Position numbers and translations under genes: made by a program
Shown: in pieces, positions 1 to 64,000 of the stretch
Layout: each line of letters starts with the position of its first letter
How positions within the stretch are numbered: position 1 is the first letter of the stretch
The notes under the pieces: model-generated
Databases searched by the model: none
The model's input: only the letters and a program-made list of their open reading frames with translations
Told to the model about the DNA's origin: nothing
Assembly: GCA_030830065.1 (NCBI GenBank)
Contig: JAURNR010000047.1
Span: 4,613-68,612 of the forward strand
Direction of reading: 5' to 3'
Source of the DNA: Bacteroidota bacterium
Lineage (GTDB): Bacteria; Bacteroidota; Bacteroidia; NS11-12g; UBA955
Length of the DNA stretch: 64,000 nucleotides

Positions 1-1169
1 CGGCTCTGGGTAATCTATTCCATTAAATATAAATACCTCGTCTAACCCATTTCGATTAGAACTGTAAGAACCTTTATTATTTGAAAATCTGTAAAAGAAG
101 TCATCCTTATTAGAATTGAATGGTTCTTTTAAGGATTCGATATTTAAGTTATCTTCAGAAAATAAAATATCAAGACCTCCAAATCCACCATGACCATTAC
201 TAGCGAAAAATAGTGTCCCATTTTCGTCAACAAATGGAAAGGATTCTTTCCCAGGAGTATTAATTTTATCACCTAAATTTTTTGGATCATCACTAATGAA
301 AAACCCGTTTGAATTAACTGAATCTACTTTTACACAGTATATATCAACATCACCAAGCCCACCCTTCATATTTGATGCGAAATAAAGAATGTGGTTTTTT
401 ACATCATAATAGGGATGAGATACAGAATAATCGTCTGAATTAATCGGAAGTAATATTTCTCTTTCTGTAACATTCCCATCAACAAGTTGAACATATATTG
501 ATTGAATATTTTTGGTTCCATCAGATGATGGTTTCCCCGACATTTTAGAAATCAGACAATAACTTTGGTCATCAGAAATATAACTGATCTCTGATGAGGT
601 TGAAATGTCGTTATAAAAAAAACTTAAAGTACTATTTGAAATTGTTTGTATTCCAAAATGCGGTTTCCCAAAAGTTTGAGATTTCTTATTGTTTGGATTA
701 ATACTCGTAAAATATTGATTACCCTCATTGGTTTCTAATAGTCCATAAGTATGGTATTTATTTTTATTAGGACTAACAAACTTATTATGTATAACAGTAT
801 CAAAATTAGAAAATGCCTCAGGATGGGCAGGTGATCCTAAGATATAATCAAATTCAGCACTTGCTAAAACAGCATAAAATAATGAGTCTTTTTTCATTGA
901 TTTCAGCAAAGACAACCAATATATCGAGTCACTTTTACTTAATTCGTTAGGAAAAGCTTTTGCGCATTCCGACATTGTTTTTTCTGCTGAATCTATCTCA
1001 CCTGTAAGATAATAAGCATGTGATAACTGCACTAAGAAATTGGGATCAGACGAAATTTTATCTTTTTGACTAATTATATCGTGGACCCTATTTTCGAACA
1101 GGAACTGTTCTATTTGAGCATCCAAACAATTAAATAAAAAAACTGCCTTAAATATTAAGAGTGTGATAC
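1..1169 (-). CDS. TPR + WD40-like (PD40/TolB-type) beta-propeller repeat protein, probably PorE/OmpA-family; N-terminal 390 aa only, C-terminus lies beyond the window start
   Basis: Reverse-complement ORF starts at ATG 1169-1167 and stays open to position 1. Signal-peptide-like N-terminus MLSRITLLIFKAVFLFNCLDAQ. Repeated YFAS..G..GG.D(I/L) PD40 motifs (ILYFASNMKGGLGDVDIY; LFFASNGHGGFGGLDIL). Not in the ORF track, presumably because it runs off the window edge. Confidence 0.55.
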
Positions 1170-1200
1170 GCGATAACATTACTGCAAAAATAATCTTATT

Positions 1201-1240
1201 AAAACAAAAAGCCTCGAACAAGTTCGAGACTTTTTGTTTT
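1201..1240. terminator. Hairpin flanked by an A-run and a T-run (bidirectional rho-independent terminator-like) just downstream of the giant type B CTD gene
   Basis: aaaacaaaaa GCCTCGAAC aagt TCGAGAC tttttgtttt; stem tcgaac/gttcga plus flanking G-C; read on the minus strand the hairpin is followed by a U-run. Confidence 0.5.
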
Positions 1241-1256
1241 AATCTGTAATAAATTA

Positions 1257-4200
1257 CTATTTAGAAGGTCTCAGTAAGTTTACTGAACCATTTACATAAT
1301 TAATCTTATCCTTCCCTTTAAAGCGGTACTGTAACTGATAGAAATACGTTCCTGAAGGAGCATCTGGTCCATCATTATTAATTTTACCATTCCACTGTTT
1401 CTTTGGGTCTTCACTAAAGAATACACGCTCACCCCAACGGTTGAAGATTCTTATTTCAAATAGATCTTGACCTTGGATAGGCACACGATAAGTGTCATTT
1501 AACCCATCTTCGCCCGGAGTGAATACGTTAGCCAGATAGATAAAGAGATCAACTACTACTGGCTTACAAATTGTATCCTCACAACCTGTAGAATTTTTAG
1601 TAATCAAACATACCCAGTAGGTATTTGAACTATCATAACTCCACTTAACCTTTACTTCATCAGACTTTAAGTTCTCAATGAAATCATTTGGTAGTTGCTT
1701 GGTGATATCGTGAGTATGTCCAAAGCCCCATCTCCATTCAACTCCATTAACATCAGTTCTTGTGAATGTAAAGTCAGGCTTACTGGCCGAGTCAATATCA
1801 AAATCTGAATATACTGAGTCTACCAAGAATGTAAGTGTATCCATCTCCGTAGGACACCATGGTCTTGGATGACTTGGGTCGTATTCTGCGTAGTGTAACA
1901 CTCTGTATACTCCAGGATCAGTAAAGGTCTTAGTGTATTGAGTTAAATTAGTCGTAACTGTATCAGTTACCCACTGACCTTGAGCTGTACTGTAGTGTTC
2001 AAATTTCCATTTATAAACCTTAAGAATTGTATCTGAGTTATCTATGAACGTGTTTGAATCACCTGGACAAATTGCAGCTTTCAAGATTTGACCACGAACA
2101 GAGTCACGAGGTAATACCAAAATCTGGAATTTCTCTTGACCTGATAAGGTATCAGGATAAATAGACTTACAGAATTTCATTTCCCCGTCAATCATCAACG
2201 TATCAACTTGCTCTAGATAAACTTCATATAAACCTGGTTGCGTGTATTTATGCCATAGATTATTATTCATATTGGCAGTGTCAACATTGGTGAATGAATT
2301 ATCACCCCAGAACCAAGTGAAGTTTGCGTATGAAGAAGGATCAATAGAAGTATTTTTAAAATCAAGGCTATCATCTACACAAATAGTAACAAAGTTTCCA
2401 GCTTTAGTTCCAAACTCAAAACGAGGAATTGGACCAGGAATCTTTATCTCCTTAACTAACGAATCTCCACAACCCTGATCAGTTAACACTTTCAATACAA
2501 TTTGGAATGTACCGTTACGTGTGTACAAATGACTCGCAGCCTCTGGTAGTGCTTCATCATTTACACTAGTCTTATTGTATTGTACTGTTTTACCATCACC
2601 CCAATCGATATACAACTGTTTCATGAAGTCACATACTGTTGGTGTTGGGCCATTACAATTTTTCACCGCCCAATTACATGGATCGTGCAATACAGATGAG
2701 TCTGTAAACTTAATTGTTGGCGTACATTTTCCAAGACCATCTAATTGTAAACCAAAGTTAACATCTAAACGTGAAATAAATACACGTTTAGCAATGGTAT
2801 CACGACAACCAGTAGAATCACCTGCTATATTTCTGAATGTGTAAACACCAGAATCGTTTTTGTAATAAAGATTACTTCCTCCACCTAATTGAACCCATGG
2901 GTTATTTGTTGATCCCGGCATACCAGAAGCTCCGTATGGTGCGTTACCGAAAATAGTATTGGCATCATTTGGATCATCGTCTTCTTTAGACCAGTCCCAA
3001 CGAGTTGGAGGCTCTTTACCTGCTTGACCATATCTCGCAGGATCTTTCCAATAGTCATATTGGGTGGGATTTTGAGCTGGATCAGCATTCCAATAATAAT
3101 TCCAATCCCATGTTCCGTTATTTTGAGGATCAATGTTAAAGTAACGATAATCTGGAGCAATTGTCAAAGACTCACCATCATTTCTACATACAATAGAGTC
3201 GGTGAATTTATCCATAAACATTGCGAATCCTACAATTATTGGTTTACCATCAAATGCTACACACTCTCCGTTATCCGAAGTCATCGATAAGCCGGCGATG
3301 TGATATCCTGCATATTCTGGGACAAACTTGTAACCATGAACCCAAGCACCATTAATTTGGTGTGAATCAATAGGTGTGATAGTAGAATCACGATAATGTA
3401 GTATGGTAGTCTCAGCTGGATTTGGAACAAAATAGAATTCAATATCTCTGCCATATCCCGCGGTATCAATACAACCATATGCACCTGTTTGAGGTTGGCC
3501 TATAGTTCCTTGGTTATTCCAAATCATTTTAGCGATAGTTGTATCAGCTAGCGCAAATGGATCAAAACCACGATCTTCAAGTCTAGTTTTAATTCTATCC
3601 CAAACCTTTGAAATATCCGCAGCAATCGTATAATCACGAATCTCCGCCGTAAAGATTGTATCCGGACCTTCAACTATTCTCGCCTTTCCATTTGCCCAGT
3701 CATTGGTACATTCTATTTGGTATGGATCTTCAGCATATTTTGTGCGCACAATGTAATTATAAATATAATCAGGGTTCTTACCTGGAACACTATCTTGATA
3801 ATGATAGTAATCTTCATCGATATAACGCAACCAACTCATTCCATATCCAGGACCTGCGTTATTATTAATAAATAACCAACGCAAAGATTTCAAATCACGA
3901 GTTACAGTTAAGTTAGCATCAATAGGTTTTACAATAACTTCATCCCACTTACAGATTTTGTATCCACCCCAACCTTGAGGAGTTAGATTAGCCACTTCCA
4001 TTGCTGGATCAATCATTGGGAAACAAGCAAACTTATCATAGTAGTGAGTATCACTACAAAGTGGACGCTGAGCGCTATTTCCACCTGGCTTGGCAATACC
4101 ATTACCTACTACTATTCCTACAGTAATACAAGAATTAGGGCCCCCTACCATGGATGCAGCATACTGCATAGAGAATTGATTTGGTGGATTACCAGACATA

Positions 4201-6809
4201 TTGTAGGCCGTTGCCCACCATGGAGCAGGAGGATTTAATGGACGTCCTCCCGGTGATAAAGCTGGAAGAGCATTCCAAGAAGCTGCTTGGTTAGGTGGGA
4301 ACGAGAATGTATCGTAATTTATTTGTACATCTGTAAAACTACATCCTGGCTTCAAATCACTTAGTATAAACGTAATTCCATATGTTGGATTTAGTGCTCC
4401 CAAACACTCTATCGCATCTTTGATTAATCCAGAACCAACGCCACCCGCATTAGCATGGAGCATCGCCAATTGTTTGGTTGCCTCACTCTCACACTTGAAT
4501 GGGTGACACGTATCTTTATGAACTAATCTTACACTATTACAAGAAGGAATTCTTGCATAATACAATTCACGAAAACGGTTGTAATCAATTATCCAATCGT
4601 ATTTCTCAATTCCTTGAGGAATTTGTCTAAAGGAGTCTATAGGCGTTATATATTCGCCCTTGTTTAATCGAATCTTTAACAAATTCCCTGGTAACGTATC
4701 TCTTCGAAGGTGTTCGGTATAAAGATATTCAAACGAATCGGTAGGACTGGTTAATATCACTACATCTTCTGGTTTCAGCAAGATAGTATCTTTTGGACCA
4801 ACTACTAGAGTTTTAGTACCCTCTTGTGGGCCAATCCATGCTGAATCGTTGGCGCCTAGACGTATTCTAATAAAATCTTCTTGATACCTTTCAGCTGGTC
4901 CTACAACCTTTTTCTCTCTCCTGAAAATTACTGAACCTTTATTTCCACTAGCGGTATATGAGGCCGAATCAGCAGAAGTAGGAGGTACAGCAATCATTGT
5001 ATCATCGAATATATAAAACCAACTATCAGCATATACCAACAATCGCTTACATAAACCATTACTATCAATAAAAATTGCATCCTCCATTGGAGTCATCTTA
5101 AAGTCTGATAACATTACTAAATCCCATGATTTATAATAATGATAAGGGATGGTATCATGTGAGTAATTACAGTTTACGGTAACGTTTTTATTGTGTAGAA
5201 TATCGGTGGTACATTTTGCACCAAAATTATCACCAAAATCCCACAAACGAGTAGCACACCAGCGTTCACGCTTCAATGGGTCTCCACCACCAGCTGGTGC
5301 GGCTGAACCACCTGCAGGCGCATACACGGTAGTATCACCACGTGAATTCGCCTCCCATCTTACTGGTGGTTGCCAAATTTGAATTGGATTTCCATTGGCA
5401 TCAACCTGGAAAGTATGACCTAACCCACCTGTTGCCTTATAAAAAGTACTATCGTCGTCTGTAAAATCAGGGTCATTATGATAGAAAGTTGAATAATTAC
5501 GGAAGAATACCGTATCCATTACATCTTTAGGACACTGGAATACCTGCCAATCTGGTATTCTATCTCCCATTACATCAATTGTAGATGCAGGACCTAAAAT
5601 TATGATGGTATCATAAATCGATTGATTACCACAAATCGGGTGTTTATAAGTAAGGTTTACAAGAAATGGTCCTAGTCCTGTAAAGGAGTGTGAAGGACTC
5701 CATGTTTTATTATTGAAGTTTTGAGGACCAGAATTAGGATCACCAAAATTCCATAATAAACCAGATGCCCCTGAAGGAACTTGATCCACTGTAAATTCAA
5801 TTTCGGGAGCAGACATACAAGTGGAATCTTTATTTGCAATTATTTTCGCCTTTGATGCATTAACCGTAGCCACGGCTTTCACAACAAATGAATCTACACA
5901 ACCTTGTAGTGTAGTAACAATCAAAGTAGAATTATATGTTCCTTGCCCATAGAACCACTTGCTGTATTGTGGTCCCCACAGCTTATCAAACAAATCTTGT
6001 TCTGCTTGGTCCCCAGTATTGTTCTTAGCTTGCTCTTTAGTACCATCTCCCCAATTCCAAATAATAGAATCAACGAGGTTCTTGTTTAAACGAGTAGCGT
6101 TGGTGATTTTTGCTTCAACTGAATCACAGCCTATTGGCTTATTACTTGCAAATGCAGTACCTATTTTTTCGTAAATAAACATTGCACCTTGCCAATTCAC
6201 AGTGTCTACACAACCATACTCATCTTCAACCTCAATATAAATATCAAAAGTACCACCACGCTGATCTTTAATGGAAAAACAAACCTCGTTAGGTAAATCA
6301 GATGGAGGATATTTATATGAGAACGATTGTCCATCAGACAATAAATATCTCGATTCCTTAATTTTACCACCACCATTTGTAGCATCAACTTCAGAACTAT
6401 CTTTGAAACAGAATAGATTCTTTTCAAAACATTGTTCTCTAATACTAGATCTGGTTAATTTAATTTCTGGTTTTGGACGGATATTTAACTTCGTAGATGA
6501 TTTACAGGTTTGTCCATTGATTGTGGTTTCATACTCCACCGTTGCTTGCCCTGGAGCAAGAAAAGAATAGGAAACTGTTGATTGACCTGAAGTGGTGTAA
6601 GTACCACCTGCTGCATCTTTAAAAGTCCAACTGTGAGTTGTTCCAGTAGAAGAGCCTGTAAAGAAAATCGGTGCATCAACACACTCATTTCCACTAACTG
6701 TAATTGGACAATTTTGAGCATTAACTGCAGATGTTAGTGTAAAAACTAGCGCAATTAAAGCCCAAAGGTTTTTTGTAATCCGTGAGGTTACTATTTTCAT
6801 ATTTTCCAT
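1257..6809 (-). CDS. Giant (~1850 aa) secreted adhesin-like protein with T9SS type B C-terminal sorting domain (SprB-like cargo)
   Basis: C-terminus LANVFTPGEDGLNDTYRVP...IRIFNRWGERVFFSEDPKKQWNGKINNDGPDAPSGTYFYQLQY...VNLLR matches the gliding-motility-associated/type B CTD hallmark (PNxFTPNGDGxND...FNRWG...G.Y.Y). Signal peptide MENMKIVTSRITKNLWALIALVFTLTSAVNAQ suggests the true start is the ATG at 6809, not the longest-ORF start at 6929. Cys-, Thr- and Gly-rich PKD-like repetitive body. Confidence 0.8.
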   Translation of the reverse strand: MENMKIVTSRITKNLWALIALVFTLTSAVNAQNCPITVSGNECVDAPIFFTGSSTGTTHSWTFKDAAGGTYTTSGQSTVSYSFLAPGQATVEYETTINGQTCKSSTKLNIRPKPEIKLTRSSIREQCFEKNLFCFKDSSEVDATNGGGKIKESRYLLSDGQSFSYKYPPSDLPNEVCFSIKDQRGGTFDIYIEVEDEYGCVDTVNWQGAMFIYEKIGTAFASNKPIGCDSVEAKITNATRLNKNLVDSIIWNWGDGTKEQAKNNTGDQAEQDLFDKLWGPQYSKWFYGQGTYNSTLIVTTLQGCVDSFVVKAVATVNASKAKIIANKDSTCMSAPEIEFTVDQVPSGASGLLWNFGDPNSGPQNFNNKTWSPSHSFTGLGPFLVNLTYKHPICGNQSIYDTIIILGPASTIDVMGDRIPDWQVFQCPKDVMDTVFFRNYSTFYHNDPDFTDDDSTFYKATGGLGHTFQVDANGNPIQIWQPPVRWEANSRGDTTVYAPAGGSAAPAGGGDPLKRERWCATRLWDFGDNFGAKCTTDILHNKNVTVNCNYSHDTIPYHYYKSWDLVMLSDFKMTPMEDAIFIDSNGLCKRLLVYADSWFYIFDDTMIAVPPTSADSASYTASGNKGSVIFRREKKVVGPAERYQEDFIRIRLGANDSAWIGPQEGTKTLVVGPKDTILLKPEDVVILTSPTDSFEYLYTEHLRRDTLPGNLLKIRLNKGEYITPIDSFRQIPQGIEKYDWIIDYNRFRELYYARIPSCNSVRLVHKDTCHPFKCESEATKQLAMLHANAGGVGSGLIKDAIECLGALNPTYGITFILSDLKPGCSFTDVQINYDTFSFPPNQAASWNALPALSPGGRPLNPPAPWWATAYNMSGNPPNQFSMQYAASMVGGPNSCITVGIVVGNGIAKPGGNSAQRPLCSDTHYYDKFACFPMIDPAMEVANLTPQGWGGYKICKWDEVIVKPIDANLTVTRDLKSLRWLFINNNAGPGYGMSWLRYIDEDYYHYQDSVPGKNPDYIYNYIVRTKYAEDPYQIECTNDWANGKARIVEGPDTIFTAEIRDYTIAADISKVWDRIKTRLEDRGFDPFALADTTIAKMIWNNQGTIGQPQTGAYGCIDTAGYGRDIEFYFVPNPAETTILHYRDSTITPIDSHQINGAWVHGYKFVPEYAGYHIAGLSMTSDNGECVAFDGKPIIVGFAMFMDKFTDSIVCRNDGESLTIAPDYRYFNIDPQNNGTWDWNYYWNADPAQNPTQYDYWKDPARYGQAGKEPPTRWDWSKEDDDPNDANTIFGNAPYGASGMPGSTNNPWVQLGGGSNLYYKNDSGVYTFRNIAGDSTGCRDTIAKRVFISRLDVNFGLQLDGLGKCTPTIKFTDSSVLHDPCNWAVKNCNGPTPTVCDFMKQLYIDWGDGKTVQYNKTSVNDEALPEAASHLYTRNGTFQIVLKVLTDQGCGDSLVKEIKIPGPIPRFEFGTKAGNFVTICVDDSLDFKNTSIDPSSYANFTWFWGDNSFTNVDTANMNNNLWHKYTQPGLYEVYLEQVDTLMIDGEMKFCKSIYPDTLSGQEKFQILVLPRDSVRGQILKAAICPGDSNTFIDNSDTILKVYKWKFEHYSTAQGQWVTDTVTTNLTQYTKTFTDPGVYRVLHYAEYDPSHPRPWCPTEMDTLTFLVDSVYSDFDIDSASKPDFTFTRTDVNGVEWRWGFGHTHDITKQLPNDFIENLKSDEVKVKWSYDSSNTYWVCLITKNSTGCEDTICKPVVVDLFIYLANVFTPGEDGLNDTYRVPIQGQDLFEIRIFNRWGERVFFSEDPKKQWNGKINNDGPDAPSGTYFYQLQYRFKGKDKINYVNGSVNLLRPSK

Positions 6810-6928
6810 TTGTTGTAAGATTTCAAATTTATGTGATTTAAGCGATAAACGGAAATTCCAATCATTACTAATGAAAGTCCTTGAATTTCCTTGACATTTA
6901 TTGCTTTTATAATTGATTATTTTTCTCA

Positions 6929-8035
6929 TTAATTCCTATTTAACCAAACTGTTGATGTCTTTGATTTCCATTCAGTATCACCTGAATATTTGTATTTCAA
7001 AATGACCGTATAAATTCCTTTTTTGCATTGCCTTCCTCTAAAGTCACCACCCCACTTACCCGTACAGTTATTAGACTCATATACAATTTGTTTTGTTGGG
7101 CCAATTACTCTCATTAAAAACTCCTTAGTAGTAGGCATCTCTGCGTAAAAGGAGTCATTAATACCATCGTTATTGGGGGTAAAAATATTCGGCACAATGA
7201 TATCTTGTTGAATACCATTATTAATTATAAATACTTTACGTTCGATTTTCTGATCACATTTTTTACCTTTTGCACTTATACTCACAGTAAATTCTTTAGA
7301 ATTCAATATATAGAATTTATGCTTTACTTCGAATTGATTTTCTAATATAAATTTGTTAAAATCTAAATCCCCCCAGTCTATTTCAACAGGAATATTTTCA
7401 TTGTTTCTTGCAACATTCACAAAATTCAATATGGCTGTTTGATCTTCAACCATTAGCTCGACACCCAGCAATCCACAGTTCACTGAAGTGGTTATTTGTT
7501 GCTCTGGTATTTGCCCTTCTTTAATGGGATTAGCAACAAAATATTCAGAGGTATCTTCAATGTAATTATTTTCTACATCACCTTTCTCTTCAACTACCGC
7601 ATCTATAATATTAGGTTCTCCAATTAATAACTGGGAATTGTTTCCGGTATATTTGGTAGGTTCTTCTATTGAATCTTTAGAAGTAAAATCTTCTTCAACA
7701 TTTGAAGATGTAGTTTTTGGTGAAATAAGTCCCTTTTTGATTTTGTTTTCATTTTGAACCGAATCAATAACAATTGTTTTGTCCAGATTACTTTGGTTAA
7801 ACCAAACAATAGAGGCTGCAGTTACAGAAACAACAGTTGCAACAACTGCTACTTTCACCCCCGTAACACCTGCTAACTTTGCAGCAATTTTCGATCCTTT
7901 ACTAACCGTTTGTGTAATTTGAGGATTTAAATTTCCTTGAATTGAATTAAAAACTGAACTTGGAGGATTAACCTTTGCGTCCCCTAATCCCTCTTTGAAT
8001 AGCTTATCGATATTTGAACCTAAATTACTCATCAC
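6929..8035 (-). CDS. Anti-sigma-factor-like single-pass membrane protein fused to a T9SS type B C-terminal sorting domain
   Basis: Start overlaps the upstream ECF sigma stop by 11 nt (ATGATGAGTAA). N-terminus DKLFKEGLGDAKVNPPSSVFNSIQGNL resembles the N-termini of Bacteroidota anti-sigma partners. Hydrophobic helix VKVAVVATVVSVTAASIVWF at about aa 61-82. C-terminus IIVPNIFTPNNDGINDSFYAE...GIYTVILKYKYSGDTEWKSKTSTVWLNRN is a type B CTD. Confidence 0.6.
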   Translation of the reverse strand: MMSNLGSNIDKLFKEGLGDAKVNPPSSVFNSIQGNLNPQITQTVSKGSKIAAKLAGVTGVKVAVVATVVSVTAASIVWFNQSNLDKTIVIDSVQNENKIKKGLISPKTTSSNVEEDFTSKDSIEEPTKYTGNNSQLLIGEPNIIDAVVEEKGDVENNYIEDTSEYFVANPIKEGQIPEQQITTSVNCGLLGVELMVEDQTAILNFVNVARNNENIPVEIDWGDLDFNKFILENQFEVKHKFYILNSKEFTVSISAKGKKCDQKIERKVFIINNGIQQDIIVPNIFTPNNDGINDSFYAEMPTTKEFLMRVIGPTKQIVYESNNCTGKWGGDFRGRQCKKGIYTVILKYKYSGDTEWKSKTSTVWLNRN

Positions 8036-8564
8036 CCAGCCATTTTTGCAATAACTTTCGTGCTTTAAACAATTGAGTTTTACTCGTGTTTTCTGAAATT
8101 CCTAAAATTGATGCAATCTCACTATGAGCATACCCTTCAATTGCATACATATTAAAAACAGTCCTGTAGCCTAAGGGCAACTGGCGCAATAGAGTCATCA
8201 AATATTTTTCGTTTAATGTATCTGAGGATTTTTCAGGAATTGAAACTTGAAGAGCATCATCATTCACATTCGTAAATAAATGTGAGCGGTCTTTTCTTAT
8301 GTAGTCAAGACATTGGTTCACACAAATACGCTTTAACCAACCCTCAAAAGAACCCTGAAATTTAAAGTTCCCCAGATTATTGAAAATTTTTATGTAAGAC
8401 TCTTGTAGCATGTCTTGAGCTTGATCTTCGTCCTTGCTGTAACGCAAACAAATTGCAAATAAAACGCTTGAAAAACGTTCATATAACTCTCGTTGAGCAT
8501 CGCTGCTTCCATCCAAACACTGCTGGATTATCGAGGCTTCGTTGCTGCGATTTTGAGATGCCAT
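8025..8564 (-). CDS. ECF-type RNA polymerase sigma-70 factor
   Basis: 179 aa. Region 2-like LYERFSSVLFAICLRYSKDEDQAQDMLQESYIKIF and region 4-like HTH YRTVFNMYAIEGYAHSEIASILGISENTSKTQLFKARKLL. Confidence 0.85.
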   Translation of the reverse strand: MASQNRSNEASIIQQCLDGSSDAQRELYERFSSVLFAICLRYSKDEDQAQDMLQESYIKIFNNLGNFKFQGSFEGWLKRICVNQCLDYIRKDRSHLFTNVNDDALQVSIPEKSSDTLNEKYLMTLLRQLPLGYRTVFNMYAIEGYAHSEIASILGISENTSKTQLFKARKLLQKWLGDE

Positions 8565-8632
8565 TTGCTGAGTTCATCACAAGGATTTATACCAAGATGC
8601 CGAGTATACTTATTAGGTTGCCTGTGTGATAA

Positions 8633-9739
8633 TTATATTTTTAGTTTTCGTGTAATTATAAAGCTCAAATCTAATAGAACCATTTTCGGTTGTGCATTTC
8701 TCTCTATCAGTCCTATGGAACGTTCAATTTCATTGCACATTACTTCGAGATTTTCAAAAGGAATTCCAATTGAATTCATATTTGCAATAAACTTAGCTTC
8801 ACTACCACCCCAAGAATTTAACTCAGAAGAATATGAAGTCACCAATACGCCTCTAAGCAATTCAAGTCCATACTGTAAAAAGCCTTTTAAAGATTCTTTT
8901 CCCATTTGCGAGGAACTTTCAGCCCAAGCAACCAACTCTCCCATTTTTCTACCATAACAGAGTGCCATCCAGCCTCGCCAAGTGTCAAAAAACGGACTCT
9001 CAAAACCAGTAGCAAACTTCTGAGACTCATTAAAATCTCCATGAGAAATATGTGCTACCCTAGTAGCTTCTTCGTCTGACAGATTATTTGATTTAATTAA
9101 ATAATCTTTCAATTCACTTACCAGTAATGGTGGAACTTTAACTGGTTGGGTTCTTGACAGTATAGTGCCTAAAATCTTTTCTTCATTTTCTGCGACAATT
9201 AAAAAAATGGTATTATGAGGAGGCTCCTCAATAATTTTAAGCAAGACATTACCTTCGTTACCTAAAAATTCAGGTAGCCATAAAATCAAAAATTTATACT
9301 CACTTTCAAATGGTTTTAATGAAAGGCTTCTAATAATTTCCCGACATTCAGCAATTGGAAAATTTGCTTGTTTTTTTTCTGCTCCTAAAGCCAACATCCA
9401 ATCTGGCAGATGAATATACGGTTGTTCAGTCAATACATTTCGCCATTCCTCCATTAGTTCGGAACTTTTCTTGGCTTTATCTGAAGGAAAAGGAAAACTA
9501 AAATGTACATCCGGATGTGTAATGGTATTCATCTTTCTGCAAGATGGACATTCGCCACAACTATCTGTTTCCGAAGGGTTTTTACATGAAATATATTGGG
9601 TGTAAGCCAATGCAAGCGGTAATCCTCCAAATCCAGATTTTCCTAAAAACAACTGAGCATGAGGAATTCGTCCATGCCGAACGCCGGCAATAAGTTTAGA
9701 TTTAAGTTTCTCTTGTCCTATTACTTCAGAAAATCTCAT
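8633..9739 (-). CDS. holB: DNA polymerase III delta-prime subunit (clamp-loader AAA+)
   Basis: GRIPHAQLFLGKSGFGGLPLALAYTQYISC Walker-A-like/HolB N-terminus; CGECPSCRKM zinc module; ~370 aa. Confidence 0.75.
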   Translation of the reverse strand: MRFSEVIGQEKLKSKLIAGVRHGRIPHAQLFLGKSGFGGLPLALAYTQYISCKNPSETDSCGECPSCRKMNTITHPDVHFSFPFPSDKAKKSSELMEEWRNVLTEQPYIHLPDWMLALGAEKKQANFPIAECREIIRSLSLKPFESEYKFLILWLPEFLGNEGNVLLKIIEEPPHNTIFLIVAENEEKILGTILSRTQPVKVPPLLVSELKDYLIKSNNLSDEEATRVAHISHGDFNESQKFATGFESPFFDTWRGWMALCYGRKMGELVAWAESSSQMGKESLKGFLQYGLELLRGVLVTSYSSELNSWGGSEAKFIANMNSIGIPFENLEVMCNEIERSIGLIERNAQPKMVLLDLSFIITRKLKI

Positions 9740-9766
9740 CTTCTAAACATTAAATAATTACTTATA

Positions 9767-10162
9767 CTATTCTATATTCGATGAGATCTGATCGGCAATT
9801 AACGCTAAATCTTCTTTTGAAGGATTCATCTTCGGACGTGAGAAATTAATATCTTCAACTGATTGTAACGGAATTAAATGGATATGTGTATGAGGTACTT
9901 CAAGTCCAATTACAGCCGTACCAATACGTTTACAAGGCACAGTTTTCTCTATAGCTTTTGCCACAGGAATGGTAAACTTCCATAACTCAGCTAATTCTTC
10001 CGCTGGCAAATCATAGATGTAGTCTATTTCTTTTTTAGGAATACATAAAACATGTCCTTTTGCTAATGGCATTATATCTAAAAATGCAAGATGCTTTTCA
10101 TCTTCATGGATTTTATAGCATGGAATTTCGCCATTAACAATTTTAGTGAAAAGACTTGCCAT
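9767..10162 (-). CDS. HIT-family (histidine triad) nucleotide hydrolase
   Basis: 131 aa; histidine triad HTHIHLIP; conserved GEIPCYKIHEDE N-terminus. Confidence 0.85.
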   Translation of the reverse strand: MASLFTKIVNGEIPCYKIHEDEKHLAFLDIMPLAKGHVLCIPKKEIDYIYDLPAEELAELWKFTIPVAKAIEKTVPCKRIGTAVIGLEVPHTHIHLIPLQSVEDINFSRPKMNPSKEDLALIADQISSNIE

Positions 10163-10169
10163 TATAATT

Positions 10170-10643
10170 TTAAATTGAAATATCTATTATTTCTAATTTG
10201 ATTATCCCAGCTGGGACCTGAATTTCGCAAATATCACCCTTTGCCTTGCCTAAAAGGCCAGCACCAACCGCACTCTTTACAGATATTTTATTTTCTTTGA
10301 GATTTGCCTCTTTCTCTGACACCAACTGATAAACTGCTTCTTTTCCGGTATTGTGATTTTTCACTTGAACTTTGCAAAGTATGCTAGCCTTATCTGTGTT
10401 TAATTGAGAAGCATCTATTACACGAGCATTTGCTAAGGTATGTTCCATTAGAGCGATTTTATCTTCAAGATGACCTTGTGCTTCTTTTGCAGCGTCATAT
10501 TCTGCATTTTCACTTAAATCTCCCTTATCTCTCGCTTCTGCAATTGCCTGAACTATTTTTGGTCGTTCGATATGCTTTAAATCGTTCAACTTCTTTTTCA
10601 ATGTCTCCAAACCTTCTGGAGTAAAGTATTGAATATCACCCAT
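10170..10643 (-). CDS. greA: Transcription elongation factor GreA
   Basis: 157 aa; GDLSENAEYDAAKEAQ acidic finger motif; size and C-terminal FKBP-like domain. Confidence 0.9.
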   Translation of the reverse strand: MGDIQYFTPEGLETLKKKLNDLKHIERPKIVQAIAEARDKGDLSENAEYDAAKEAQGHLEDKIALMEHTLANARVIDASQLNTDKASILCKVQVKNHNTGKEAVYQLVSEKEANLKENKISVKSAVGAGLLGKAKGDICEIQVPAGIIKLEIIDISI

Positions 10644-10666
10644 AATTTTCGTTGTTAGTTTCTATC

Positions 10667-10700
10667 AAAAAAAAGTTGCATCAACCGCAGTTGATGCAAC
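10667..10700 (-). terminator. Rho-independent terminator closing the TBDR-cargo-PorV-like operon
   Basis: Perfect 11-bp inverted repeat GTTGCATCAAC-cgca-GTTGATGCAAC (10675-10700) preceded on the plus strand by A8 (10667-10674), i.e. hairpin then U8 on the minus-strand transcript. Confidence 0.65.
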
Positions 10701-10726
10701 ATTCTATTCAAATATAATAATTTTTT

Positions 10727-11839
10727 CTATTCAGCACTACCCAATCCGATGCGCACTCCAAAAGAATGAACACCGCTGAACGGGTTTGTTGCACGATAGT
10801 TGTAATCTAAAGAAATTACATTCTCATCATTAACATGCCAATCATAAGATAATCCTGCAAATGGACCAGTAAATGCCGAGGTTCTTGTATCTTCAGAGAA
10901 TATTCCTTCTTGATAACAAAATCCGCCTCTTACAGAAAGCATATCCTTGTAGGAATATTCTAGTGCTAGAGTAGACTGATTTGCTGAAAAAGCATGATTA
11001 GTGAAAGCAATACCAACAGTCAAACGATTGTCATACATATTGTCATCCCTATCTAGGCGAATATCATAAGATGCTCCAATGTTTAACAACGCCGGAAGTT
11101 TAATACCTGCTGTTTTAACTTGCATTGTTTTATCGAAATCACCATTTTGAATTACCGCCTTGTAACTCAAGCCATCACCACTAAAGGTCATATCTGGACC
11201 AATGTTCTTAACAGAAACTCCAAATTTGAAATCGTTTCTTTTACTCGCATTTCTACTTGGGAACAATGTAGTTGTGTATTGTACACCTGCGTCCAAAGCC
11301 ACCCCAGATACACTAGCATCAGGAATACCCTCAGATACCATTCTTGCCATTACACCTGCTGAAATAGAATTAGAAAAAGTTTTCGAATACGCTACACCAA
11401 TATTTGTCATATTCACTCGGTAAGTTCCAATTCCTCCGTGCGGATTTTCAACTGTGGTAATTTCAATTGGATCAATACCGAACTGCATTACTTGAATACC
11501 AAGAGAACCAGCATCGCCGTCTTCTCCTAATTTCAATGCCAAACCAAGATTATTGATTCCGATACCAGAACCCATTAACCATTCAGTTCTTGCGAATACT
11601 AATTCAGTTTTATTCGCCATTCTATCTAAGCCACCTACATTCATGAACATCGCTTCAGCACCATTAATACTTCCACCTGCTGTCCATCCTAAACCACCAG
11701 ATCTTGCCCAACCGTTGATTGTTAATTGTGCTGCACCCGCTTGACCCTGTCTTTCTGGGTTACCCGCTTTTAGTATATTAGAGTTAAGTCCAATACATGT
11801 AAGTGCTAAAGCAAAAATCAATTTATAATTTACGTTCAT
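10727..11839 (-). CDS. PorV/FadL-family outer-membrane beta-barrel (PorV-like T9SS shuttle protein paralog)
   Basis: 370 aa with signal peptide. N-terminal LTINGWARSGGLGWTAGGSINGAEAMFMNVGGL aligns to the PorV/FadL hallmark (L.I...ARSGGMGD.G.A.....A....NPA.L). Alternating amphipathic beta-strands. Sits 10 nt downstream of a T9SS CTD protein. Confidence 0.6.
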   Translation of the reverse strand: MNVNYKLIFALALTCIGLNSNILKAGNPERQGQAGAAQLTINGWARSGGLGWTAGGSINGAEAMFMNVGGLDRMANKTELVFARTEWLMGSGIGINNLGLALKLGEDGDAGSLGIQVMQFGIDPIEITTVENPHGGIGTYRVNMTNIGVAYSKTFSNSISAGVMARMVSEGIPDASVSGVALDAGVQYTTTLFPSRNASKRNDFKFGVSVKNIGPDMTFSGDGLSYKAVIQNGDFDKTMQVKTAGIKLPALLNIGASYDIRLDRDDNMYDNRLTVGIAFTNHAFSANQSTLALEYSYKDMLSVRGGFCYQEGIFSEDTRTSAFTGPFAGLSYDWHVNDENVISLDYNYRATNPFSGVHSFGVRIGLGSAE

Positions 11840-11849
11840 CTTTTTTCTA

Positions 11850-14800
11850 TTAATATGTATCTAAATCAACGGCATGCATTATTCCATACCAACGAATAAT
11901 TTTTTCTCCTAATCTTGGTGCGTTAACGTGAATCAAGTATAACCCACTAGCAATTGGCACATTACTACTATTCTTCAAATCCCACTCATAATATGTCAAA
12001 TCATCCGCTTTATTCACAGTGCGAATTAGATTACCTGCCATATCAAAAATGCGTATCTTACATTCTGGAGGGAGGTTGGTAATTTTTACACGGGAATCAA
12101 TAGGACTATTTTCATATTCACTATATCCACGATACGGATTAGGCACAATATTTACTAAATCTAAACTCTTAGTACCCACTTCGTCAGAGATTTTTGGAGC
12201 AATTGATGCACCATCGAACTCATACATTGGACGATCATCATTTCTATCGTCGCCGGTTGCGAAAGTCGTATATGCTTTTTGCACATGCACTTTGAATTTC
12301 ACCTCTGTAGGAGGAATCCCATTGTCCATATTGTAACCTGGGGCCAGGTATGTAGGAATAACCCAAGTTACTGTAGACATTAAACGAATCTTATTAAGAT
12401 TGGTTAATGCAGGTGATGTAAGTGCATTTTTAAATCGGTCGAAATTAGCTTCATCTGGACCTAAATAACGCTCTCCAGAAATATTTCGTGTCAAACCGTG
12501 GTTACCTGTTCCAAAAATGTATAAGAAATGTTTACCACCTATCGCAGGGTAAGATCCATTATCGTTATAAACCGTCGAAGTAGGATTCCAAATCATATCC
12601 CGACCGTTTTCACCGGTTAGATAACTGTCTTCCCCAAAGGCAATTTGCATACGCTCACCAGTTTCAAGATTAATTACATATCCTGGGAACCAGCTCAAGC
12701 CTTTACTTCCAGGTATATCGTTAAAGTCAATATCTTTAGAAGCTGCATCACGCATATTGAATTTCCAGATATTTCCCTCATTACCATTCTTAACCTCGTC
12801 ATCAGACATCTCTAATACCGGACAACGGGTCCACTTCGATTTATCTGGGGTGATAACCAATTCAAAACTATGTAATTCAGAAAGTGGATTTTGCAAGTGA
12901 GTAGCATTACCTGACCAAGCAAAACCAAATGTATTTCTACCATTTGCAGCACTGTACTTTTCACGAGCAGCCAATCCATAAGGCGCGATACGCCCGTTCC
13001 AGATTTTCTCATAAGATTGCCCTGGGTCTAAAGGTGCTCCATCAGTACCCATAAAGTCATGAAGATAACCATCAAAGGTAGCCCCTCTTCCATTGCTCCC
13101 AGAACGAATCCAATTTAGCCAAACACTACCAGAAGTAGGTGTACTTTGTGCATCATTATCCGCAATTGCAGTAAGCCATTGTCTTCCATTATCTTCCCAT
13201 TCTACGGTCCAATCCAACAATCCATTTTGTGGGTCTGCAGCAGAATTTTCGGAAGGGTTGTATACCTGATTAATTTCAACGCTTAAACCCCAATCAGATA
13301 AATTGTCCTTGGTTGCATTGTACTCACTTGGAATACCCTGTACGCTTTCAAAAGGTTGACCAATTGTAGTGTCAGAATATATAGTATCATTTCCATTATC
13401 GCCCTTGCGTACAAGAATCCAATCTGTGTTACGCGTCATTGAATCACGCAAACCAATTGAATTAGATGGTGTGCGCTCTTTGAAGATAAGTTCAAATTTA
13501 TCTATAGGAACTTTCAATGGATCAACTACCTTCACGTTAACCGGACCAAATCCGCCCATGTATGTAGGCTGAGTAACAAAATTTGTAGCTAGAATTTCTT
13601 TTACAGTTTCCTCTGTAAACTCGAGCGACATTCCTCCATTTCCACGACCTGAAATTCTCTTTAAAACGGGGCCACTTCCATAGGTAGAATTCAGTTCTGT
13701 TCCGAAATTCTCAGAATCTGTTTTATGAGGGGTAGCACGGTAAACTTGAATATTTCTACGACCCGCTAAAAACTGGTTTGGATCAATCTGCAAAGTATCG
13801 TCTGAAAGTACGGCATAACTCAAAATCATGTAGTAATAATTCTTGTAATCTACAAGAGATGTATTTGCTGACGTTGCAAAAAGGTCATTCTTGATACTAA
13901 AAGTATGTTGAACACCTTTGTCCGCTCCATCTACTTTTTCAACTGGTATCATTTGAGATAACTTTGGATCAAACACTTGATTTACTATTTGTCCTCGATT
14001 ATTTTGTACGTCACACTGGAATAACAAACGCGCCTTATCAATATTATCAAGATCAGAAGTATTTACCGTAGCATCTTTTAATTGATAAACTAAGTAACCT
14101 TCAAACTTATATGTTAACTCTTCGTTATTTGCATTCTTATACTTCTCTGTATAATTTTCAACTTTTGTAGAATTTGTATTCAAGAATTTCAAAACTAATT
14201 CTTGCTCTAATTCCTGTATTTCAACATCTGGAGCATCAGGCCCATCAAGAATTTTGAAATTATTGTTAAACAGAGTTTGTGCTTTATCCGAAGCAAGTTT
14301 TAATAGATCTAATGACCCAGTAGCACCACCACTTGTAGTTCTCGCCCATACAACACCTACGGTAATTCTTTGAACTTGACCAGGACGCAATAAGAAAGGA
14401 CCTGTAGATTGCAAGAAACGACGGTCACCAGGACGATTTCCCGAAGATTTCTCATCCCAACAACGACCAGCAAATTCAGGATCCGTACAACCAGGATACA
14501 TATAATTTGAAATTTCGCTTCCGCCAAATCCATTACCTCCCCAAGTCACATTTTGTCCACCTTTCCATTTACCTCTCAAGTAGTTATAAAATGAATTAGG
14601 ATTACCTCTATCAGGGTTACCGTTAATAGGATTTGCATCATTATTGTAATACATAAAGTGGCTCATCCCCATTTGATTACCAGCAGTATCTGTTGGACCC
14701 TCAAAATAATCAACACCTATAGTTGGAGGATTTAAACCATAGCCTAAAACACCTTCATCATCATCGTCACCATTGTAACAAAAACCTAAACTTCTTCCCA

Positions 14801-15743
14801 CATCACAACCCACGTAGTCATCTGCGTAATTACCTAGGTCAGCATCAACCCATTGACCCATGTAACAGTCATTAAGGGTTGTAAAACCTCTGTTGATGAT
14901 CTTGGTTGAATAAAAGGTCATATTATTCACTTCATCGTTGGTCGCAAACGCAAAGGCAGTAGTTTGACACTCCACACCAATTGGTTGACCCGAACTTTCA
15001 GAGTGAATATTTCCTTTATCGTTGTATACCCACCAAATGAACATATCCGGCTGACGATTAACTCCATTTTCAGCATTTGGACGTCTTTCATCTAAAACTG
15101 GATGCTCACCATCAAAAGGGTTATAAATTCCATCAGGAACAATTTCTTTATATGGAGCTAGGTAATTAGCTTCGGGCCCTAATCCTACCGAACGATTACT
15201 TCCCGCAGGCCAGTCACGAATACCAATACTTTGAGTTAAAAATTTAGACTCTTCAAATTCCTCTAATTCATCACGCGTAACTTTCCACATACGATCATAA
15301 GACTCACAACGCAATGGTTCAGTCGCTGCTGTAGTAGTATCCAAAGGACCAGGCCAAAAGTCAGAACCAAACTGTCGATAAGTCATTGCAGCTAACTTCA
15401 GGTTACCTCCGTTATCTTTACCACCTATCCAAATGGCACCTGCAAACAATGAGTGTTTTCTGACAGCGTTTGGATCATTAATTTTAGGAATTTCATATTT
15501 AGGATTATTTAAATCCCACCACATATCGCCTCCGTTCAACAACTTTGTTCTCACGTTGTTAATGTCTAAGTCTACCGATTGTGACGCTGGGTTACATGTG
15601 CTTGCAAATGCACCTGCTCTCTTATTCACACTATTCGACTTCGACGAAGATCGTCCCTGTATATTAACCACAGGACGTGCTGCCACCATGGATACCAGGG
15701 CGATACTTGCAGCTAATATTCCGAATTTTTTCGTCATTTTCAT
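11850..15743 (-). CDS. Large (1297 aa) secreted protein with T9SS type A C-terminal domain; synteny with the PorV-like gene makes a PorU-like protein possible
   Basis: Signal peptide MKMTKKFGILAASIALVSMVAA. C-terminal LVNIVPNPYRGYSEYENSPIDSRVKITNLPPECKIRIFDMAGNLIRTVNKADD...ASGLYLIHVNAP fits the Por_Secre_tail pattern, followed by a ~20-aa extension (RLGEKIIRWYGIMHAVDLDTY). Acidic Cys-containing core (DDYVGCDVGRSLGFCYNGDDDDEG). Confidence 0.7.
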   Translation of the reverse strand: MKMTKKFGILAASIALVSMVAARPVVNIQGRSSSKSNSVNKRAGAFASTCNPASQSVDLDINNVRTKLLNGGDMWWDLNNPKYEIPKINDPNAVRKHSLFAGAIWIGGKDNGGNLKLAAMTYRQFGSDFWPGPLDTTTAATEPLRCESYDRMWKVTRDELEEFEESKFLTQSIGIRDWPAGSNRSVGLGPEANYLAPYKEIVPDGIYNPFDGEHPVLDERRPNAENGVNRQPDMFIWWVYNDKGNIHSESSGQPIGVECQTTAFAFATNDEVNNMTFYSTKIINRGFTTLNDCYMGQWVDADLGNYADDYVGCDVGRSLGFCYNGDDDDEGVLGYGLNPPTIGVDYFEGPTDTAGNQMGMSHFMYYNNDANPINGNPDRGNPNSFYNYLRGKWKGGQNVTWGGNGFGGSEISNYMYPGCTDPEFAGRCWDEKSSGNRPGDRRFLQSTGPFLLRPGQVQRITVGVVWARTTSGGATGSLDLLKLASDKAQTLFNNNFKILDGPDAPDVEIQELEQELVLKFLNTNSTKVENYTEKYKNANNEELTYKFEGYLVYQLKDATVNTSDLDNIDKARLLFQCDVQNNRGQIVNQVFDPKLSQMIPVEKVDGADKGVQHTFSIKNDLFATSANTSLVDYKNYYYMILSYAVLSDDTLQIDPNQFLAGRRNIQVYRATPHKTDSENFGTELNSTYGSGPVLKRISGRGNGGMSLEFTEETVKEILATNFVTQPTYMGGFGPVNVKVVDPLKVPIDKFELIFKERTPSNSIGLRDSMTRNTDWILVRKGDNGNDTIYSDTTIGQPFESVQGIPSEYNATKDNLSDWGLSVEINQVYNPSENSAADPQNGLLDWTVEWEDNGRQWLTAIADNDAQSTPTSGSVWLNWIRSGSNGRGATFDGYLHDFMGTDGAPLDPGQSYEKIWNGRIAPYGLAAREKYSAANGRNTFGFAWSGNATHLQNPLSELHSFELVITPDKSKWTRCPVLEMSDDEVKNGNEGNIWKFNMRDAASKDIDFNDIPGSKGLSWFPGYVINLETGERMQIAFGEDSYLTGENGRDMIWNPTSTVYNDNGSYPAIGGKHFLYIFGTGNHGLTRNISGERYLGPDEANFDRFKNALTSPALTNLNKIRLMSTVTWVIPTYLAPGYNMDNGIPPTEVKFKVHVQKAYTTFATGDDRNDDRPMYEFDGASIAPKISDEVGTKSLDLVNIVPNPYRGYSEYENSPIDSRVKITNLPPECKIRIFDMAGNLIRTVNKADDLTYYEWDLKNSSNVPIASGLYLIHVNAPRLGEKIIRWYGIMHAVDLDTY

Positions 15744-15753
15744 TAATTCTTTT

Positions 15754-18700
15754 TTAGTTCAAACTGAAACGGATTCCCAAACGGATGGTACGTGGTCTAT
15801 TCCAGTTACCTGTTTGAGAGTTTAACAATAAGCGGTATAAGTCGGTATAACTTTGTGCATCCACTTGATTTCTTATCAATAGCTGACCTTGCGGTGACGT
15901 TAAGAAACCATCATCATTAGGTTGACCAGTGTAAGGGAATACTCCAGTAACATTCCAAGTATTAAGTAGGTTATTAACCCAAAGGAATGCCGCAAAACGC
16001 AATGGATTTTTTGAATCACCACGATTAAGCTGGAATGATTTAGTTAAGTTAAAGTCAAAGTTATACTGCCATGGCAAACGTGCTCCAAATGGAACACCCT
16101 TAATCTGCGCACGGTCAACAGCACCAATTTGCACAGGTCTTACTGTTGGAGTATATGGACCACCGCTATATGTATTGGCAATAATGTTGATACTAGTATT
16201 TTTCAAAACTTCCTTACCGAACAGAATAGGTCCTTTGTATAGATTTCTGCGATTTCTATCACGTCCTCCGGCCCAAGCCCAAGTTGCAGACAACTTGATG
16301 TTGTGGCGAATATCCAAATCACCCAAAGGAATTACAGTTCTCAAATTTGGCTGGTTAGAAGCGATTAACGCTGCCTGAGAGTTGATGTTTGATCCAGTAC
16401 CATCAGCAAACTGCAACATATAACTCGCAGAAAGAGTCATCGGACCAATATCTCTCATTACAAAATTTCCACGGAATCCTGTAATTGTTGCGAAATCAAT
16501 ATTTCTGTATGTTGAATATGTAACAGGATATCCCTGATTGATTTGATAGAGTCCAAAATCATTTCTTATTTCTGAATAGGACGCCGCTAACTCCAGTCCT
16601 TTATCATTTCTTCTACCAAAAATTTGTTTAAATCCTACTTCATAATCCGTCTTCAAACGAGAATTTAATGAACCGTTTGCTAAAGTAGAACCCTGTCTAA
16701 ACTTCAAAAAGTAAACATCGTCAATAGAAACAAACGACGCTCCAGCGTTTGGACGCTGTGCTAAAACATCGTAACTAACGTAGAATGACTTTCTCTTGTC
16801 GAGAGGAAATGAGAACCAGACACGAGGTAACAAGTTTACTATTGGAGTATAGTCCATGAAGGTAGCTTCAGTTACTTCTTGAGTATCTGTTCTGTATAAG
16901 TATGGTGCAATACGTCCATTTACTGTTTTGTTCGCCAAGAACTCAGGGTTTCTTTGTTCCGAACCGTCGGCATTAAACCACTTATCTCCCATACGGTATC
17001 CTACGATTTGAGTAGGAGATTCCATATCGTTCACATAAACTTTTGCATCCTCAGCAATATTGGAAGGGTGATTAATTGGTAAACCATTAATCTCACCAAC
17101 TTCAGCTGCTGTTTTAATTGGATATAATGAATATGGATCTGCCAACACAATTTGGTTTGCATCGTAACGTTCCATACGAAGTCCTAGACGGAAGATCAAG
17201 TCTTTAAATTGGAACTGGTCTTGTAACCAAGCAGCAATATAAATTGGTTGGAAAGCACCGATTGTGCGCTTATCTGGATCATTCAAGAATTCAGAAATAG
17301 AAGGTTTTCCTTTTACCTTATTTCCTAAATGATCATATCCAAAGTAATTAACATATCCATTACCATTGTTCAATAACTCATTCGCATTGAACATGTCTAA
17401 ACTAAAATCTCCAGGTTTATAGCTGTTGATATCTACAAACGTTCTTTCATCAATAGCTTTGCCATAAACATCAGTGGCTCCTTGAGAAATTAATTTATTT
17501 CTAAAATTGCGATCAAAAGTAGATTGCTCTTCATAATTCACCAATCTATTATAGCGGATTGTATCAGTAAATACTCCATTTTCATCATACGATAAAATAG
17601 GATTTTCGATATCCAATTCACCGATATGTTTATTCATTAACTGACGCATTAAGATCCATAAACCGTTTGCGTTTAAACCATAACCTCTATTAATATTTTG
17701 CTCATAATAAAAACCAGCTTGCAAATCATGAGGAGTACGCTGTCTGCCACCTTGTGTTTTTGGCTTAACTTGCATCTGACCCAAAGCAAATAATGAATAT
17801 TTTTCAGATTGGTTCCTACTCCATCCACCAACGGTTGTTCCAGGAGTAGACCAAAGCGAATAAACGTTTACAGGGTTGTAACCGTTCAATAAACCTTGGC
17901 TAGCTAGAACTGTCAAAGGGTTTGTGATTTTTGCACCTCTTTGGGTGTAAAAATCGTATACATTTGAGGTGTATCTTGCACGAACAGGATTCAAGTCGCT
18001 CGCCTGGTAATCTAACAGAGTATCCATGTAACCTATATGCTCCCAATAGTTACTTAACTGAACATAGTTTCCAAACTGATCACGAACAACTCTTGGGTCC
18101 TTGTTTGGATTTTGTTGTGCATCTGTGTGGGAGTATGCAAATACTTCCGTTGGATAAGCTGTAAATGACCCTACATATCCATAATTAAAAACATCATCTA
18201 AATGATCTGCATTTCTTGAGAAAGACCAAGCATTTTGATATTCTGCACGAACAGTGTAGAATGCAGATTTAATATTACTACGCTTGTCGACTTTAAAATT
18301 CTGACGGAACTGAAGATAAGATCTGAAAGTATGGTTATCGATTCTTGCAGTATTCGCAAAGTTTAAAATATTATTTGTTACGCTTCTTCCTCCGCCATAA
18401 AAGTAAGATGCAAAAGCTGTAAGCGATATATATTTATTGGGATTAAACTCTAGTTTTCCAATGAAGTTTGAGTTAAACTGTTGTGAGTTTGGGCGAGCTG
18501 CAATATTTTGGAAATCAGACTCTCGTAAGAAAGAAGCAGAATGCACGAAACCATTTGGAGTAATGGTCAACGGATTTTGCTCAATCTCCGACATTTTCTC
18601 ATCATTTAACACATAAACACCTGTACGTGTGGGTGAAGGATCGTAGTAATAACCAACGTTTCCGTTTAACGTAAAACCTAGCTTTACGAGCTTATCGGTT

Positions 18701-19500
18701 GTTCCATTGGCATTTTTCTTTTTTTGAACCCACAATGGCCCCGAAACAAATCCTTCCAATGTACTGTATCCATAAGGATCTAAAAACTGGGAAGTTATTC
18801 CTTCAAAGATTGAAATATATTTATCTGTCGCACTCTTGGATGTGTAGGAAAATGCTCCACCCGTTAAGTCACCATACATGGCTGGAATACCACCGATATT
18901 TACAGATAGCTGATCCACTCCTAAAGATGGAATAGCACCACTACCGATTACACGCATACCATCAACGAATGTACCATTACCGTCTGAACGCGTTCCTCTA
19001 ACGGAAATACCTTGACGTGATTCAACAATTGCAGAGTTCGTGGAGGTTAATGCACCCATACCACGCCTTCCACTATTTATCATCTGCTTTCCGTCAATCG
19101 AAGCCTCATTTTGCTCCATTTGAATAACCTTTTTCGATGCTTTAGTGGAAATCACAACCGCCGTCATTGAGGAAGTCATGTTTACAGTCTTAGGTTCATT
19201 CAATCCTGCACGTAGCGTTAAATCCGTAATTTTCTGGGTTGAAAATCCGTCTTTTGATGCTTCCATGTCATAAGTACCAGGGTTTAAGGTTTGGAAAATT
19301 ACATTTCCATCCATGTCTGTAGTATCATATGCTTTTTTGATACCGTTTAAATACATGTTAACCATTACCCCACTCATGCGTTTACCATCACCGTCTAAAG
19401 CGGTCACCCGAAAATCCGCAAAGTTGGTCTGAGCAAATGTAATTGCTGAAAACATTCCAGCAATTACCAAGAGCGACCATTTCAGTAGTTTATCTCTCAT
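15754..19500 (-). CDS. TonB-dependent-receptor-like outer-membrane protein with N-terminal carboxypeptidase-regulatory-like domain and plug (1248 aa)
   Basis: Signal peptide. CarboxypepD_reg-like GVMVNMYLNGIKKAYDTTDMDGNVIFQTLNPGTYDMEASKDGF. Plug-like ISVRGTRSDGNGTFVDGMRV...IPAMYGDLTGGAFSYTSKS. Long beta-rich C-terminal region. No SusD-like partner follows. Confidence 0.7.
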   Translation of the reverse strand: MRDKLLKWSLLVIAGMFSAITFAQTNFADFRVTALDGDGKRMSGVMVNMYLNGIKKAYDTTDMDGNVIFQTLNPGTYDMEASKDGFSTQKITDLTLRAGLNEPKTVNMTSSMTAVVISTKASKKVIQMEQNEASIDGKQMINSGRRGMGALTSTNSAIVESRQGISVRGTRSDGNGTFVDGMRVIGSGAIPSLGVDQLSVNIGGIPAMYGDLTGGAFSYTSKSATDKYISIFEGITSQFLDPYGYSTLEGFVSGPLWVQKKKNANGTTDKLVKLGFTLNGNVGYYYDPSPTRTGVYVLNDEKMSEIEQNPLTITPNGFVHSASFLRESDFQNIAARPNSQQFNSNFIGKLEFNPNKYISLTAFASYFYGGGRSVTNNILNFANTARIDNHTFRSYLQFRQNFKVDKRSNIKSAFYTVRAEYQNAWSFSRNADHLDDVFNYGYVGSFTAYPTEVFAYSHTDAQQNPNKDPRVVRDQFGNYVQLSNYWEHIGYMDTLLDYQASDLNPVRARYTSNVYDFYTQRGAKITNPLTVLASQGLLNGYNPVNVYSLWSTPGTTVGGWSRNQSEKYSLFALGQMQVKPKTQGGRQRTPHDLQAGFYYEQNINRGYGLNANGLWILMRQLMNKHIGELDIENPILSYDENGVFTDTIRYNRLVNYEEQSTFDRNFRNKLISQGATDVYGKAIDERTFVDINSYKPGDFSLDMFNANELLNNGNGYVNYFGYDHLGNKVKGKPSISEFLNDPDKRTIGAFQPIYIAAWLQDQFQFKDLIFRLGLRMERYDANQIVLADPYSLYPIKTAAEVGEINGLPINHPSNIAEDAKVYVNDMESPTQIVGYRMGDKWFNADGSEQRNPEFLANKTVNGRIAPYLYRTDTQEVTEATFMDYTPIVNLLPRVWFSFPLDKRKSFYVSYDVLAQRPNAGASFVSIDDVYFLKFRQGSTLANGSLNSRLKTDYEVGFKQIFGRRNDKGLELAASYSEIRNDFGLYQINQGYPVTYSTYRNIDFATITGFRGNFVMRDIGPMTLSASYMLQFADGTGSNINSQAALIASNQPNLRTVIPLGDLDIRHNIKLSATWAWAGGRDRNRRNLYKGPILFGKEVLKNTSINIIANTYSGGPYTPTVRPVQIGAVDRAQIKGVPFGARLPWQYNFDFNLTKSFQLNRGDSKNPLRFAAFLWVNNLLNTWNVTGVFPYTGQPNDDGFLTSPQGQLLIRNQVDAQSYTDLYRLLLNSQTGNWNRPRTIRLGIRFSLN

Positions 19501-19656
19501 ATTATTTATCCAAATGAACTTTTCAGGATGGAATTTGCATTACACCCTTTAAACGGCAAGTTTATCGAAAAATCAAGGATTTAGCAAGTTTATTTTCGCC
19601 TTTTATCGAGCGACTTGACCACAGCCTATACACTGCAATTATAAAATCAAAGGGAA

Positions 19657-20598
19657 TTATCCTTTATAATTCAATATTTTAGATAACAAAAAGTCTGAAA
19701 TATTGCGATAACTTTCCACTGACCAACCCGCAACATGTGGCGAAAACATTACATTTGATTTTACCTTAAAAGTATCCCAAATCGCCCATTTAGACCGAGG
19801 GATTTTGGAAATTGGTTCGAACGGAAATACATCGAGCAAAACTGCACTTAACTGTTTTTTTTCGATAGCATCAACCACATCTTCAAATATCATGGTCTCT
19901 CCTCTGCTGGCATTCATAAAAATGGGTTGACATCTCATATTAGAAAAAACTGGTTTTGAAAACCATCCTCTGGTCTCTTCAGTTAAAGGAACATGCACAG
20001 AAATTACATCAGCTTTTTCGCATAATTCATTGAATTCTACTGATTCTAATTGTGAGGAATCTTCGATGTCTTTGTATTTGTCATAAACCAAGAGATTGGC
20101 ACCCAGTGCCATTAGTTTATTTCCAAGAGCAGAACCAGTATGTCCATACCCAATTATACCAACTTTCTTACCCTTTAGTTCAACTCCGCGATGGTATACA
20201 CGATCCCAATTACCCGATTTCACATTATCATTTCCACTCGGAATTTTATGCAAATATGACAATAGCATACCCAACATATGCTCTGCAACTGAATTGGCAT
20301 TGGCACCCGAAGCATCGAAAATTTCAATGTTCTTCTGATTCAAGTAATTTTGATCAATATTGTCAATACCAGCACCAGCTCGTGCCACCCACTTTACAGA
20401 ATCCAGATAATCTAAAAGCGGTCTCTCAATTAAAATCTTAGAGCGCACTACTATACCCTCAGGTTGAACGTCTTTAATTTTATCTGCAACAGCAGACTTA
20501 TTAATATTTGGTAAATAAATTACCTCGAAGCCATTATTCTCAAGTCCATGAATTAATGACTCATATACATCATCTACAATTAGGACTTTCCGCATCAA
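19657..20598 (-). CDS. D-isomer-specific 2-hydroxyacid dehydrogenase (NAD-binding)
   Basis: GKKVGIIGYGHTGSALGNKL Rossmann motif; 313 aa; PHVAGWSVES C-terminal catalytic region. Confidence 0.8.
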   Translation of the reverse strand: MMRKVLIVDDVYESLIHGLENNGFEVIYLPNINKSAVADKIKDVQPEGIVVRSKILIERPLLDYLDSVKWVARAGAGIDNIDQNYLNQKNIEIFDASGANANSVAEHMLGMLLSYLHKIPSGNDNVKSGNWDRVYHRGVELKGKKVGIIGYGHTGSALGNKLMALGANLLVYDKYKDIEDSSQLESVEFNELCEKADVISVHVPLTEETRGWFSKPVFSNMRCQPIFMNASRGETMIFEDVVDAIEKKQLSAVLLDVFPFEPISKIPRSKWAIWDTFKVKSNVMFSPHVAGWSVESYRNISDFLLSKILNYKG

Positions 20599-22095
20599 CT
20601 AGTATAATTTCCGTTGAATACTCCAACGATTTTTAGAATTATTCTTATTAGAAGTAGTTTCAGACTTTTGACTTCCTTGTTCCCACACGAAAGCTGCGGC
20701 TGTCAAAATTGCATCTTCTTGCTCATTTGCTTCTCTAACACTATCACTTGTCCCATGATTATAATATTGAGAGATAAAATGTGTGCTAAAATTTCCTTCA
20801 ATAAATTTGGGGTGATTCATTACGAATGTTCCAAAAGGCAGTGTAGTCTGTATTCCAGTAATTACATATTCCTCTATTGCCCTTTTCATTCTCGCAATGG
20901 CCTCATTTCTATCTTTACCGTAGGTTATTAACTTTGATAACATATTGTCATAGTAGATAGGAATCTCCATGTGGGATTCCATACAATCATCTACCCTTAC
21001 ACCGGGACCCATTGGTGGTAAATAAGTTTTAACAGTGCCGATATTCGGAAGAAAGTCTTGAAAAGGGTCTTCCGCACAAACTCTTAATTCTATAGCATGA
21101 CCTTCCATTTTTAAATCTTGCTGTGAAAACGGTAACGTTTCCCCTGCTGCCACTAAAATTTGTAACTTAACAAGATCAAGCCCGGTTATCATTTCTGTAA
21201 CGGGGTGTTCAACCTGCAGCCGCGTATTCATCTCTAAAAAATAGAACTCCTCATTATCACCTAACAGGAATTCAACCGTGCCGGCACCCCTGTAGTTGCA
21301 AGCCTTAGCCACATTTACTGCGGCATCACCCATTTTATTTCTAAGAGTTTCTGATAAAACTGCACTCGGTGCTTCCTCCACTAACTTTTGATGTCTCCTT
21401 TGAATTGAACATTCTCTTTCAAACAAGTGACATACATTGCCATTATTATCAGCTATTAATTGAAATTCAATATGCCTTGGGTTACCCACATATTTTTCAA
21501 TAAACACACTATCGTCTCCGAATGCATTCCTTGCTTCATTTTGAGCAGCATTTAAAGAGGCCACAAAATCTTTTTCTTCATGTACTACCCTCATGCCCTT
21601 ACCCCCACCGCCAGCTGAAGCTTTTAACAAAACAGGAAATCCAATTTCCTTTGCTACTTGCATTGCAGCATTTACATCTACAATAGCTTCATTAATGCCA
21701 GGGACTAAAGGAACACCATATTTTTCTACTGCCTGTTTACTCGCAATTTTAGAACCCATTATTTCCATAGCCTCTGGAGTTGGTCCAATTAATGTTATTC
21801 CATTTGTTTGCAACTGACGAGCAAACTCCGCATTCTCAGATAAAAAACCATAACCTGGATGTACTGCATCAACACCAGTTGTTTTACATAGATCTATTAT
21901 CACATCCATTCGGAGATAGCTTTCACTACTTGGTCCCTCTCCAATACAATATGCTTCATCAGCATAACGTACATGCCTCGCTAGTTTATCTGCAGTGCTA
22001 TATACAGCAACTGTTGATATTCCCATATCCTTGCATGTTCGCATCACACGAATTGCTATTTCACCTCTATTTGCTATTAAGATTTTTGAAAACAT
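20599..22095 (-). CDS. accC: Biotin carboxylase (acetyl-CoA carboxylase biotin carboxylase subunit-like) with ~45-aa C-terminal extension
   Basis: MFSKILIANRGEIAIRVMRTCKDMGI...HPGYGFLSENAEFA...GGGGKGMRVV ATP-grasp motifs. No accB/BCCP gene adjacent. Confidence 0.85.
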   Translation of the reverse strand: MFSKILIANRGEIAIRVMRTCKDMGISTVAVYSTADKLARHVRYADEAYCIGEGPSSESYLRMDVIIDLCKTTGVDAVHPGYGFLSENAEFARQLQTNGITLIGPTPEAMEIMGSKIASKQAVEKYGVPLVPGINEAIVDVNAAMQVAKEIGFPVLLKASAGGGGKGMRVVHEEKDFVASLNAAQNEARNAFGDDSVFIEKYVGNPRHIEFQLIADNNGNVCHLFERECSIQRRHQKLVEEAPSAVLSETLRNKMGDAAVNVAKACNYRGAGTVEFLLGDNEEFYFLEMNTRLQVEHPVTEMITGLDLVKLQILVAAGETLPFSQQDLKMEGHAIELRVCAEDPFQDFLPNIGTVKTYLPPMGPGVRVDDCMESHMEIPIYYDNMLSKLITYGKDRNEAIARMKRAIEEYVITGIQTTLPFGTFVMNHPKFIEGNFSTHFISQYYNHGTSDSVREANEQEDAILTAAAFVWEQGSQKSETTSNKNNSKNRWSIQRKLY

Positions 22096-22159
22096 AATTT
22101 ATGCAGATGTCTGAGTTTTATGGAACAAAGATAAGTTATACCTTCGTGATGCAAAGAAT

Positions 22160-22819
22160 ATGATCCGTTTTCAAAAGGTTCAACGCTTAGTGCAAATTGA
22201 AATAGCACTTGACTACCGGAAACCCAGTGTAATTGGATCGGTTATATTACAGCTTGGTGTAACAGCAATGCTTAGTATGTTGTCGCAACCAAGAATTACC
22301 GGTAGTATTTGGAATACTTTATTTTGGATAACATTAATTCTTGGTACAATTACTGCGATTTCAAAGAACTTTACCCTTGTTTCAAAAGGAAGATGGCTCT
22401 ATTGGAATCAGTTATCTTCACCCCTAGAGACTCTAATATCCAAAATGATTTACGGTTGGATTAACATGATCGCTATGAGTTTAATCAACTTATTATTTTT
22501 TGCTTGGTTTATGGGAATCCCTATAATATACATAGGCAACTATTATATTTTGCTAATATTAACTACTGGAGGAATCTCAACAGTATATACTTTTATTGGG
22601 GCGATAGCTTCAAAAACTGGAAATTCTGGCTTTTTAGCCCCTGTATTAAGCTTACCCTTAATTATGCCTTTAATATTAGTTGGAATAAAAGCTTCTCGAA
22701 AAACATTAAACCCTGTTTTGGTTAGTTCTCTAAACAAGGATTTAATGCTATTAGGTGCTCTTGACCTTATGATAATTATTTTATCCGCGGTTCTTTTTCA
22801 GGCACTTTGGAAAGACTAG
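22160..22819 (+). CDS. CcmB-family (heme-exporter-like) ABC-2 permease, orphan
   Basis: 219 aa, 6 predicted TM. GGISTVYTFIGAIASKTGNSGFLAPVLSLPLIMPLILVG resembles the CcmB G..T..F.GA....G....L..LPL.IPLLI segment. No ccmA/ccmC neighbour. Confidence 0.45.
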   Translation: MIRFQKVQRLVQIEIALDYRKPSVIGSVILQLGVTAMLSMLSQPRITGSIWNTLFWITLILGTITAISKNFTLVSKGRWLYWNQLSSPLETLISKMIYGWINMIAMSLINLLFFAWFMGIPIIYIGNYYILLILTTGGISTVYTFIGAIASKTGNSGFLAPVLSLPLIMPLILVGIKASRKTLNPVLVSSLNKDLMLLGALDLMIIILSAVLFQALWKD

Positions 22820-24903
22820 TCCTTCCAACATTTCAATACTTCTAGGGCTACATCGAGACCTGCGTCTTTTGAATATCCCTTCATCCAAACCTTACGCTGC
22901 TCAGTTTTTATGCTATCACCTTGCACAGCATTTAGGTCTATTGATAATGGATATAGAGTATCAGATTTTCCAACATATTTAAAATCTTTAAACTCCTTAT
23001 CGCGCTCGTTGATTTCTTTCTTAAATTCTTTGTAAGATTCCAGCGATAGTGGATAGGTCATTCCCTTGCGCAACTCAGCAATTTGCTTAGCCCTTTTTGA
23101 TACTAATTTATAATAATCAGATTTGGAAATTTCTTTCTGTCCTTGCTTTATTGCTCTTTTAAGAGACTTATTTTCTAATTCAGTGTATTTCGCTTTTGGA
23201 ATTTCGTCAAATTCGAGATGGTAATCCATTTCTTTTTCACCCCTATCAATGTCATCATAGATATCTGGAAGAACAACATCGGGCTCGACACCTACTAATT
23301 GTGTAGTGCCTCCATTTATGCGATAAAATTTTTGTATCGTTACTTTCAAATCTCCGAATCCACGAGGGAATATTTTTGTAGATCCACCCCTAAGTGGAAT
23401 CATAGTCTGAACTGTCCCTTTACCAAAGGTACTTTTAGAACCAACTATTACTGCTCTCTTATAATCTTGTAATGCAGCTGCCAAAATTTCGGAAGCCGAC
23501 GCACTGTAGGTATTAGTCATTACAACTAAGGGCCCATCATATTGGACGCGTGTATCCTGATCACTTGCCTGTTGGATTCTTCCGCTTGGATCTTTAACCT
23601 GAACAATTGGCCCTGATGAAATAAATAATCCACTCATATCTATCGCATCTGCCAAACTTCCACCGCCATTGTTCCTTAAATCTAAGATGATTCCCTTGAT
23701 TTTTTCGTCCTTGAGTTTTGAAATTTCCTTCGCAACATCCCCTGAGGAATGTCTTCCTCTGCCTTCAGCCGAAAAATCAGCGTAAAAACTTGGTAATTGA
23801 ATAACTCCATACTTATCACCTTTAAACTCAACAAGGGCACTTCTAGCATATGACTCCTCAATTACCACAACATCGCGAACAATCGGAACCACATGAATAA
23901 CTCCGTCTGGTTTTTTCACCGTTAAGCGGACTTCTGTTCCTTTTTTTCCTCGAATTAATTGAATAGCATCGTCTAGCTTCATATCAACTACATCTACTGG
24001 ATCTTCTTCAGCTTGTCCAACTTTTAAAATCAAGTCACCAGCCTTAAGATCGCCTTGTTTATAGCTCGCACTTCCAGGGACTATTCTTTCTACTTTGATG
24101 TAACCATCGCGTTCTGATAGAGTTGCGCCAATACCTTCCAACTTACCGGTCATTGAAATATCAAAATTGTCTCGATCAGCAGGTGGGAAATAATTTGTAT
24201 GAGGATCGTAAACTTCAGCAATTGTATTAGCAAAAAATGCAATTTGGTCTTGCCGGTCCATCTTTCTCCAACGCTTAAACCAATTCTCCACAAGCTTCTT
24301 TGTTTCCTCTCTTGCCTTTAACTCGAGAGTATCAAAAGGTTTTATATTCTTAATTGAATCTGGTCCTTTCAAGTTTTTTTGACCTTCAAGTTTATTATAT
24401 AGTTTATCAACGGTTTGATATCGAGTCCATAATGTCCAGAGTTCGGTAATCTCATTTAGGCTTTTGGGATAGTGTCTTTCATCTTCACCTTGAAAGTAGT
24501 TTAGTTCTTCTGAGTAGTTGTAAGGCTTTTCTAATTGTGCTTTAACTAATGGCTCAATAAAGTCAAGACGGCCTTGCATCACCTGCCAAACGGTATCGAA
24601 AAAATCGAATCTACCCGCATTAATCTGATCGTCAATTGAGTATTTATATGCACTAAAATTAGCAATATCCTCTTGAGTAAAAAACTGCTTATTGCCATCC
24701 ATATTTTCCAAAATATTTTGAAAAATCTTAACGGAGAATGAGTCGTTAATTTCAAGTGGTGCGTAATGCTGACGATTTAAAGTGTAAATGATTCTTTTGA
24801 GAACCGGTTCCTCGTCCGAAAAGGGTTTGTTACTACAAAATGAAAGTACTAACAGCGCTGCTGCAATCGTACTTAATGAAATCCACTTCTTATATCCTAA
24901 CAT
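22816..24903 (-). CDS. Carboxyl-terminal processing protease (S41 family) with PDZ domain
   Basis: 695 aa; PDZ-like GDLILKVGQAEEDPVDVVDMKLDDAIQLIRGKKGTEVRLTV; S41 catalytic region VVMTNTYSASASEILAAALQDYKRAVIVGSKSTFGKGTVQ. Confidence 0.85.
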   Translation of the reverse strand: MLGYKKWISLSTIAAALLVLSFCSNKPFSDEEPVLKRIIYTLNRQHYAPLEINDSFSVKIFQNILENMDGNKQFFTQEDIANFSAYKYSIDDQINAGRFDFFDTVWQVMQGRLDFIEPLVKAQLEKPYNYSEELNYFQGEDERHYPKSLNEITELWTLWTRYQTVDKLYNKLEGQKNLKGPDSIKNIKPFDTLELKAREETKKLVENWFKRWRKMDRQDQIAFFANTIAEVYDPHTNYFPPADRDNFDISMTGKLEGIGATLSERDGYIKVERIVPGSASYKQGDLKAGDLILKVGQAEEDPVDVVDMKLDDAIQLIRGKKGTEVRLTVKKPDGVIHVVPIVRDVVVIEESYARSALVEFKGDKYGVIQLPSFYADFSAEGRGRHSSGDVAKEISKLKDEKIKGIILDLRNNGGGSLADAIDMSGLFISSGPIVQVKDPSGRIQQASDQDTRVQYDGPLVVMTNTYSASASEILAAALQDYKRAVIVGSKSTFGKGTVQTMIPLRGGSTKIFPRGFGDLKVTIQKFYRINGGTTQLVGVEPDVVLPDIYDDIDRGEKEMDYHLEFDEIPKAKYTELENKSLKRAIKQGQKEISKSDYYKLVSKRAKQIAELRKGMTYPLSLESYKEFKKEINERDKEFKDFKYVGKSDTLYPLSIDLNAVQGDSIKTEQRKVWMKGYSKDAGLDVALEVLKCWKD

Positions 24904-24924
24904 GTATTGTATATTTTCTTTTTA

Positions 24925-26784
24925 TTATTCAGATTCCTCAGCATATTTATCCAAACCAAGTGTATGAATTCCTTGATCAAAAACAATATCAACTGGAATA
25001 TTTGCAGCATTTAAAATGTCGAGTTGTGCTTTTAAACTTTCGCCAATTTTACCTCTTTCACTTAACATCTTCTCTACACCAGCTAGATCGCCATCACCCT
25101 GTAAATGCAATAATTCAGCTGCTAATCCCTCAATTGCTGTTCGCATTTTAGGTATATCAACTTTGATTCCTTTACTGGTATTTTCTAAACAGCCGCTTTT
25201 GATTAACGTATTATACGTGATCATATTGGCTTTACCATGAGCACTAGACGCACCAAATCTTACAGAACGATATACTGATGCAACAAAGGTTACATAATAA
25301 TCTTCTAAATCACCGTCTAACTCTTTCATATCAATTAACTTGGTTACCATATATAGACCAAGGACATCTGCCTTACATTCCTCGATTGCAGAATAAGTTG
25401 CTCCCAAAGCCTCTCTTACTGTTTGATTAGGATTTTCAATTACATTCTTAATCCCTAAACCATGTGCAACTTCATGGAACATTACATTAGAAAAGAAGGA
25501 ATTAAAATTGATTTTCTTACGCTGAGACGGGTGAATTACTTTCTGGGAAATTGGAATTACAATTTCATCAAATTTGGCCTTCATTGTATTCTTTAGCTGT
25601 GACCGACGAGTTCCAAAGTATTCTTGAATAACCTCGTGATTTGGCAAATTAACCGCAATAGTTTTACTGCCCGAATTACAATCACCCGCGTAGTAAATAG
25701 CATCAAAAACAGCCAATTGACTCATTGGTTTTTCTGGCTTTTCTACTGGCGGAAAACCTTCAATTTCAATAATCTCAGAAACTGCTTCCACGCCTTCTTC
25801 TATAATATTTCCATCTTCGTCCGTTGTTGGCTCTTCCTTCTCGGTTACACTATTAGCACCAAGTTCTGGTTTATATTTTTCTTCAACAGGCAAACCTGCT
25901 TGTAATTGAGGTAAAAGAGCAACATATTTTTCTAATTTCTTACCCCATTCACGGTCACGCACTAAAACATAGGCCTCAAATGAAGTTTTAGAACCTGTAA
26001 GCTTGTCTTCGTAGTTTTCAATAGGCCCAATAATAATATCAAGGTGTGAATTTAAATTTAACCAGGAAATATCAGACATTACATAATCATTAGTAAATAG
26101 ACCGTCAATACGTTGGGTTAGATATTCAGCAAAATCAGGGTCTTCATCTTGTATTGCTTCAGAAGCTGCTCGAAGTTCTTCGGTAAGTGGTATCAATTCG
26201 TTTTGATATACCATTGAATAACTTTCAATCTCAATTTCTTTACCATCCAAAGATGGGAAACGCTCGCGAGGTGGAGGCATTTGTCCCATTTTTTGATATT
26301 TCTCGGCATCTTTTGGATTAAAGTAATAAACAACCGTGTATGGATCAAAGACTCTGAACTTCATATCTTCCATAACTTGATCAGGGTCAAAACCATCGGG
26401 ATAGAAATTCACTCCCTTTGTTTTTGATCCTATACCATCCAAAAATGGAGCATCATTATTCAATCGATCCCATGGACCATAATTGATTTTTATAAACTGC
26501 TTTAAATCTGGATCTTTAATTCCCTTTAAAGCATCTTCTTTTTTCATGTATGTCTGCATCCAGAATATATTGTCCGCATGTTGAGCTGCTTTTATAAGGT
26601 GTACAATACATTTTCTTTCTGCTTCTGTCAGCTGACTTGTATCTGTAGTCAATGTAATCTGCTTGTAACTAATTAATCTATCCTTTATTGGATAACCCTT
26701 TTTTAGTTTTTGAGCATTTAAGCCACTGGCAATAATTAAACTTGTTGTAAATACTATTGCGCGTTGTATTTTCTGTAAGGTCAT
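24925..26784 (-). CDS. Secreted M49 (dipeptidyl-peptidase III)-like zinc metallopeptidase
   Basis: Signal peptide. HEVAHGLG (HExxH variant of the DPP III HELLGH motif) followed by EECKAD (DPP III second zinc-ligand motif EECRAE). Confidence 0.55.
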   Translation of the reverse strand: MTLQKIQRAIVFTTSLIIASGLNAQKLKKGYPIKDRLISYKQITLTTDTSQLTEAERKCIVHLIKAAQHADNIFWMQTYMKKEDALKGIKDPDLKQFIKINYGPWDRLNNDAPFLDGIGSKTKGVNFYPDGFDPDQVMEDMKFRVFDPYTVVYYFNPKDAEKYQKMGQMPPPRERFPSLDGKEIEIESYSMVYQNELIPLTEELRAASEAIQDEDPDFAEYLTQRIDGLFTNDYVMSDISWLNLNSHLDIIIGPIENYEDKLTGSKTSFEAYVLVRDREWGKKLEKYVALLPQLQAGLPVEEKYKPELGANSVTEKEEPTTDEDGNIIEEGVEAVSEIIEIEGFPPVEKPEKPMSQLAVFDAIYYAGDCNSGSKTIAVNLPNHEVIQEYFGTRRSQLKNTMKAKFDEIVIPISQKVIHPSQRKKINFNSFFSNVMFHEVAHGLGIKNVIENPNQTVREALGATYSAIEECKADVLGLYMVTKLIDMKELDGDLEDYYVTFVASVYRSVRFGASSAHGKANMITYNTLIKSGCLENTSKGIKVDIPKMRTAIEGLAAELLHLQGDGDLAGVEKMLSERGKIGESLKAQLDILNAANIPVDIVFDQGIHTLGLDKYAEESE

Positions 26785-26905
26785 TTTACAAAAATAGTTG
26801 GAACCTCAAGTATTCAAAAAACATCGAATAAAATGACAGAAATAAACGATAAAAATCTCCCACATAACGAAAGCACTGTTCCAAATGAACTAATTATAAC
26901 GATTT

Positions 26906-27928
26906 TTGAGGAATCAAATGTCGAAAGTGACAGTAAATAATTCAAATACGAACACACTATCACCCATTCTTACGCGCAAGATTTTTGAGTCATTTCCAAA
27001 TAACTCTGAAGCCGTAAAAATAGGGACTCAATCATACCCCTCCTCAATTGTTGAGCTTAACAGACCCACAGGTAAATATATTCACCGATTACTCCTCAGG
27101 TTATTCAATCTATTCAGTAGAAAAGGAATGATTAGGAGTTTGGGTAATACCTGTGCACCGGGTTTAATATTCCCAAAACTAGAAAATGGAAAAGGAATAA
27201 ATCAATTTCATATTTCAAACAATGTTTGTGGCGTTGTGTCTGCAAATATTTTAGGTATTAATGAATACCCTGATTCTGTAACTGTTGAAGCCAAACCTTT
27301 CATGGTTTTAAACCTGCATTCGAAATGGAATAGTTTTGACGATTATCTGTCCGCTTTTACTTCCAAATACAGAGTAAGAGCGAAGAAAGTACTTAAAGAA
27401 AGTGGACATTTAAATAAGCGAAGAATTGACCAATTGCCTTCCAACGAATGGATTGCCGCCTGTGGAAAATTGCTTGCAGAATCCCTTCAAGACAAAACCA
27501 TTGCTTTAGGTAAAAACTTACCTCAATTACTTCAGTGTTACCATAATTCAATAAATGAAAATTTTCACGTTTATGGTTATTACCAAGAGTCAAAACTTGT
27601 AGGATTCATATCTTGTATTATTGATGGGTCTAACCTTTTTGCAATGCATCTAGGAATGGATGCTAAAGTAGGTTCGCACACTAAATTATATCAAAGAATG
27701 CTCATGGATCTCGTCGAGGTTAGTTTTGAAAATTCAATAAGCAGCATAAACTTTGGAAGAACGGGAACTGAAATTAAAAGCACTTTAGGGGCACTTCCAT
27801 TAACTAATTCATTCGTAGTATTTACAAAATCAAAATTCTTGTTATTCTTATTTGAACTATATGTAAAATTCTTTCATAAACGGGAAAGTTTTAAGTTGCG
27901 TAAACCATTCAAAACGGAATTTTATTAA
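26906..27928 (+). CDS. Hypothetical protein (possible GNAT/FemAB-like acyltransferase fold)
   Basis: 340 aa ORF with consistent codon usage; weak acyltransferase-like segment VYGYYQESKLVGFISCIIDGSNLFAMHLG. Confidence 0.3.
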   Translation: MRNQMSKVTVNNSNTNTLSPILTRKIFESFPNNSEAVKIGTQSYPSSIVELNRPTGKYIHRLLLRLFNLFSRKGMIRSLGNTCAPGLIFPKLENGKGINQFHISNNVCGVVSANILGINEYPDSVTVEAKPFMVLNLHSKWNSFDDYLSAFTSKYRVRAKKVLKESGHLNKRRIDQLPSNEWIAACGKLLAESLQDKTIALGKNLPQLLQCYHNSINENFHVYGYYQESKLVGFISCIIDGSNLFAMHLGMDAKVGSHTKLYQRMLMDLVEVSFENSISSINFGRTGTEIKSTLGALPLTNSFVVFTKSKFLLFLFELYVKFFHKRESFKLRKPFKTEFY

Positions 27929-27942
27929 TTGAATGTGTATAT

Positions 27943-29133
27943 TTGGGTGTGAGAAAATCATTCATATTCCTAAGTATAATTAGCATTGCTAGTATTAGTT
28001 TTGCTCAAACAACCAACAAAGAAGGCAGTGCTTACAAATTTGAAAAGGTACACGCTGTAGATAAAACCACCATTAAAGATCAATGTAGAACAGGAACCTG
28101 TTGGAGTTACAGTACCCTATCGATGTTAGAATCTGAATTAATAAGAAATGGCAAAGGTGATATTGACTTAAGCGAGATGTTTATAGCAAGAATGGCTTAT
28201 GTCGACAAGGCAATTACTTATGTTAGGATGAATGGCAAACATCAATTCGACCAAGGTGGAGAGGGGCATGATATTCCCTACATAATAGCGAAATATGGAA
28301 TTGTTCCTGAATCAGTTTACTCTGGATTAGTAAATGGTCAAACTCGACATAATCATAGTGAATTGATGTCGGTTTTAAAGCCAGTAGTTGATGCAATTGC
28401 TGCTAAAAAGCCAGGAACAATTGGCACAGAATGGATTGATGCAATAAATGGTATACTTGATGCTTATTTAGGAAAAATTCCTGAGTCATTTGAATACAAA
28501 GGAAAGTCATATACGCCAAAGTCTTTTGCAAATTCGTTGGAGTTAGATATGAATGATTATGTGGTCTTAACTTCCTTTACCCATCATCCTTATTACACAT
28601 CATTTGCACTTGAAATTCCTGACAACTGGTCAATGCAAACTGCAATAAATGTTCCATTAGACGAATTAACATCAACTGTAAACCACGCTCTAAAAAAAGA
28701 CATTTCAGTTGCTTGGGCAACAGATGTATCTGAGAAAGGATTCGCCTACCGAGATGGTTTAGCAATTTGGGTTGCTGATTCTCTAATCACCAAGAAAGGT
28801 AAAGATGATAAACATTTCAATAATGCCGGAGCGGAAAAGCAGGGTTCAGTATTTTATAATCCCACAAAAGAATTAGAGGTTACAGTTCAAGAGCGTCAAG
28901 CACAATTTAACTCTCAGAGAACTACGGATGACCATGGAATGCACATTGTTGGGCTATACAAAGAAGCAAATGGTACTCCTTTTTATCATGTTAAAAATTC
29001 ATGGGGAGACTCAAATGAAATGGGCGGTTATTTATTTGCTAGTGAAAATTACTTCAAAATGAAAACCATCAGTGTAATGGTTCATAAGGATGGTTTAACC
29101 AAAGACTTAAAGAAAAAACTTGATTTAGACTGA
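27943..29133 (+). CDS. pepC: C1B-family cysteine aminopeptidase (aminopeptidase C / bleomycin hydrolase-like), secreted
   Basis: Signal peptide; active-site Cys motif DQCRTGTCWSYS; C-terminal His/Asn region HGMHIVGLY...VKNSWG. Confidence 0.85.
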   Translation: MGVRKSFIFLSIISIASISFAQTTNKEGSAYKFEKVHAVDKTTIKDQCRTGTCWSYSTLSMLESELIRNGKGDIDLSEMFIARMAYVDKAITYVRMNGKHQFDQGGEGHDIPYIIAKYGIVPESVYSGLVNGQTRHNHSELMSVLKPVVDAIAAKKPGTIGTEWIDAINGILDAYLGKIPESFEYKGKSYTPKSFANSLELDMNDYVVLTSFTHHPYYTSFALEIPDNWSMQTAINVPLDELTSTVNHALKKDISVAWATDVSEKGFAYRDGLAIWVADSLITKKGKDDKHFNNAGAEKQGSVFYNPTKELEVTVQERQAQFNSQRTTDDHGMHIVGLYKEANGTPFYHVKNSWGDSNEMGGYLFASENYFKMKTISVMVHKDGLTKDLKKKLDLD

Positions 29134-29294
29134 TTATTTCCTGTCTTGTTATTAATGAAATAACTAGGACTTTCGATAATTACTTTACCCTGGTATCGGT
29201 TATTTTTTTGCTCACAACCAACTAGTTTATTTGGCCACAAATAAGATCACCAAATCATCGGCATATAAATAGCTCAAAATAGCCTCGGGGTTAT

Positions 29295-29302
29295 TATATT
29301 TG
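29295..29302 (+). promoter_or_regulatory. Bacteroidota sigma-A -7 element (TAnnTTTG) candidate upstream of ald
   Basis: tatatttg 18 nt upstream of the ald ATG at 29320; matches the Bacteroidetes -7 consensus TAnnTTTG. Confidence 0.3.
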
Positions 29303-29319
29303 CGAAAAATTTATTTGTA

Positions 29320-30432
29320 ATGATCATCGGGGTACCCAAAGAAATTAAAAACAACGAGAATCGCGTGGCCGTGACGCCCGCTGGAGTTGCAGAGTTCATC
29401 AAACACGGTCATACTGTGTATGTTCAAGAAACAGCAGGTGCTGGAAGTGGGTTCTCTGATGAAGAATACATCGGTACAGGAGCGCAGCTTCTTCCAACTA
29501 TTGAAGAAGTATATGCTATTGCTGAAATGATAATTAAAGTAAAAGAACCTATTGAACCTGAATACAGATTAATTAAAGAAAATCAATTACTCTTTACTTA
29601 CTTCCATTTTGCCAGTTATCAGCCATTAACTCATGCTATGATAGACAATGGGTCTATCTGTTTAGCTTATGAAACGGTAGAAGTAAATCGTGCGTTACCT
29701 CTATTAGTACCAATGAGTGAAGTGGCTGGAAGAATGAGTATTCAAGAAGGTGCAAAATATCTTGAAAAACCAATGGGGGGAAGAGGTATTTTACTAGGTG
29801 GTGTGCCAGGGGTTAAACCAGCAAATGTCGTTGTTCTTGGAGGAGGAATTGTTGGAACACAAGCAGCAAAAATGGCTGCAGGTCTTGGCGCAAATGTTAC
29901 CATAATGGATATCAGTCTGAATCGCTTAAGACAGCTAGACGATATTATGCCAGCAAATGTTACTACTCAGTATTCAAATGAATATAATATTCGTGAGGCA
30001 GTTAAAACAGCAGACCTTGTTATTGGAGGAGTGTTAATACCTGGAGCAAAAGCACCAAAGCTTATTACTCGTGACATGCTTCCAACAATGAGAGAGGGAA
30101 CAGTAATTGTTGACGTTGCAATTGACCAAGGAGGATGTTTTGAGACTTCAAAACCAACCACTCACGCTGATCCAACCTATGTAATTGATGGTGTAGTTCA
30201 TTATTGCGTGGCAAATATGCCTGGCGCTGTGCCATATACTTCAACACTAGCATTAACAAATGCTACTCTACCCTATGCTCTCCAGCTAGCAAACAAAGGA
30301 TGGCAACAAGCTTGTAAGGATGATGTAAATCTTCGTTTAGGATTGAATGTAGTGAACGGAAAAGTAGTTTATGAAGGAGTGAGTACTGCATTTGACTTAC
30401 CTTATACTCCTGTAGAGGAGGTTTTAAATTAA
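29320..30432 (+). CDS. ald: Alanine dehydrogenase
   Basis: MIIGVPKEIKNNENRVAVTPAGV N-terminus; GGGIVGTQAAKMAAGLGANVTIMD NAD-binding motif; 370 aa. Confidence 0.9.
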   Translation: MIIGVPKEIKNNENRVAVTPAGVAEFIKHGHTVYVQETAGAGSGFSDEEYIGTGAQLLPTIEEVYAIAEMIIKVKEPIEPEYRLIKENQLLFTYFHFASYQPLTHAMIDNGSICLAYETVEVNRALPLLVPMSEVAGRMSIQEGAKYLEKPMGGRGILLGGVPGVKPANVVVLGGGIVGTQAAKMAAGLGANVTIMDISLNRLRQLDDIMPANVTTQYSNEYNIREAVKTADLVIGGVLIPGAKAPKLITRDMLPTMREGTVIVDVAIDQGGCFETSKPTTHADPTYVIDGVVHYCVANMPGAVPYTSTLALTNATLPYALQLANKGWQQACKDDVNLRLGLNVVNGKVVYEGVSTAFDLPYTPVEEVLN

Positions 30433-31205
30433 TGTCGCAAATTGTAAACTATAAGGTTTACGGAGAACAAAACAAAGATGCTATATACATCTTGCACGGT
30501 GTTTTTGGCATGCTAGATAATTGGCATTACACGGCTAAATATCTTTCTGAGAAATATCGAGTAATTACTTTTGATGCTCGGAATCATGGAAAATCTTTCC
30601 ATGATTCCGACTGCTCATACAACGCCATGGCGGGAGACTTGAAATCTCTAATGGATTTCCATAAAGATGACAATGCTATTGTAATTGGTCATTCAATGGG
30701 GGGGAAAACATCTTTAATTTTTTCTGAACTATACCCAAATAGTTTAAGGCAATTAATTGTAATTGACATTGCTCCTAAGGCCTACCCTGCCGGACATCTC
30801 GAATTTATTAAGGCCTTTCAAAGTATTGATTTCACTCAATTAAATAGCAGAAAAGAGGCCGATGAAGCCTTTGCACCTTATGCTCCAATAGCTCCGATAC
30901 GACAATTTTTATTAAAAAATATTGAATCCAGATCTGAGGGCGGTTATCAACTCAAAATTAATATTGATGCACTAGCCAAACAATATCGTGCAATTATTGG
31001 AGGTATAAACCTAACCGGAAAATTTCAGGGTAATATGAACTTAATCAAAGGCGAAAAAAGCGGTTATATTAAAACCGAAGATGAAATAACATTATCTGAA
31101 TTATATAATAATGTAGACTTTTATTCTGTCCCTAAAGCCGGCCATTGGGTACATGCAGATAATCCCGAGTATTTCTTAAATCTGTTATCTAAAATACTAC
31201 TTTAA
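30432..31205 (+). CDS. Alpha/beta-fold hydrolase
   Basis: 257 aa; nucleophile elbow GHSMGG; HGVFG oxyanion region; C-terminal GHWVH. Confidence 0.75.
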   Translation: MSQIVNYKVYGEQNKDAIYILHGVFGMLDNWHYTAKYLSEKYRVITFDARNHGKSFHDSDCSYNAMAGDLKSLMDFHKDDNAIVIGHSMGGKTSLIFSELYPNSLRQLIVIDIAPKAYPAGHLEFIKAFQSIDFTQLNSRKEADEAFAPYAPIAPIRQFLLKNIESRSEGGYQLKINIDALAKQYRAIIGGINLTGKFQGNMNLIKGEKSGYIKTEDEITLSELYNNVDFYSVPKAGHWVHADNPEYFLNLLSKILL

Positions 31206-31229
31206 TTAAAGTTTCTGTAATTTTGACCT

Positions 31230-32027
31230 ATGCAGAGCAGGAAATTATTCATTGTTTTAATTGCAGCTTCTCTATTTTTTGTTGAAAAAACAGATGCTCA
31301 AATTTCAGACTCTGACAAAATTGAAATTTCACCTGTAATTCCAGAGAGCAGCTGGATACTTCTTAAAGCAAAAGGCGCATTTCAATGGAATTATGGGGAT
31401 TGGAAAGATAGATACCCTTATTTTACTAGTATCCCAATTGAAGTAGAATATTCCCACCAAAATAAATGGGCAATTGGTGCCAATTTCGCTTTCACATTGG
31501 GATCACAAGTAGTAACGGATCCATTATTTAAGGGCATGACCAATAGTGATGGATACCTACTTGACCTAAATGGATATCCTGCGGTAATCAGAACTTACAT
31601 GCGAGGATATCAAACTCAACTATATTTATTAAAAACTCATATCATTCGTAGTAATAGGAGTTCTCGATGGCTATTACAATATGGTGGTGGCGTTGGATAT
31701 TACCTAAACTATACGAAATACGTTTTTGACCTTGATATGGTTCCGTTGTTGGAAGAGAATAATTTAGGATTATTTGATCAAAGAGCAGGTGGTTTCACTA
31801 GTATTCAAAAAGCACAATTAAGTTATTTAGATAATAATTCTGTGTCCTTTTATGTAGGGATGGAATTATTTCAGGGATATGGCAAATCATTACGACCATT
31901 TACAATGGGAATTGGACAAAATCAAGGAACTAAAACAGACGGTTCTTATGGGCTTTATGGTGGTATAATTATTCCAATAAATGTAAGTAAACAAAGAGTG
32001 GAAACTACAGATTACTTTCTCGATTAG
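31230..32027 (+). CDS. Hypothetical secreted / outer-membrane beta-barrel-like protein
   Basis: Signal peptide MQSRKLFIVLIAASLFFVEKTDAQ; alternating aromatic/Gly beta-strand pattern. Confidence 0.3.
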   Translation: MQSRKLFIVLIAASLFFVEKTDAQISDSDKIEISPVIPESSWILLKAKGAFQWNYGDWKDRYPYFTSIPIEVEYSHQNKWAIGANFAFTLGSQVVTDPLFKGMTNSDGYLLDLNGYPAVIRTYMRGYQTQLYLLKTHIIRSNRSSRWLLQYGGGVGYYLNYTKYVFDLDMVPLLEENNLGLFDQRAGGFTSIQKAQLSYLDNNSVSFYVGMELFQGYGKSLRPFTMGIGQNQGTKTDGSYGLYGGIIIPINVSKQRVETTDYFLD

Positions 32028-32034
32028 TAATATT

Positions 32035-33279
32035 TTGATTCGTTTTTTTTATAATTTAGGTATAATAGTCACCTCTCCTTTGTGGAAGGTTGCCACAGTA
32101 TTTTCTCCTAAAGTTAAATGTATCGTAAATGGTAGAAAAGAAACAAAAAAGCGATTAAAAGAATTAAACACCAAATTGGTTAAACGAATTTGGATTCATT
32201 TAGCTTCTTTAGGAGAGTTTGAAATGGTATTACCATTAGTTGATGCCTTAGATGACAGTAAGTGTGAATTTCATTTTTCATTTTACTCTCCTTCAGGTTA
32301 CATGAATGCGAAACTACCCAATAACAGATCATATAAATGGTATCTGTTAAATGATACTAAAAACGATGCTGAATATTGGATAAAACAGTTAGATCCCGAT
32401 CTGGCAGTTTTTGTTAAATATGAATTTTGGCTCAATCACTTAAAAGCAACAAATAAAAACAAAGTTCAATTCATTTATTGGAATGTACTACTTAGAGAAA
32501 ATCACTTTCTTACCAAATGGTTTTCACAGGCTTGGTGGATTGAGTTAATGAAAACAAAAAAAGTATTTGCACAAGACTCATTTACACACCAAATATTTAA
32601 AGACAAGGGCATTGCATCTGAAATAATAGGAGATATACGCTTTCTAAGAAGCTTACAAGCTCTAAATAATAAGTCTGCTCTATCAAAAGAATGGGAATCC
32701 GAATTAAATAAATATCAGAATATAATATTTGGCAGTTCGTGGGAGCTTGAAGAACAAGCCGCTCATGAGTATCTAACCAATAATACCGATAACAACATTA
32801 GAATAGTTTTAGTACCACACAATATTGGCAGAACTAACATTCAAAGATTAATTAAACAATTTGAGCATTTTGGAGTTCTATGTTACTCAAACAACAAACC
32901 CGAACTAATTAAAGATAATCGTGTGGTATTAATAGATAATATTGGATTATTGCAATCAATTTATAAACTAGGTTCATTTGCGGTTGTAGGTGGAGGATTC
33001 AAAAATGCATTACATAATATTATTGAGCCCTTATCTTGTGGGTTACCAGTAGTTTCAGGAGATAATACCCCTAAATTTCCCGAGGCAAAGTCAGCAGCTG
33101 CAAGCGAGGCGCTCATTCAGTGTTCTTCAAAAGGTGAGCTTGCTAAAGTTATCTCTAAATTAACCGATAACTCTGAATTATTGCAAAAACATAAGGAATT
33201 TGCAGCAGAACATTTCCAACACAAGCTGCCTAATTTGAATAAAGCATTTGGTTATTGCCGCAAATTGATGACAATTTGA
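32035..33279 (+). CDS. waaA: 3-deoxy-D-manno-octulosonic acid (Kdo) transferase
   Basis: IWIHLASLGEFEMVLPLV (HAASVGE-like motif) plus FHFSFYSPSGY; 414 aa. Confidence 0.75.
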   Translation: MIRFFYNLGIIVTSPLWKVATVFSPKVKCIVNGRKETKKRLKELNTKLVKRIWIHLASLGEFEMVLPLVDALDDSKCEFHFSFYSPSGYMNAKLPNNRSYKWYLLNDTKNDAEYWIKQLDPDLAVFVKYEFWLNHLKATNKNKVQFIYWNVLLRENHFLTKWFSQAWWIELMKTKKVFAQDSFTHQIFKDKGIASEIIGDIRFLRSLQALNNKSALSKEWESELNKYQNIIFGSSWELEEQAAHEYLTNNTDNNIRIVLVPHNIGRTNIQRLIKQFEHFGVLCYSNNKPELIKDNRVVLIDNIGLLQSIYKLGSFAVVGGGFKNALHNIIEPLSCGLPVVSGDNTPKFPEAKSAAASEALIQCSSKGELAKVISKLTDNSELLQKHKEFAAEHFQHKLPNLNKAFGYCRKLMTI

Positions 33280-33402
33280 CACTGATTAAGTACATTTTGA
33301 CATTTTTTATTAGCTAAATTTTCATTTTGAGCTGAAAAAGACGCTTGGCACAGAATTCGAATGTAGGTCTTTCATAAAACGAAAAAAATTAAACGCAATA
33401 TT

Positions 33403-33678
33403 ATGTCAGTAAACATCAAACCATTAGCGGACCGAGTTTTGATAGAACCGGTTGCTGCAGAACAAACTACAGCCTCAGGTATTATTATACCGGACACAGC
33501 AAAAGAAAAGCCTCAAAAAGGTAAAGTTGTTGCCGTTGGTTCTGGAAAACCAGATGAACCAATGACTGTGAAAGAAGGTGATGTAGTACTTTATGGAAAG
33601 TACGCTGGAACTGAAATCAATGTGGATGGTAGTGACTACCTGATCATGAAAGAAAGCGACATTTTAGCAATTGTTTAA
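33403..33678 (+). CDS. groES: Co-chaperonin GroES
   Basis: 91 aa; [13 protein letters not shown]...GKVVAVGSG; immediately upstream of groEL. Confidence 0.95.
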
Positions 33679-33697
33679 TTAACCTAATACACAATAA

Positions 33698-35344
<1,647 letters not shown>

Positions 35345-35366
35345 CAAACAAATGTAGTTTAGTGTT

Positions 35367-35399
35367 AAAAAGAGACCTCATTGTAGGTCTCTTTTTTTA
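35367..35399 (+). terminator. Rho-independent terminator after groEL
   Basis: aaaAGAGACCTcattgtAGGTCTCTttttttt: 8-bp G/C-containing stem, 6-nt loop, T7 run. Confidence 0.7.
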
Positions 35400-35471
35400 T
35401 GACTTTTCACGGTCTAATAAAATTGAATCCTTGGGTTTAAATACTATTCTAGTTAAATTTACAGGGTAATT

Positions 35472-36122
35472 ATGAGCATTGAAAAAATCAGTAAACACTA
35501 CGACGATAAATACTTCGATTGGCACAAGTCGATTTCCGAATTTGGGGGTTGGGCAAACCGATCGAAATTTTCAAAATTTATTAAAGACAGTGATACTATT
35601 CTTGATTTTGGTTGCGGCGGCGGATTTCTATTAGACGGATTCAATGTTTCCAAAAAAATTGGCATTGAAATCAACCCAGCAGCAATTGAAACTGCCAAAA
35701 GTAAGGGTATTGAAGTATACAATGATGTAGATTTAGTTGCTGATAATAGTGTAGATGTTGTAATCTCAAATCACGCTTTAGAGCATACATTAAAACCCCT
35801 AGATGAACTAAAATCGCTTTGGAAGAAATTAAAAAAAGGGGGTAAAATTATTGTTGTTGTACCCTGTGATAATATCACTAATAAATACAAGCCTAATGAC
35901 ATTAATCATCATTTATACAGCTGGTCTCCGTTGAATTTAGGTAATATTTTTACCGAGGCGGGCTTTGAATTGGTGGAATCAAAAGCGTACATTTCAAAAT
36001 GGCCTCCAAAGTATCAATTATTTGCAAAATTAGGTAGACCAATGTTTGAATTTATCTGTAAAATATACGGACGAATCGCTCGAAAATGGTTCCAAGTCAG
36101 AGCAATTGGAATTAAACCATAA
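35472..36122 (+). CDS. Class I SAM-dependent methyltransferase
   Basis: SAM motif I ILDFGCGGGFLL; 216 aa. Confidence 0.75.
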   Translation: MSIEKISKHYDDKYFDWHKSISEFGGWANRSKFSKFIKDSDTILDFGCGGGFLLDGFNVSKKIGIEINPAAIETAKSKGIEVYNDVDLVADNSVDVVISNHALEHTLKPLDELKSLWKKLKKGGKIIVVVPCDNITNKYKPNDINHHLYSWSPLNLGNIFTEAGFELVESKAYISKWPPKYQLFAKLGRPMFEFICKIYGRIARKWFQVRAIGIKP

Positions 36123-36214
36123 ATTAATTTTTTATCAAATTCTCTGGCCATAAAAGCTCTCTTTGTTTATAACACCATTTAAACAAAGCGAGGTGAAAAA
36201 TGTATCTTTGTAAT

Positions 36215-36628
36215 ATGGGTAGAATTATGGGAATTGACTTCGGTCTAAAACGGATTGGTATTGCCATCTCTGACCCACTCAATATGTTTGCCCAACCCTT
36301 AGATACAATTCTCACAAGCGAATTCCCTAAGTGGATTAAAGAGTATATATTGAATAATTTAATTGATTCGTTTGTGGTGGGAATGCCAAAGAACCTTAAA
36401 GGCGAAGACACGCATGCAACACAACCTACGCTCCAATTTATTGAATGGTTAAATTCAGAATATTCAAATATACCCGTTCATATAATCGATGAGAGATTAA
36501 GTAGTAGAGAGGCCCAAAATGAGATCCTAAAAATGGGTGTGCCTAAAAATAAAAGAAGAGAAAAAGGTCGCATTGACAACGTAGCGGCTACATTAATATT
36601 GAAAACCTATTTAGATACAAAAAATTAG
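36215..36628 (+). CDS. ruvX: Holliday-junction resolvase-like RuvX/YqgF
   Basis: MGRIMGIDFGLKRIGIAISD matches the YqgF N-terminus; start chosen at the second in-frame ATG rather than the longest ORF at 36200. Confidence 0.85.
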   Translation: MGRIMGIDFGLKRIGIAISDPLNMFAQPLDTILTSEFPKWIKEYILNNLIDSFVVGMPKNLKGEDTHATQPTLQFIEWLNSEYSNIPVHIIDERLSSREAQNEILKMGVPKNKRREKGRIDNVAATLILKTYLDTKN

Positions 36629-36630
36629 TC

Positions 36631-37182
36631 ATGATACTACCAATATACGCCTTTGGACAACCTGTTTTAAGAAAAAGCACGGAGGAGATCACGGAAAATA
36701 CGGAAGAGCTTCAAGCGCTTATAAACGATATGTTTGAAACCATGTATGAAAGTAATGGAATTGGATTGGCAGCTCCTCAAATTGGCAAATCCTTAAGATT
36801 ATTTATTGTTGATGGTTCTGATATTGAAGATATAAAACCAACAGGATTCAAAGAGGTATTCATTAATCCACAAATCGAAGATGAATTCGGAAATAAATGG
36901 GAATTCGAAGAAGGATGCTTGAGCATTCCAGATATAAGAGCAAATGTTACCCGTCACTCTGAGTTAACTATAAATTATCTCGATAGAGAATTTAAGCAGC
37001 ACACCAAAAAATTTGACGGAATGGCGGCAAGAATAATTCAACATGAATACGACCATATTGAAGGAATTCTATTCACTGACCGAATTGCTCCATTAAAAAG
37101 AAGTATGCTAAAAAGAAGACTTGAAAGCATCTCAAAAGGAAGAGTCAATATTGACTATAAGATGAAATTTCCTAACCGTTGA
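36631..37182 (+). CDS. def: Peptide deformylase
   Basis: Motifs GIGLAAPQIG, EGCLSIPD and QHEYDHIEG. Confidence 0.95.
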   Translation: MILPIYAFGQPVLRKSTEEITENTEELQALINDMFETMYESNGIGLAAPQIGKSLRLFIVDGSDIEDIKPTGFKEVFINPQIEDEFGNKWEFEEGCLSIPDIRANVTRHSELTINYLDREFKQHTKKFDGMAARIIQHEYDHIEGILFTDRIAPLKRSMLKRRLESISKGRVNIDYKMKFPNR

Positions 37183-38039
37183 TTAGATATTATTTAAATA
37201 TCATTCGTCCTATAAATTTAATACTTACTGCATTAACTCAGTTACTATTCTACATCTCTGCATCTCGATCACATTCCGGCTTATCAAACCTTGAATTCCA
37301 AAATATTAGATTGCCTGAGGCCATTACATCTTTATTTGCTTGCCTTTTAATTGCAGCGGGTGGATATATTATTAATGATGTATTTGATATTGAATCTGAT
37401 AAAATAAATAAACCTAAACGGTTAATTGCAGGAACACATATATCCCAAAAAAATTTAAGAATCTATTATATAATTTTAACTACGTTAGGAATAATTTCCG
37501 GATTTGTAACGGGGCTTGGGATGGGCATCTTATGCATTGCAATTTCGCTATTGCTTTTTTTCTATTCATCTGATTTTAAAGGTGAATATCTTGTAGGTAA
37601 TTTACTTGTTAGTTTGCTCGCGGGTATGGTAGTATATATCTCCTCTAGAGGAGTATTTCTAGTAGAGAAAGCATATTTCGCTGAATATTCTATTATTGCA
37701 TTTTGCGTAACATATGCACGAGAACTTGTGAAGGACTTTGAAGATCAAGAAGGAGATGCATCAGTTGGACATCAGACATTCGCATTAACAAGAGGATTAA
37801 AACCAACAAAAATATTTGCATGGGTTAACCTAATTGTATCTATGATCTTCTTAATAGTAATTGGGATTTATTCTAGGCAAATAGAATTTTTGTTATTTTC
37901 AGGTTTGGTTGTAATTCCTTACAGCTTATGGATATCCTGGAAACTTTTTCATTCAAAATCTAAAATGGATTTCACAAATATTTCTAAGCATCTAAAATAT
38001 TTGATGTTTGTTGGTCTTTTTACGTCTATACTATGCTAA
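37179..38039 (+). CDS. UbiA-family prenyltransferase (integral membrane)
   Basis: Asp-rich motif IINDVFDIESDKINKPKR; multiple TM helices; 286 aa. Confidence 0.7.
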   Translation: MIRYYLNIIRPINLILTALTQLLFYISASRSHSGLSNLEFQNIRLPEAITSLFACLLIAAGGYIINDVFDIESDKINKPKRLIAGTHISQKNLRIYYIILTTLGIISGFVTGLGMGILCIAISLLLFFYSSDFKGEYLVGNLLVSLLAGMVVYISSRGVFLVEKAYFAEYSIIAFCVTYARELVKDFEDQEGDASVGHQTFALTRGLKPTKIFAWVNLIVSMIFLIVIGIYSRQIEFLLFSGLVVIPYSLWISWKLFHSKSKMDFTNISKHLKYLMFVGLFTSILC

Positions 38040-38617
38040 ACTGATTTATGATCATCCCAATCTTCAGCTACCCTTTCAAATTCGCTGTACCATTCAGGAC
38101 CCATTTTCCGAATAAGTGGTTCTTTTAAGAATTGGTAAACGGGTATATTCATCATATTTCCAGCTTGACAAGCAGCGCTGCAAATATCCCAATCATGGTA
38201 GTTTAAGGCAGTATATTTACCATACCTCTTTGCTCTGATAGGATAAAGATGACAACTTATAGGTTTTTTAAAATCAATTTTACCATCTTCAAAAGCTTTT
38301 TCAATTGAACATTTGGCAGTACCATCACTTTCTATATTAACAAAAACACAAGCTCCGTCATTCCCACATGTAGTCACTAAATCCTTTTCTGAATCGCGTG
38401 TGTAGAAACCAGTTTCTTCGAGTAAAGTTAATCCCTTCTTACTCATATATGGTCTAACCTTATCAATTAATCCTTCAATAAGTTCCAATTCATCATGTAA
38501 TAACGGCGCACCTGCATCGCCCTGAATACAACACTCACCTTTACATTTGTCTAATTGACATATAAATTTACGTTCAATTACATCTTCAGACACTATTGCA
38601 TCCCCAACGATAATCAT
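38036..38617 (-). CDS. Conserved Cys-rich hypothetical protein (DUF3109-like)
   Basis: 193 aa with clustered cysteines (CKGECC, CGNDGAC, CSAAC). Confidence 0.4.
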   Translation of the reverse strand: MIIVGDAIVSEDVIERKFICQLDKCKGECCIQGDAGAPLLHDELELIEGLIDKVRPYMSKKGLTLLEETGFYTRDSEKDLVTTCGNDGACVFVNIESDGTAKCSIEKAFEDGKIDFKKPISCHLYPIRAKRYGKYTALNYHDWDICSAACQAGNMMNIPVYQFLKEPLIRKMGPEWYSEFERVAEDWDDHKSV

Positions 38618-38619
38618 TG

Positions 38620-39126
38620 TTATTTAAGGTATTCAGAAGGACCAACATCTTCAAGTCGTTTTGCTTTTTCCATTACAGAGTCTTCCATATTTTGCTTGAA
38701 ATCAATAACTTTCTTTCTGACTTCAAGGTCATACACTCCTATAATCTGTGCAGCAAGTATACCTGCATTTTTAGCGCCATTAATAGCAACCGTTGCAACG
38801 GGTACTCCAGGTGGCATTTGAACTATTGAGTATAAGCTATCGAGACCACTCATAGTTTTAGACTTCACAGGTACTCCAATTACAGGCAATGGTGAAATTG
38901 ATGCAATCATTCCCGGCAAATGAGCCGCACCACCAGCACCTGCAATTATTACCTCAATCCCCCTATCAGCCGCGCTTTCGGCATAATTAAAAAGCCTTTC
39001 CGGTGTTCTATGAGCTGAAACTACAGTAACCTCGGCTTCTAGACCAAGTTCCGTTAATACATCAGATGCCTCTTTCATTACAGGTAGATCGCTATCACTA
39101 CCCATTATAATTCCAATTTTTTTCAT
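38620..39126 (-). CDS. purE: 5-(carboxyamino)imidazole ribonucleotide mutase
   Basis: KIGIIMGSDSDLPVM...IIAGAGGAAHLPGM. Confidence 0.95.
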   Translation of the reverse strand: MKKIGIIMGSDSDLPVMKEASDVLTELGLEAEVTVVSAHRTPERLFNYAESAADRGIEVIIAGAGGAAHLPGMIASISPLPVIGVPVKSKTMSGLDSLYSIVQMPPGVPVATVAINGAKNAGILAAQIIGVYDLEVRKKVIDFKQNMEDSVMEKAKRLEDVGPSEYLK

Positions 39127-39848
39127 GCTTCTTGTAATGTGTTTTTTAAGGTGATTAATGAAACTAAAATATAACTTAAGTAAAATAGGATTATTCCATA
39201 AGATTCAAAAAAACCTATAATCAATAATACCATTAATAATATGAGTACATATCGTTTTGTATTGTGACCATCCTGTTTATTGAATTTCATCGATAACATT
39301 GGATGATCAGAAATCATAAAGTATGCCGCAAAAATTGGCATGTATAAATAAACATAGAAATTCTGGAAAAAATTAATTCCTGTTATAGACCAGGTTGGTG
39401 ACCAATTTGCCTCGTTCACCCAAGCCCAAGAAGCAAGGGTCAATCCTGTAATAGGGGTTGGAATTCCTTTAAAAATGGTTGACTGATCTGTACTAATGTT
39501 GAAAATTGCTAATCTGTAAGCTGCTGCCAAAGGTATAGATAGCCATACATACTGATTAATACAGAATCCACCTGAAGGACAAAACCCGTAATATATCATG
39601 TAATGCCTCCAAATTAAACCCGGTACTATTCCAAACGAAACCAAATCTGCTAAGCTGTCTAGCTGTTTCCCTAAATCACCTGCTACACCCAGTAGTCTAG
39701 CAGCAAGACCATCAAAAAAATCAAGAAATCCTGCAAGTAACATAAGCAGAAATGCTGTTAAAGGACTACCTTCAAAAACAGCAACAATTGCCAATAACCC
39801 ACAAGTAAGATTACCAAGTGTTATCAAGTTTGGCAAAGACTTCAACAT
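39123..39848 (-). CDS. pssA: CDP-alcohol phosphatidyltransferase (phosphatidylserine synthase-like)
   Basis: DFFDGLAARLL...GKQLDSLADLVSFGIVP is the CDP-OH phosphotransferase signature; membrane protein. Confidence 0.75.
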   Translation of the reverse strand: MLKSLPNLITLGNLTCGLLAIVAVFEGSPLTAFLLMLLAGFLDFFDGLAARLLGVAGDLGKQLDSLADLVSFGIVPGLIWRHYMIYYGFCPSGGFCINQYVWLSIPLAAAYRLAIFNISTDQSTIFKGIPTPITGLTLASWAWVNEANWSPTWSITGINFFQNFYVYLYMPIFAAYFMISDHPMLSMKFNKQDGHNTKRYVLILLMVLLIIGFFESYGIILFYLSYILVSLITLKNTLQEA

Positions 39849-39864
39849 AATACAAAATTAGTTC

Positions 39865-41802
39865 TTAATTATTGAAATAAAAGGAAAGATGTGCCCCAGC
39901 ACTCCAATAACTCATTCCAGACTTATCGGTTATACTTTCATACTGAATTGTGGTATTACGATAATACCAATTATACCTACCCAATGATTGCCTGTATCTA
40001 AATTGTGCACCTAAGCCTAAATGTTTATTTGGAAGATATTCAATTATCATGTCGCCGCCAATTAACCATTGAGGTTGATGTACCTCCTGTTGAATTACAG
40101 ATGGTGGGTTGATAATATTCACATTCATGGCCTGATAATTGAGGCGTTGATTGAAATATGTTAACCCGCCTAAAGCGTTTAATTTGAACTTTCTAGATGT
40201 TAAATTACCACCTAGATTAATATCAAATGAATATCCTGACAATAAATATCTACGGTCATCATCTTGGAAGATACTTGCTGTAGGCGGATACTCTACAGAG
40301 GTAATATTACTTTGTAAAATAGAGTAACCAATACCCGCAGTTATAAAACCTCTGCTCCATTTTATATTACCATATATCTCCGCAAGAACAGGATTACTGT
40401 ATGGCAATTTTAAATCATTAATAAAATGGTTTTCAAGTGATTTACTAAGAATTTGAGGGTAGCCATAACCTATGGGAGTGAAACTAATGATATTCTTAAT
40501 CTTTCCCTTATAGGTTATATCACTATTGTTATTCGAGCTATTAAGTTCAACTTCAGAATAACAAATAATTACCCATTTAAACTTTAGTGACAATTGAGAC
40601 AGACTTTTCCCCATTTCATTCACGTTAAACAATGCAAGTCCATCAAGATTCAGTTCTTTCAATTGATCTAACTCAGAGTGCAATTTAGATGTACTCTCTA
40701 TATTTTCAGCAGTAATTGAATTAGATCGGTCTGAGTAAAAGATCCCAATATTCAGTATTGAATCCTTTCCTTTGAAATATTTTGTTGAAAGCTGATTTAA
40801 AACACTTTTGTAATTATACCATCCACAGTCTATGTCTGATGGAGTTAAAGAAATATGACATCTTCCGAATTGACCAAAGAAGCCTTCATTGGGATTTTCA
40901 TTTAATGCTTTAGAGAATCTCTTGTACAAGGTATTTTCTCGCCAAATATATTGCTGATTTGAATTATCTAACTTCTTCCAAATATTATATTCCTCAATTC
41001 CTTTGAAGGCTTTCTTAAATTCAGTTGAATCTGATTGTAACCACCTAATAATATCAACCCAGTTATCTTCAATTGCGGCTTCAATTAGAACACTGTTTAT
41101 ATTATAGTTACTCTTTATCTGGAGTAACTGGCTACTCCATCGATTAAGTGTTTCTTCCCGTTTTTTCAAAGAATCAATATTTCTTGATTCTTCAAGATCA
41201 AAATTGATTAATCTGTCAGAAAATCCAAAACTAGATTCATACAAAACCATTTTAACTGTACTTAATATTCCAATTGGGATAACATCTTTTTTTGAGTGTT
41301 CTCGAAAAACCTCGGCAACTCGTTCAATTGCTAAATCATCAAATCGTTCTACATCCGCACCGTGAATATGTATTCTATCATTCGCTGGAAGTGTTTGATT
41401 CCAATCTCTTAGTTTTTTAAAAAATTTAAAATATTCAACTGAGGAGATGCCTTTTATTAACTTTTCTGAGTATTTATCTCCTTTTACAACATATCGTTCG
41501 AGATAATATGCTCTGGCAGGGCTAAGTTCAAGGATGTAATGACGGTAACCGGCACGCTCGTATAGTAAGCGCATTAATGAATATTCTAAAACTGAATTAA
41601 AACCTACTTCCTGATGATTTTCACCTGACAAAACCACACGACAATTAATTGCTGAATCAACCAACTCCAGTAATCCAGTATTTTCAGTGTATTTGTCCGG
41701 GTTAAAATTCAATCCCTTTGCGGTAGGTAAATTTTGAGATTGTACTTTAAAACAAAATCCAAGCAGCACTAGGTGAAATCCGATATTTTTTATCAATTTC
41801 AT
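39865..41802 (-). CDS. Hypothetical secreted protein: N-terminal ChaN/Tiki/EreA-like (GENH) domain plus C-terminal outer-membrane beta-barrel-like region
   Basis: Signal peptide; VVLSGENHQEVGFNSVLEYSLMRLL resembles the GExH motif of the TIKI/TraB/ChaN/EreA superfamily; C-terminal 250 aa with alternating beta-strand pattern ending ...HLSFYFNN. Confidence 0.35.
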   Translation of the reverse strand: MKLIKNIGFHLVLLGFCFKVQSQNLPTAKGLNFNPDKYTENTGLLELVDSAINCRVVLSGENHQEVGFNSVLEYSLMRLLYERAGYRHYILELSPARAYYLERYVVKGDKYSEKLIKGISSVEYFKFFKKLRDWNQTLPANDRIHIHGADVERFDDLAIERVAEVFREHSKKDVIPIGILSTVKMVLYESSFGFSDRLINFDLEESRNIDSLKKREETLNRWSSQLLQIKSNYNINSVLIEAAIEDNWVDIIRWLQSDSTEFKKAFKGIEEYNIWKKLDNSNQQYIWRENTLYKRFSKALNENPNEGFFGQFGRCHISLTPSDIDCGWYNYKSVLNQLSTKYFKGKDSILNIGIFYSDRSNSITAENIESTSKLHSELDQLKELNLDGLALFNVNEMGKSLSQLSLKFKWVIICYSEVELNSSNNNSDITYKGKIKNIISFTPIGYGYPQILSKSLENHFINDLKLPYSNPVLAEIYGNIKWSRGFITAGIGYSILQSNITSVEYPPTASIFQDDDRRYLLSGYSFDINLGGNLTSRKFKLNALGGLTYFNQRLNYQAMNVNIINPPSVIQQEVHQPQWLIGGDMIIEYLPNKHLGLGAQFRYRQSLGRYNWYYRNTTIQYESITDKSGMSYWSAGAHLSFYFNN

Positions 41803-41803
41803 G

Positions 41804-43510
41804 CTAAAATAACTTATAGCTGACTAATGATTGAACAAATAACCCTGTATGAGAATATGAACTTTCAGAATTAATAAACTGATCCTGATTCTTCCATCTA
41901 TTATCAGTAATATCAAAGTGATATTGAGAAATGAATTCAATTGCAACCTTGCCCAAATTTAACCCAACATCTAATCCAATTCCCAAACCGAATCCGTTAT
42001 TCATAATAGTATTCAAAGGTTCAGGATTTGAAAGATTTAATGGAATATTATCAAACCAGGAAAGGGTAGAACTTGCAAGAACGATAGACTCATTTATTCC
42101 CATTGAAAAACTATGATTACCTACAATTCTAGTTGAACCAAATATTTGAAATTGCCGTATATTATAATTAGATCCATTTTCATCAAGAGATAAACTTTTA
42201 CTTCCATAACTCAGTATAGATTTATTGCCTTCGCCAAATCGAAAACCTAAAGCCACACCCGTCTGGATTATTCTATTTACACCTTCGAGTTGCCTTGAAC
42301 TTAAAGACTGATTTAACATTTCTGTATTTGTCTTTTGAAGGATTAAAGATGGGCCAAAATATACTCCTTCCTCGTTGTTATTTATCTCAACTTCAAAATC
42401 ATTTTCTATTAACTCATCTTCAGATTCATTATCGTTATAAATTTCAGGAATATAAATTAGGCTCCACGGTTCATTATTAATGGCAAAAATGTTAACATCC
42501 GGGGGTAATATTTTTTTCTGAGAAACATCGATATTTCCGAAAAAATCTCTTTGAGATTCTAAATTTGGAAAATACTTCAATGCCTGCCTTATACTCAGCA
42601 AATCCACTCCTAAAGTTTGATCATTAAATGTATCGGAAAATTCATAATCGTCAACAAAAAACCAGAAATGCTTGACCGATAGACTGTCATTTTCTCTTTT
42701 TACAGATGTCTTTTTACACCAATCAATCAAGCCATTGTATTGTAAATTCAGTGTGTGCATATGAAATGCACCACTAGACTTATACTCATTGATCAAGGGA
42801 ATTAAATTATTCCATAAGTCATTACCTCCTATGGCACTAACAATTCTATTTAAAGATTCAAATGAGTCCAAAGCAAATCTAGAAGTACGGGAAAAATCAT
42901 TTTCTATAGCCTCTTCTTGATCAATTTCAGATGTGAGTTCTACATAGCGCTGATATGATCTAATTGATTCTATACTAGTATTGAATGAATCATAATTCCA
43001 AAAAATATCATTTAATAAACTCATAAATAGTTTATCATCCTCAAAAATCATTGAATAGGTAGATTTATAAAATGACTCCGGTTTAACCTGCACTAAACCG
43101 AGCTTTATCTTTTTTGAAGAATCTAATAAATCAAACCACTCTAAGAAAGGTTTAAACTGGTCTAGCCGCAGATACTTTAAACGCGCACTAGTATCACGCC
43201 TGGTTTCAACCAATTCAAATTCAGTTAAATGAATTATTCGATTTATCACTGGAGCATACAGTGGCTTTAACCGAGCATATACAATTTGTGAATCGGTTAA
43301 CTCCTGATTGCTCAGGTATTCCAACATCCAAAACAATTCTTTATATTCTTGTTGGAATCCCTCAAACGGAGAAAACTTTTGATTACCAGAAAATTTACAA
43401 TTAGTGGTATGCACCAACCATTTTGAAGTATCTGAATCTTGGCTGAACAACAAATGACTACTTTGTACTATCAGAAGTAAAATAATTATAGGTTTTAGTA
43501 GTCTATTCAT
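41804..43510 (-). CDS. Hypothetical secreted protein with C-terminal outer-membrane beta-barrel-like region
   Basis: Signal peptide MNRLLKPIIILLLIVQSSHLLFSQ; C-terminal Gly/aromatic-rich strands ending in ...LVSYKLF (terminal Phe typical of OMPs); 2-nt spacing to the downstream paralogous-architecture gene. Confidence 0.3.
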   Translation of the reverse strand: MNRLLKPIIILLLIVQSSHLLFSQDSDTSKWLVHTTNCKFSGNQKFSPFEGFQQEYKELFWMLEYLSNQELTDSQIVYARLKPLYAPVINRIIHLTEFELVETRRDTSARLKYLRLDQFKPFLEWFDLLDSSKKIKLGLVQVKPESFYKSTYSMIFEDDKLFMSLLNDIFWNYDSFNTSIESIRSYQRYVELTSEIDQEEAIENDFSRTSRFALDSFESLNRIVSAIGGNDLWNNLIPLINEYKSSGAFHMHTLNLQYNGLIDWCKKTSVKRENDSLSVKHFWFFVDDYEFSDTFNDQTLGVDLLSIRQALKYFPNLESQRDFFGNIDVSQKKILPPDVNIFAINNEPWSLIYIPEIYNDNESEDELIENDFEVEINNNEEGVYFGPSLILQKTNTEMLNQSLSSRQLEGVNRIIQTGVALGFRFGEGNKSILSYGSKSLSLDENGSNYNIRQFQIFGSTRIVGNHSFSMGINESIVLASSTLSWFDNIPLNLSNPEPLNTIMNNGFGLGIGLDVGLNLGKVAIEFISQYHFDITDNRWKNQDQFINSESSYSHTGLFVQSLVSYKLF

Positions 43511-43519
43511 TCCATTGAG

Positions 43520-44407
43520 TTAAACGATGTTTAGCACCTGTTCTTTTATATGTTCAAGGGTTTCTTTCATTTTCACTACAGACTGTTGCATCAAGAAATA
43601 ATTACTTTTGACCCCTAGTGTATTAATTTCCCTACCCATTTCTTGAGAAATGAACTGCAACTTCCTGCCTGTTGGCTCTAGTTTGAGAGTATCAATAAAA
43701 TACTTTATATGTTGATTTAATCTTTGTTTTTCCTCGGAAATATCCCATTTATCTAAATAAATTAATATTTCTTGCTCTAATCTATTTTCATCTACATTAT
43801 TTTCGCCAACATGCTCAAGAACATTTCCGTAAACTCTTTCTCTTAAAGCCTCCCTCCTATCCCCTTCCAGGTTTTCAACTAAAATTAATTCGTTAGAAAT
43901 TTGGTGAATATACTCACCAAGTTGCTTTCCGGTTGCTTGCCCTTCGTCTTTACGATACCCATCTAACTTCTCTGCAGCAATTTTAGTTGCCTCAATTATG
44001 GCATCTTTTAATTCAGTGCTCACCTCTTTTTCTCCTAACCCCAATACATCAGGAACTTTAAGTACTTCTCTCAACGGGTCGCTCAAAGTAGTTTCTAAAT
44101 CCGTTTCGATATCACGTAAAGCCTTTAAATATTGCTTAGCTAAAGGAATATTTATTCTAATTTCTTGATTTAGGTTATTATCTGATTCGTTTTTTATGTG
44201 ATATGCAACAGTTATCGTTCCTCTTGTCAATTTCTCTGATAAAAGTTTACGAATCAATGGATCGAGTTCCGAAAGATATTTAGGAAGACGAATTTCGGCA
44301 TCAAAATATCTGCCATTTAAAGCTTTAATCTCACAAGTGACCTTGGTTTGTTCGCTTTCAACTATCCCTCTTCCAAAGCCAGTCATGCTTCTAATCACAT
44401 TGTGCAT
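43520..44407 (-). CDS. yicC: YicC-family stress-induced protein
   Basis: MTGFGRGIVESEQTKVTCEIKALNGRYFD N-terminus; 295 aa. Confidence 0.9.
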   Translation of the reverse strand: MHNVIRSMTGFGRGIVESEQTKVTCEIKALNGRYFDAEIRLPKYLSELDPLIRKLLSEKLTRGTITVAYHIKNESDNNLNQEIRINIPLAKQYLKALRDIETDLETTLSDPLREVLKVPDVLGLGEKEVSTELKDAIIEATKIAAEKLDGYRKDEGQATGKQLGEYIHQISNELILVENLEGDRREALRERVYGNVLEHVGENNVDENRLEQEILIYLDKWDISEEKQRLNQHIKYFIDTLKLEPTGRKLQFISQEMGREINTLGVKSNYFLMQQSVVKMKETLEHIKEQVLNIV

Positions 44408-44498
44408 TTGGCGAATTTAGTCAATTTTATGTGACTCCAACAATCAATGAGCTACCGCAATCGTTTAAACTAAAAGGAATATCAATTATAAACTACCT

Positions 44499-45560
44499 TT
44501 GTACTACATAGAGAATTTACACTACGGTAACCAGAACATGATTAGAGCTAAACGCAATAAAAACCATTTACGGATAAATAACATAATTACGGGATTCATT
44601 TTAACCATTGCTTTTTTTTCCTGTGGCGATAATTCAAAAACAACTACCACAACAACTACCACAACTAGTAATCTTAAAGTAATTAAAGTTATTAGAAATG
44701 AATTCAACCCAGATTCTGCCTATAAAAATATTGAAACACAATTATACTTCGGATATAGAATTCCCGGAACAAAAGAGCACAAACAATGCTCTGAATGGTT
44801 ACTGCAAACATTAAAAAAGAATTGTGACACAACCTACTTACAAGCAACGACAACCGAAACATTTGATGGCTCAATTATTCCAGTTTATAACATACTAGGA
44901 AGCTTTAATCCTAATGCAGAAAAACGTCTTTTACTCGCCTCACATTGGGATTCAAGACCTTATGCAGATGAAGATGATAGCCATCCCAACAAACCCGTAC
45001 CCGGAGCCAATGATGGGGGTAGCGGAGTAGGTATACTATTAGAATTATCACGCGTTTTAAAAGAATCAGAAATAGACTTTGGGATAGACATTCTTTTCTT
45101 TGACGCTGAAGATTTAGGAAAATCACAATACCCAAATTCATTCTGCTTGGGGAGTCAAATTTGGTCTAAAACACCACATATTGTTGGTTATAAGGCGGAT
45201 GTTGGAATATTGTTAGATATGGTTGGCGGGGCCAATGCGGAATTTTATTGGGAAGGTAATTCTTCTCAATGGGGATATAATACATTAGCACATATATGGA
45301 CAATTGCGCAGGAATTAGGTCATGGCAACAACTTTCTTACCAAGAGTACCGCACCTATAATTGATGATCATATTTATGTTCAAAAATTTAGTGGTATACC
45401 GATGATTGATATTATTGACTACAACTCACAGGATGGTTTCGCAGACCACTGGCATACCGTTGATGACGATTTAAATGCTATTGATAAAAATACATTGCAT
45501 GCAGTTGGATCAACACTTGAACATTTTATTTTTAATCCAACATCAGATTTAAAACAATGA
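44499..45560 (+). CDS. M28-family zinc peptidase (glutaminyl-cyclase/aminopeptidase-like) with N-terminal poly-Thr linker
   Basis: Metal-ligand motifs SHWDSRPYAD, NDGGSGVGILLE, FFDAEDLG; N-terminal KTTTTTTTTTSN linker. Confidence 0.75.
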   Translation: MYYIENLHYGNQNMIRAKRNKNHLRINNIITGFILTIAFFSCGDNSKTTTTTTTTTSNLKVIKVIRNEFNPDSAYKNIETQLYFGYRIPGTKEHKQCSEWLLQTLKKNCDTTYLQATTTETFDGSIIPVYNILGSFNPNAEKRLLLASHWDSRPYADEDDSHPNKPVPGANDGGSGVGILLELSRVLKESEIDFGIDILFFDAEDLGKSQYPNSFCLGSQIWSKTPHIVGYKADVGILLDMVGGANAEFYWEGNSSQWGYNTLAHIWTIAQELGHGNNFLTKSTAPIIDDHIYVQKFSGIPMIDIIDYNSQDGFADHWHTVDDDLNAIDKNTLHAVGSTLEHFIFNPTSDLKQ

Positions 45561-46282
45561 TAAGGAACATCGATATTTTAGCTTTCGGAGCACATCCAGA
45601 TGATGTAGAACTATCATGTTCTGGGACTTTATTAAAGCAAAAGGCATTAGGAAACACTATCGGGATAATTGATTTAACAAAAGGTGAATTAGGAAGTAGA
45701 GGAACCCCAGAAAAGCGAGCTAAAGAAGCAAGAAAAAGTTCTGAGATTTTGGGATTAGATGTAAGAGAAAATTTGGGATTACCTGATGGCTTTTTTGAAG
45801 AAAATGAAGAAACACTAAAGCTAATTATAAGAGTAATTAGAAAGTATAAGCCAAGTATTATCCTTGCTAATGCTCCTTCGGATAGGCACCCAGATCATGG
45901 ACGTGCTTCTCAATTAATGCGTCGTGCTTGCTTCCTTTCCGGTTTGGTAAAGATAAAAACTGAGATTAATGGTAACGAGCAGGAGCCTCACAGGCCAAAT
46001 AATATTTACTTTTACATACAGGATAGAAATATAGGTCCTGATTTTGTAGTAGATATTACAGGTTATTTCGATAAAAAAATGGAGTGCATTTTAGCATTTG
46101 ACAGTCAATTTTATTCTGAAAATTCCGAAGAGCCAAGAACCCCTATTAGTGGTAAGGAATTTCTTAAATTCATTGAATCACGATCAAGAGAATTTGGACG
46201 TTGTATACATACAGAATTTGGTGAGGGGTTCATTACTGAAAAAGGGTGTTTAGGAGTAAATGATTTAAAGCATTTAATTTAG
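45557..46282 (+). CDS. bshB1: PIG-L/LmbE-family deacetylase, bacillithiol biosynthesis BshB1-like
   Basis: ILAFGAHPDDVELSCSGTLLK...DLTKGELGSRGT matches BshB1. Confidence 0.8.
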   Translation: MIRNIDILAFGAHPDDVELSCSGTLLKQKALGNTIGIIDLTKGELGSRGTPEKRAKEARKSSEILGLDVRENLGLPDGFFEENEETLKLIIRVIRKYKPSIILANAPSDRHPDHGRASQLMRRACFLSGLVKIKTEINGNEQEPHRPNNIYFYIQDRNIGPDFVVDITGYFDKKMECILAFDSQFYSENSEEPRTPISGKEFLKFIESRSREFGRCIHTEFGEGFITEKGCLGVNDLKHLI

Positions 46283-47656
46283 TTGAAGCTGAAATTAGCC
46301 ATATCGATTGGATTCTTAACACTTTTCATATCAGAATCATCAATGATTTCTGCGCAGCATCCGATGATTGATAAATTATCTAATCTTAAAGCTATTTCCA
46401 TTAAAAGACATCCTATCAACAAAGATTCAAATACACTTTACTTGCCAATGTATTTTAATACCGCTGAAATTATTGAAAAATATAATTTTAACGAGCTTCC
46501 TAAAGATCGAGAAGTAATTCGAGTACATTTGGCCTATACTAGATACAAAGAGGTTGATACATTTAACCAAAAGAGACTTAACAGAAATAGGTTTATCAAA
46601 TTGTATGAGAAATTTCCTGAATTATTTAATTCCAACGAAATTGAATGGCGAATTTATGAACAGGTAAAAGCTACAAGACATGAGGTAGCTCAAAAAGAAT
46701 TACACGGTTTTGTTATCTTTATGAGAAAACCTCGAGATTGGAGTTCATTAACAAAAGAACGAAGTTTGATTGATAAATTATTGCTTGATTTCCACGATAG
46801 TACAATTGTAGTACCTGATAAAAAAGTATACCGAGTAAGAAGAAAAAGAGTTTCTACAGGAAAATACATACCCGTTCGCTATGATAAACAAGAAAAAGGT
46901 ATTCGATATAAAAATCCATCCATATGGGGAAGAGAGCCTGAATATAAACTAGTGTATGACACTTTAGGCTTCAAAACAATTAAAGGAAGCAGTAGAAAAA
47001 TTGGAATTTTCAATGGTAATATTTTAGCAAACTCAGATGAATATGAGTCGCTTGCCAATAGAAAATTTGAAGGTAATTGGGCTATTGTTTCAGATGTCAC
47101 TGCGAGCATGTCTCCCTACAGTGCACAAGTTCTAGCTTTTCTTAAAACCAATTCCGAATTCCGCAAGAAAAGCAATTTAGCTTTCTTTAATGATGGCGAC
47201 GGAAAACCAGAATCATTAAAAAGATTAGGGTATAGTGGAGGGATTTACTATGTCGGCGGAAATGACATAGACTCCGTTTATTACACTATGCTTACTGCAA
47301 TGAAAAACGGTGACGGCGGTGATTACCCAGAAAATAATATTGAAGCAGTGGTACGTGCCATTAATAAATGGCCTAAAACAGATTCAATTTTATTAATAGC
47401 GGACTCGCGGGCAATGGTAAAGGATATTAGATTATTGAGATATATTAAGAAGCCAGTTTGTATTCTTCTGTGCGGAAATGTTAATGGCGATATTTCTGAA
47501 GATTACCTAGAAATTGCAAGGCAAACTAAAGGATGTATTATTCAAACCGACGGTGATTTACGAGTTTATAAAAAATTAAAAAACGGTGAAATAGTTGAAA
47601 ATAATGGCCGCGAATATAGATACAGTAAAAATTCTTTATTGTTGAATGATTACTGA
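46283..47656 (+). CDS. Hypothetical secreted protein with C-terminal vWA-like domain (TTG start)
   Basis: Signal peptide KLKLAISIGFLTLFISESSMISAQ after a TTG start directly following the bshB1 stop; MIDAS-like D.T.S (AIVSDVTASMS) and vWA-like beta-alpha pattern in the C-terminal half. Confidence 0.3.
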   Translation: MKLKLAISIGFLTLFISESSMISAQHPMIDKLSNLKAISIKRHPINKDSNTLYLPMYFNTAEIIEKYNFNELPKDREVIRVHLAYTRYKEVDTFNQKRLNRNRFIKLYEKFPELFNSNEIEWRIYEQVKATRHEVAQKELHGFVIFMRKPRDWSSLTKERSLIDKLLLDFHDSTIVVPDKKVYRVRRKRVSTGKYIPVRYDKQEKGIRYKNPSIWGREPEYKLVYDTLGFKTIKGSSRKIGIFNGNILANSDEYESLANRKFEGNWAIVSDVTASMSPYSAQVLAFLKTNSEFRKKSNLAFFNDGDGKPESLKRLGYSGGIYYVGGNDIDSVYYTMLTAMKNGDGGDYPENNIEAVVRAINKWPKTDSILLIADSRAMVKDIRLLRYIKKPVCILLCGNVNGDISEDYLEIARQTKGCIIQTDGDLRVYKKLKNGEIVENNGREYRYSKNSLLLNDY

Positions 47657-47732
47657 TTATTTTCTCTATTCTATATTAAAGTGATATAAATCATAAACTT
47701 TGATCAAATAGGCTTAGTACATTTGCAAACAC

Positions 47733-48737
47733 ATGATTGAAACCGACATTATAATAATAGGAGCTGGACCAGTAGGTTTATTTACTGTGTTTGAAGCCGG
47801 TTTGTTGAAATTACGTTGTCATATCATTGATGTTCTCCCTCAACCAGGAGGACAATTAACAGAAATTTATCCAAAGAAGCCGATTTATGATATTCCTGGA
47901 TTCCCTGAGATTTTAGCAGGGGATTTAATCGAGAACTTAATGCAGCAAATAGCACCATTCAAACCGGGCTTTACATTAGGAGAAAAAGCAATTTCCATTG
48001 AAAAAGAGGGTGAAAATTTTCTTGTTACCACTAATGGAGGTAAAATCCACAAAGCACCCAACATTGCAATTGCCGGAGGACTAGGGGTATTTGAACCTCG
48101 CAAACCACCAATAAATAATTTATCAGATTTTGAATCAAAGGGTGTAGACTACATGATTAAAAATCCTGAAAAATATCGAAATAAAAATGTAGTTATTGCT
48201 GGTGGCGGTGATAGCGCATTGGACTGGACTATTTTCTTAAAAGATATTGCCAAATCTGTAACCCTAGTACATAGAAGTGGAAGTTTCCGGGGACACCTCG
48301 ATTCTGTTCAAAAAGTCATGAACGCAGATGAAAAGGGCAATTTAAGATTAATGACATACACGGAAATCACAGAATTGAGTGGCAGCGAAAAACTTGAAAA
48401 GGTTTATGCAAAGATTAAAGATAAAGAACCCGAGTGGATAGAAACAGACTACTTCCTCCCATTATTTGGTTTATCTCCAAAGTTAGGTCCTATCGCTGAT
48501 TGGGGCTTGAATATTGATAAAAATGCTATCGAGGTGACCACTGAAGATTATTCTACAAATATCCCTGGGATTTATGCAATTGGTGATATTAATACATATA
48601 AAGGGAAATTGAAACTTATACTATGTGGGTTCCATGAAGCAACATTAATGGTCCAAAGTGCTTTCAAACGTATTTACCCCGATAAAAATCTAGTATTAAA
48701 ATATACTACAGTGAATGGTGTAAATGGATTTGATTAA
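47733..48737 (+). CDS. Ferredoxin-NADP+ reductase type 2 (thioredoxin-reductase-like flavoprotein, YumC/YpdA-like)
   Basis: IIIIGAGPVGLF FAD-binding GxGxxG; VIAGGGDSALDW NADPH motif; 334 aa. Confidence 0.8.
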   Translation: MIETDIIIIGAGPVGLFTVFEAGLLKLRCHIIDVLPQPGGQLTEIYPKKPIYDIPGFPEILAGDLIENLMQQIAPFKPGFTLGEKAISIEKEGENFLVTTNGGKIHKAPNIAIAGGLGVFEPRKPPINNLSDFESKGVDYMIKNPEKYRNKNVVIAGGGDSALDWTIFLKDIAKSVTLVHRSGSFRGHLDSVQKVMNADEKGNLRLMTYTEITELSGSEKLEKVYAKIKDKEPEWIETDYFLPLFGLSPKLGPIADWGLNIDKNAIEVTTEDYSTNIPGIYAIGDINTYKGKLKLILCGFHEATLMVQSAFKRIYPDKNLVLKYTTVNGVNGFD

Positions 48738-48758
48738 TCCATCTTTATATTAACATTA

Positions 48759-49409
48759 ATGATTAAGCGCATTATTAAAATTCTGCTTTTAATTTTTGTA
48801 GTTAGCTTGCTTCCGGTTTTCATCTACAAATGGATAAACCCACCATTTACATTTATACAACAATCTCAATCTGAATTGCGTGGTGTAAAAGGTGAATGGT
48901 TGAGTTACGAGGAAATACCAAGGGATTTTATTATTTCAATTATTGCAAGTGAAGATCAAAAGTTTTTTGAACATTCAGGATTTGATTTAGAAGCAATAGA
49001 AAGCGCTCTAGAATATAACAAATCTCATAAATCAAAACGTGGTGCAAGTACAATTTCGCAGCAAACCGCAAAGAACACATTCTGCTGGGGAAGCAGAAGC
49101 TGGTTAAGGAAAGCCATCGAATCGTACTACACGATATTAATTGAATGGGTTTGGGGTAAGAAGCGAATAATAGAAGTTTATGTAAACATTATCGAAATGG
49201 GTCGAGGAACGTTTGGTATAGATGAAGCCGCAAAATATTATTTTAAAATAAAGGGTCATAAACTTAATCATAGTCAATGCGTATCAATCGTATCCATGTT
49301 ACCATGTCCTAGAACTTGCGGTATGAATCACCCATTAGCACGTGCAAGACAAAGATTAATTGAGAGAGCATTCCAAGGGAAATGGGTTGAGCTACCTGGT
49401 GATTTTTGA
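48759..49409 (+). CDS. mtgA: Monofunctional biosynthetic peptidoglycan transglycosylase
   Basis: GT51 motifs IIASEDQKFFEHSGFD and GASTISQQTAKN. Confidence 0.85.
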   Translation: MIKRIIKILLLIFVVSLLPVFIYKWINPPFTFIQQSQSELRGVKGEWLSYEEIPRDFIISIIASEDQKFFEHSGFDLEAIESALEYNKSHKSKRGASTISQQTAKNTFCWGSRSWLRKAIESYYTILIEWVWGKKRIIEVYVNIIEMGRGTFGIDEAAKYYFKIKGHKLNHSQCVSIVSMLPCPRTCGMNHPLARARQRLIERAFQGKWVELPGDF

Positions 49410-49610
49410 TTTAATTTTATTTAAATCTATAAGAATAGAAAAATCTGTTTTTCATCATTATTTGAATAAATAAATCGTACGGGTTGATCTAAGGATCCGG
49501 TTGGTACTTATCATCACATTGTTACTTAATTAAACATAACTTAAAAAGTGGACCTCTCTAAAAAGGAAAAGGAGGATAGTATGTAAGTCAAATTGATTAT
49601 TTTTGCAAGC

Positions 49611-50174
49611 ATGGCTACTACTCAGGATATATCTGTTGGAAATTTTATTCGCTACAATGGCGAGTTAGTACAAATTATTGAATGGCAACATCGGACACCG
49701 GGAAACTTAAGAGCATTTTATCAAGCAAAAATGCGTCGAGTAAAAGACGGTAAACTTGCAGAAAATAGATTCAGAAGTGGTGAAAGTGTTGAAATAATAC
49801 GTGTAGAAACGCATGAATTACAATATTTATACGAAGAGGGAGATGCATTTATTTGTATGAATAATGAAACCTATGATCAAATTCCAATTCAACAACATTT
49901 ATTTGGTGAAGGAGCCAAATTCATGAAAGAAGGTGATACAGTACAAATAGCTTTCGAAGGAGAAAACCCTGTGTCGGCAGAGCCTCCACAACACGCGATA
50001 CTTGAAATTACCTATACAGAACCTGGAGTAAAAGGAGACACTGCCACCAACACACTGAAACCTGCAACGGTTGAGACAGGAGCACAAGTTATGGTACCAT
50101 TATTTGTTGATACCGGTGAAAAAATTAAAGTAGATACAAAATCTGGTTCATATGTTGAAAGAGTAAAAGATTAG
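49611..50174 (+). CDS. efp: Translation elongation factor P
   Basis: MATTQDISVGNFIRYNGELVQIIEWQHRTPGNLRAFYQAKMRRV; start at the ATG at 49611, not the longest ORF at 49593. Confidence 0.95.
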   Translation: MATTQDISVGNFIRYNGELVQIIEWQHRTPGNLRAFYQAKMRRVKDGKLAENRFRSGESVEIIRVETHELQYLYEEGDAFICMNNETYDQIPIQQHLFGEGAKFMKEGDTVQIAFEGENPVSAEPPQHAILEITYTEPGVKGDTATNTLKPATVETGAQVMVPLFVDTGEKIKVDTKSGSYVERVKD

Positions 50175-50178
50175 TTAA

Positions 50179-51075
50179 ATGAAAACCCTTTCTGCCGAAA
50201 AAACTTTTTTGGCTCCTCCAGAGAAAGAATTAGCTAACCTTGAGAACTCAAAAGTAGCCATTCAGCTAATTCCTTATGAACATACTTCTAGTTATTTAAG
50301 TGGTTCCGACAAAGGCCCAGAAGCAATTATTGCTGCGAGTCATTTTGTTGAATTCTATGATGAAGAAATAGACGAAGAAGCCTATAAAAATACCGGAGTA
50401 GCGACACTAGAGCCCATAAATTTTAATGGCGTATACGACGAAGCAGCAGTTCATGCGATATATAATCAAACTATCGAACTTCTTAATCTCGAGAAATTTG
50501 TAATTACTTTAGGTGCTGAACATACTATTACTCAAGGAGTGGTAAAAGCATTCAAAGAAAAATTCAATAGTTTTACCGTGCTTCAAATAGATGCACATTC
50601 AGATCTAAGATCAGCATATCAAGGCAATCCTTATTCTCACGCCAGTGTAATGGCAAGAATTCATGACATGCAAATCCCGATGGTTCAAGTTGGAATAAGA
50701 GCACAATGCAAAGAAGAGGCAGAACTTATCAAAACATCCCCATTAATAAATACCTGGTACGCGCATCAATTAGATTCAAATGATCAATGGATTGATGATT
50801 GTATTTCCGCTTGTGGCGAAAACGTTTATGTAACGATTGATGCTGACGGATTTGACCCGTCCGTTGCTCCTGCTGTGGGTACCGCAGAACCCGGAGGACT
50901 ATCTTGGAAAATGGGAACCAAATTATTAAAAAAACTATCTGAAAGTAGAAATATCTTAGGCTTTGATATAGTTGAAATTGCTCCACGAGAAGGGGATATT
51001 TTAACCGAATTTACAATGGCTAAGTTGTGTTATAAATTTTTAGGTTTTATAAACCACAATCAACCCCTTAAGTAG
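50179..51075 (+). CDS. Arginase/agmatinase/formiminoglutamase-family ureohydrolase
   Basis: Mn-binding motifs QIDAHSDLR and VTIDADGFDPSVAPAVGTAEPGGLS. Confidence 0.8.
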   Translation: MKTLSAEKTFLAPPEKELANLENSKVAIQLIPYEHTSSYLSGSDKGPEAIIAASHFVEFYDEEIDEEAYKNTGVATLEPINFNGVYDEAAVHAIYNQTIELLNLEKFVITLGAEHTITQGVVKAFKEKFNSFTVLQIDAHSDLRSAYQGNPYSHASVMARIHDMQIPMVQVGIRAQCKEEAELIKTSPLINTWYAHQLDSNDQWIDDCISACGENVYVTIDADGFDPSVAPAVGTAEPGGLSWKMGTKLLKKLSESRNILGFDIVEIAPREGDILTEFTMAKLCYKFLGFINHNQPLK

Positions 51076-51076
51076 A

Positions 51077-52210
51077 ATGACAGAAAACAGAATTTACCTT
51101 GACAATGCAGCTACTACACCGTTAGATAAGGATGTTGCGGAAAGCATGTACGAAGTCATGAAAGAACATTTTGGCAACCCAAGTTCAACCCATGCTCACG
51201 GCAGAAAAGTAAAAAGCATCATTGAGGAGTGCAGAGGGAAAATCTCCAATCAATTAAATTGTAAACCGTCGGAAATATTCTTCACTTCAGGGGGAACAGA
51301 GGCAGATAATTTGGCTTTGCGAGGCTCAGTCAATCAATTAGGTATAAAAACGATTATTACATCTCCAATAGAGCATCATGCCGTGCTTCATACCGCTGAA
51401 GAATTACATAAAAACGGTTCAGTAGATCTCAAATTAGTGAATATTACGGCCGATGGGTATGTAGATACAAAACACTTAGAGGAATTACTCAGTGAAACTG
51501 AAAATTGTTTGGTTAGCCTAATGCATGCAAACAATGAAATTGGCAATATGATAGACCTACAGGAAATTGGCAATATTTGTAGGAGTCATAATGCATATTT
51601 TCATTGCGACACGGTTCAAACTATGGGTCATTTCCATTTTGACCTTAGCACAAACTTAGTTGATTTTATATGCGGTGCAGCGCATAAATTCAACGGGCCC
51701 AAGGGAGTTGGATTTATTTATATCAACAAAGAAACAAAAATAAGTCCACTGATTACTGGAGGCGCTCAAGAAAGAGAAATGCGTGGAGGCACAGAAAATG
51801 TTTATGGTATAGTTGGTCTTACTAAAGCATTAGAGATGTCCTATGCTACATTGGAAAGTAAAACTCAAAAGTTAAAATCTTTAAAGGATAAGATGATTAA
51901 GCGTTTGAAAAGTGAGTTTACAGACATTAAGTTTAATGGAGATCCTGAAGGTAATAGTTTGTACACAGTACTTAGTGTTTCCTTTCCTCCTTCTGAATTA
52001 GGTAGTTTATTATTATTCAATTTAGATTTAAAAGGTATTTCTGTTTCGGGTGGAAGTGCTTGTTCTTCAGGAGCCGTCGGGGGGAGTCATGTAATTCAAG
52101 AAATTTCTCCTAATACAGATAGAACTACCGTCAGGTTTAGTTTTGGGAAATACAATACCGAAGAGGATATTGATAATACTATTGAAGCTTTAAAGGAATG
52201 GTATTCCTAA
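51077..52210 (+). CDS. Cysteine desulfurase (class V aminotransferase, NifS/IscS/SufS-like)
   Basis: IYLDNAATTPLDKDV N-terminus; GAAHKFNGPKGVGFIY PLP-lysine region; SGGSACSSGA catalytic Cys loop. Confidence 0.85.
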   Translation: MTENRIYLDNAATTPLDKDVAESMYEVMKEHFGNPSSTHAHGRKVKSIIEECRGKISNQLNCKPSEIFFTSGGTEADNLALRGSVNQLGIKTIITSPIEHHAVLHTAEELHKNGSVDLKLVNITADGYVDTKHLEELLSETENCLVSLMHANNEIGNMIDLQEIGNICRSHNAYFHCDTVQTMGHFHFDLSTNLVDFICGAAHKFNGPKGVGFIYINKETKISPLITGGAQEREMRGGTENVYGIVGLTKALEMSYATLESKTQKLKSLKDKMIKRLKSEFTDIKFNGDPEGNSLYTVLSVSFPPSELGSLLLFNLDLKGISVSGGSACSSGAVGGSHVIQEISPNTDRTTVRFSFGKYNTEEDIDNTIEALKEWYS

Positions 52211-52221
52211 CCTAATAATTT

Positions 52222-52644
52222 ATGGCACTGTTGTATATAACAAGAAAAGAGCATTTTAATGCGGCCCACCAACTGTGGGACGATAGATTGTCTGAAGAAG
52301 AGAATTTTGAAATGTTCGGGAAATGTGCTAACCCAAATTTCCATGGGCATAATTTCGACTTATATGTTTGTGTTAAGGGGGAACCAAATAAAAATACAGG
52401 ATTAGTTATGGATCTTAAAATATTAAAGAAAATAATACGAGAGCAAGTAACTAATGAATTGGACCACCAAAACTTAAATCTCGATGTTCAATGGCTAATA
52501 GGTAAAATGCCGTCTATTGAAAATATATCTGTTGCCATTTGGCAGAGAATAGTTCCTCATCTACCTGATGGCGTTTCATTACACAAAATCACACTTTGGG
52601 AAACCCAAAACAATTTTGTGGAATTCTTTGGTGAAGGGTTGTAA
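52222..52644 (+). CDS. queD: 6-carboxy-5,6,7,8-tetrahydropterin synthase (6-pyruvoyl-tetrahydropterin synthase family)
   Basis: 140 aa; FNAAHQL...CANPNFHGHNF zinc-ligand histidines. Confidence 0.85.
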   Translation: MALLYITRKEHFNAAHQLWDDRLSEEENFEMFGKCANPNFHGHNFDLYVCVKGEPNKNTGLVMDLKILKKIIREQVTNELDHQNLNLDVQWLIGKMPSIENISVAIWQRIVPHLPDGVSLHKITLWETQNNFVEFFGEGL

Positions 52645-52651
52645 AATTATA

Positions 52652-53125
52652 TTATTTGAGACTCGTTTTGAAGGTTTTAATTAAACTTAAAAACGAAAAC
52701 ACCCAAACCAAAATTAACCATATAAAATTGACATTTACAACTGAATCTATAATTGTACTTCCTAAATCATATTTCACATTGACATAGTTAATAACTGATA
52801 CAACAATATCGGAAAGAACTAACCCAAATGTAATAACAATAAATATACTCTGATATTTAATATTTCTTGAATAAAGAATTGCTAGCAATGAACTAATGGC
52901 GCCTACAATTAACAGGCCTAAACTCACAAAATTTATTTGGTCAACAGGAGGTTTATTATTAACAGAATATGAAGCCATTTTCCTCCAATACTGTAATTCA
53001 AGATGCCCAATGGTGTTCGTAGAGACTCTAACTTGAAACTCAGCAACAATAGGATTGTGAAAAATTATTAAAAACAATGTTGCAAAAGCTAAAAACATAT
53101 ATAGAATATGGAATCTTCGAATCAT
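52652..53125 (-). CDS. Hypothetical small integral membrane protein
   Basis: 157 aa, 4 hydrophobic helices; 1 nt downstream of the histidine kinase gene. Confidence 0.3.
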   Translation of the reverse strand: MIRRFHILYMFLAFATLFLIIFHNPIVAEFQVRVSTNTIGHLELQYWRKMASYSVNNKPPVDQINFVSLGLLIVGAISSLLAILYSRNIKYQSIFIVITFGLVLSDIVVSVINYVNVKYDLGSTIIDSVVNVNFIWLILVWVFSFLSLIKTFKTSLK

Positions 53126-53126
53126 T

Positions 53127-54299
53127 TTATTGAGTTTGGTTCAAAATTATTCTAATTGTAGTTTTTGAATTTGGTCTACTTTCCTTTACAAAAATTTGGC
53201 CTTTATGATAATCTTCAATAATTCTTTTTGCAAGGGATAAACCCAGACCCCATCCTCTCTTTTTTGAAGTAAATCCTGGCTTGAAAATATCTTTCATTTG
53301 GTTTCTAGGAATACCTTTACCTGTATCAGTTATATCAATGTATATTTTTCCGGGAAAATCCATCATTTTACATTGTATTGAGCCTACCCCATCCATGGCA
53401 TCTACACTATTTTTAATTAAGTTCTCAATTACCCAATTCAATAAATTTTCATTTACATAAGCTTGAAGTTTATTTGAGGGTAATTCCCAGCTAAGATCAG
53501 TTTTAGAACTAATCCTATTTTTCATGTACAACAGAGAACGTTCGACAATTTCCGTCATTACTAATAATTCTAAAACAGGCTCTGAACCTATTTTCGAGAA
53601 TCTCTCTGTTATAATCTTTAACCGATCAACATCTTTGCGCATTTCTTCACCAGCATTATCGGGTATAATATTATTATCAATGCATTCAACCCAGCCCATT
53701 AAACTAGAAATTGGTGTACCCAATTGATGTGCAGTTTCTTTTGCTAATCCAACCCAAACTTGATTCTGTTCGCTTCTGGTTGAATAAGAAAATGCAAAAT
53801 AACTAACAAGCACAAATAGAGCAACAATCGCCAATACAACCAACGGGTAATATTCCAATTGCTTTAAAACTGAGCTTTTACCAAAATATACCTTATAGGT
53901 TGTATTTTCATCTATTGGAATATCAATCGGTTTATTTTCAAGATTAAATTCATTAATATAAACTAGCAATTCTTGCTTACTAGGTTTTACTGTTTCTTCT
54001 CCTAAATTAACGTATTGAATAATTCTACCACTTTCAGATACAAGTATAGCAGGGATAGTCTCATTTGCTTGAACAATAGAAAGGTGGAAACCTAAGTCCC
54101 CTTCAGAATTAGGGTCTGATAAAATTCGTTCTGCATCAGCCCAAATGCTCATCTTTTTCGATTCCTCTGCAGCAATTTTGTTTACCAATCTCTGAGATAA
54201 TAAAAGCGTAATAATGCTTATCAGTATTGCAAAAAGGAACAAAATAATCTTAATAAATCTCCTTAATTCATAGGCGTTTATTTTGTTATTCTGTTTCAT
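53127..54299 (-). CDS. Sensor histidine kinase (orphan; two TM segments plus periplasmic domain)
   Basis: HisKA H-box AHQLGTPISSLMGWVE; HATPase N/G boxes NLIKNSVDAM...DTGKGIPRNQMKDIFKPGFTSKKRGWGLGL. Confidence 0.85.
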   Translation of the reverse strand: MKQNNKINAYELRRFIKIILFLFAILISIITLLLSQRLVNKIAAEESKKMSIWADAERILSDPNSEGDLGFHLSIVQANETIPAILVSESGRIIQYVNLGEETVKPSKQELLVYINEFNLENKPIDIPIDENTTYKVYFGKSSVLKQLEYYPLVVLAIVALFVLVSYFAFSYSTRSEQNQVWVGLAKETAHQLGTPISSLMGWVECIDNNIIPDNAGEEMRKDVDRLKIITERFSKIGSEPVLELLVMTEIVERSLLYMKNRISSKTDLSWELPSNKLQAYVNENLLNWVIENLIKNSVDAMDGVGSIQCKMMDFPGKIYIDITDTGKGIPRNQMKDIFKPGFTSKKRGWGLGLSLAKRIIEDYHKGQIFVKESRPNSKTTIRIILNQTQ

Positions 54300-56248
54300 T
54301 ACTTACCCTTGATATATTCGTACAATATATAAATATCTTTACTTACCTCAAATTCACGAGCATAAAGGAAGTTTACATCACCTTCAAATAAGGTATCGGT
54401 CCAGTTAGCACTTGGTGTTATAATACCCGGTTTCATTTTTGGTAATAATTCAGAAGATTTTAAACCATGGTAACTAATCCATGTTTTTCCACCAAATAAT
54501 ACAACAAGACTGTTTTTAAACAAATTCCAAACTCTGTAGTTTATTACTGAACCCAATAATGTAAAGGGAATAAACATCCATAGTAACAAGCTTATCATCA
54601 TATCAAAAACCCTCTTACGCCGTCTGTTATATTTTTCCGCTATGTTATATTGTACGTCCATTGTAAAGAGTTCCCCAGGCTCATTCTTAGAGTCAGAACC
54701 TATAATAAATTCACTAGTTGATGGAGCAATTTTAACTTGAACGGACATTCCTGAAAATTCAGACATTTTTTTCATTATTGTGGAAGCAGGAACATCCATA
54801 GAGCTAAATATTACCAAATTTGCTGAATAAATTTCGACTAACTCAATTAACTGATGTAAACCTCCTATATAACCCTCACCTTTTTCGTTTTTAGAATTAA
54901 CTTTTCCTAACAATGTATGCTTTATTCGAGTATTGATAAGTAAATTGTTAATACGGTCACATTCTTCTTTTGTTCCAACTAAAAATACCCTTCTTTGTGT
55001 CAATGGATTAAATGAAAAACGAGAATATCCCATTTTCCCCATGATAAAACGAAAAAGTAGGGTACTTCCTATTGCCCAGGCGGAACCTAAAGCCAATATT
55101 GCTCTTGAGAATTGCCATTCTTTTGGGAAAAAAGCATAAGCAGCAAACAACAAAATCGTTCCCACTAAACCCCCTCGAAATAATCGAAAAGGTAAAAATG
55201 GTTTATCATAAGCCCCAGACAAGAATGAAGATAAAACAACAAGTCCTGCGTAAAAGGGAATGTGGAAATAATAATAATCCAAAGGATAAAAATGAGGTAC
55301 GAATTTGTGGTATAACTCCCAATAGCTTGCAATTCCAAAGTACCCTATGTAAATCAATAAAAAATCAGCAATTGGCTCCCAAAACCTTGAAGCACCTCTA
55401 AAAGCAATTGCGAGCCCCGCTCTTAAATAAATAGCAATTCGAATCCAAAAAGTAAACCAACCCGCCATCCTACTCGAATAGTGCTTCTGAGCAAACAAAA
55501 TCATGGCATTATAGAAGACTTTTACATAATTAACAGACTTCTTTTTGGTACTTTCTCCTTTGTAATGTATGATGGTTGTTTCAGGAAAGTAAACATTTTT
55601 ATAACCAGCTTTTATTATTCTGTAGGACAAATCAATATCTTCACCATACATAAAAAATGCTTCATCAAGCAGTCCCACTTCCTCAAGCACTTTCGACCTC
55701 ATCATCATAAAAGCACCAGCTAATACATCAATCTCATGGGTCTCATTTTCTGGCAGATACTTCATGTGATATCGTCCAAATTTCTTTGATCCGGAAAATA
55801 AATTTGCCAATCCTGTCATTTTGTAAAATGCAACTGCTGGAGTTGGTAAGCCCCTTTTACTTTCAGGTAAAAAATTTCCCTTACCATCAATCATTCGAAC
55901 ACCTAAACCACCAACATCAGAATGTTCATCCATAAAGTTTAAACATTTTTCTAATGTATCATCCTGTAATACGGTATCTGGATTTAACAATAAAATATAA
56001 TCCGAATTACTCTTAAGAATTGCTTGATTATTGGCTTTTGAGAATCCTACGTTTTCATCATTTTCAATTGTTTTTACCCATGGAAATTTAATTTTTACCA
56101 TTTCCATACTGGCATCTACAGAATTATTATCTACCACCCAAACCTCAACATCTAAATTTTTTACGGCAAGTTCAACTGACTTGAGTACTTGCTCCAGAAA
56201 GTGACGTACATTATAATTTACTATTACAATTGAAAGTTTATGCATCAA
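54299..56248 (-). CDS. Family-2 glycosyltransferase fused to a polytopic membrane domain with a sugar-transferase-like C-terminal segment
   Basis: N-terminal GT2 LSIVIVNYNVRHFLEQ...VVDNNSVDAS...LLLNPDT; ~8 TM helices; C-terminal RRRKRVFDMMISLLLWMFIPFTLL resembles the start of a bacterial sugar transferase domain. Confidence 0.7.
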   Translation of the reverse strand: MMHKLSIVIVNYNVRHFLEQVLKSVELAVKNLDVEVWVVDNNSVDASMEMVKIKFPWVKTIENDENVGFSKANNQAILKSNSDYILLLNPDTVLQDDTLEKCLNFMDEHSDVGGLGVRMIDGKGNFLPESKRGLPTPAVAFYKMTGLANLFSGSKKFGRYHMKYLPENETHEIDVLAGAFMMMRSKVLEEVGLLDEAFFMYGEDIDLSYRIIKAGYKNVYFPETTIIHYKGESTKKKSVNYVKVFYNAMILFAQKHYSSRMAGWFTFWIRIAIYLRAGLAIAFRGASRFWEPIADFLLIYIGYFGIASYWELYHKFVPHFYPLDYYYFHIPFYAGLVVLSSFLSGAYDKPFLPFRLFRGGLVGTILLFAAYAFFPKEWQFSRAILALGSAWAIGSTLLFRFIMGKMGYSRFSFNPLTQRRVFLVGTKEECDRINNLLINTRIKHTLLGKVNSKNEKGEGYIGGLHQLIELVEIYSANLVIFSSMDVPASTIMKKMSEFSGMSVQVKIAPSTSEFIIGSDSKNEPGELFTMDVQYNIAEKYNRRRKRVFDMMISLLLWMFIPFTLLGSVINYRVWNLFKNSLVVLFGGKTWISYHGLKSSELLPKMKPGIITPSANWTDTLFEGDVNFLYAREFEVSKDIYILYEYIKGK

Positions 56249-56853
56249 GAGGTGGTATAAGTAGTTCTTTGCAATAAGCTTCTGCCTAGTGTTATTTCAT
56301 CAATATATTCCAACTCTCCTCCTATAGAAATCCCTCTAGCAATACTGCTTATTTTAACGTTTAAAGGTTCTAATTTCTTGCCTAAATAATACATTGTTGT
56401 ATCGCCTTCTACTGTAGCACTTAATGCTAAGATTACCTCTTCCGGCTTTTCATCTGTAACCCTTTCTACCAGTGATTCAATCTTTAAATCGGCAGGCCCT
56501 ACGCCATCCATTGGAGATATGAGGCCACCAAGAACGTGATAAAGACCTTTATATTGTCCTGTCCCTTCAATTGCCATCAAGTCACTAAAATCTTCGACTA
56601 CACAAATTTGTTTTTCCGTTCGATTTGGGCTACTGCAAATTCCACAAATTTGAGTATCACTCACTGTACCACATTTATTACAAAATTGTAGTTCAGTTTT
56701 AAGTTTTATCAGGGATTCTGCCATTGAACCTACCTCATTTTCAGGTCGATTCATTAAATACATCACTAATCTCAAAGCAGTTCTCTTACCTATACCCGGA
56801 AAGCCTGAAAGCGCATCAACTGCTTTTTCAACAATTTGAGATGTAAATTGCAT
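56245..56853 (-). CDS. recR: Recombination protein RecR
   Basis: Zinc finger CNKCGTVSDTQICGICSS; Toprim region; 202 aa. Confidence 0.95.
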   Translation of the reverse strand: MQFTSQIVEKAVDALSGFPGIGKRTALRLVMYLMNRPENEVGSMAESLIKLKTELQFCNKCGTVSDTQICGICSSPNRTEKQICVVEDFSDLMAIEGTGQYKGLYHVLGGLISPMDGVGPADLKIESLVERVTDEKPEEVILALSATVEGDTTMYYLGKKLEPLNVKISSIARGISIGGELEYIDEITLGRSLLQRTTYTTS

Positions 56854-56923
56854 AGTTGCGAAAATAAGGTAAACAAAAGGGATTTAAGGGATTTTCCGCA
56901 AATTCCGAGTAACTTTGTACTAT

Positions 56924-57271
56924 ATGTTGATTGAAGTACTTCAAGCAAAAATTCATAACGTTCGAATTACGCAAACAGAACTGAACTATACCGGCAGTAT
57001 AACAATGGATATGGACCTTGTTGATGAAGCAGGAATGATTCCTAATCAAAAAGTTCTAATTGTTAATAACAACAATGGTGAACGATTTGAAACATACATT
57101 ATTGAAGGTGATCGTGGATCAGGAATAATTGGCCTTAACGGTGCTGCTGCAAGAAAAGGACAAATCGGAGATGAATTAATCATTATGACATTTGCTCAAT
57201 TAGAATTAGAAAAAGCAAAATCTCATCAACCAAAAAATATTTTCCCAGATAGAAATAATAAAGTTATCTAA
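56924..57271 (+). CDS. panD: Aspartate 1-decarboxylase
   Basis: MLIEVLQAKIHNVRITQTELNYTGSITMD (pyruvoyl-forming G-S); start taken at the internal ATG. Confidence 0.9.
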   Translation: MLIEVLQAKIHNVRITQTELNYTGSITMDMDLVDEAGMIPNQKVLIVNNNNGERFETYIIEGDRGSGIIGLNGAAARKGQIGDELIIMTFAQLELEKAKSHQPKNIFPDRNNKVI

Positions 57272-57274
57272 GTC

Positions 57275-58279
57275 ATGTCACAAAGTCTCTCACTAAAATC
57301 CATTCTAAAATCTAAAGTTACATTGATGGTTTTAGCAATTGTAGTTTTTGGATATATCCTTTTGAATACAGACTGGAGTAAGACGTGGGTGGCTATTAAA
57401 AATGCAAACTATACTTTTATCCTAGTTGGGTCTTTAATAATGGCTGGCAGCCACTATCTTCGGGGATGGCGGTGGACAATGCTAACCGATGCGGCTGGTT
57501 TCAAAGTCAACCCAAGAAGAGCATTTTACTCAGTAATGACTGGATACTTAGTAAATGTAGCAACCTCTAGAGGTGGTGAAGTTGTTCGATGTGCTGTTAC
57601 CTCAAAAAGCGATAAAGCACCTACTGAAACACTTTTGGGTACAGTAATAACAGAACGAATCATCGATCTTATCGCAATGATTTTCATGGCATTTTTATGC
57701 TTGATTATTCAGTTTAACTATTTGTGGGATTTTGCTGTCGAATATGTCTTTACGCCAATTTCAAAAAATTGGTTTTTCATAGTTTCTGGAGTTTTAGGAA
57801 TTCTTGTACTACTTTTTTCTTGGAGAAAATTCAGCAATACTACTAATAACGGATCAGGAATTTTACAGAGAATAAATGATGGTCTATCTAGTGTTTTTCG
57901 AGTAAAAGAAAAGAGTAAGTTTATTGCACTTTCCCTAGGTATTTGGTTTGGATATTGGTTTAGTATGTATTTCCAACTTCAAGCTCTAGACTTAACTAGT
58001 CATTTCAATTTGGGTAATGCTCTTGCAATTCTACTTTTTTCATCATTAGGTATAATAATCCCCGTTCCTACGGGTGCAGGAGTGTGGTATTCCATTGCAT
58101 ATGGAATGACGTTGGTGTTTGGATTCCCTGAATCGGATTCTCAAACTTTTGGATTCTTCACATGGTCTTTTTCTAATTTATTTCATATTACATTAGGTGC
58201 AATTTTCTACGGATTGCTTTTATTTGAAATGCCCAAAAACGATGAAAAAATCGCAGACTCAACAGAAAGTTTGGGATAG
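57275..58279 (+). CDS. UPF0104 / lysylphosphatidylglycerol-synthase-TM-region-like flippase-family membrane protein
   Basis: 334 aa with 8 predicted TM helices; conserved RGWRW loop. Confidence 0.5.
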   Translation: MSQSLSLKSILKSKVTLMVLAIVVFGYILLNTDWSKTWVAIKNANYTFILVGSLIMAGSHYLRGWRWTMLTDAAGFKVNPRRAFYSVMTGYLVNVATSRGGEVVRCAVTSKSDKAPTETLLGTVITERIIDLIAMIFMAFLCLIIQFNYLWDFAVEYVFTPISKNWFFIVSGVLGILVLLFSWRKFSNTTNNGSGILQRINDGLSSVFRVKEKSKFIALSLGIWFGYWFSMYFQLQALDLTSHFNLGNALAILLFSSLGIIIPVPTGAGVWYSIAYGMTLVFGFPESDSQTFGFFTWSFSNLFHITLGAIFYGLLLFEMPKNDEKIADSTESLG

Positions 58280-58736
58280 AGATAATCTATTACCAAAAAT
58301 AAAGTCCATTCCTGAAGGACAAAAAATTGTATTTACTAATGGCTGTTTTGATATTATACATGCAGGGCATATTGACTACCTCGAAAAAGCCTCACAATTA
58401 GGTGATTTCTTTATAGTAGCATTAAATAGTGATGACTCAGTTAAAAGATTAGAAAAATCACCGGCGAGGCCGTTGCAATCGGAATATTCGCGCATGAGAG
58501 TTATGGCTAGTTTTTCATTTGTTGATGCAGTGGTGATTTTTAATGAGGATACTCCAAAAGAAATTATTGAAATAATAACACCCGATATTCTTGTAAAAGG
58601 TGGTGATTACAAAATACAAGATATAGTTGGGTACGATTGGGTTACTCAACATAATGGACTTGTAACGACCATTCCATTCCTCGAAGGATTTTCAACAACA
58701 GCTATTGAAGAGAAAATTCTCAGTAGCAGAAACTAA
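58242..58736 (+). CDS. D-glycero-beta-D-manno-heptose-1-phosphate adenylyltransferase-like cytidylyltransferase (RfaE domain II-like)
   Basis: KIVFTNGCFDIIHAGHIDYL (HxGH nucleotidyltransferase motif); start set at the internal ATG (MKKSQTQQ), still overlapping the upstream gene by 38 nt. Confidence 0.8.
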   Translation: MKKSQTQQKVWDRDNLLPKIKSIPEGQKIVFTNGCFDIIHAGHIDYLEKASQLGDFFIVALNSDDSVKRLEKSPARPLQSEYSRMRVMASFSFVDAVVIFNEDTPKEIIEIITPDILVKGGDYKIQDIVGYDWVTQHNGLVTTIPFLEGFSTTAIEEKILSSRN

Positions 58737-59875
58737 TGAAAATTACACCTGAGGATATTACTGTATTGATAATAGCGATTATACTTATTTCTATTTACCT
58801 GAATCATTGGCTCAAGGTAAGCCAAAGGTTTTATACAGACAGGTCTATTATTGAAGAATATAAAGATATTCCAATAACATTTTTATGTCCTTTCAAAGAT
58901 GAACAAGATAATATTTTAAATCTTCTAAAGTGCATCAAATCAATACCAAACAAACCACAATGGAAATGGATCTTAATTAATGACCACAGTACAGATAATA
59001 CCATGGAAATCATCAAACAATTTCAAGGTAATAATCCAAAAATTAATTTATCAATATTAAATCTTCCTAATGGTGTTTTTGGGAAAAAATCGGCTATCGA
59101 TGCAGGTGTTTTGAGTGCAAATACGGAATGGATTTATTGTATCGATGCAGATGTTACAATTATTGAATCTAATATTCATCAATTAATGAATGAAACAATA
59201 AAGTCATCTGCTAAATTAGCTTTTGGAGGTATTCAGTATACAGGAGGAAGTTCATTTTGTGAAAGCTATCAGATTATTGAAAATACAGCACTCCTTGCAC
59301 TGGGACGCTATCATTTTTTTAATAATAGACCTAGTATGGGAAATGCTGCAAACATGCTTTTTCAAAAAGACTACTACATCGCACTAAAGCCATTCCAAGG
59401 TAATTCAAATGTATTAGGGGGCGATGATATTTTCTTTATTGAAAAATCATGGAATTCCGATAAAAAACTATATTTCAGTAATAATCCAAACACTGCTTTC
59501 AAAACCAAAGTATTAACAAAATGGCGTGATTTATTTCAACAACGAATACGTTGGGCTCAAAAAACCAAATATCAATCAACCAAAAAAACGCAAAAATCAC
59601 AAATATTATTGGTGATTTTTTTCTTGATTTACTGGGGGACAATCATTCACTTTATGGTCAAAGGTTTATATGCATTTTCCTTATTTTTATTATTGCTCAA
59701 AACTATTTCAGACCAATATTTTCTCCATAGAATCTTATCAAGATCTTACCAAAAAATTCATTTCATTAGCATTATTCAAGCCTCCCTTATTCAACCGTTT
59801 TTTATCTTGTTCATTGGGATTACTCAAATCTTTATCAGAGGAAGTTGGAAGGGTCGGTCTGCTCCTGTTCATTAG
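58736..59875 (+). CDS. Membrane-bound family-2 glycosyltransferase
   Basis: N-terminal TM; WILINDHSTDNT (DxD-like); C-terminal QRIRWAQ motif and TM helices. Confidence 0.55.
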   Translation: MKITPEDITVLIIAIILISIYLNHWLKVSQRFYTDRSIIEEYKDIPITFLCPFKDEQDNILNLLKCIKSIPNKPQWKWILINDHSTDNTMEIIKQFQGNNPKINLSILNLPNGVFGKKSAIDAGVLSANTEWIYCIDADVTIIESNIHQLMNETIKSSAKLAFGGIQYTGGSSFCESYQIIENTALLALGRYHFFNNRPSMGNAANMLFQKDYYIALKPFQGNSNVLGGDDIFFIEKSWNSDKKLYFSNNPNTAFKTKVLTKWRDLFQQRIRWAQKTKYQSTKKTQKSQILLVIFFLIYWGTIIHFMVKGLYAFSLFLLLLKTISDQYFLHRILSRSYQKIHFISIIQASLIQPFFILFIGITQIFIRGSWKGRSAPVH

Positions 59876-62264
59876 TTTAGTGGTTCCCAATCCCACTGGG
59901 GCTCAGGACATATTAGACTTCCCAAACCGGTTAAATGACAAAGAAAAATTTAGAGGGGATACAAGTTTTTTTCACTTTAAAACATCAGGTATAAAAAGTA
60001 ACTCTCAAATTACAAAGGGCCATGAATATGGCTTAGTATTACCGGTAAATAAAAAAACAAAATCAGTTTACATTGAATTTTTATTGGAGTTAGAAATCAA
60101 CCCGTCTTCTGTAAACTATATAAATTTAATCTTAAGTGATGATTCAGGGTATCATAAAATTCAAATTGGTGATAAAAATGATGGATTGACCTACAGTTTA
60201 AATGAAAATATTCTAATACAAAAATCAGATATATTTACCCAGAAAAAATCCTATTCACTCTTTAGAATAAGTATTGATTCTTTTGCTTCAATTCGCATTC
60301 AAGATTTAATTGATTTTAATAATCATACTGACATTTTCAAGAATATTAGTTTAAATAATCTTAGGGAAATCAAATTTGAAATTTCACAATCAGGCATAGG
60401 AGCAATTGGTAGCCATAAACTTAATTATTTGAAAATTGGGTCAAAAAAATGGGATAATGAGAGTCCTGTATTTCTCGAAAAGCATCAAATTGGGAATCAC
60501 AATATTGAGTTCACATTTGATGAAATTATTTCCAATCTAAATCCACCGTTTTTTACACTCGAAAATGCATTAATAAATTACTACTGGATGAGCCCGAATA
60601 AGATAATGCTGGAATGTTCACAGTCAAATTTAAAATTGATAGGTAAAAAAATTAGTATTCATTGTTCAGATATTTGGGGGAATAAATTAAGTGATACTGT
60701 ATATGTCTCTTTATTTTATCTAGATACACCTGTATTTGGTGATTTATTGATTACTGAAATTCTATTTGATTCAAGCCCGTCATATGGACATTTACCTGAA
60801 TTTGAATTCATTGAATTAAAAAATGTGAGCAATAAAAGTATTGACTTGAGCAGTCTAAGCTGGAAACATAATAAACAACTTTATCCCTTTGACACGGGAA
60901 GAATTTTCAGCAACCAAGTTCTTGTATTCGGAAAGTATGATTGGCAAAATTCATGGTATAAAAAAGAGTTAAAATTCCCCAATTTATATGCTAGTGGAGG
61001 GCATATCCAGTTATTAAATTCATATAACCAGATTATTACACAACTAGAATATTCGCCAGATTATTTCAGGCAAGCATTCAAAGATGGTGGAGTAAGTTTA
61101 GAGCGAATTTCAGTTTCTCAAAAGGATGAATTAAATCTTGACTGTCTTAACGGGATTAGAGGTTCCCCAGGTCGAGCCGAACTTAATAAATCTAAAATTC
61201 TTGACTGTAAGTTATTAGATTATTATTTCAACCGCGACTCATTAATTCTTAATTGGAACCGCAATTTATTTTCACCGCAATTTATATCAGTTGTACACAA
61301 TAATGATACTTTTTACATTGAATTCTCCGGAAACAGAAGAATTCTTAGCATTGAATCCAAAAAACTGCAACCATCGGTAGATTCTATAGAAGTTACATTC
61401 ATTGACTGCGATTCTAATATTATAAGTCAAAAAATACTACCTCGGGAAATTGATTATTCCAGAATTGATTTTAACGAAATTCATTTTGAAACAGATGAAT
61501 CTACAGATTTTGTTGAACTAATAAATCTAGGTAAATCTGCGGTACTATTGGAAGATATAGATATTCTATTTTACAACCATCAAAGAAGATTAGTACAAGT
61601 TTTACCCCTAATAAACTCAAAAAAATTAAGCATAATGCCAGGTGAGATTTTAGCATTTTGCAAAAGTCCGATTAAACTGAAACAAGATAAATATTATTGG
61701 AATAAAATTTCCTTAACGAGGTTTCCAAACCTATCTAAAGAAGGGGCGATACTTAAGATCCAACATCACATATGGGGAACTATTGACGAGTTCGAATATA
61801 ATTCTAGTCAATACACACATTTAGACCAGGATACACATTCATTAGAAAAATTGAGCCCTGATCTTTATAGTAATCACCCAAGTAATTGGAGAAGTTCAAT
61901 TGAAAATCCAACACCTGGGGCAAAGAATTCCATTATTAATTCCAACCTAAATTCAGATCTAAATTTTATCCGTTCTGATCTAACTAAAATTGTTCTTCCG
62001 TATGATAAAAATATAAAAATTAGTTGTAATCAAAATAACGGTATTGCATACGTTTCAATCGATTTATACACTATACAAGGAGTATTTTTATTTCAATTAT
62101 GGAATTTAAAAAGCATCAATAAATCAGGAAGCTATTCAATTCCATTGAATTCAAATTTCCAAAATCTGCAAACTGCTAATTATATACTTAAATTTGAAAT
62201 CACCTATCCGAATAATAGGTCGAAAATTTATAAACAAAGAATAAGCATTTTCAATGACTTCTGA
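59814..62264 (+). CDS. Large secreted hypothetical protein with lamin-tail-domain (LTD) repeats and a possible degenerate T9SS C-terminal domain; start codon uncertain
   Basis: LTD-like LLITEILFDSSPSYGHLPEFEFIELKNVSNKSIDLSSLSW and STDFVELINLGKSAVLLEDIDI. Signal-peptide-like RVGLLLFISLVVPNPTGAQ reachable only from the TTG at 59814 (or the GTG at 59880, or an ATG at 59670 with a 206-nt out-of-frame overlap on the upstream GT2 gene). C-terminal ~80 aa weakly CTD-like. Confidence 0.4.
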   Translation: MGLLKSLSEEVGRVGLLLFISLVVPNPTGAQDILDFPNRLNDKEKFRGDTSFFHFKTSGIKSNSQITKGHEYGLVLPVNKKTKSVYIEFLLELEINPSSVNYINLILSDDSGYHKIQIGDKNDGLTYSLNENILIQKSDIFTQKKSYSLFRISIDSFASIRIQDLIDFNNHTDIFKNISLNNLREIKFEISQSGIGAIGSHKLNYLKIGSKKWDNESPVFLEKHQIGNHNIEFTFDEIISNLNPPFFTLENALINYYWMSPNKIMLECSQSNLKLIGKKISIHCSDIWGNKLSDTVYVSLFYLDTPVFGDLLITEILFDSSPSYGHLPEFEFIELKNVSNKSIDLSSLSWKHNKQLYPFDTGRIFSNQVLVFGKYDWQNSWYKKELKFPNLYASGGHIQLLNSYNQIITQLEYSPDYFRQAFKDGGVSLERISVSQKDELNLDCLNGIRGSPGRAELNKSKILDCKLLDYYFNRDSLILNWNRNLFSPQFISVVHNNDTFYIEFSGNRRILSIESKKLQPSVDSIEVTFIDCDSNIISQKILPREIDYSRIDFNEIHFETDESTDFVELINLGKSAVLLEDIDILFYNHQRRLVQVLPLINSKKLSIMPGEILAFCKSPIKLKQDKYYWNKISLTRFPNLSKEGAILKIQHHIWGTIDEFEYNSSQYTHLDQDTHSLEKLSPDLYSNHPSNWRSSIENPTPGAKNSIINSNLNSDLNFIRSDLTKIVLPYDKNIKISCNQNNGIAYVSIDLYTIQGVFLFQLWNLKSINKSGSYSIPLNSNFQNLQTANYILKFEITYPNNRSKIYKQRISIFNDF

Positions 62265-63039
62265 CGCTGAGAACATTATTGACTGGAAAAATATTGAAGC
62301 ACATAAAGGCCCAGAGGCCGTCCAAATTGCCAAGAACTTTCTTAAGTGGACAAATGAAATCAATATTACTGCACCTGATAATTTTAATACTCGATATTTA
62401 AATGGGGAACCAATACAATATATTCTAGGTGTAGGCTTTTTTCATAACTATCATTTTAAACTTAATTCATCTACTTTAATACCTAGGCCAGAAACAGAGG
62501 AATTGGTAGAACTCATATTAAGTGAAAATAGAAGTTTAAATAAAGCAACAGTATTGGATATTGGCACAGGCTGTGGCTGCATCCCTATTACTCTAATGCT
62601 TGAAAAAAATACTTGGCAGTCTGTAGGAATTGATATACAAGAAAGTGCTCTTAAATGTGCGTTAGAAAATTCACAAATATTCAATATTGAATCTCGCATG
62701 AAATTTGAATTAGTAGATATTCTAACCGAAATCCCTCAATTTAATGCCGAGATATGGGTTTCAAATCCACCCTATATTCCAAACAGCGAAATACAATCCA
62801 TAGAGGATCAAGTTAGAAATTTTGAACCTCAAATTGCTCTATTTGTGGATGACCCTTTAATTTTTTACAGAAGAATTATTCAATTATTTAATTCTGACTC
62901 ATCAGCGCAACAATTATGGTTTGAATGCCATCAAGATTTTGTATTAGAAGTAGCTGCGTTAGCTAATAAGGTAAATTTAAAAGCAAAAAAAATCGAAGAC
63001 TGCAGTGGCAATCTCCGATTTATTTTGATAAATAAATAG
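62254..63039 (+). CDS. prmC: Release factor glutamine N5-methyltransferase
   Basis: VLDIGTGCGCIPITL SAM motif; NPPY catalytic motif (SNPPYIP). Confidence 0.85.
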   Translation: MTSDAENIIDWKNIEAHKGPEAVQIAKNFLKWTNEINITAPDNFNTRYLNGEPIQYILGVGFFHNYHFKLNSSTLIPRPETEELVELILSENRSLNKATVLDIGTGCGCIPITLMLEKNTWQSVGIDIQESALKCALENSQIFNIESRMKFELVDILTEIPQFNAEIWVSNPPYIPNSEIQSIEDQVRNFEPQIALFVDDPLIFYRRIIQLFNSDSSAQQLWFECHQDFVLEVAALANKVNLKAKKIEDCSGNLRFILINK

Positions 63040-63041
63040 TT

Positions 63042-63665
63042 TTATTGTGGTAAACGAATTAGACCGTCGTTGTTAACCAATTCACCTCTCTTATAAATTC
63101 GTGTTAACGTAGTATAAATACCCTGAGAGAACTTCTTTAAATCCTTTTCTTCCGTTTTATCAAATAAACCTTCAATTAATCCTTTTGAGCTAATTGGTTT
63201 TTTGTAGTCTATCATAAAGTTAATAATGAGATCACGTTTGGTCATTTCACCAGGTTTTCTGCGACCTCCACCTTTCCTTAATACCGAAGATAATTTTACG
63301 ACTTTCTTTGGAGCAACTAATGCTTTAATCGGTGTAGAAGCAGGTCTTCCAACCTTCTTTCTTTTAGAACCAGCAGATGTTAATTTGGCCCGATATTCTT
63401 TTGATCGATTTTTCCATAGCTTGATTGAAAGTTCCATTTTATCTTTTTGTCTTTCAAGTTCTTTTTGGTGTCTCGCTTTAATTTTTTCTATTTCTTTTTC
63501 ATAAGCATCTTGAGCTTTAGTAATAGAATCTGCCAATGCTATTACTTCCTTCTGCAATTTTGCGTAAACAACCTCTTGTAAATTGCTACTACTCATGCGT
63601 TTTACCTTGTTTTTTGAACCAGGTTTTCTTCCTCTTTTCTTGGGTGTTTTTACAATTTCAGACAT
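63042..63665 (-). CDS. Lys/Arg-rich AT-hook-containing, histone-H1-like DNA-binding protein
   Basis: 207 aa; three AT-hook-like GRP cores (KKRGRKPGSKNK, KKVGRPAST, GGRRKPGE); central coiled-coil-like region; globular C-terminal domain. Confidence 0.4.
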   Translation of the reverse strand: MSEIVKTPKKRGRKPGSKNKVKRMSSSNLQEVVYAKLQKEVIALADSITKAQDAYEKEIEKIKARHQKELERQKDKMELSIKLWKNRSKEYRAKLTSAGSKRKKVGRPASTPIKALVAPKKVVKLSSVLRKGGGRRKPGEMTKRDLIINFMIDYKKPISSKGLIEGLFDKTEEKDLKKFSQGIYTTLTRIYKRGELVNNDGLIRLPQ

Positions 63666-63884
63666 AGTTTAATAAGAATGATTACAAAGTTAAATTTTAA
63701 GTGGTGACTCAAATCAATGCTTGGATAAATACCGAATTTTATCGATTAAGTGGTAAAGTTTTTAATTAAAATTTTCAACGTAATTTTTTTATAAATTTAA
63801 TAATTGAAACACAGTAATTTTAATTATAAAAGAACGGAGTTTTTCTAGCCAAAAATACTGCCTAATTTTGTAAGATGAATTTCG

Positions 63885-64000
63885 AAGAGAATTTCCCACT
63901 TCCCAACAGAATTGGAGAAATGAATTTAGATGAGTTGGAATTGCTATCAAAAACTCTTCGAAAATTTATTATAGATATTGTACTTAATAATGGAGGACAT
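63885..64000 (+). CDS. dxs: 1-deoxy-D-xylulose-5-phosphate synthase, N-terminal 38 aa only (continues past window end)
   Basis: MNFEENFPLPNRIGEMNLDELELLSKTLRKFIIDIVLNNGGH matches the DXS N-terminal pattern (L..I..P.DL..L...EL..L..E.R.F......GGH). Confidence 0.6.

Follow-up and report, generated by a model that had tools for sequence, protein, structure and literature searches.

Does a giant type B CTD cargo encoded behind an ECF sigma gene, with no PorP/SprF gene beside it, belong to a regulated operon, and which genes make up that unit? The question is raised by the sigma, anti-sigma-like, giant and PorE-like genes of a Bacteroidota bacterium, all on the minus strand of a 64-kb window (the whole stretch of DNA analysed). 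A sequence-only reading of this DNA had described these four minus-strand genes, and ORFs and domain matches were found for each. It had also assigned them to one operon. Gene structures, domain homologies, promoter footprints, terminators and synteny were computed here; three of the genes are plausibly co-transcribed, but the fourth, PorE-like gene lies outside, with a terminator between. The conserved unit consists of three genes, encoding the ECF sigma factor, the anti-sigma-like protein and the giant type B cargo. The module belongs to freshwater Flavobacteriales-like Bacteroidota, and its unusual part is the second, anti-sigma-like protein, the significance of which was passed over in the earlier reading.

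The giant cargo and its neighbourhood

The giant ORF in full spans 6929..1257 on the minus strand and encodes 1890 aa. Since coding conservation is absent from its first 40 codons in relatives, the start codon is assigned to ATG 6809 or ATG 6800, so that the gene occupies 6809..1257 and encodes 1850 aa (1847 aa if ATG 6800 is used); the 1850-aa protein described earlier fits the first of these starts. A signal peptide, read by inspection as MKIVTSRITKNLWALIALVFTLTSAVNA|Q, is followed by PKD-like domains, and the core is a long run of beta-sandwiches. The domain matches are PKD_4, CHU_C with 65 bits and TIGR04131 with 43.6 bits against a cutoff of 35. The claim of two type B CTDs at this locus is borne out, with CHU_C above the Pfam cutoff in both the giant and the anti-sigma-like proteins. 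AlphaFold2 gives an all-beta model for residues 440-1390 of the giant protein with a pLDDT of 78, and a Foldseek search with this core returned just generic Ig/MG-domain chains at a TM-score of ~0.1, which point to no particular function. A PDB sequence search with the anti-sigma-like and giant proteins yielded no match. The giant protein is 95% identical to its L002 ortholog, and its best-segment identity to 35 related MAG loci is 49-59%, save for one locus at 95%; in conservation, this "adhesin" is on a par with housekeeping proteins. It is noted that the public gene call for the giant protein corresponds to the 1890-aa ORF and that an exact look-up of the 1850-aa version came back empty.

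The gene that follows, of which the 5' part occupies 1..1179 (minus strand) before it runs off the window, is a PorE-like PD40/OmpA gene; an identical ENA contig supplied the rest of the gene, which encodes 618 aa in full. It had been described as a TPR + PD40 protein. The OmpA domain is clear (E 3e-17) and a PD40 match is present, albeit weak, but no TPR domain was found at E<=0.01. PorE itself combines TPR, beta-propeller, CRD and OmpA_C domains and works with PorP, of which no gene adjoins here. Scores of 197 bits with the PorE model NF052230 (cutoff 600) and 235 bits with the CHU_0125 model (cutoff 620) likewise mark the protein as a paralog and not PorE. Between it and the giant gene there is an intrinsic terminator at 1243..1198 (minus strand), formed by a 20-pair stem and the T-run behind it, and terminators of different sequence are located at the matching position after the giant gene in L002 and L051. 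In ~25 related genomes mnmE directly follows the giant gene, with no PorE-like gene between them. The PorE-like protein of the window shares only 50% identity with that of L002, against 85-97% for the neighbouring genes. Because a terminator precedes it and mnmE adjoins the giant gene in those ~25 genomes, the PorE-like gene is placed outside the operon and the module, most probably as a genus-specific, later and separately transcribed insertion.

A PorP/SprF gene had been suspected just past the window edge, a suspicion that the searches at the locus refute. Targeted scans of the plausible candidates encoded in the 64-kb window found none, and a regex for a PorP/SprF N-terminal motif had no match over the window, which is weak evidence. 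None was found either in the 10 kb beyond position 1, as read from the identical public contig, where the genes encode PD40/OmpA, FTHFS, MnmE, CSD, RRM, three hypothetical proteins and RmuC, so that the search at the locus spanned -10 kb to +55 kb. Nor does a PorP/SprF gene flank the giant gene in ~35 related loci. PorP-like proteins hold type B CTDs at the outer membrane (PMC9143113, PMC12618676), and in F. johnsoniae a sprF-like gene follows 9 of the 12 type B genes, with a porE-like gene included in 5-6 of the type B/sprF-like operons (PMC12618676, PMC9143113). This common arrangement, together with the PorE-like gene that does come after the giant gene, would favour a standard cargo/shuttle/anchor operon, with a dedicated PorP/SprF beyond the window and the PorE-like protein as anchor. 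Given the searches above, and a PorE-like gene that is genus-specific and sits behind a terminator, we consider such an operon highly improbable here. The other 3 of the 12 F. johnsoniae type B substrates are orphans that rely on a shuttle encoded at a distance, Fjoh_1677 (PMC12618676). The missing PorP/SprF neighbour is thus not novel and, by analogy, would represent the known "orphan substrate" situation; the "different route" once suggested for the cargo is needless, because orphan type B substrates are served remotely in F. johnsoniae (PMC12618676).

Transcription signals and recurrence of the three genes

The sigma factor is encoded at 8564..8025 on the minus strand (179 aa), with matches to Sigma70_r2 (E 6e-14), Sigma70_r4_2 (E 4e-16) and TIGR02937 (86 bits, cutoff 43). 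The presence of sigma-70 regions 2 and 4 only, in ~180 aa, marks it as an ECF sigma factor. It is 48% identical to the sigma factor of L049, the gene of which adjoins that of an OMP_b-brl_2, Dma-architecture protein. Upstream of the sigma gene, at 8595..8622 (minus strand), lies a candidate ECF-type promoter, GGCAACC-N16-CATCT. Both of its boxes and the fixed 16-nt spacer, variable in sequence, are kept 5' of the sigma gene in 31 of 31 related loci, and a second copy is seen in 4 loci, those without an overlap of the sigma and anti-sigma-like genes, where it stands 5' of the latter. Related motifs are found 5' of the sigma genes of L051 (GCAACC-N16-CATCA) and L049 (GCAACC-N16-CGTCT). The motif was absent 5' of the giant gene throughout the loci, and a search of the rest of the window gave no further copy. 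Of the two gene starts at which the sequence-only reading would have sought an ECF promoter, that of the sigma gene (8564) has the motif upstream but that of the giant gene (6809) does not. The conserved footprint makes GGCAACC-N16-CATCT a candidate autoregulatory promoter of the sigma operon.

The giant gene is preceded instead by TAAATTTG at 6824..6831 (minus strand), which fits TAnnTTTG, an element that we take to be the -7 box of the Bacteroidota housekeeping sigma factor (the Bacteroides promoter consensus). TAnnTTTG(A) is found upstream of the giant start codon in all clade loci examined, at a distance from the ATG of 14-23 nt in the window and ~25-35 nt in most relatives, and may well drive the giant gene as a housekeeping-type promoter. 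Since the giant gene has its own -7 box and no ECF motif, the sigma factor may not control it, and the earlier suggestion that the gene is "ECF-regulated rather than constitutive" finds no support in these signals. The same intergenic region contains a long imperfect hairpin at 6840..6906 (minus strand; core GGAAATTC...GAATTTCC; ~-15 kcal/mol), which is kept in L001, L002 and L005. It was considered as a terminator and rejected, being without a U-tract and unconserved across the clade.

At the upstream junction, the start of the anti-sigma-like gene overlaps the sigma stop codon by 8 nt, which makes the two genes a coupled pair. At the downstream junction, clade comparison revealed no conserved terminator between the anti-sigma-like and giant genes, and co-transcription of the three genes is plausible for this reason. 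The arrangement is also recurrent: a sigma factor, a CTD-bearing anti-sigma factor and a giant homolog are encoded together in at least 3 unrelated neighbourhoods, namely holB...mnmE, L047/L048 (giant homolog 30-34% identical) and L051 (collinear at 22-27%). Collinearity in the main clade extends over all 20 kb of the region and takes in housekeeping genes, so that synteny there weighs little by itself and it is the two distant contexts that carry the argument.

These observations bear on whether the pair of regulatory genes and the giant gene are functionally coupled at all. The sigma and anti-sigma factors could serve, as Dma1/Das1 do, in the general regulation of envelope stress or vesiculation, with a CTD that does no more than bring the sensor end to the outer membrane, next to a constitutive orphan cargo. 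The conserved TAnnTTTG box 5' of the giant gene, where the ECF motif is missing, would suit this reading, as would the wholesale collinearity of the clade region and the fact that known Dma regulons are at other sites of the genome (PMC10927553). The same holds for homologs of the giant protein that have a type A CTD and occur without the sigma/anti-sigma pair, in the informative contexts L044 and L045 and for the paralog L028, though we count this absence in favour of the module proposed below as well. However, the three genes are found together in two further unrelated neighbourhoods, where only 26-30 nt separate the anti-sigma-like and giant genes, and the junction is without a conserved terminator. 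We regard uncoupled neighbours as a possible but rather doubtful account of the locus.

An anti-sigma-like protein with a type B CTD

The second gene, at 8032 (ATG) or 8035 (GTG)..6929 on the minus strand, encodes 367 or 368 aa. From the N-terminus, the protein comprises a sigma-binding-like region recognized by homology (8032..7913), a hydrophobic segment predicted to be a membrane helix (7858..7799), a tether predicted to be disordered from its low pLDDT (7798..7481), an Ig-like domain seen in the AlphaFold2 model (7480..7220) and a type B CTD matched by CHU_C (7201..6932). CHU_C is the sole Pfam match, at 42 bits against a cutoff of 27, and is above the Pfam cutoff in 5 distant orthologs too (35-47 bits); TIGR04131 scores 23.2 bits, below the NCBIfam cutoff of 35.

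Homology of the N-terminus to the corresponding region of sigma-adjacent OMP_b-brl_2 proteins is supported by an hhalign probability of 98.9% (E 4e-17) and profile matches of E 1e-9 to 4e-6. The Dma likeness was measured against these proteins, Dma1 and Reo themselves being compared by description. In Reo, the retention of the sigma factor in the cytoplasm by an N-terminal region has reportedly been shown by experiment. For Dma1, the N-terminal 40 aa suffice to bind Das1, as described in the same studies that define the Dma architecture (PMC10927553, PMC13088901). The N-motif is present in tandem copies in some Dma-architecture proteins, and every N-motif protein examined is encoded next to a sigma factor (31 clade loci, L042, L047/L048, L049 and L051).

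All 30 orthologs have a hydrophobic stretch of 19 residues (Kyte-Doolittle score 1.1-2.7), separated from the conserved N-motif by a variable spacer so that its start ranges from residue 45 to residue 81. By inspection, no cleavable N-terminal signal peptide was seen, ~45-80 hydrophilic residues preceding this sole hydrophobic segment. Residues 80-185 are poorly conserved, with pLDDT <30. In the AlphaFold2 model, the pLDDT is <30 over most of residues 31-184 and only ~50 for the N-terminal helices, while it reaches 85-94 for the Ig-like domain and the CTD. The confidently folded C-terminal half, typical of cargo, and the fact that the model does not draw the hydrophobic segment as a helix could point to a small secreted surface protein with a long signal peptide, exported by Sec and the T9SS; an AxA-like site (TAAS) may be read by eye after the hydrophobic stretch. 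The varying start of that stretch is, however, unlike a signal peptide, and the N-motif is homologous to Dma-architecture proteins, some with tandem copies. Moreover, the gene is always behind an ECF sigma gene, mostly overlapping it, and is preceded by a further copy of the ECF promoter in loci where the two genes lie apart. A secreted surface protein thus seems to us quite unlikely.

The protein is best read as an anti-sigma factor of the Dma type that may reach the outer membrane via the type IX system. Because the Pfam scan and the AlphaFold2 model both lack the C-terminal OMP_b-brl_2 barrel, it would be a variant of the Dma type rather than a strict member. No published description was found of a Dma-like architecture with an Ig-like domain and a type B CTD in place of the barrel. 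It should be mentioned that an inner-membrane-anchored protein cannot be a conventional T9SS substrate. The CTDs of the anti-sigma-like and giant proteins are 29.3% identical within a genome and 28.4% across genomes. Co-evolution of the two CTDs within genomes was ruled out, there being no within-genome convergence, and at ~29% identity a shared shuttle is not indicated.

A possible link between secretion and gene control

The reading that we favour, with somewhat more than even confidence, is an envelope-signalling and cargo module composed of an autoregulated sigma factor, a T9SS-docked anti-sigma factor and a giant cargo encoded downstream. For this proposal we infer sigma binding, membrane topology, T9SS engagement and the regulon. 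The ECF sigma factor would transcribe its own operon from GGCAACC-N16-CATCT, and the next gene, translationally coupled, would produce the anti-sigma factor, in which ~40 N-terminal residues would retain the sigma factor in the cytoplasm, as with Dma1 and Reo. A single helix would span the inner membrane and a disordered tether of ~100 residues the periplasm, and the type B CTD could dock on the T9SS translocon or on a remotely encoded PorP/SprF-type shuttle, so that the anti-sigma factor would link the two membranes indirectly, through its partner. Proteolysis of the anti-sigma factor, and with it the release of the sigma factor, would then be triggered by events at the T9SS or the outer membrane. 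Transcripts of the giant gene would come from a housekeeping-type promoter of its own and, probably, also from sigma-operon transcription that reads through, and the transcription unit would stop at the terminator 3' of the giant gene. In a more specific version, which we put forward only tentatively, the anti-sigma CTD is a working T9SS signal, and sigma release follows when the translocon or shuttle grips the tethered C-terminus or tries to export it.

Compared with Dma systems, the module shares a gene directly behind a Bacteroidota ECF sigma gene, a short N-terminal cytoplasmic region homologous by way of the sigma-adjacent OMP_b-brl_2 proteins, and, by prediction here, one membrane-spanning segment, an extended and disordered tether in the periplasm, and a C-terminal module that is folded and outer-membrane-directed. 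Its sigma factor also resembles a Dma-architecture-paired one (48% identity, as given above), and the upstream promoter motifs are similar. Dma genes adjoin, and share transcripts with, genes for ECF21-family sigma factors, and this resemblance offers indirect support that the sigma factor here may be one of them. In contrast, the C-terminal module is an 8-stranded OMP_b-brl_2 barrel in Dma proteins and an Ig-like domain with a T9SS type B CTD here, where a giant T9SS cargo gene follows; the module here is not known to be linked to vesiculation.

A CTD with a regulatory role has a precedent in PorA of P. gingivalis, whose CTD serves as a regulatory ligand in the periplasm and goes on signalling in PorA that has been artificially anchored to the inner membrane (PMC12152298). 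The PorA/PorY-PorX/SigP system likewise uses a T9SS CTD as a periplasmic regulator and ultimately controls an ECF sigma factor, but PorA is a free cargo with a type A CTD that acts through a two-component system (PMC7712824, PMC12152298). Here the CTD is of type B and fused to the anti-sigma factor in one polypeptide, with no PorXY as far as visible. [quoted passage not shown] In FecA-FecR-FecI, too, an inner-membrane sigma regulator senses an outer-membrane machine via a periplasmic C-terminal domain (PMC9249621, PMC11637429); the families are unrelated, however, and the outer-membrane partner is a TonB-dependent transducer, not the T9SS.

The module suggests a possible direct link from the secretion machine to gene control. 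If this is true, it would constitute trans-envelope feedback by one polypeptide, in which sigma release is tied to T9SS activity or shuttle occupancy and tunes the production of a giant cargo that itself carries the same class of signal. How expression is matched to the state of the T9SS in Bacteroidota is little understood beyond PorXY-SigP-PorA of P. gingivalis. An anti-sigma factor with a T9SS sorting domain as its sensor end provides a handle both on this question and on outer-membrane sensing by Dma anti-sigma factors, with one well-defined promoter as the readout. The annotation of the locus is also corrected in two respects: the absent PorP/SprF neighbour is normal and explained, and the public gene call of the giant protein is 40 codons too long.

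An anti-sigma-like protein with a secretion signal

ORFs and domain matches confirm the four minus-strand genes described in the sequence-only reading, and the point of interest among them is the second, which encodes a predicted anti-sigma factor with a secretion signal, a variant of the Dma kind. This gene (8032/8035..6929, minus strand; 367/368 aa) has an 8-nt overlap with the end, including the stop codon, of the preceding sigma gene (8564..8025, minus strand), whose 179-aa product has both region 2 and region 4 of sigma-70 and scores above the cutoff of the ECF superfamily model. The C-terminal domain of the anti-sigma-like protein is recognized as CHU_C (42 bits, Pfam cutoff 27), with NCBIfam TIGR04131 reaching only 23 bits, below its cutoff of 35. 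In all ~30 loci compared, the gene between the sigma and giant genes has one architecture, despite identities of only 22-33% to the protein of the window. At the N-terminus stands the conserved motif M..(I/L)DxLF(R/K)xxLxxAxxxPPxGVxxxxxxQL, followed by a spacer of variable length, a single hydrophobic segment (first residue 45 to 81), a weakly conserved linker, a PKD-like domain and a CHU_C domain above the Pfam cutoff. Between the window and the close relative L002, this protein is 49% identical, versus 85-97% for the neighbours and 95% for the giant protein. In the AlphaFold2 model, two short N-terminal helices of low confidence precede a region with pLDDT <30 across most of residues 31-184, and the Ig-like sandwich and CTD are modelled at pLDDT 85-94.

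Searching 1.84 billion representative proteins with a profile of the N-terminal 78 residues retrieved additional proteins with the motif/helix/CHU_C layout. It also retrieved proteins that end in an OMP_b-brl_2 barrel, joined through a long low-complexity linker to a membrane helix and 1-6 copies of the motif. Profile-profile comparison of the N-termini of the two types gave a probability of 98.9% (E 4e-17). Motif-bearing genes lie directly 3' of an ECF sigma gene in every context examined (L047/L048, L049, L051 and L042, from other genomes); the window sigma factor is 48% identical to that of L049, the partner of an OMP_b-brl_2 barrel protein. The layout ending in a barrel is that of the Bacteroides Dma family, in which the barrel is located in the outer membrane and the first 40 residues of Dma1 are enough for binding the ECF21 sigma factor Das1 (PMC10927553, PMC13088901). 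The N-terminal homology, the adjacency to a sigma gene and the Dma precedent together lead us to read the window protein as a predicted Dma-type anti-sigma factor, in which the barrel is replaced by an Ig-like domain and a type B CTD. We found no description of such a replacement in the literature.

It is noted that several proteins of Dma architecture (P0105, P0109, P0111, P0115 and L049 8001..9707) carry 2-6 tandem sigma-binding-like motifs before the membrane helix, of which no mention was found in the Dma papers cited here (PMC10927553, PMC13088901). In a Chitinophagaceae MAG (L042 7531..11764), an ECF sigma gene is overlapped by the gene of a 512-aa protein with the same N-terminal motif and membrane helix and a C-terminus without a Pfam match. 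The next gene encodes a PKD-rich type A CTD cargo, an arrangement that parallels the window except in its cargo type.

Judged from its homology to Dma1 and Reo, the N-terminus of the window protein would sequester the sigma factor in an N-in topology. The docking site of the CTD may be the T9SS translocon or a PorP/SprF-type protein of the outer membrane; the docked protein would then span both membranes by proxy, and its proteolysis, hence sigma release, could follow the condition of the T9SS or outer membrane. Docking and proteolysis are proposed because of type B CTD biology (PMC9143113, PMC12618676) and the precedent of P. gingivalis PorA, whose CTD works as a regulatory ligand in the periplasm and still does so under tethering to the inner membrane (PMC12152298). 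The CTDs of the anti-sigma-like and giant proteins belong to different subtypes (29% identity) with no within-genome convergence, which would argue against a shared shuttle. The computed support covers gene structures, domain homologies, promoter footprints, terminators and synteny.

Recurrence of the three genes

Scanning a genome collection with the giant protein yielded 35 loci in freshwater Bacteroidota/Flavobacteriales MAGs, with mostly full-length orthologs and best-segment identities of 49-59%, except for one locus at 95%. They have in common the gene order 1248-aa CarboxypepD_reg protein, 1297-aa protein, PorV/PorQ-family protein, GreA, HIT, HolB, sigma, CTD-bearing membrane protein, giant and MnmE. 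Adjacency within this main clade proves little, since the entire 20-kb region is collinear there. In L051, with LytB and Asd as neighbour genes, the sigma gene is followed by that of a 346-aa motif/helix/CHU_C protein and, after 26 nt, of a 1833-aa giant homolog collinear with the window protein at 22-27% identity. A third neighbourhood is found in L047/L048, where sigma, a 431-aa equivalent and, after 30 nt, a giant homolog (30-34% identity) follow one another. At least three genomic contexts thus contain the triad.

Other giant homologs (P0017, P0049, P0050, P0053, P0057, P0059, L043-L045 and L028; <=65% identity) end in a type A CTD (PF18962), not type B, and are 120-300 aa shorter. In the informative contexts (L044 and L045) their neighbourhoods are different ones and hold no sigma/anti-sigma pair; P0017, which shares 65% identity with the giant protein of the window, is among these homologs. 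Both versions, a type A paralog (L028) and a type B triad (L022), occur in one MAG. The CTD type has been swapped within one protein family. The two distant contexts and the absence of the pair beside type A homologs, few as the informative cases are, favour a functional link among the triad genes.

Farther upstream, the 1297-aa protein (10727..15743, minus strand) has a PorZ-like or type A CTD-like tail (weak matches), and directly 3' of it a 370-aa PorV/PorQ-family protein is encoded (NF033709, 116 bits, cutoff 90). The two, which look like a cargo protein and a PorQ-like partner dedicated to it, are 97% identical to L002 and 60-74% across the clade, always syntenic. Kept upstream of them is the 1248-aa protein (15754..19500, minus strand), with an N-terminal CarboxypepD_reg domain, a barrel-like C-terminal end and no match to an NCBIfam family.

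Promoters and the giant protein

An ECF-type promoter motif, G(G/A)CAACC and C(A/T)TCT with a variable 16-nt spacer, lies 5' of the sigma gene (8622..8595, minus strand) and is kept there in 31 of 31 loci. A second copy occurs 5' of the anti-sigma-like gene in the 4 loci where that gene does not overlap sigma, and similar forms precede the sigma genes of L051 (GCAACC-N16-CATCA) and L049 (GCAACC-N16-CGTCT). An ECF promoter under autoregulation would be expected to show such a distribution.

The giant ORF (6929..1257, minus strand) encodes a PKD domain, and its type B CTD clears the Pfam as well as the NCBIfam cutoff. Public gene calls (ENA, NCBI) start it at 6929, giving 1890 aa; the 40-codon N-terminal extension is noncoding regulatory DNA. 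This conserved region (6810..6929, minus strand) contains a long imperfect hairpin (6906..6840, minus strand), a putative element, and a TAnnTTTG(A) element, TAAATTTG in the window (6831..6824, minus strand), 14-23 nt from the giant start. The element, which matches the Bacteroidota housekeeping -7 box, precedes the real start codon in every clade locus, ~25-35 nt away in most relatives. The ECF motif is absent 5' of the giant gene in all loci compared, and with this separate element the promoter evidence leaves the earlier proposal of ECF regulation of the giant gene unsupported. Because no conserved terminator was found between the anti-sigma-like and giant genes, read-through from the ECF promoter is possible; dependence on the ECF sigma factor would not be sole and is perhaps nil.

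The giant protein is conserved over its whole length, at a level across the clade roughly equal to or above those of HolB and MnmE. No solved relative was found among PDB sequences. Residues 440-1390 are modelled as a chain of beta-sandwich domains (pLDDT 78), and the core matches only generic Ig/MG-domain strings at TM-score ~0.1 (complement C3/A2M, Aureispira grappling-hook protein, S-layer proteins). The earlier description as adhesin-like is therefore unproven, and a role as a conserved structural component of the surface is no less likely.

The fourth gene and the PorP/SprF partner

The PD40/OmpA gene (1..1179, minus strand) runs off the window and was completed from 10 kb of sequence past position 1 in the identical ENA contig L001 and the 99%-identical 2.0-Mb NCBI contig L046. 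Its 618-aa product shows some likeness to PorE and CHU_0125 but stays far short of their cutoffs, with 197 bits for PorE (cutoff 600) and 235 bits for CHU_0125 (cutoff 620). After the giant stop codon, a 20-pair stem forms a terminator hairpin (1243..1198, minus strand), and terminators of other sequence are at the same position in L002 and L051. The PD40/OmpA gene, with FTHFS, is found only in the window's genus; elsewhere mnmE is directly 3' of the giant gene. Terminator and synteny thus place the fourth gene outside both the transcript and the conserved group of the other three, to which the proposed four-gene operon is reduced. Lying between the giant gene and mnmE, PD40/OmpA and FTHFS (1..1179, minus strand; L001 15751..19331) are an insertion specific to this genus. 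Window and L002 share only 50% identity in the PD40/OmpA protein, versus 85-97% in its neighbours, with the divergence in the N-terminal and propeller part and the OmpA domain ~85% conserved.

A PorP/SprF partner just beyond the window had been one of two options raised earlier. None was matched among the genes past PD40/OmpA in the 10-kb extension (FTHFS, MnmE, CSD, RRM, three hypothetical proteins and RmuC) or by targeted NCBIfam and Pfam scans of signal-peptide and barrel-like window ORFs, so the partner does not sit right past the window edge. A missing neighbouring PorP/SprF gene is a known, ordinary situation: among the 12 type B substrates of F. johnsoniae, 3 are orphans sharing the remote shuttle Fjoh_1677 (PMC12618676). 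It should be mentioned that L046 (GCA_038141325.1, JAYQHW010000002.1) contains many split genes (HIT, FTHFS, MnmE and others), which suggests frameshift errors in that assembly.

Follow-up and report, generated by a model that had tools for sequence, protein, structure and literature searches.

The closest described counterparts of the gene pair analyzed here are the Dma1/Reo proteins, a Bacteroidota anti-sigma family that is anchored in the inner membrane and places its C-terminus in the outer membrane (PMC10927553, Pardue 2024). The Dma class is defined by a C-terminal eight-stranded outer-membrane beta-barrel; the sigma factor Das1 is recovered in pull-downs with the first 40 residues of Dma1, and the full-length protein, which reaches through both membranes, controls vesiculation and gives rise to C-terminal fragments found in outer-membrane vesicles (PMC10927553). 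Sigma factors paired with Dma/Reo make up group ECF21, which is confined to Bacteroidota. A second body of work concerns type B cargo of the T9SS, where type B C-terminal domains (CTDs) bind cognate PorP/SprF shuttles that are stoichiometric and limiting for such cargo, and PorE-PorP-cargo complexes form (PMC12618676, PMC9143113). Orphan type B cargo is known, and all known T9SS cargo carries a cleavable signal peptide (PMC12618676, PMC9143113). The locus described below lies in a window of 64 kb (the whole stretch of DNA that was analyzed) and begins with an ECF sigma factor gene followed by a gene that we refer to as the partner, as follows:

8595..8621, (-) strand: ECF-type promoter GCAACC-N16-CATCT, located ~30 nt ahead of the start codon of sigma
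8025..8564, (-) strand: ECF (group IV) sigma factor gene, 179 aa, from Pfam and NCBIfam profile matches
6929..8032, (-) strand: anti-sigma-like partner gene, 367 aa plus stop, with an ATG that overlaps the sigma stop by 8 nt (ATGAGTAA)

The sigma factor matches Sigma70_r2 (52 bits) and Sigma70_r4_2 (58.7 bits) in Pfam, as well as TIGR02937 (86 bits against a cutoff of 42.9), and its 179 residues hold the sigma-2 and sigma-4 domains only, which at ~180 aa is the hallmark of an ECF factor. Among the best 25 of 101 NCBIfam matches, every equivalog or subfamily model scored below its cutoff. In 23 related loci, the motif GCAACC-N16-C[ATG][TA]CT occupies the equivalent position ahead of the sigma gene, and it is found once in the 64-kb window, compared to 0.08 copies expected by chance. 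No further copies were detected in the window at zero mismatches and nothing convincing at two mismatches (one weak match at 26800), and an Rfam scan of the window returned no match.

The two genes have the anatomy of an ECF sigma/anti-sigma pair, as the preliminary description had recognized. Its overlap of the two reading frames is real, although it spans 8 nt (ATGAGTAA) and not 11 nt, and the overlapping string, given there as ATGATGAGTAA, actually reads GTGATGAGTAA. Likewise, the partner is 367 rather than 368 aa long; both corrections follow from the ATG start seen in orthologues and from the exact 367-aa product being present in public data. From its N-terminus to its C-terminus, the partner is arranged as follows:

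7928..8032, (-) strand: aa 1-35, conserved cytoplasmic module (NIDKLFKEGL...NPPSSVFNSIQ), presumed to bind sigma, from conservation and homology
7796..7861, (-) strand: aa ~58-79, predicted single transmembrane helix with the N-terminus inside, from hydropathy
7478..7795, (-) strand: aa 80-185, acidic, poorly conserved, disordered tether, from pLDDT and composition
7217..7477, (-) strand: aa 186-272, PKD/Ig-like beta-sandwich, from the AF2 model, fold search, and Pfam matches of relatives
6932..7216, (-) strand: aa 273-367, type B T9SS C-terminal domain (CHU_C), from Pfam PF13585

The anti-sigma motif first spotted at the N-terminus is present (NIDKLFKEGLGDAKVNPPSSVFNSIQGNL, aa 7-35) and is homologous to the sigma-binding end of Dma-like partners. 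A hydrophobic helix had been placed at aa ~61-82; it is indeed single, but lies at aa ~58-79, where it reaches a Kyte-Doolittle 19-residue maximum of 2.0 over a hydrophobic core of 18-22 residues (hydropathy) and is flanked by three Lys in the preceding 15 aa and a net acidic stretch thereafter, a charge and hydropathy pattern that is identical in seven of seven family members. The start codon precedes this segment and is conserved in orthologues, and hydropathy indicates no cleavable signal peptide in the partner, the first hydrophobic segment beginning at aa ~58 behind a conserved polar module. We did note that small residues (TAA/S) close the hydrophobic segment and could be a peptidase site.

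The tether that follows comprises 20 D+E versus 9 K+R, and pLDDT stays below 50 across aa 32-183 in an AF2 model built from 40 sequences (a model from 7 sequences had a mean pLDDT of 38 and was unusable). In the same model, the C-terminal half folds as two beta-sandwiches at pLDDT ~90, with the linker unstructured. The first of these, the PKD/Ig-like domain (pLDDT ~90, seven strands), displays conserved Cys187 and Cys260 and a WGD motif; relatives of the partner match Pfam PKD and PKD_4, and a PDB fold search of the partner yielded generic tandem Ig/FnIII/PKD matches only. The second sandwich, also modelled at pLDDT ~90, is the CHU_C domain, of a type for which, according to PMC12618676, no structures have been solved.

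That the last ~90 aa form a type B CTD had been the central claim of the preliminary description, and PF13585 bears this out (42 bits, gathering score 27, E 1.1e-10). The TIGR04131 model, which had been named as a check, gave a different outcome for the partner itself (23.2 bits, below the cutoff of 35), although relatives with the same architecture pass it at 39.3 and 36.9 bits. Partner CTDs keep the type B motifs (PNxFTPNxDGxND, W-G, G-Y, and a terminal R) and constitute a lineage of their own, with a YKYSGDxEWK motif and a conserved Cys as special features. Compared to the orthologue in one related locus (L001), the partner shows 71% identity in the N-terminal module and 73% in the CTD versus 24% in the linker.

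We identified 550 relatives of the sigma factor in Bacteroidota genomes and kept the best 80 of these 550 for the comparison of loci. The source genomes are metagenome-assembled for the most part, and all related loci originate from Bacteroidota or else from bins with probable contamination. In most of the ~80 loci, the partner starts near the sigma stop codon, often overlapping it, and nearly all partners exhibit an IDxLF+xxL...PPxxvW motif followed by a hydrophobic segment at aa 41-70. Across 78 downstream partner genes, the C-terminal profiles fall into CHU_C/TIGR04131 (37 of 78) and an outer-membrane beta-barrel, OMP_b-brl_2 (25 of 78), and sigma relatives of 42-50% identity are accompanied by barrel-type, Dma-like partners, which makes the sigma factor analyzed here a candidate for group ECF21. 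Profiling for other sigma-adjacent genes with a type B CTD, as had been suggested, therefore reveals a widespread family (37 of 78 loci) and not a single oddity. An independent search of the N-terminal profile against 1.84 billion representative proteins again retrieved CHU_C or OMP_b-brl_2 proteins.

Between CHU_C-type and barrel-type partners, hhalign detects homology of the N-terminal modules at a probability of 98.6% (E 1e-15), and a profile of barrel-type N-termini matches all 37 of the 37 CHU_C-type N-termini at 17.7-49.9 bits. The motif of the partner itself scores 27.6 bits against a profile of the other partners, the best of 740 shuffles reaching 9.2 bits. Identities of the sigma factor and the N-terminal module co-vary (Mantel r 0.79, reached by none of 2000 permutations), a correlation that is confounded by phylogeny. 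Between helix and C-terminal domain lie 194 aa in the CHU_C form and 189 aa in the barrel form. Given the 37 of 78 independent loci and the shuffle test, the partner architecture is more than a chance arrangement. The 367-369-aa product falls into a cluster of 30 members, those listed being encoded on separate contigs from several sources, and a cultured carrier exists in Brumimicrobium aurantiacum (WP_116879715.1).

Pfam and NCBIfam contain no model for the N-terminal motif of the partner, and no curated anti-sigma domain (zf-HC2/RskA class I, CnrY class II) was found in the partner in either collection at E values up to 1-10. The NF052375 'antisigma' model matches 3 of the 78 partners, the 367-aa partner not being among those three, and we found no anti-sigma factor with a type B CTD or gliding C-terminal domain in the literature.

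Like the Dma/Reo proteins, the partner adjoins an ECF sigma factor, has one transmembrane helix and a long disordered tether, and belongs to a family restricted to Bacteroidota. The Dma-like barrel-type partners, which we equated with Dma1/Reo by architecture and not via the Dma1 or Reo sequences, share with it a homologous short N-terminal module and a tether of ~190 aa between helix and C-terminal domain. The barrel itself is absent from the partner (no OMP_b-brl match), and the PKD/Ig-like and CHU_C type B domains stand in its place. Since the N-terminal modules are homologous and the spacing is equal (194 versus 189 aa), the partner is most readily understood as an anti-sigma factor of the Dma type whose barrel has given way to a T9SS type B domain; as it lacks the barrel and carries a CHU_C plus Ig-like sandwich, it would represent a sister architecture rather than a strict member of the Dma class. 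The combination was at first called architecturally paradoxical, and the type B domain on this probable membrane-anchored anti-sigma factor is indeed real, but it is less paradoxical given the Dma1/Reo precedent (PMC10927553).

Downstream of the partner, the unit continues with a giant gene of the type B adhesin kind, and a gene resembling PorE comes next:

6824..6831, (-) strand: Bacteroidota sigmaA-type -7 box TAAATTTG (TAnnTTTG), in the conserved spacer before the giant gene
1257..6800, (-) strand: gene for a giant type B CTD/PKD surface protein, ~1847 aa, likely start MKIV..., with a signal peptide, from profiles
1198..1243, (-) strand: intrinsic terminator closing the unit, a hairpin of 20 pairs (5 G-C) and then a T-run
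1..1179, (-) strand: PorE-like OmpA-family gene, 5' part only, running off the window, from a Pfam PD40 repeat

The giant protein matches CHU_C (65 bits), TIGR04131 (43.6 bits, exceeding the cutoff of 35), and PKD_4, and in 13 distinct related loci the partner gene is likewise followed by an orthologue, of ~1817-1886 aa. The giant gene is not translationally coupled to the partner. Its open frame reaches 6929, but the ATG most likely used is at 6800, behind a conserved spacer of ~125 nt that has its own promoter box and is nearly invariant between the window and L001. The box, for which the TAnnTTTG consensus is taken from PMC9723704, precedes the giant start in all 16 loci examined from the clade (by ~25-40 nt in the loci measured). 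Because the giant gene has this conserved sigmaA-type promoter of its own, a dependence of the giant adhesin on the sigma factor is no more than a possibility. In L001, the PorE-like orthologue (622 aa) has an OmpA domain and matches NF052230 T9SS_PorE, its 173 bits falling short of the cutoff of 600. The order of sigma, partner, giant CHU_C protein, and PorE-like gene is kept at sigma identities of 48-90%. A second CHU_C-type clade has no adhesin gene nearby, its pairs sitting amid housekeeping genes, and neither the neighbours tested in the window nor 44 neighbour proteins of other loci, including this second clade, gave a PorP/SprF-family match. Mimicry of the CTD of the neighbouring giant cargo by that of the partner was rejected, with identity at 34.5% within a locus versus 33.9% between loci.

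Set beside the type B cargo systems SprB/SprF and Fjoh_3952/3951 (Flavobacterium johnsoniae) and PG1035/PorP/PorE (Porphyromonas gingivalis), the partner shares the CHU_C/TIGR04131-type domain with its conserved motifs. Unlike this cargo, it has a 57-aa cytoplasmic module and a membrane anchor in place of a cleavable signal peptide, is small (367 aa) and sigma-coupled, and lacks an adjacent porP/sprF-like gene. Anti-sigma factors whose fate is tied to a secretion machine are known from the FlgM/sigma28 secretion checkpoint, and the trans-envelope systems FecR/FecI and RsgI/SigI are tied to an event outside the inner membrane. The logic of all three is the same as that proposed for the partner; the protein families and machines are unrelated, and we found no sequence or fold similarity of the partner to FlgM/FecR/RsgI-type systems. 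In the PorA-PorY/PorX-SigP pathway of P. gingivalis, a T9SS CTD likewise doubles as a signal controlling an ECF sigma pathway (PMC7712824, PMC12152298), the CTD of PorA being the periplasmic signal to the regulator PorY (PMC12152298). However, PorA is a protein in its own right, has a type A CTD, is normally secreted, and targets the sensor kinase of a two-component system, whereas the CTD of the partner is type B and part of the presumed anti-sigma polypeptide itself.

Judged from sequence, the partner is very probably the anti-sigma factor of the adjacent ECF sigma factor, and we give slightly better than even weight to its CTD working through T9SS components. The whole explanation that we favor by a similarly narrow measure is that of a cognate anti-sigma factor of the Reo/Dma kind, docked to the outer-membrane T9SS machinery. 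The first ~35 residues would hold sigma in the cytoplasm, one helix would cross the inner membrane, ~105 disordered acidic residues would span the periplasm, and the PKD/Ig-like domain and type B CTD would form the far end. An outer-membrane destination is suggested by the sister proteins, whose alternative module is an outer-membrane barrel on a tether of equal length. Given that the barrel is replaced by the domain that type B cargo uses for T9SS uptake and shuttle holding, we infer that the partner reaches the outer-membrane machinery by docking in trans, via a PorP/SprF-type outer-membrane shuttle; a stable state that is fully exported and still tethered is topologically awkward, as the hydrophilic tether cannot leave the translocon sideways. 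A changed T9SS contact (capture, pulling, or loss) may then lead to proteolysis of the tether and free the sigma factor, which would fire its own promoter, GCAACC-N16-CATCT, and read-through from there may reinforce transcription of the giant type B adhesin gene as a putative part of the regulon.

A different function for the far end is possible, though we think it rather improbable: the partner would still be an anti-sigma factor, but CHU_C would be a borrowed beta-sandwich serving as a periplasmic sensor or binding domain that never meets the T9SS and responds to, for example, envelope stress or a ligand. The sub-cutoff TIGR04131 score of the partner, the separate lineage of partner CTDs (YKYSGDxEWK, conserved Cys), and the lack of a cleavable signal peptide seen in all known T9SS cargo are consistent with such a sensor, as are the missing shuttle gene nearby and the second-clade pairs among housekeeping genes. 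Against this, the type B motifs are kept and relatives pass the TIGR04131 cutoff, the sister module is an outer-membrane barrel with equal tether length, and the clade represented in the window keeps the module in the neighbourhood of a giant gene for type B cargo and of a gene resembling PorE.

We are likewise doubtful of a secretion-gated checkpoint, a sharper version of the favored explanation in which the T9SS would pull on the CTD, the tether would be cleaved, and the C-terminal piece would be exported as sigma is released, so that sigma activity would signal a functioning type B export route. The established FlgM/sigma28 precedent, the role of the CTD as an export signal, and the long, disordered tether all agree with it, and so do the limiting shuttles and the C-terminal fragments of Dma1 in outer-membrane vesicles (PMC10927553). 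This scheme is, however, purely inferential and would use up one anti-sigma molecule at each release event; no protease site or protease gene was identified, and the adhesin has its own promoter.

It is very unlikely that the partner is no anti-sigma factor at all and instead a small surface protein exported as ordinary type B cargo of the T9SS, with an unusually long conserved signal-peptide extension and co-transcribed with sigma by chance. Public annotation does describe it as a 'gliding motility-associated C-terminal domain' or 'T9SS type B sorting domain' protein and nothing more, and the residues closing the hydrophobic segment (TAA/S) would suit a peptidase. Extended signal peptides are also known in autotransporters. 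However, an 18-22-residue hydrophobic core is long for a signal peptide, and the N-terminal module, among the best-conserved parts of the protein, has homologues at the N-termini of barrel-type partners, and the published representative of these uses precisely that region to bind sigma and remains uncleaved (PMC10927553). The gene-order rule across ~80 loci and the co-variation of the module with sigma likewise argue against mere cargo. Finally, a chimeric ORF arising from assembly, binning, or gene calling, which the predominance of metagenome-assembled sources might suggest, is refuted for practical purposes by the 30-member cluster from separate contigs and several sources, the cultured isolate B. 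aurantiacum (WP_116879715.1), and the presence of the architecture in 37 loci.

Dma-type anti-sigma factors, with their outer-membrane barrel, date as an unprecedented class from as recently as 2024. In the loci most closely related to the sigma factor of this study, the same module, anchor, and tether are joined to a type B domain about as often as to a barrel, and the family can thus be regarded as a modular signalling device to reach the outer membrane. The partner points to a direct, single-protein link from the T9SS/adhesin pathway to ECF transcription, and is a concrete candidate for how cells match type B adhesins to limiting shuttles. If the secretion-gated checkpoint, doubtful as it is, proved true, the regulon would be transcribed only while type B export works, with both the translocon and a free shuttle at hand, providing a FlgM-like checkpoint for gliding and adhesin export that is hard-wired in one polypeptide bridging both membranes. 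The idea can be tested in a cultured carrier, Brumimicrobium aurantiacum N62 (WP_116879715.1), and dozens of proteins currently labelled as T9SS cargo or gliding-associated are probably regulators.

A gene directly 3′ of an ECF sigma gene in the window encodes a 367-a.a. protein (the partner), which we infer, on the basis of homology and anatomy, to be a Reo/Dma-type anti-sigma factor with a T9SS type B domain in place of the outer-membrane barrel. All genes of the unit formed by the sigma factor, the partner, and a giant adhesin lie on the minus strand, as follows.

Features of the sigma/partner/giant unit and the gene that follows it
8595–8621, minus strand: motif GCAACC-N16-CATCT, ~30 nt upstream of the sigma start
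8025–8564, minus strand: ECF sigma gene, 179 a.a. (Pfam Sigma70_r2 and Sigma70_r4_2; TIGR02937 86 bits, cutoff 42.9)
6929–8032, minus strand: partner gene, 367 a.a., start overlapping the sigma stop
Partner, N-terminus: polar and conserved, sequence NIDKLFKEGLGDAKVNPPSSVFNSIQ
Partner, a.a. ~58–79: single hydrophobic segment, Lys preceding and acidic residues after
Partner, linker: ~105 a.a., acidic, little conserved
Partner, beta-sandwich: PKD-like WGD motif and two conserved Cys
Partner, C-terminal domain (CTD): Pfam CHU_C 42 bits (gathering score 27); TIGR04131 23.2 bits (cutoff 35)
6824–6831, minus strand: Bacteroidota housekeeping (sigmaA-type) −7 box TAnnTTTG, here TAAATTTG, in a conserved spacer
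1257–6929, minus strand: open frame of the giant PKD/CHU_C protein (CHU_C 65 bits; TIGR04131 43.6 bits)
After the giant gene: PorE-like gene with a PD40 repeat

The sigma stop codon overlaps the start of the partner gene (junction GTGATGAGTAA) by 8 nt rather than the 11 nt of the preliminary description, given that orthologues begin at ATG and the exact 367-a.a. product is present in public data. The motif upstream of the sigma gene, which recurs as GCAACC-N16-C[ATG][TA]CT at the equivalent position in 23 related loci and occurs once in the 64-kb window (0.08 expected), has the anatomy of an auto-regulated ECF promoter. A site with two mismatches to it (GGAACC-N16-CATCG, 26800–26826, plus strand) is intergenic, ~80 nt upstream of an ORF (26906–27928) matching no NCBIfam family, and may be either a promoter used by another ECF sigma factor or a chance occurrence.

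The partner had also been described as ending in a type B CTD, which the Pfam CHU_C profile bears out; the TIGR04131 score falls short of a cutoff that relatives of the partner pass, though the window protein does not. In an AlphaFold2 model built from a 40-sequence alignment, a.a. 185–367 form two beta-sandwiches (pLDDT ~90) and a.a. 32–183 are unstructured, and a PDB fold search returned only generic tandem Ig/FnIII/PKD proteins. Conservation peaks at both ends (N-terminus 71%, CTD 73%, linker 24%), and the partner is only 47% identical to its counterpart in L001, a related locus carrying orthologues of the window's genes.

The Dma family, described in 2024, includes Dma1/Das1 of B. thetaiotaomicron and Reo/EcfO of B. 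fragilis, and its anti-sigma members, encoded next to an ECF21 sigma, have a single TM helix joined through a long disordered tether to a C-terminal outer-membrane barrel; the first 40 a.a. of the Dma N-terminal region pull down the sigma factor, and both ends were shown to be present on the full-length Dma1 protein (PMC10927553). Among the relatives of the window partner, those ending in an outer-membrane beta-barrel correspond to this family, a likeness drawn from architecture. CHU_C-type and barrel-type partners share a homologous N-terminal module (hhalign 98.6%, E 1e-15), with the barrel-type profile matching 37/37 CHU_C-type N-termini at 17.7–49.9 bits (window protein 27.6), against a best score of 9.2 bits among 740 shuffled controls. 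The distance from TM helix to C-terminal domain is likewise the same in both forms (medians of 194 a.a. for CHU_C and 189 a.a. for barrel). Sigma identity and N-terminal module identity vary together (Mantel r 0.79, confounded by phylogeny), consistent with a co-evolving pair. Because the defining barrel is absent, the window partner is a variant of the Dma kind and not a Dma member.

Full-length homologues of the partner are scarce (six in 5.8 billion proteins, with synteny kept). Loci were then collected via the sigma factor, as the best 80 of 550 relatives. In these 80 loci, the gene after sigma nearly always encodes an IDxLF+xxL...PPxxvW start and a hydrophobic segment at a.a. 41–70, with CHU_C/TIGR04131 ends in 37 of 78 partner C-termini and OMP_b-brl_2 barrels in 25 of 78. 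When proteins were searched exhaustively and independently with just the N-terminal profile, those recovered again had CHU_C or OMP_b-brl_2 ends. In the sigma tree, CHU_C-type partners fall into at least two clades and one single branch, with barrel-type partners placed in others. The window's clade (sigma identity 48–90%) conserves the order sigma, CHU_C partner, giant CHU_C protein (about 1817–1886 a.a.), and PorE-like gene; in the second CHU_C clade, housekeeping genes surround the pair. Brumimicrobium aurantiacum N62 (WP_116879715.1) is a cultured carrier.

Several further variants were noted. A third flavour of partner (309–328 a.a.; L027, L028, L042, and L044, from Cytophagales/Flexibacter MAGs) shares the N-terminal motif and TM helix, with a conserved tail (...KVNLQxILPNNE...NEIQAD) in place of a recognisable C-terminal domain. 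Barrel-type (Dma-like) Bacteroidales loci (L022, L024, L034, L036, L037, L052, L053, L059, L071, and L076) carry a conserved 590-a.a. ORF starting 4 nt before the partner stop, which suggests a three-gene operon. Two barrel-type matches from the exhaustive search (P0010 and P0015, 629–642 a.a.) have the N-terminal motif at residues 40–75, with the profile matched in four stretches, which may reflect extended N-termini or wrongly called starts. Bacteroidota-type modules on contigs labelled Sphingomonadales and Thalassovita (L007 and L058, from Alphaproteobacteria MAGs) are probably binning contaminants.

Despite first appearance, the giant gene is not translationally coupled to the partner gene. 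The ~125-nt spacer after the partner stop (6801–6928, minus strand) hardly differs between the window and L001 and holds a TAnnTTTG box, the Bacteroidota housekeeping −7 consensus (PMC9723704). This box precedes the signal-peptide start of the giant gene in 16/16 loci examined in the window's clade, at ~25–40 nt where measured. The true start is therefore likely the ATG at 6800, and translation probably leaves out the initial 43 codons of the mechanical 1890-a.a. ORF. With no terminator-like site between the partner and giant genes, read-through from the ECF promoter is possible, but the adhesin has a promoter of its own as well. A strong terminator lies beyond the giant gene, at 1198–1243. 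The full-length L001 orthologue of the PorE-like gene scores 173 bits with the PorE model, under its cutoff. Another TAnnTTTG box (TATTTTTG; 1180–1200, minus strand) lies just 5 nt upstream of the called ATG of this gene, so the transcript would have almost no leader unless translation really begins further downstream.

Immediately upstream of the unit is a second cluster related to the T9SS (10727–19500, minus strand), comprising a PorV/PorQ-family outer-membrane protein (370 a.a.; NF033709 116 bits, cutoff 90), a 1297-a.a. protein with a C-terminus similar to the PorZ/type A CTD region, and a 1248-a.a. CarboxypepD_reg protein; L001 has the same trio. No porP/sprF gene was found among the neighbour genes tested near sigma/partner pairs.

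Full-text literature searches returned no anti-sigma factor that carries a type B CTD or gliding C-terminal domain, and a term search of two Dma papers (PMC10927553 and one other) found no mention of a CTD variant or of the T9SS. In public records these proteins are entered as gliding motility-associated C-terminal domain protein, "T9SS type B sorting domain-containing protein", "PKD domain-containing protein", or "hypothetical"; none carries an anti-sigma label.

Mimicry of the adjacent cargo's CTD by that of the partner was ruled out, as identity is about 34% both within and between loci; CTD conservation is 75% for the giant protein versus 45% for the partner. Cognate PorP/SprF shuttles, which are of low abundance and stoichiometric with cargo, collect type B CTDs from the SprA translocon; the CTDs remain shuttle-bound at the surface, and complexes of PorE-PorP-cargo are known to exist (PMC12618676, PMC9143113). 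There is also precedent for a CTD as a periplasmic regulatory signal, from PorA to PorY (PMC12152298). On the most economical reading, the CHU_C end would let the anti-sigma factor reach this same machinery at the outer membrane in trans, whereas Dma proteins insert their barrel in cis, and a changed contact there would lead to tether cleavage and sigma release. Because full export combined with a stable, intact tether is awkward in terms of topology, two versions are considered: the CHU_C domain may dock from the periplasmic side, or it may be pulled and cut, in which case the module would act as a secretion checkpoint.

Follow-up and report, generated by a model that had tools for sequence, protein, structure and literature searches.

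PorZ-PorQ and PorU-PorV each combine a protein bearing a type IX secretion system (T9SS) C-terminal domain (CTD) of the type A class with an outer-membrane barrel of the PorV/PorQ family, and PorZ and PorU keep their CTDs for docking, providing a precedent for a CTD that stays on its cognate PorV-like barrel; the field has yet to explain how the two proteins avoid being cleaved (PMC10202324). For type B CTD cargo with a PorP/SprF-like barrel, as in SprB-SprF, the cognate barrel gene lies beside the cargo gene, and the barrel is thought to anchor the cargo in the passages of PMC9143113 and PMC10202324 that deal with such pairs. In SusC-SusD, BtuB-BtuG and XusA-XusB, the gene for a TonB-dependent barrel adjoins the gene for an extracellular partner. 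The hmu-like operons of some Porphyromonas species include T9SS and porV/Q genes, whose presence that paper does not explain (PMC12106395). The alginate locus of Rhodothermus marinus is drawn in PMC9530828 with the order tonB - hypA - hypB, i.e., a TonB-dependent receptor, a T9SS type A sorting-domain protein and a PorV/PorQ family protein, and the part of that paper covering the locus leaves this trio uninterpreted. The Oar-type TonB-dependent transporters (TBDTs) of Myxococcus xanthus are large and are linked with a secreted protein, Oar being required for protein secretion according to the relevant portion of PMC6434023.

We examined a locus of three genes within a 64,000-nucleotide stretch of Bacteroidota DNA, the whole of which is called the window below. 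Like these systems, it sets a TonB-dependent barrel gene (gene 1) next to the gene for a putative extracellular partner (gene 2), and joins the latter, with its type A-class CTD, to a PorV/PorQ-family barrel gene (gene 3). The gene 2-gene 3 pair differs from PorZ-PorQ and PorU-PorV in sharing an operon with a TBDT; the mature parts of PorZ (beta-propellers) and PorU (C25 peptidase) are unrelated to gene 2, and CTD retention is here a presumption. Compared with SprB-SprF, the CTD is type A-class, the barrel is of the PorV/PorQ and not the PorP/SprF family, and a transporter belongs to the module. Compared with SusD-type partners, the gene 2 protein is large (~140 kDa), not a lipoprotein (there is no lipobox) and not SusD-like, and it would travel to the surface by the T9SS and be kept there by a third protein. 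The R. marinus locus has the same order, a likeness drawn from annotation; however, in the portion of PMC9530828 that describes it, hypA is only ~727 aa and the trio sits inside a polysaccharide utilisation locus. The likeness to Oar is by description, and Oar serves PopC export with neither a T9SS nor a PorV-like partner. The combination had been called “not a textbook arrangement” in an earlier note on this DNA, which is fair, although the order is not unique, being drawn for R. marinus; our literature search found no paper describing the trio as a system. Bacteroidota BAM complexes, considered for their mention of PorV/FadL, were rejected because their components differ.

Table 1. Features of the three-gene locus; positions are those of the window.
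Feature	Position	Strand	Description
Promoter-like block 5' of gene 1	19556..19593	(-)	conserved in 10/10 aligned loci
-33 TTG of the block	19585-19587
-7-like element of the block	19557-19564		TAAACTTG
Direct repeat of ATAAACTTGC	19556-19565 and 19584-19593		two exact copies
Gene 1	15754-19500	(-)	1248 aa ORF
Gene 1 parts			signal peptide ~aa 1-24; CarboxypepD_reg N-terminal extension aa 33-108; TonB-box-like segment ~aa 113-130; plug ~aa 119-236; then barrel
Gene 1-gene 2 gap	15744-15753		10 nt
Gene 2	11850-15743	(-)	1297 aa ORF
Gene 2 mature region	12171..15743	(-)	aa 1-1191 of 1297; beta-rich, multidomain
Gene 2 CTD	11850..12170	(-)	~aa 1192-1297 plus stop codon; predicted type A-class T9SS CTD, PorZ/PorU-like subclass
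Gene 2-gene 3 gap	11840-11849		10 nt
Gene 3	10727-11839	(-)	370 aa ORF; predicted PorV/PorQ-family outer-membrane beta-barrel with signal peptide
Intrinsic terminator ending the operon	10667..10700	(-)	perfect 11-bp stem, 4-nt loop, T8
Terminator hairpin	10675-10700		GTTGCATCAAC-TGCG-GTTGATGCAAC, then T8

The proposal that the three genes form an operon closed by a perfect 11-bp hairpin was borne out by the tight gaps, by a scan of 10100-19800 that detected no strong terminator between the genes and only one in all, after gene 3, and by the sequence of that hairpin (Table 1). The reading frames of gene 2 and gene 3 differ. The separation of “exactly 10 nt”, which had also been emphasised, is true in the window but incidental; across 62 related loci the gap between genes 1 and 2 ranges from 10 to 47 nt (median 23) and that between genes 2 and 3 has a median of 19, and it is the tight linkage itself, not the gap length, that is conserved. 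In the spacer upstream of gene 1 the sole conserved stretch is the promoter-like block, with its two elements set 20 nt apart; the same block doubles as the direct repeat, both exact copies of which are unique to this site within the window. The sigma-70 promoter scan and the counts of TAnnTTTG were no better than chance, so the block is called a candidate promoter because of its conservation and not because of the motif scan. Its reading as a promoter is based upon TTG/TAnnTTTG, which we take to be the Bacteroidota promoter consensus. Riboswitches and other RNA families were found neither upstream of gene 1 nor elsewhere in the window, which also had no tRNAs. The trio is surrounded by housekeeping genes (accC, 2-hydroxyacid dehydrogenase, greA, HIT, holB); it does not belong to a polysaccharide utilisation locus and has neither regulator nor enzyme genes attached to it.

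Judged by profiles and by its AF2 model, gene 1 is a genuine TBDT. A search of each of the three proteins against PDB sequences with phmmer found nothing, and gene 1 gave zero NCBIfam matches at E 0.01 or better, including to the SusC/RagA family. The earlier description of it as a receptor with CarboxypepD_reg and plug domains holds by the Pfam CarboxypepD_reg match (E 1.5e-9), by the match of its family profile to the Cir plug in the PDB (E 4.5e-10) and by the modelled fold, although Pfam Plug was sub-threshold (E 0.29) on the window protein itself. The family profile also matched TBDT/SusC N-terminal extension domains, homologues bear Pfam Plug and TonB_dep_Rec, and the plug motif is conserved throughout the family. 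The AF2 model (pLDDT 85.4, pTM 0.81) has a full TBDT fold, with a plug domain and a barrel of ~22 long strands, and ~450 residues beyond TBDTs of ~700 aa. Foldseek matched it to PfeA, YddB, FptA, FpvA, Cir, BtuB and XusA (E 1e-26 to 1e-21), with TM 0.6-0.74, normalised to target, for many TBDTs. Gene 1 thus resembles Bacteroidota TBDTs both in its typical N-terminal extension and in its fold matches to BtuB and XusA, whose pairs BtuB-BtuG and XusA-XusB are precedents for a TBDT with a surface partner. The candidate TonB box reads 'EVxVxxYKxPLI' in most homologues and has diverged to 'SMTAVVISTKASKKVIQM' in the window protein. A SusC-type assignment was considered and rejected: there was no SusC/RagA match, the top fold matches were not of SusC type, and gene 2 had no SusD-like Pfam match.

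The source organism has T9SS cargo, and the tail of gene 2 is, by its profile scores, a divergent subclass of type A T9SS CTD. The window protein scored 18.2 bits against the generic type A CTD model TIGR04183 as a whole and 22.8 as an isolated tail, just under the cut-off of 23, whereas 7 of 10 sampled homologues passed; the type A CTD assigned to the 1297-aa protein by the earlier note therefore stands for the family, although not by cut-off for this member. Inspection of the CTD sequence shows PNP, GxY and K motifs. The tail matched the PorZ CTD region at E 5e-10 and the PorU CTD at E 1.7e-3; the PorZ model NF052228 gave 32.8 bits (cut-off 260) over residues 1192-1273 only, and the PorU model NF033707 gave 16 bits (cut-off 420), again over the CTD only. 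Scores ranked PorZ > TIGR04183 > PorU in 14/14 tails of the gene 2 family, remote ones included; in contrast, all three of the generic cargo tails that served as controls (n=3 only) scored 35-45 bits with TIGR04183 and gave little or no PorZ/PorU signal. The terminal motif D-L-D-[ST]-[YF] was present in 118/118 homologues, the CTD is conserved at least as strongly as the rest of the protein, and an HMM built for this CTD detected only gene 2 proteins in ~1.7 Mb of loci.

The mature region begins with a Sec signal peptide at ~aa 1-22 (MKMTKKFGILAASIALVSMVAA|RP, by inspection), which is without a lipobox cysteine. It matched no Pfam domain, and nothing in it could be recognised as a catalytic or binding domain; a capture role for gene 2 is therefore only a guess. 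The search for a PorU-type C25 dyad, which had been suggested, came to nothing, as gene 2 has no C25 Pfam match, the PorU model covers the CTD only, and the family has just two invariant cysteines (aa 50 and aa 146). One domain resembles a galactose-mutarotase-like supersandwich; no structural relative was found for the whole protein, and the family profile gave a single marginal match in the PDB, to neither a PorZ nor a PorU chain. The family holds >7,000 clusters at 50% identity, and the names retrieved were all from MAGs and nearly all 'hypothetical protein'.

Gene 3 bears out the PorV-family barrel of the earlier note, with 115.9 bits against NF033709 (PorV/PorQ family; cut-off 90), and its family profile matched the PorV chain 6h3i_F of SprA translocon structures (E 1.4e-12). 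It fell under the equivalog cut-offs for PorV (53 vs 250), PorQ (30.2 vs 220) and PorV2 (29.6 vs 325) and is present in a single copy per locus; by these scores it is a PorV/PorQ-family paralogue and not canonical PorV, PorQ or PorV2.

The order gene 1-gene 2-gene 3 was retained, at 1:1:1 per locus, in all examined loci covering it, including distant MAGs whose upstream genes differ, loci down to about 30% identity, and a contig of 66% GC whose proteins are 26-31% identical. A scan of the genome collection returned close MAG relatives only. In distant loci gene 2 is more conserved (50-52% identity) than the transporter gene (42-47%); surface proteins that bind nutrients are not usually so conserved, and a core envelope function could be indicated instead. 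Synteny across these loci extends to the housekeeping genes on either side, and part of the synteny of the trio may be inherited gene order, because greA-HIT is likewise conserved. The earlier note would have given up its reading had the 1297-aa and 370-aa proteins been clear full-length orthologues of PorU and canonical PorV beside a non-conserved receptor gene, or had there been no CTD or PorV-family HMM match; neither is the case, the receptor gene accompanying the other two across the loci and not being a chance neighbour, and the reading is therefore kept.

The interpretation that we favour, tentatively and at a little less than an even chance of being correct, is that a TBDT and a T9SS-exported surface partner, docked on its own PorV paralogue, form one outer-membrane uptake complex. 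The conserved putative promoter would co-transcribe all three genes; the gene 2 protein would be exported via Sec and then the T9SS, using its CTD; and the CTD, uncleaved, would stay bound to gene 3 as its dedicated barrel, as PorZ does on PorQ and PorU on PorV. The 140-kDa protein would thus be held at the cell surface, in contact with gene 3 and beside or over the gene 1 transporter, where it would capture, and perhaps process, a substrate and pass it by contact to gene 1 for transport inward, filling the role of the SusD-type and other surface lipoproteins of other Bacteroidota transporters. A glycan substrate is a weak guess, prompted by one carbohydrate-binding-like fold. The data establish what the three parts are, that they form an operon and that they stay linked; the retained CTD, the contacts of gene 2 with gene 3 and with gene 1, and the direction of transport are inferred. 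Of the readings put forward in the earlier note, the capture module, in which a PorV paralogue of its own holds the cargo or hands it over next to a TonB-dependent importer, appears the best supported. The housekeeping neighbourhood, the diverged TonB box of the window protein and the higher conservation of gene 2 than of gene 1 were counted against this interpretation, as were the failure to recognise a domain in gene 2, the small set of control tails and the share of the synteny that may be inherited.

Gene 3 might instead be a dedicated shuttle only, picking up the product of gene 2 at the SprA translocon and handing it on; the CTD would then be cleaved and gene 2 be anchored to LPS or released as an enzyme or binder feeding gene 1, with no stable complex. 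Canonical PorV acts as a shuttle in the passages concerned of PMC12578637 (citing Glew 2017) and PMC10202324, gene 3 scores higher with the PorV than with the PorQ model, the generic type A model is still passed by most of the sampled homologue tails, and the supersandwich-like domain has a fold common among glycoside hydrolases. However, one would not expect a signal that is cleaved off to match the mature protein in conservation or to have an invariant end motif; the CTD is closer to those of the two proteins known to retain theirs than to generic cargo (three control tails), and no catalytic domain was detected. We consider a shuttle alone unlikely.

Less probable still is that the trio is an envelope biogenesis or export device, either with the gene 1 barrel working outward, like Oar with PopC in Myxococcus, or as a complex that is accessory to the T9SS or maintains the outer membrane. 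Oar presumably has a CarboxypepD_reg N-terminal domain, as gene 1 does. Besides the need for Oar in secretion reported in that section of PMC6434023, the housekeeping neighbourhood, the constant greA link, the single copy per locus, the unusually high conservation of gene 2 and the failure to find a substrate-linked regulator or riboswitch fit such a device. Against it, nothing connects the trio genes with known T9SS or BAM components, T9SS core families were unmatched except for the CTD and the PorV/PorQ family, and gene 2 already has a T9SS export signal, so a second exporter would be unneeded.

That the genes are adjacent merely through inherited order, without joint function, is consistent with the synteny of their neighbours and is very improbable, as the trio stays intact while upstream genes change, recurs in the very remote 66% GC contig, has short junctions with no internal terminator, and has its three-part order repeated in another phylum, at an unrelated locus, as drawn in the part of PMC9530828 concerned. 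The earlier note's other reading, an attachment-complex locus with divergent porU-porV (or porZ-porQ) genes, placed by chance after a transporter gene, draws on the CTD match to PorZ/PorU and on the family of gene 3 but is rejected as scarcely credible, since the PorU and PorZ models match the last ~80-110 residues only (16 bits vs 420; 33 vs 260), the PDB search with the gene 2 profile found no chain of either protein, gene 2 lacks a C25 domain and has two invariant cysteines only, gene 3 fails the PorV (53 vs 250) and PorQ equivalogs, and the transporter is a conserved partner.

Under the favoured reading of a docked uptake complex, the trio looks like an undescribed route to a nutrient-capture machine, conserved in many uncultured Bacteroidota. 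If docking is true, it would be a second, T9SS-based answer to the problem solved by SusD-type lipoproteins, would account for many unassigned 'PorV/PorQ family' paralogues, and would make a PorZ/PorU-like CTD with a conserved end motif a signature predicting barrel-bound, uncleaved T9SS cargo. The broader claim, that the trio is the type example of a widespread undescribed class of Bacteroidota outer-membrane machines in which the TBDT partner is T9SS cargo permanently docked in its own PorV paralogue by an uncleaved PorZ/PorU-type CTD with the DLD[ST][YF] tail, we offer as possible, though on balance doubtful; if permanent docking is true, the rule that a cognate barrel keeps the CTD would reach ordinary cargo, beyond two T9SS housekeeping proteins, and nutrient uptake would be directly T9SS-dependent. 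The same architecture in the Rhodothermus alginate locus, insofar as the pertinent part of PMC9530828 depicts it, suggests by analogy a general alternative to SusCD. The gene 2 family, with its >7,000 clusters, equals housekeeping enzymes in conservation and has the same two partners in all loci that cover the trio.

Genes 1, 2 and 3 were confirmed as the three-gene operon of the earlier note, being consecutive minus-strand ORFs followed after gene 3 by a hairpin with a T8 tract, and the operon carries a conserved promoter-like block and a terminator of its own. The gaps between genes 1 and 2 and between genes 2 and 3 are 10 nt each in the window; apart from the hairpin, the region 10100-19800 contains no strong terminator, and neither junction has one. 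The spacing of exactly 10 nt is true of the window but is not a conserved figure: among 62 related loci the gene 1-gene 2 junction was 10-47 nt (median 23) and the gene 2-gene 3 junction had a median of 19 nt, so that the conserved feature is tight linkage. A block of about 40 nt, AAACTTGnTAAATCCTTGATTTTTCGATAAACTTGCC, was the sole conserved stretch of the spacer upstream of gene 1 in 10/10 aligned loci. Judged by the promoter consensus of Bacteroidota, it has the form of a promoter of that type (TTG, 20 nt, TAAACTTG), and it holds two copies of the direct repeat ATAAACTTGC, 28 nt apart, with no other exact copies in the 64 kb; the block may serve as promoter, as regulator site or in both roles. 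No riboswitch was found upstream of gene 1, and no tRNA genes or Rfam families at gathering threshold were found in the whole 64-kb window (1-64000).

Features of the operon and of its surroundings in the window
Feature	Position	Strand	Remark
Gene 1, 1248 aa	15754-19500	-	ORF
Gene 2, 1297 aa	11850-15743	-	ORF
Gene 3, 370 aa	10727-11839	-	ORF
Hairpin terminator	10675-10700	-	11-bp perfect stem, 4-nt loop, T8; between gene 3 and greA
Conserved block AAACTTGnTAAATCCTTGATTTTTCGATAAACTTGCC	19556-19593	-	upstream of gene 1
greA, HIT-family gene	9767-10643		downstream of gene 3
Type B (CHU_C) sorting-domain gene, 1890 aa	1257-6929	-	with PKD; overlaps the 368-aa gene
Type B (CHU_C) sorting-domain gene, 368 aa	6929-8035	-	overlaps the 1890-aa gene
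ECF sigma factor	8025-8564	-	followed by the two type B genes
S41 C-terminal processing peptidase	22816-24903
M49-like peptidase	24925-26784
C1-like peptidase	27943-29133
M28 peptidase	44499-45560

Gene 1 encodes a true TonB-dependent transporter (TBDT). Pfam gave CarboxypepD_reg alone above threshold (aa 33-108, E 1.5e-9), with Plug sub-threshold (E 0.29); Plug and TonB_dep_Rec are present in full-length homologues at 31-37% identity. The family profile matched the colicin I receptor plug (E 4.5e-10), and also N-terminal extension domains of one TBDT and one SusC homologue. The AF2 model of residues 105-1248 was confident (pLDDT 85.4, pTM 0.81) and consists of a plug-sized domain, then about 22 long strands; Foldseek matched it over whole targets (E 1e-26 to 1e-21) to PfeA, YddB, FptA, FpvA, PhuR, Cir, BtuB, XusA and many other TBDTs of ~700 aa, than which gene 1 is about 450 residues longer. 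The assignment follows from these profile, AF2 and Foldseek matches; there was no NCBIfam match, SusC/RagA included. A TonB-box-like EVxVxxYKxPLI occurs in most homologues and is diverged in the window protein.

The gene 2 product is a cargo protein of T9SS class with a novel fold. In the HMM comparison proposed earlier, the generic type A model TIGR04183 fell just short of its cut-off of 23 (18.2 bits for the whole protein, 22.8 for the isolated tail) and was passed by 7/10 sampled homologues. The CTD part of the PorZ model gave the top score in 14/14 family tails, remote trios included (26-40 bits), with TIGR04183 at 17-31 bits and the PorU CTD at 12-23 bits; the order of the latter two varied, and in the two most distant tails PorU was ahead of TIGR04183. 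The opposite pattern was seen in three generic type A cargo tails from the fetched loci (TIGR04183 35-45 bits, PorZ ≤13 bits or absent, PorU absent), and these scored 2-5 bits with a gene 2-family CTD HMM. Across about 1.7 Mb of fetched sequence that HMM matched gene 2 proteins only. Conservation of the CTD equals or exceeds that of the mature part (majority fraction 0.73-0.74 vs about 0.65), D-L-D-[ST]-[YF] stands at the C-terminal end in 118/118 homologues, and 120/141 distant representatives have a terminal aromatic residue. Among T9SS proteins two, PorZ and PorU, are known to retain the CTD, by which they dock on PorQ and PorV. A review suggests that cognate PorV-like barrels shield CTDs from cleavage (PMC10202324). 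The gene 2 family is very large, and all members sampled are from uncultured lineages and carry no functional annotation. Two type B sorting-domain proteins are also encoded in the window, so the organism uses a T9SS; no PorP/SprF-like gene adjoins them (1257-8035) within the window, and with the sigma factor gene they occupy 1257-8564.

The gene 3 barrel passed the PorV/PorQ family model (115.9 bits, cut-off 90) and fell below the equivalog cut-offs (PorV 53 vs 250, PorQ 30 vs 220, PorV2 30 vs 325), and is therefore a paralogue within that family; its family profile matched the PorV chain of SprA translocon structures (E 1.4e-12).

Linkage of the three genes is conserved across very distant lineages. 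The neighbourhood comparison suggested earlier found them together in all 79 loci recovered with gene 2, wherever the contig extends far enough, and again on contigs reached through distant gene 1 homologues (MAGs labelled Bacteroidales, Sphingobacteriaceae and others), where gene 2 measures 1300-1535 aa, the upstream genes differ and greA-HIT downstream is unchanged. The most remote trio (L087:232-8138; 29-31% identity to gene 1, 31-33% to gene 2, 26% to gene 3) lies on an 8-kb contig of 66% GC, probably from another class or phylum within the FCB group, and its gene 2 retains the CTD signature and a terminal LDTF; the module is thus far older than the window's low-GC lineage. The genes occur 1:1:1 per locus with two exceptions. 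One MAG contig (L076:6163-23076) reads g1-g2-g3-g2'-g1'-greA, the second pair being swapped and lacking a second gene 3, which may reflect either a true duplication, with one barrel shared, or an artefact of co-assembly; in L032:1112-4928 an extra gene 1-like copy upstream of a normal trio is split into two ORFs, possibly a frameshift or pseudogene. In all lineages examined (window; L001-L084) greA, then the HIT-family gene, lie directly downstream; four peptidase genes also lie near the trio in the window.

The best-supported reading, to which we give slightly less than an even chance, is the capture module with its own PorV paralogue put forward in the earlier note: the gene 2 protein would be exported by the T9SS, would retain its PorZ/PorU-like CTD, and would be held by the gene 3 barrel adjacent to the gene 1 transporter, serving as its extracellular capture partner, a role filled elsewhere by SusD, BtuG and XusB. 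One fold in gene 2 hints, as a weak guess, at a glycan as the substrate. That gene 3 is instead a transient shuttle, the gene 2 CTD then being cleaved, seems to us rather unlikely. An export or envelope-biogenesis device would suit the housekeeping gene context, the high conservation of gene 2 and the precedent of Oar (PMC6434023), and we hold it improbable; adjacency by inheritance only is more doubtful still. A divergent porU-porV locus, the other suggestion made earlier, was rejected as scarcely credible: outside its CTD gene 2 matches neither the PorU nor the PorZ model, a search of gene 2 found no peptidase C25 domain or dyad, gene 3 scores below the equivalog cut-offs, and the transporter gene is conserved as a partner.

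Each part of the capture module proposed here is of a known kind and the combination is an undescribed variant; no description of the trio as a system was found in the literature. PMC9530828 draws the same gene order for the Rhodothermus marinus alginate locus (a TonB-dependent receptor, then a protein with a T9SS type A sorting domain, then a PorV/PorQ family protein) and does not comment on it, and hmu-like operons of some Porphyromonas species include T9SS and porV/Q genes (PMC12106395). Two Bacteroidota BAM structures are unrelated to the trio, although the way in which BamG, a FadL-type barrel, holds the surface protein BamH is analogous in principle (PMC12578637, PMC12611786).
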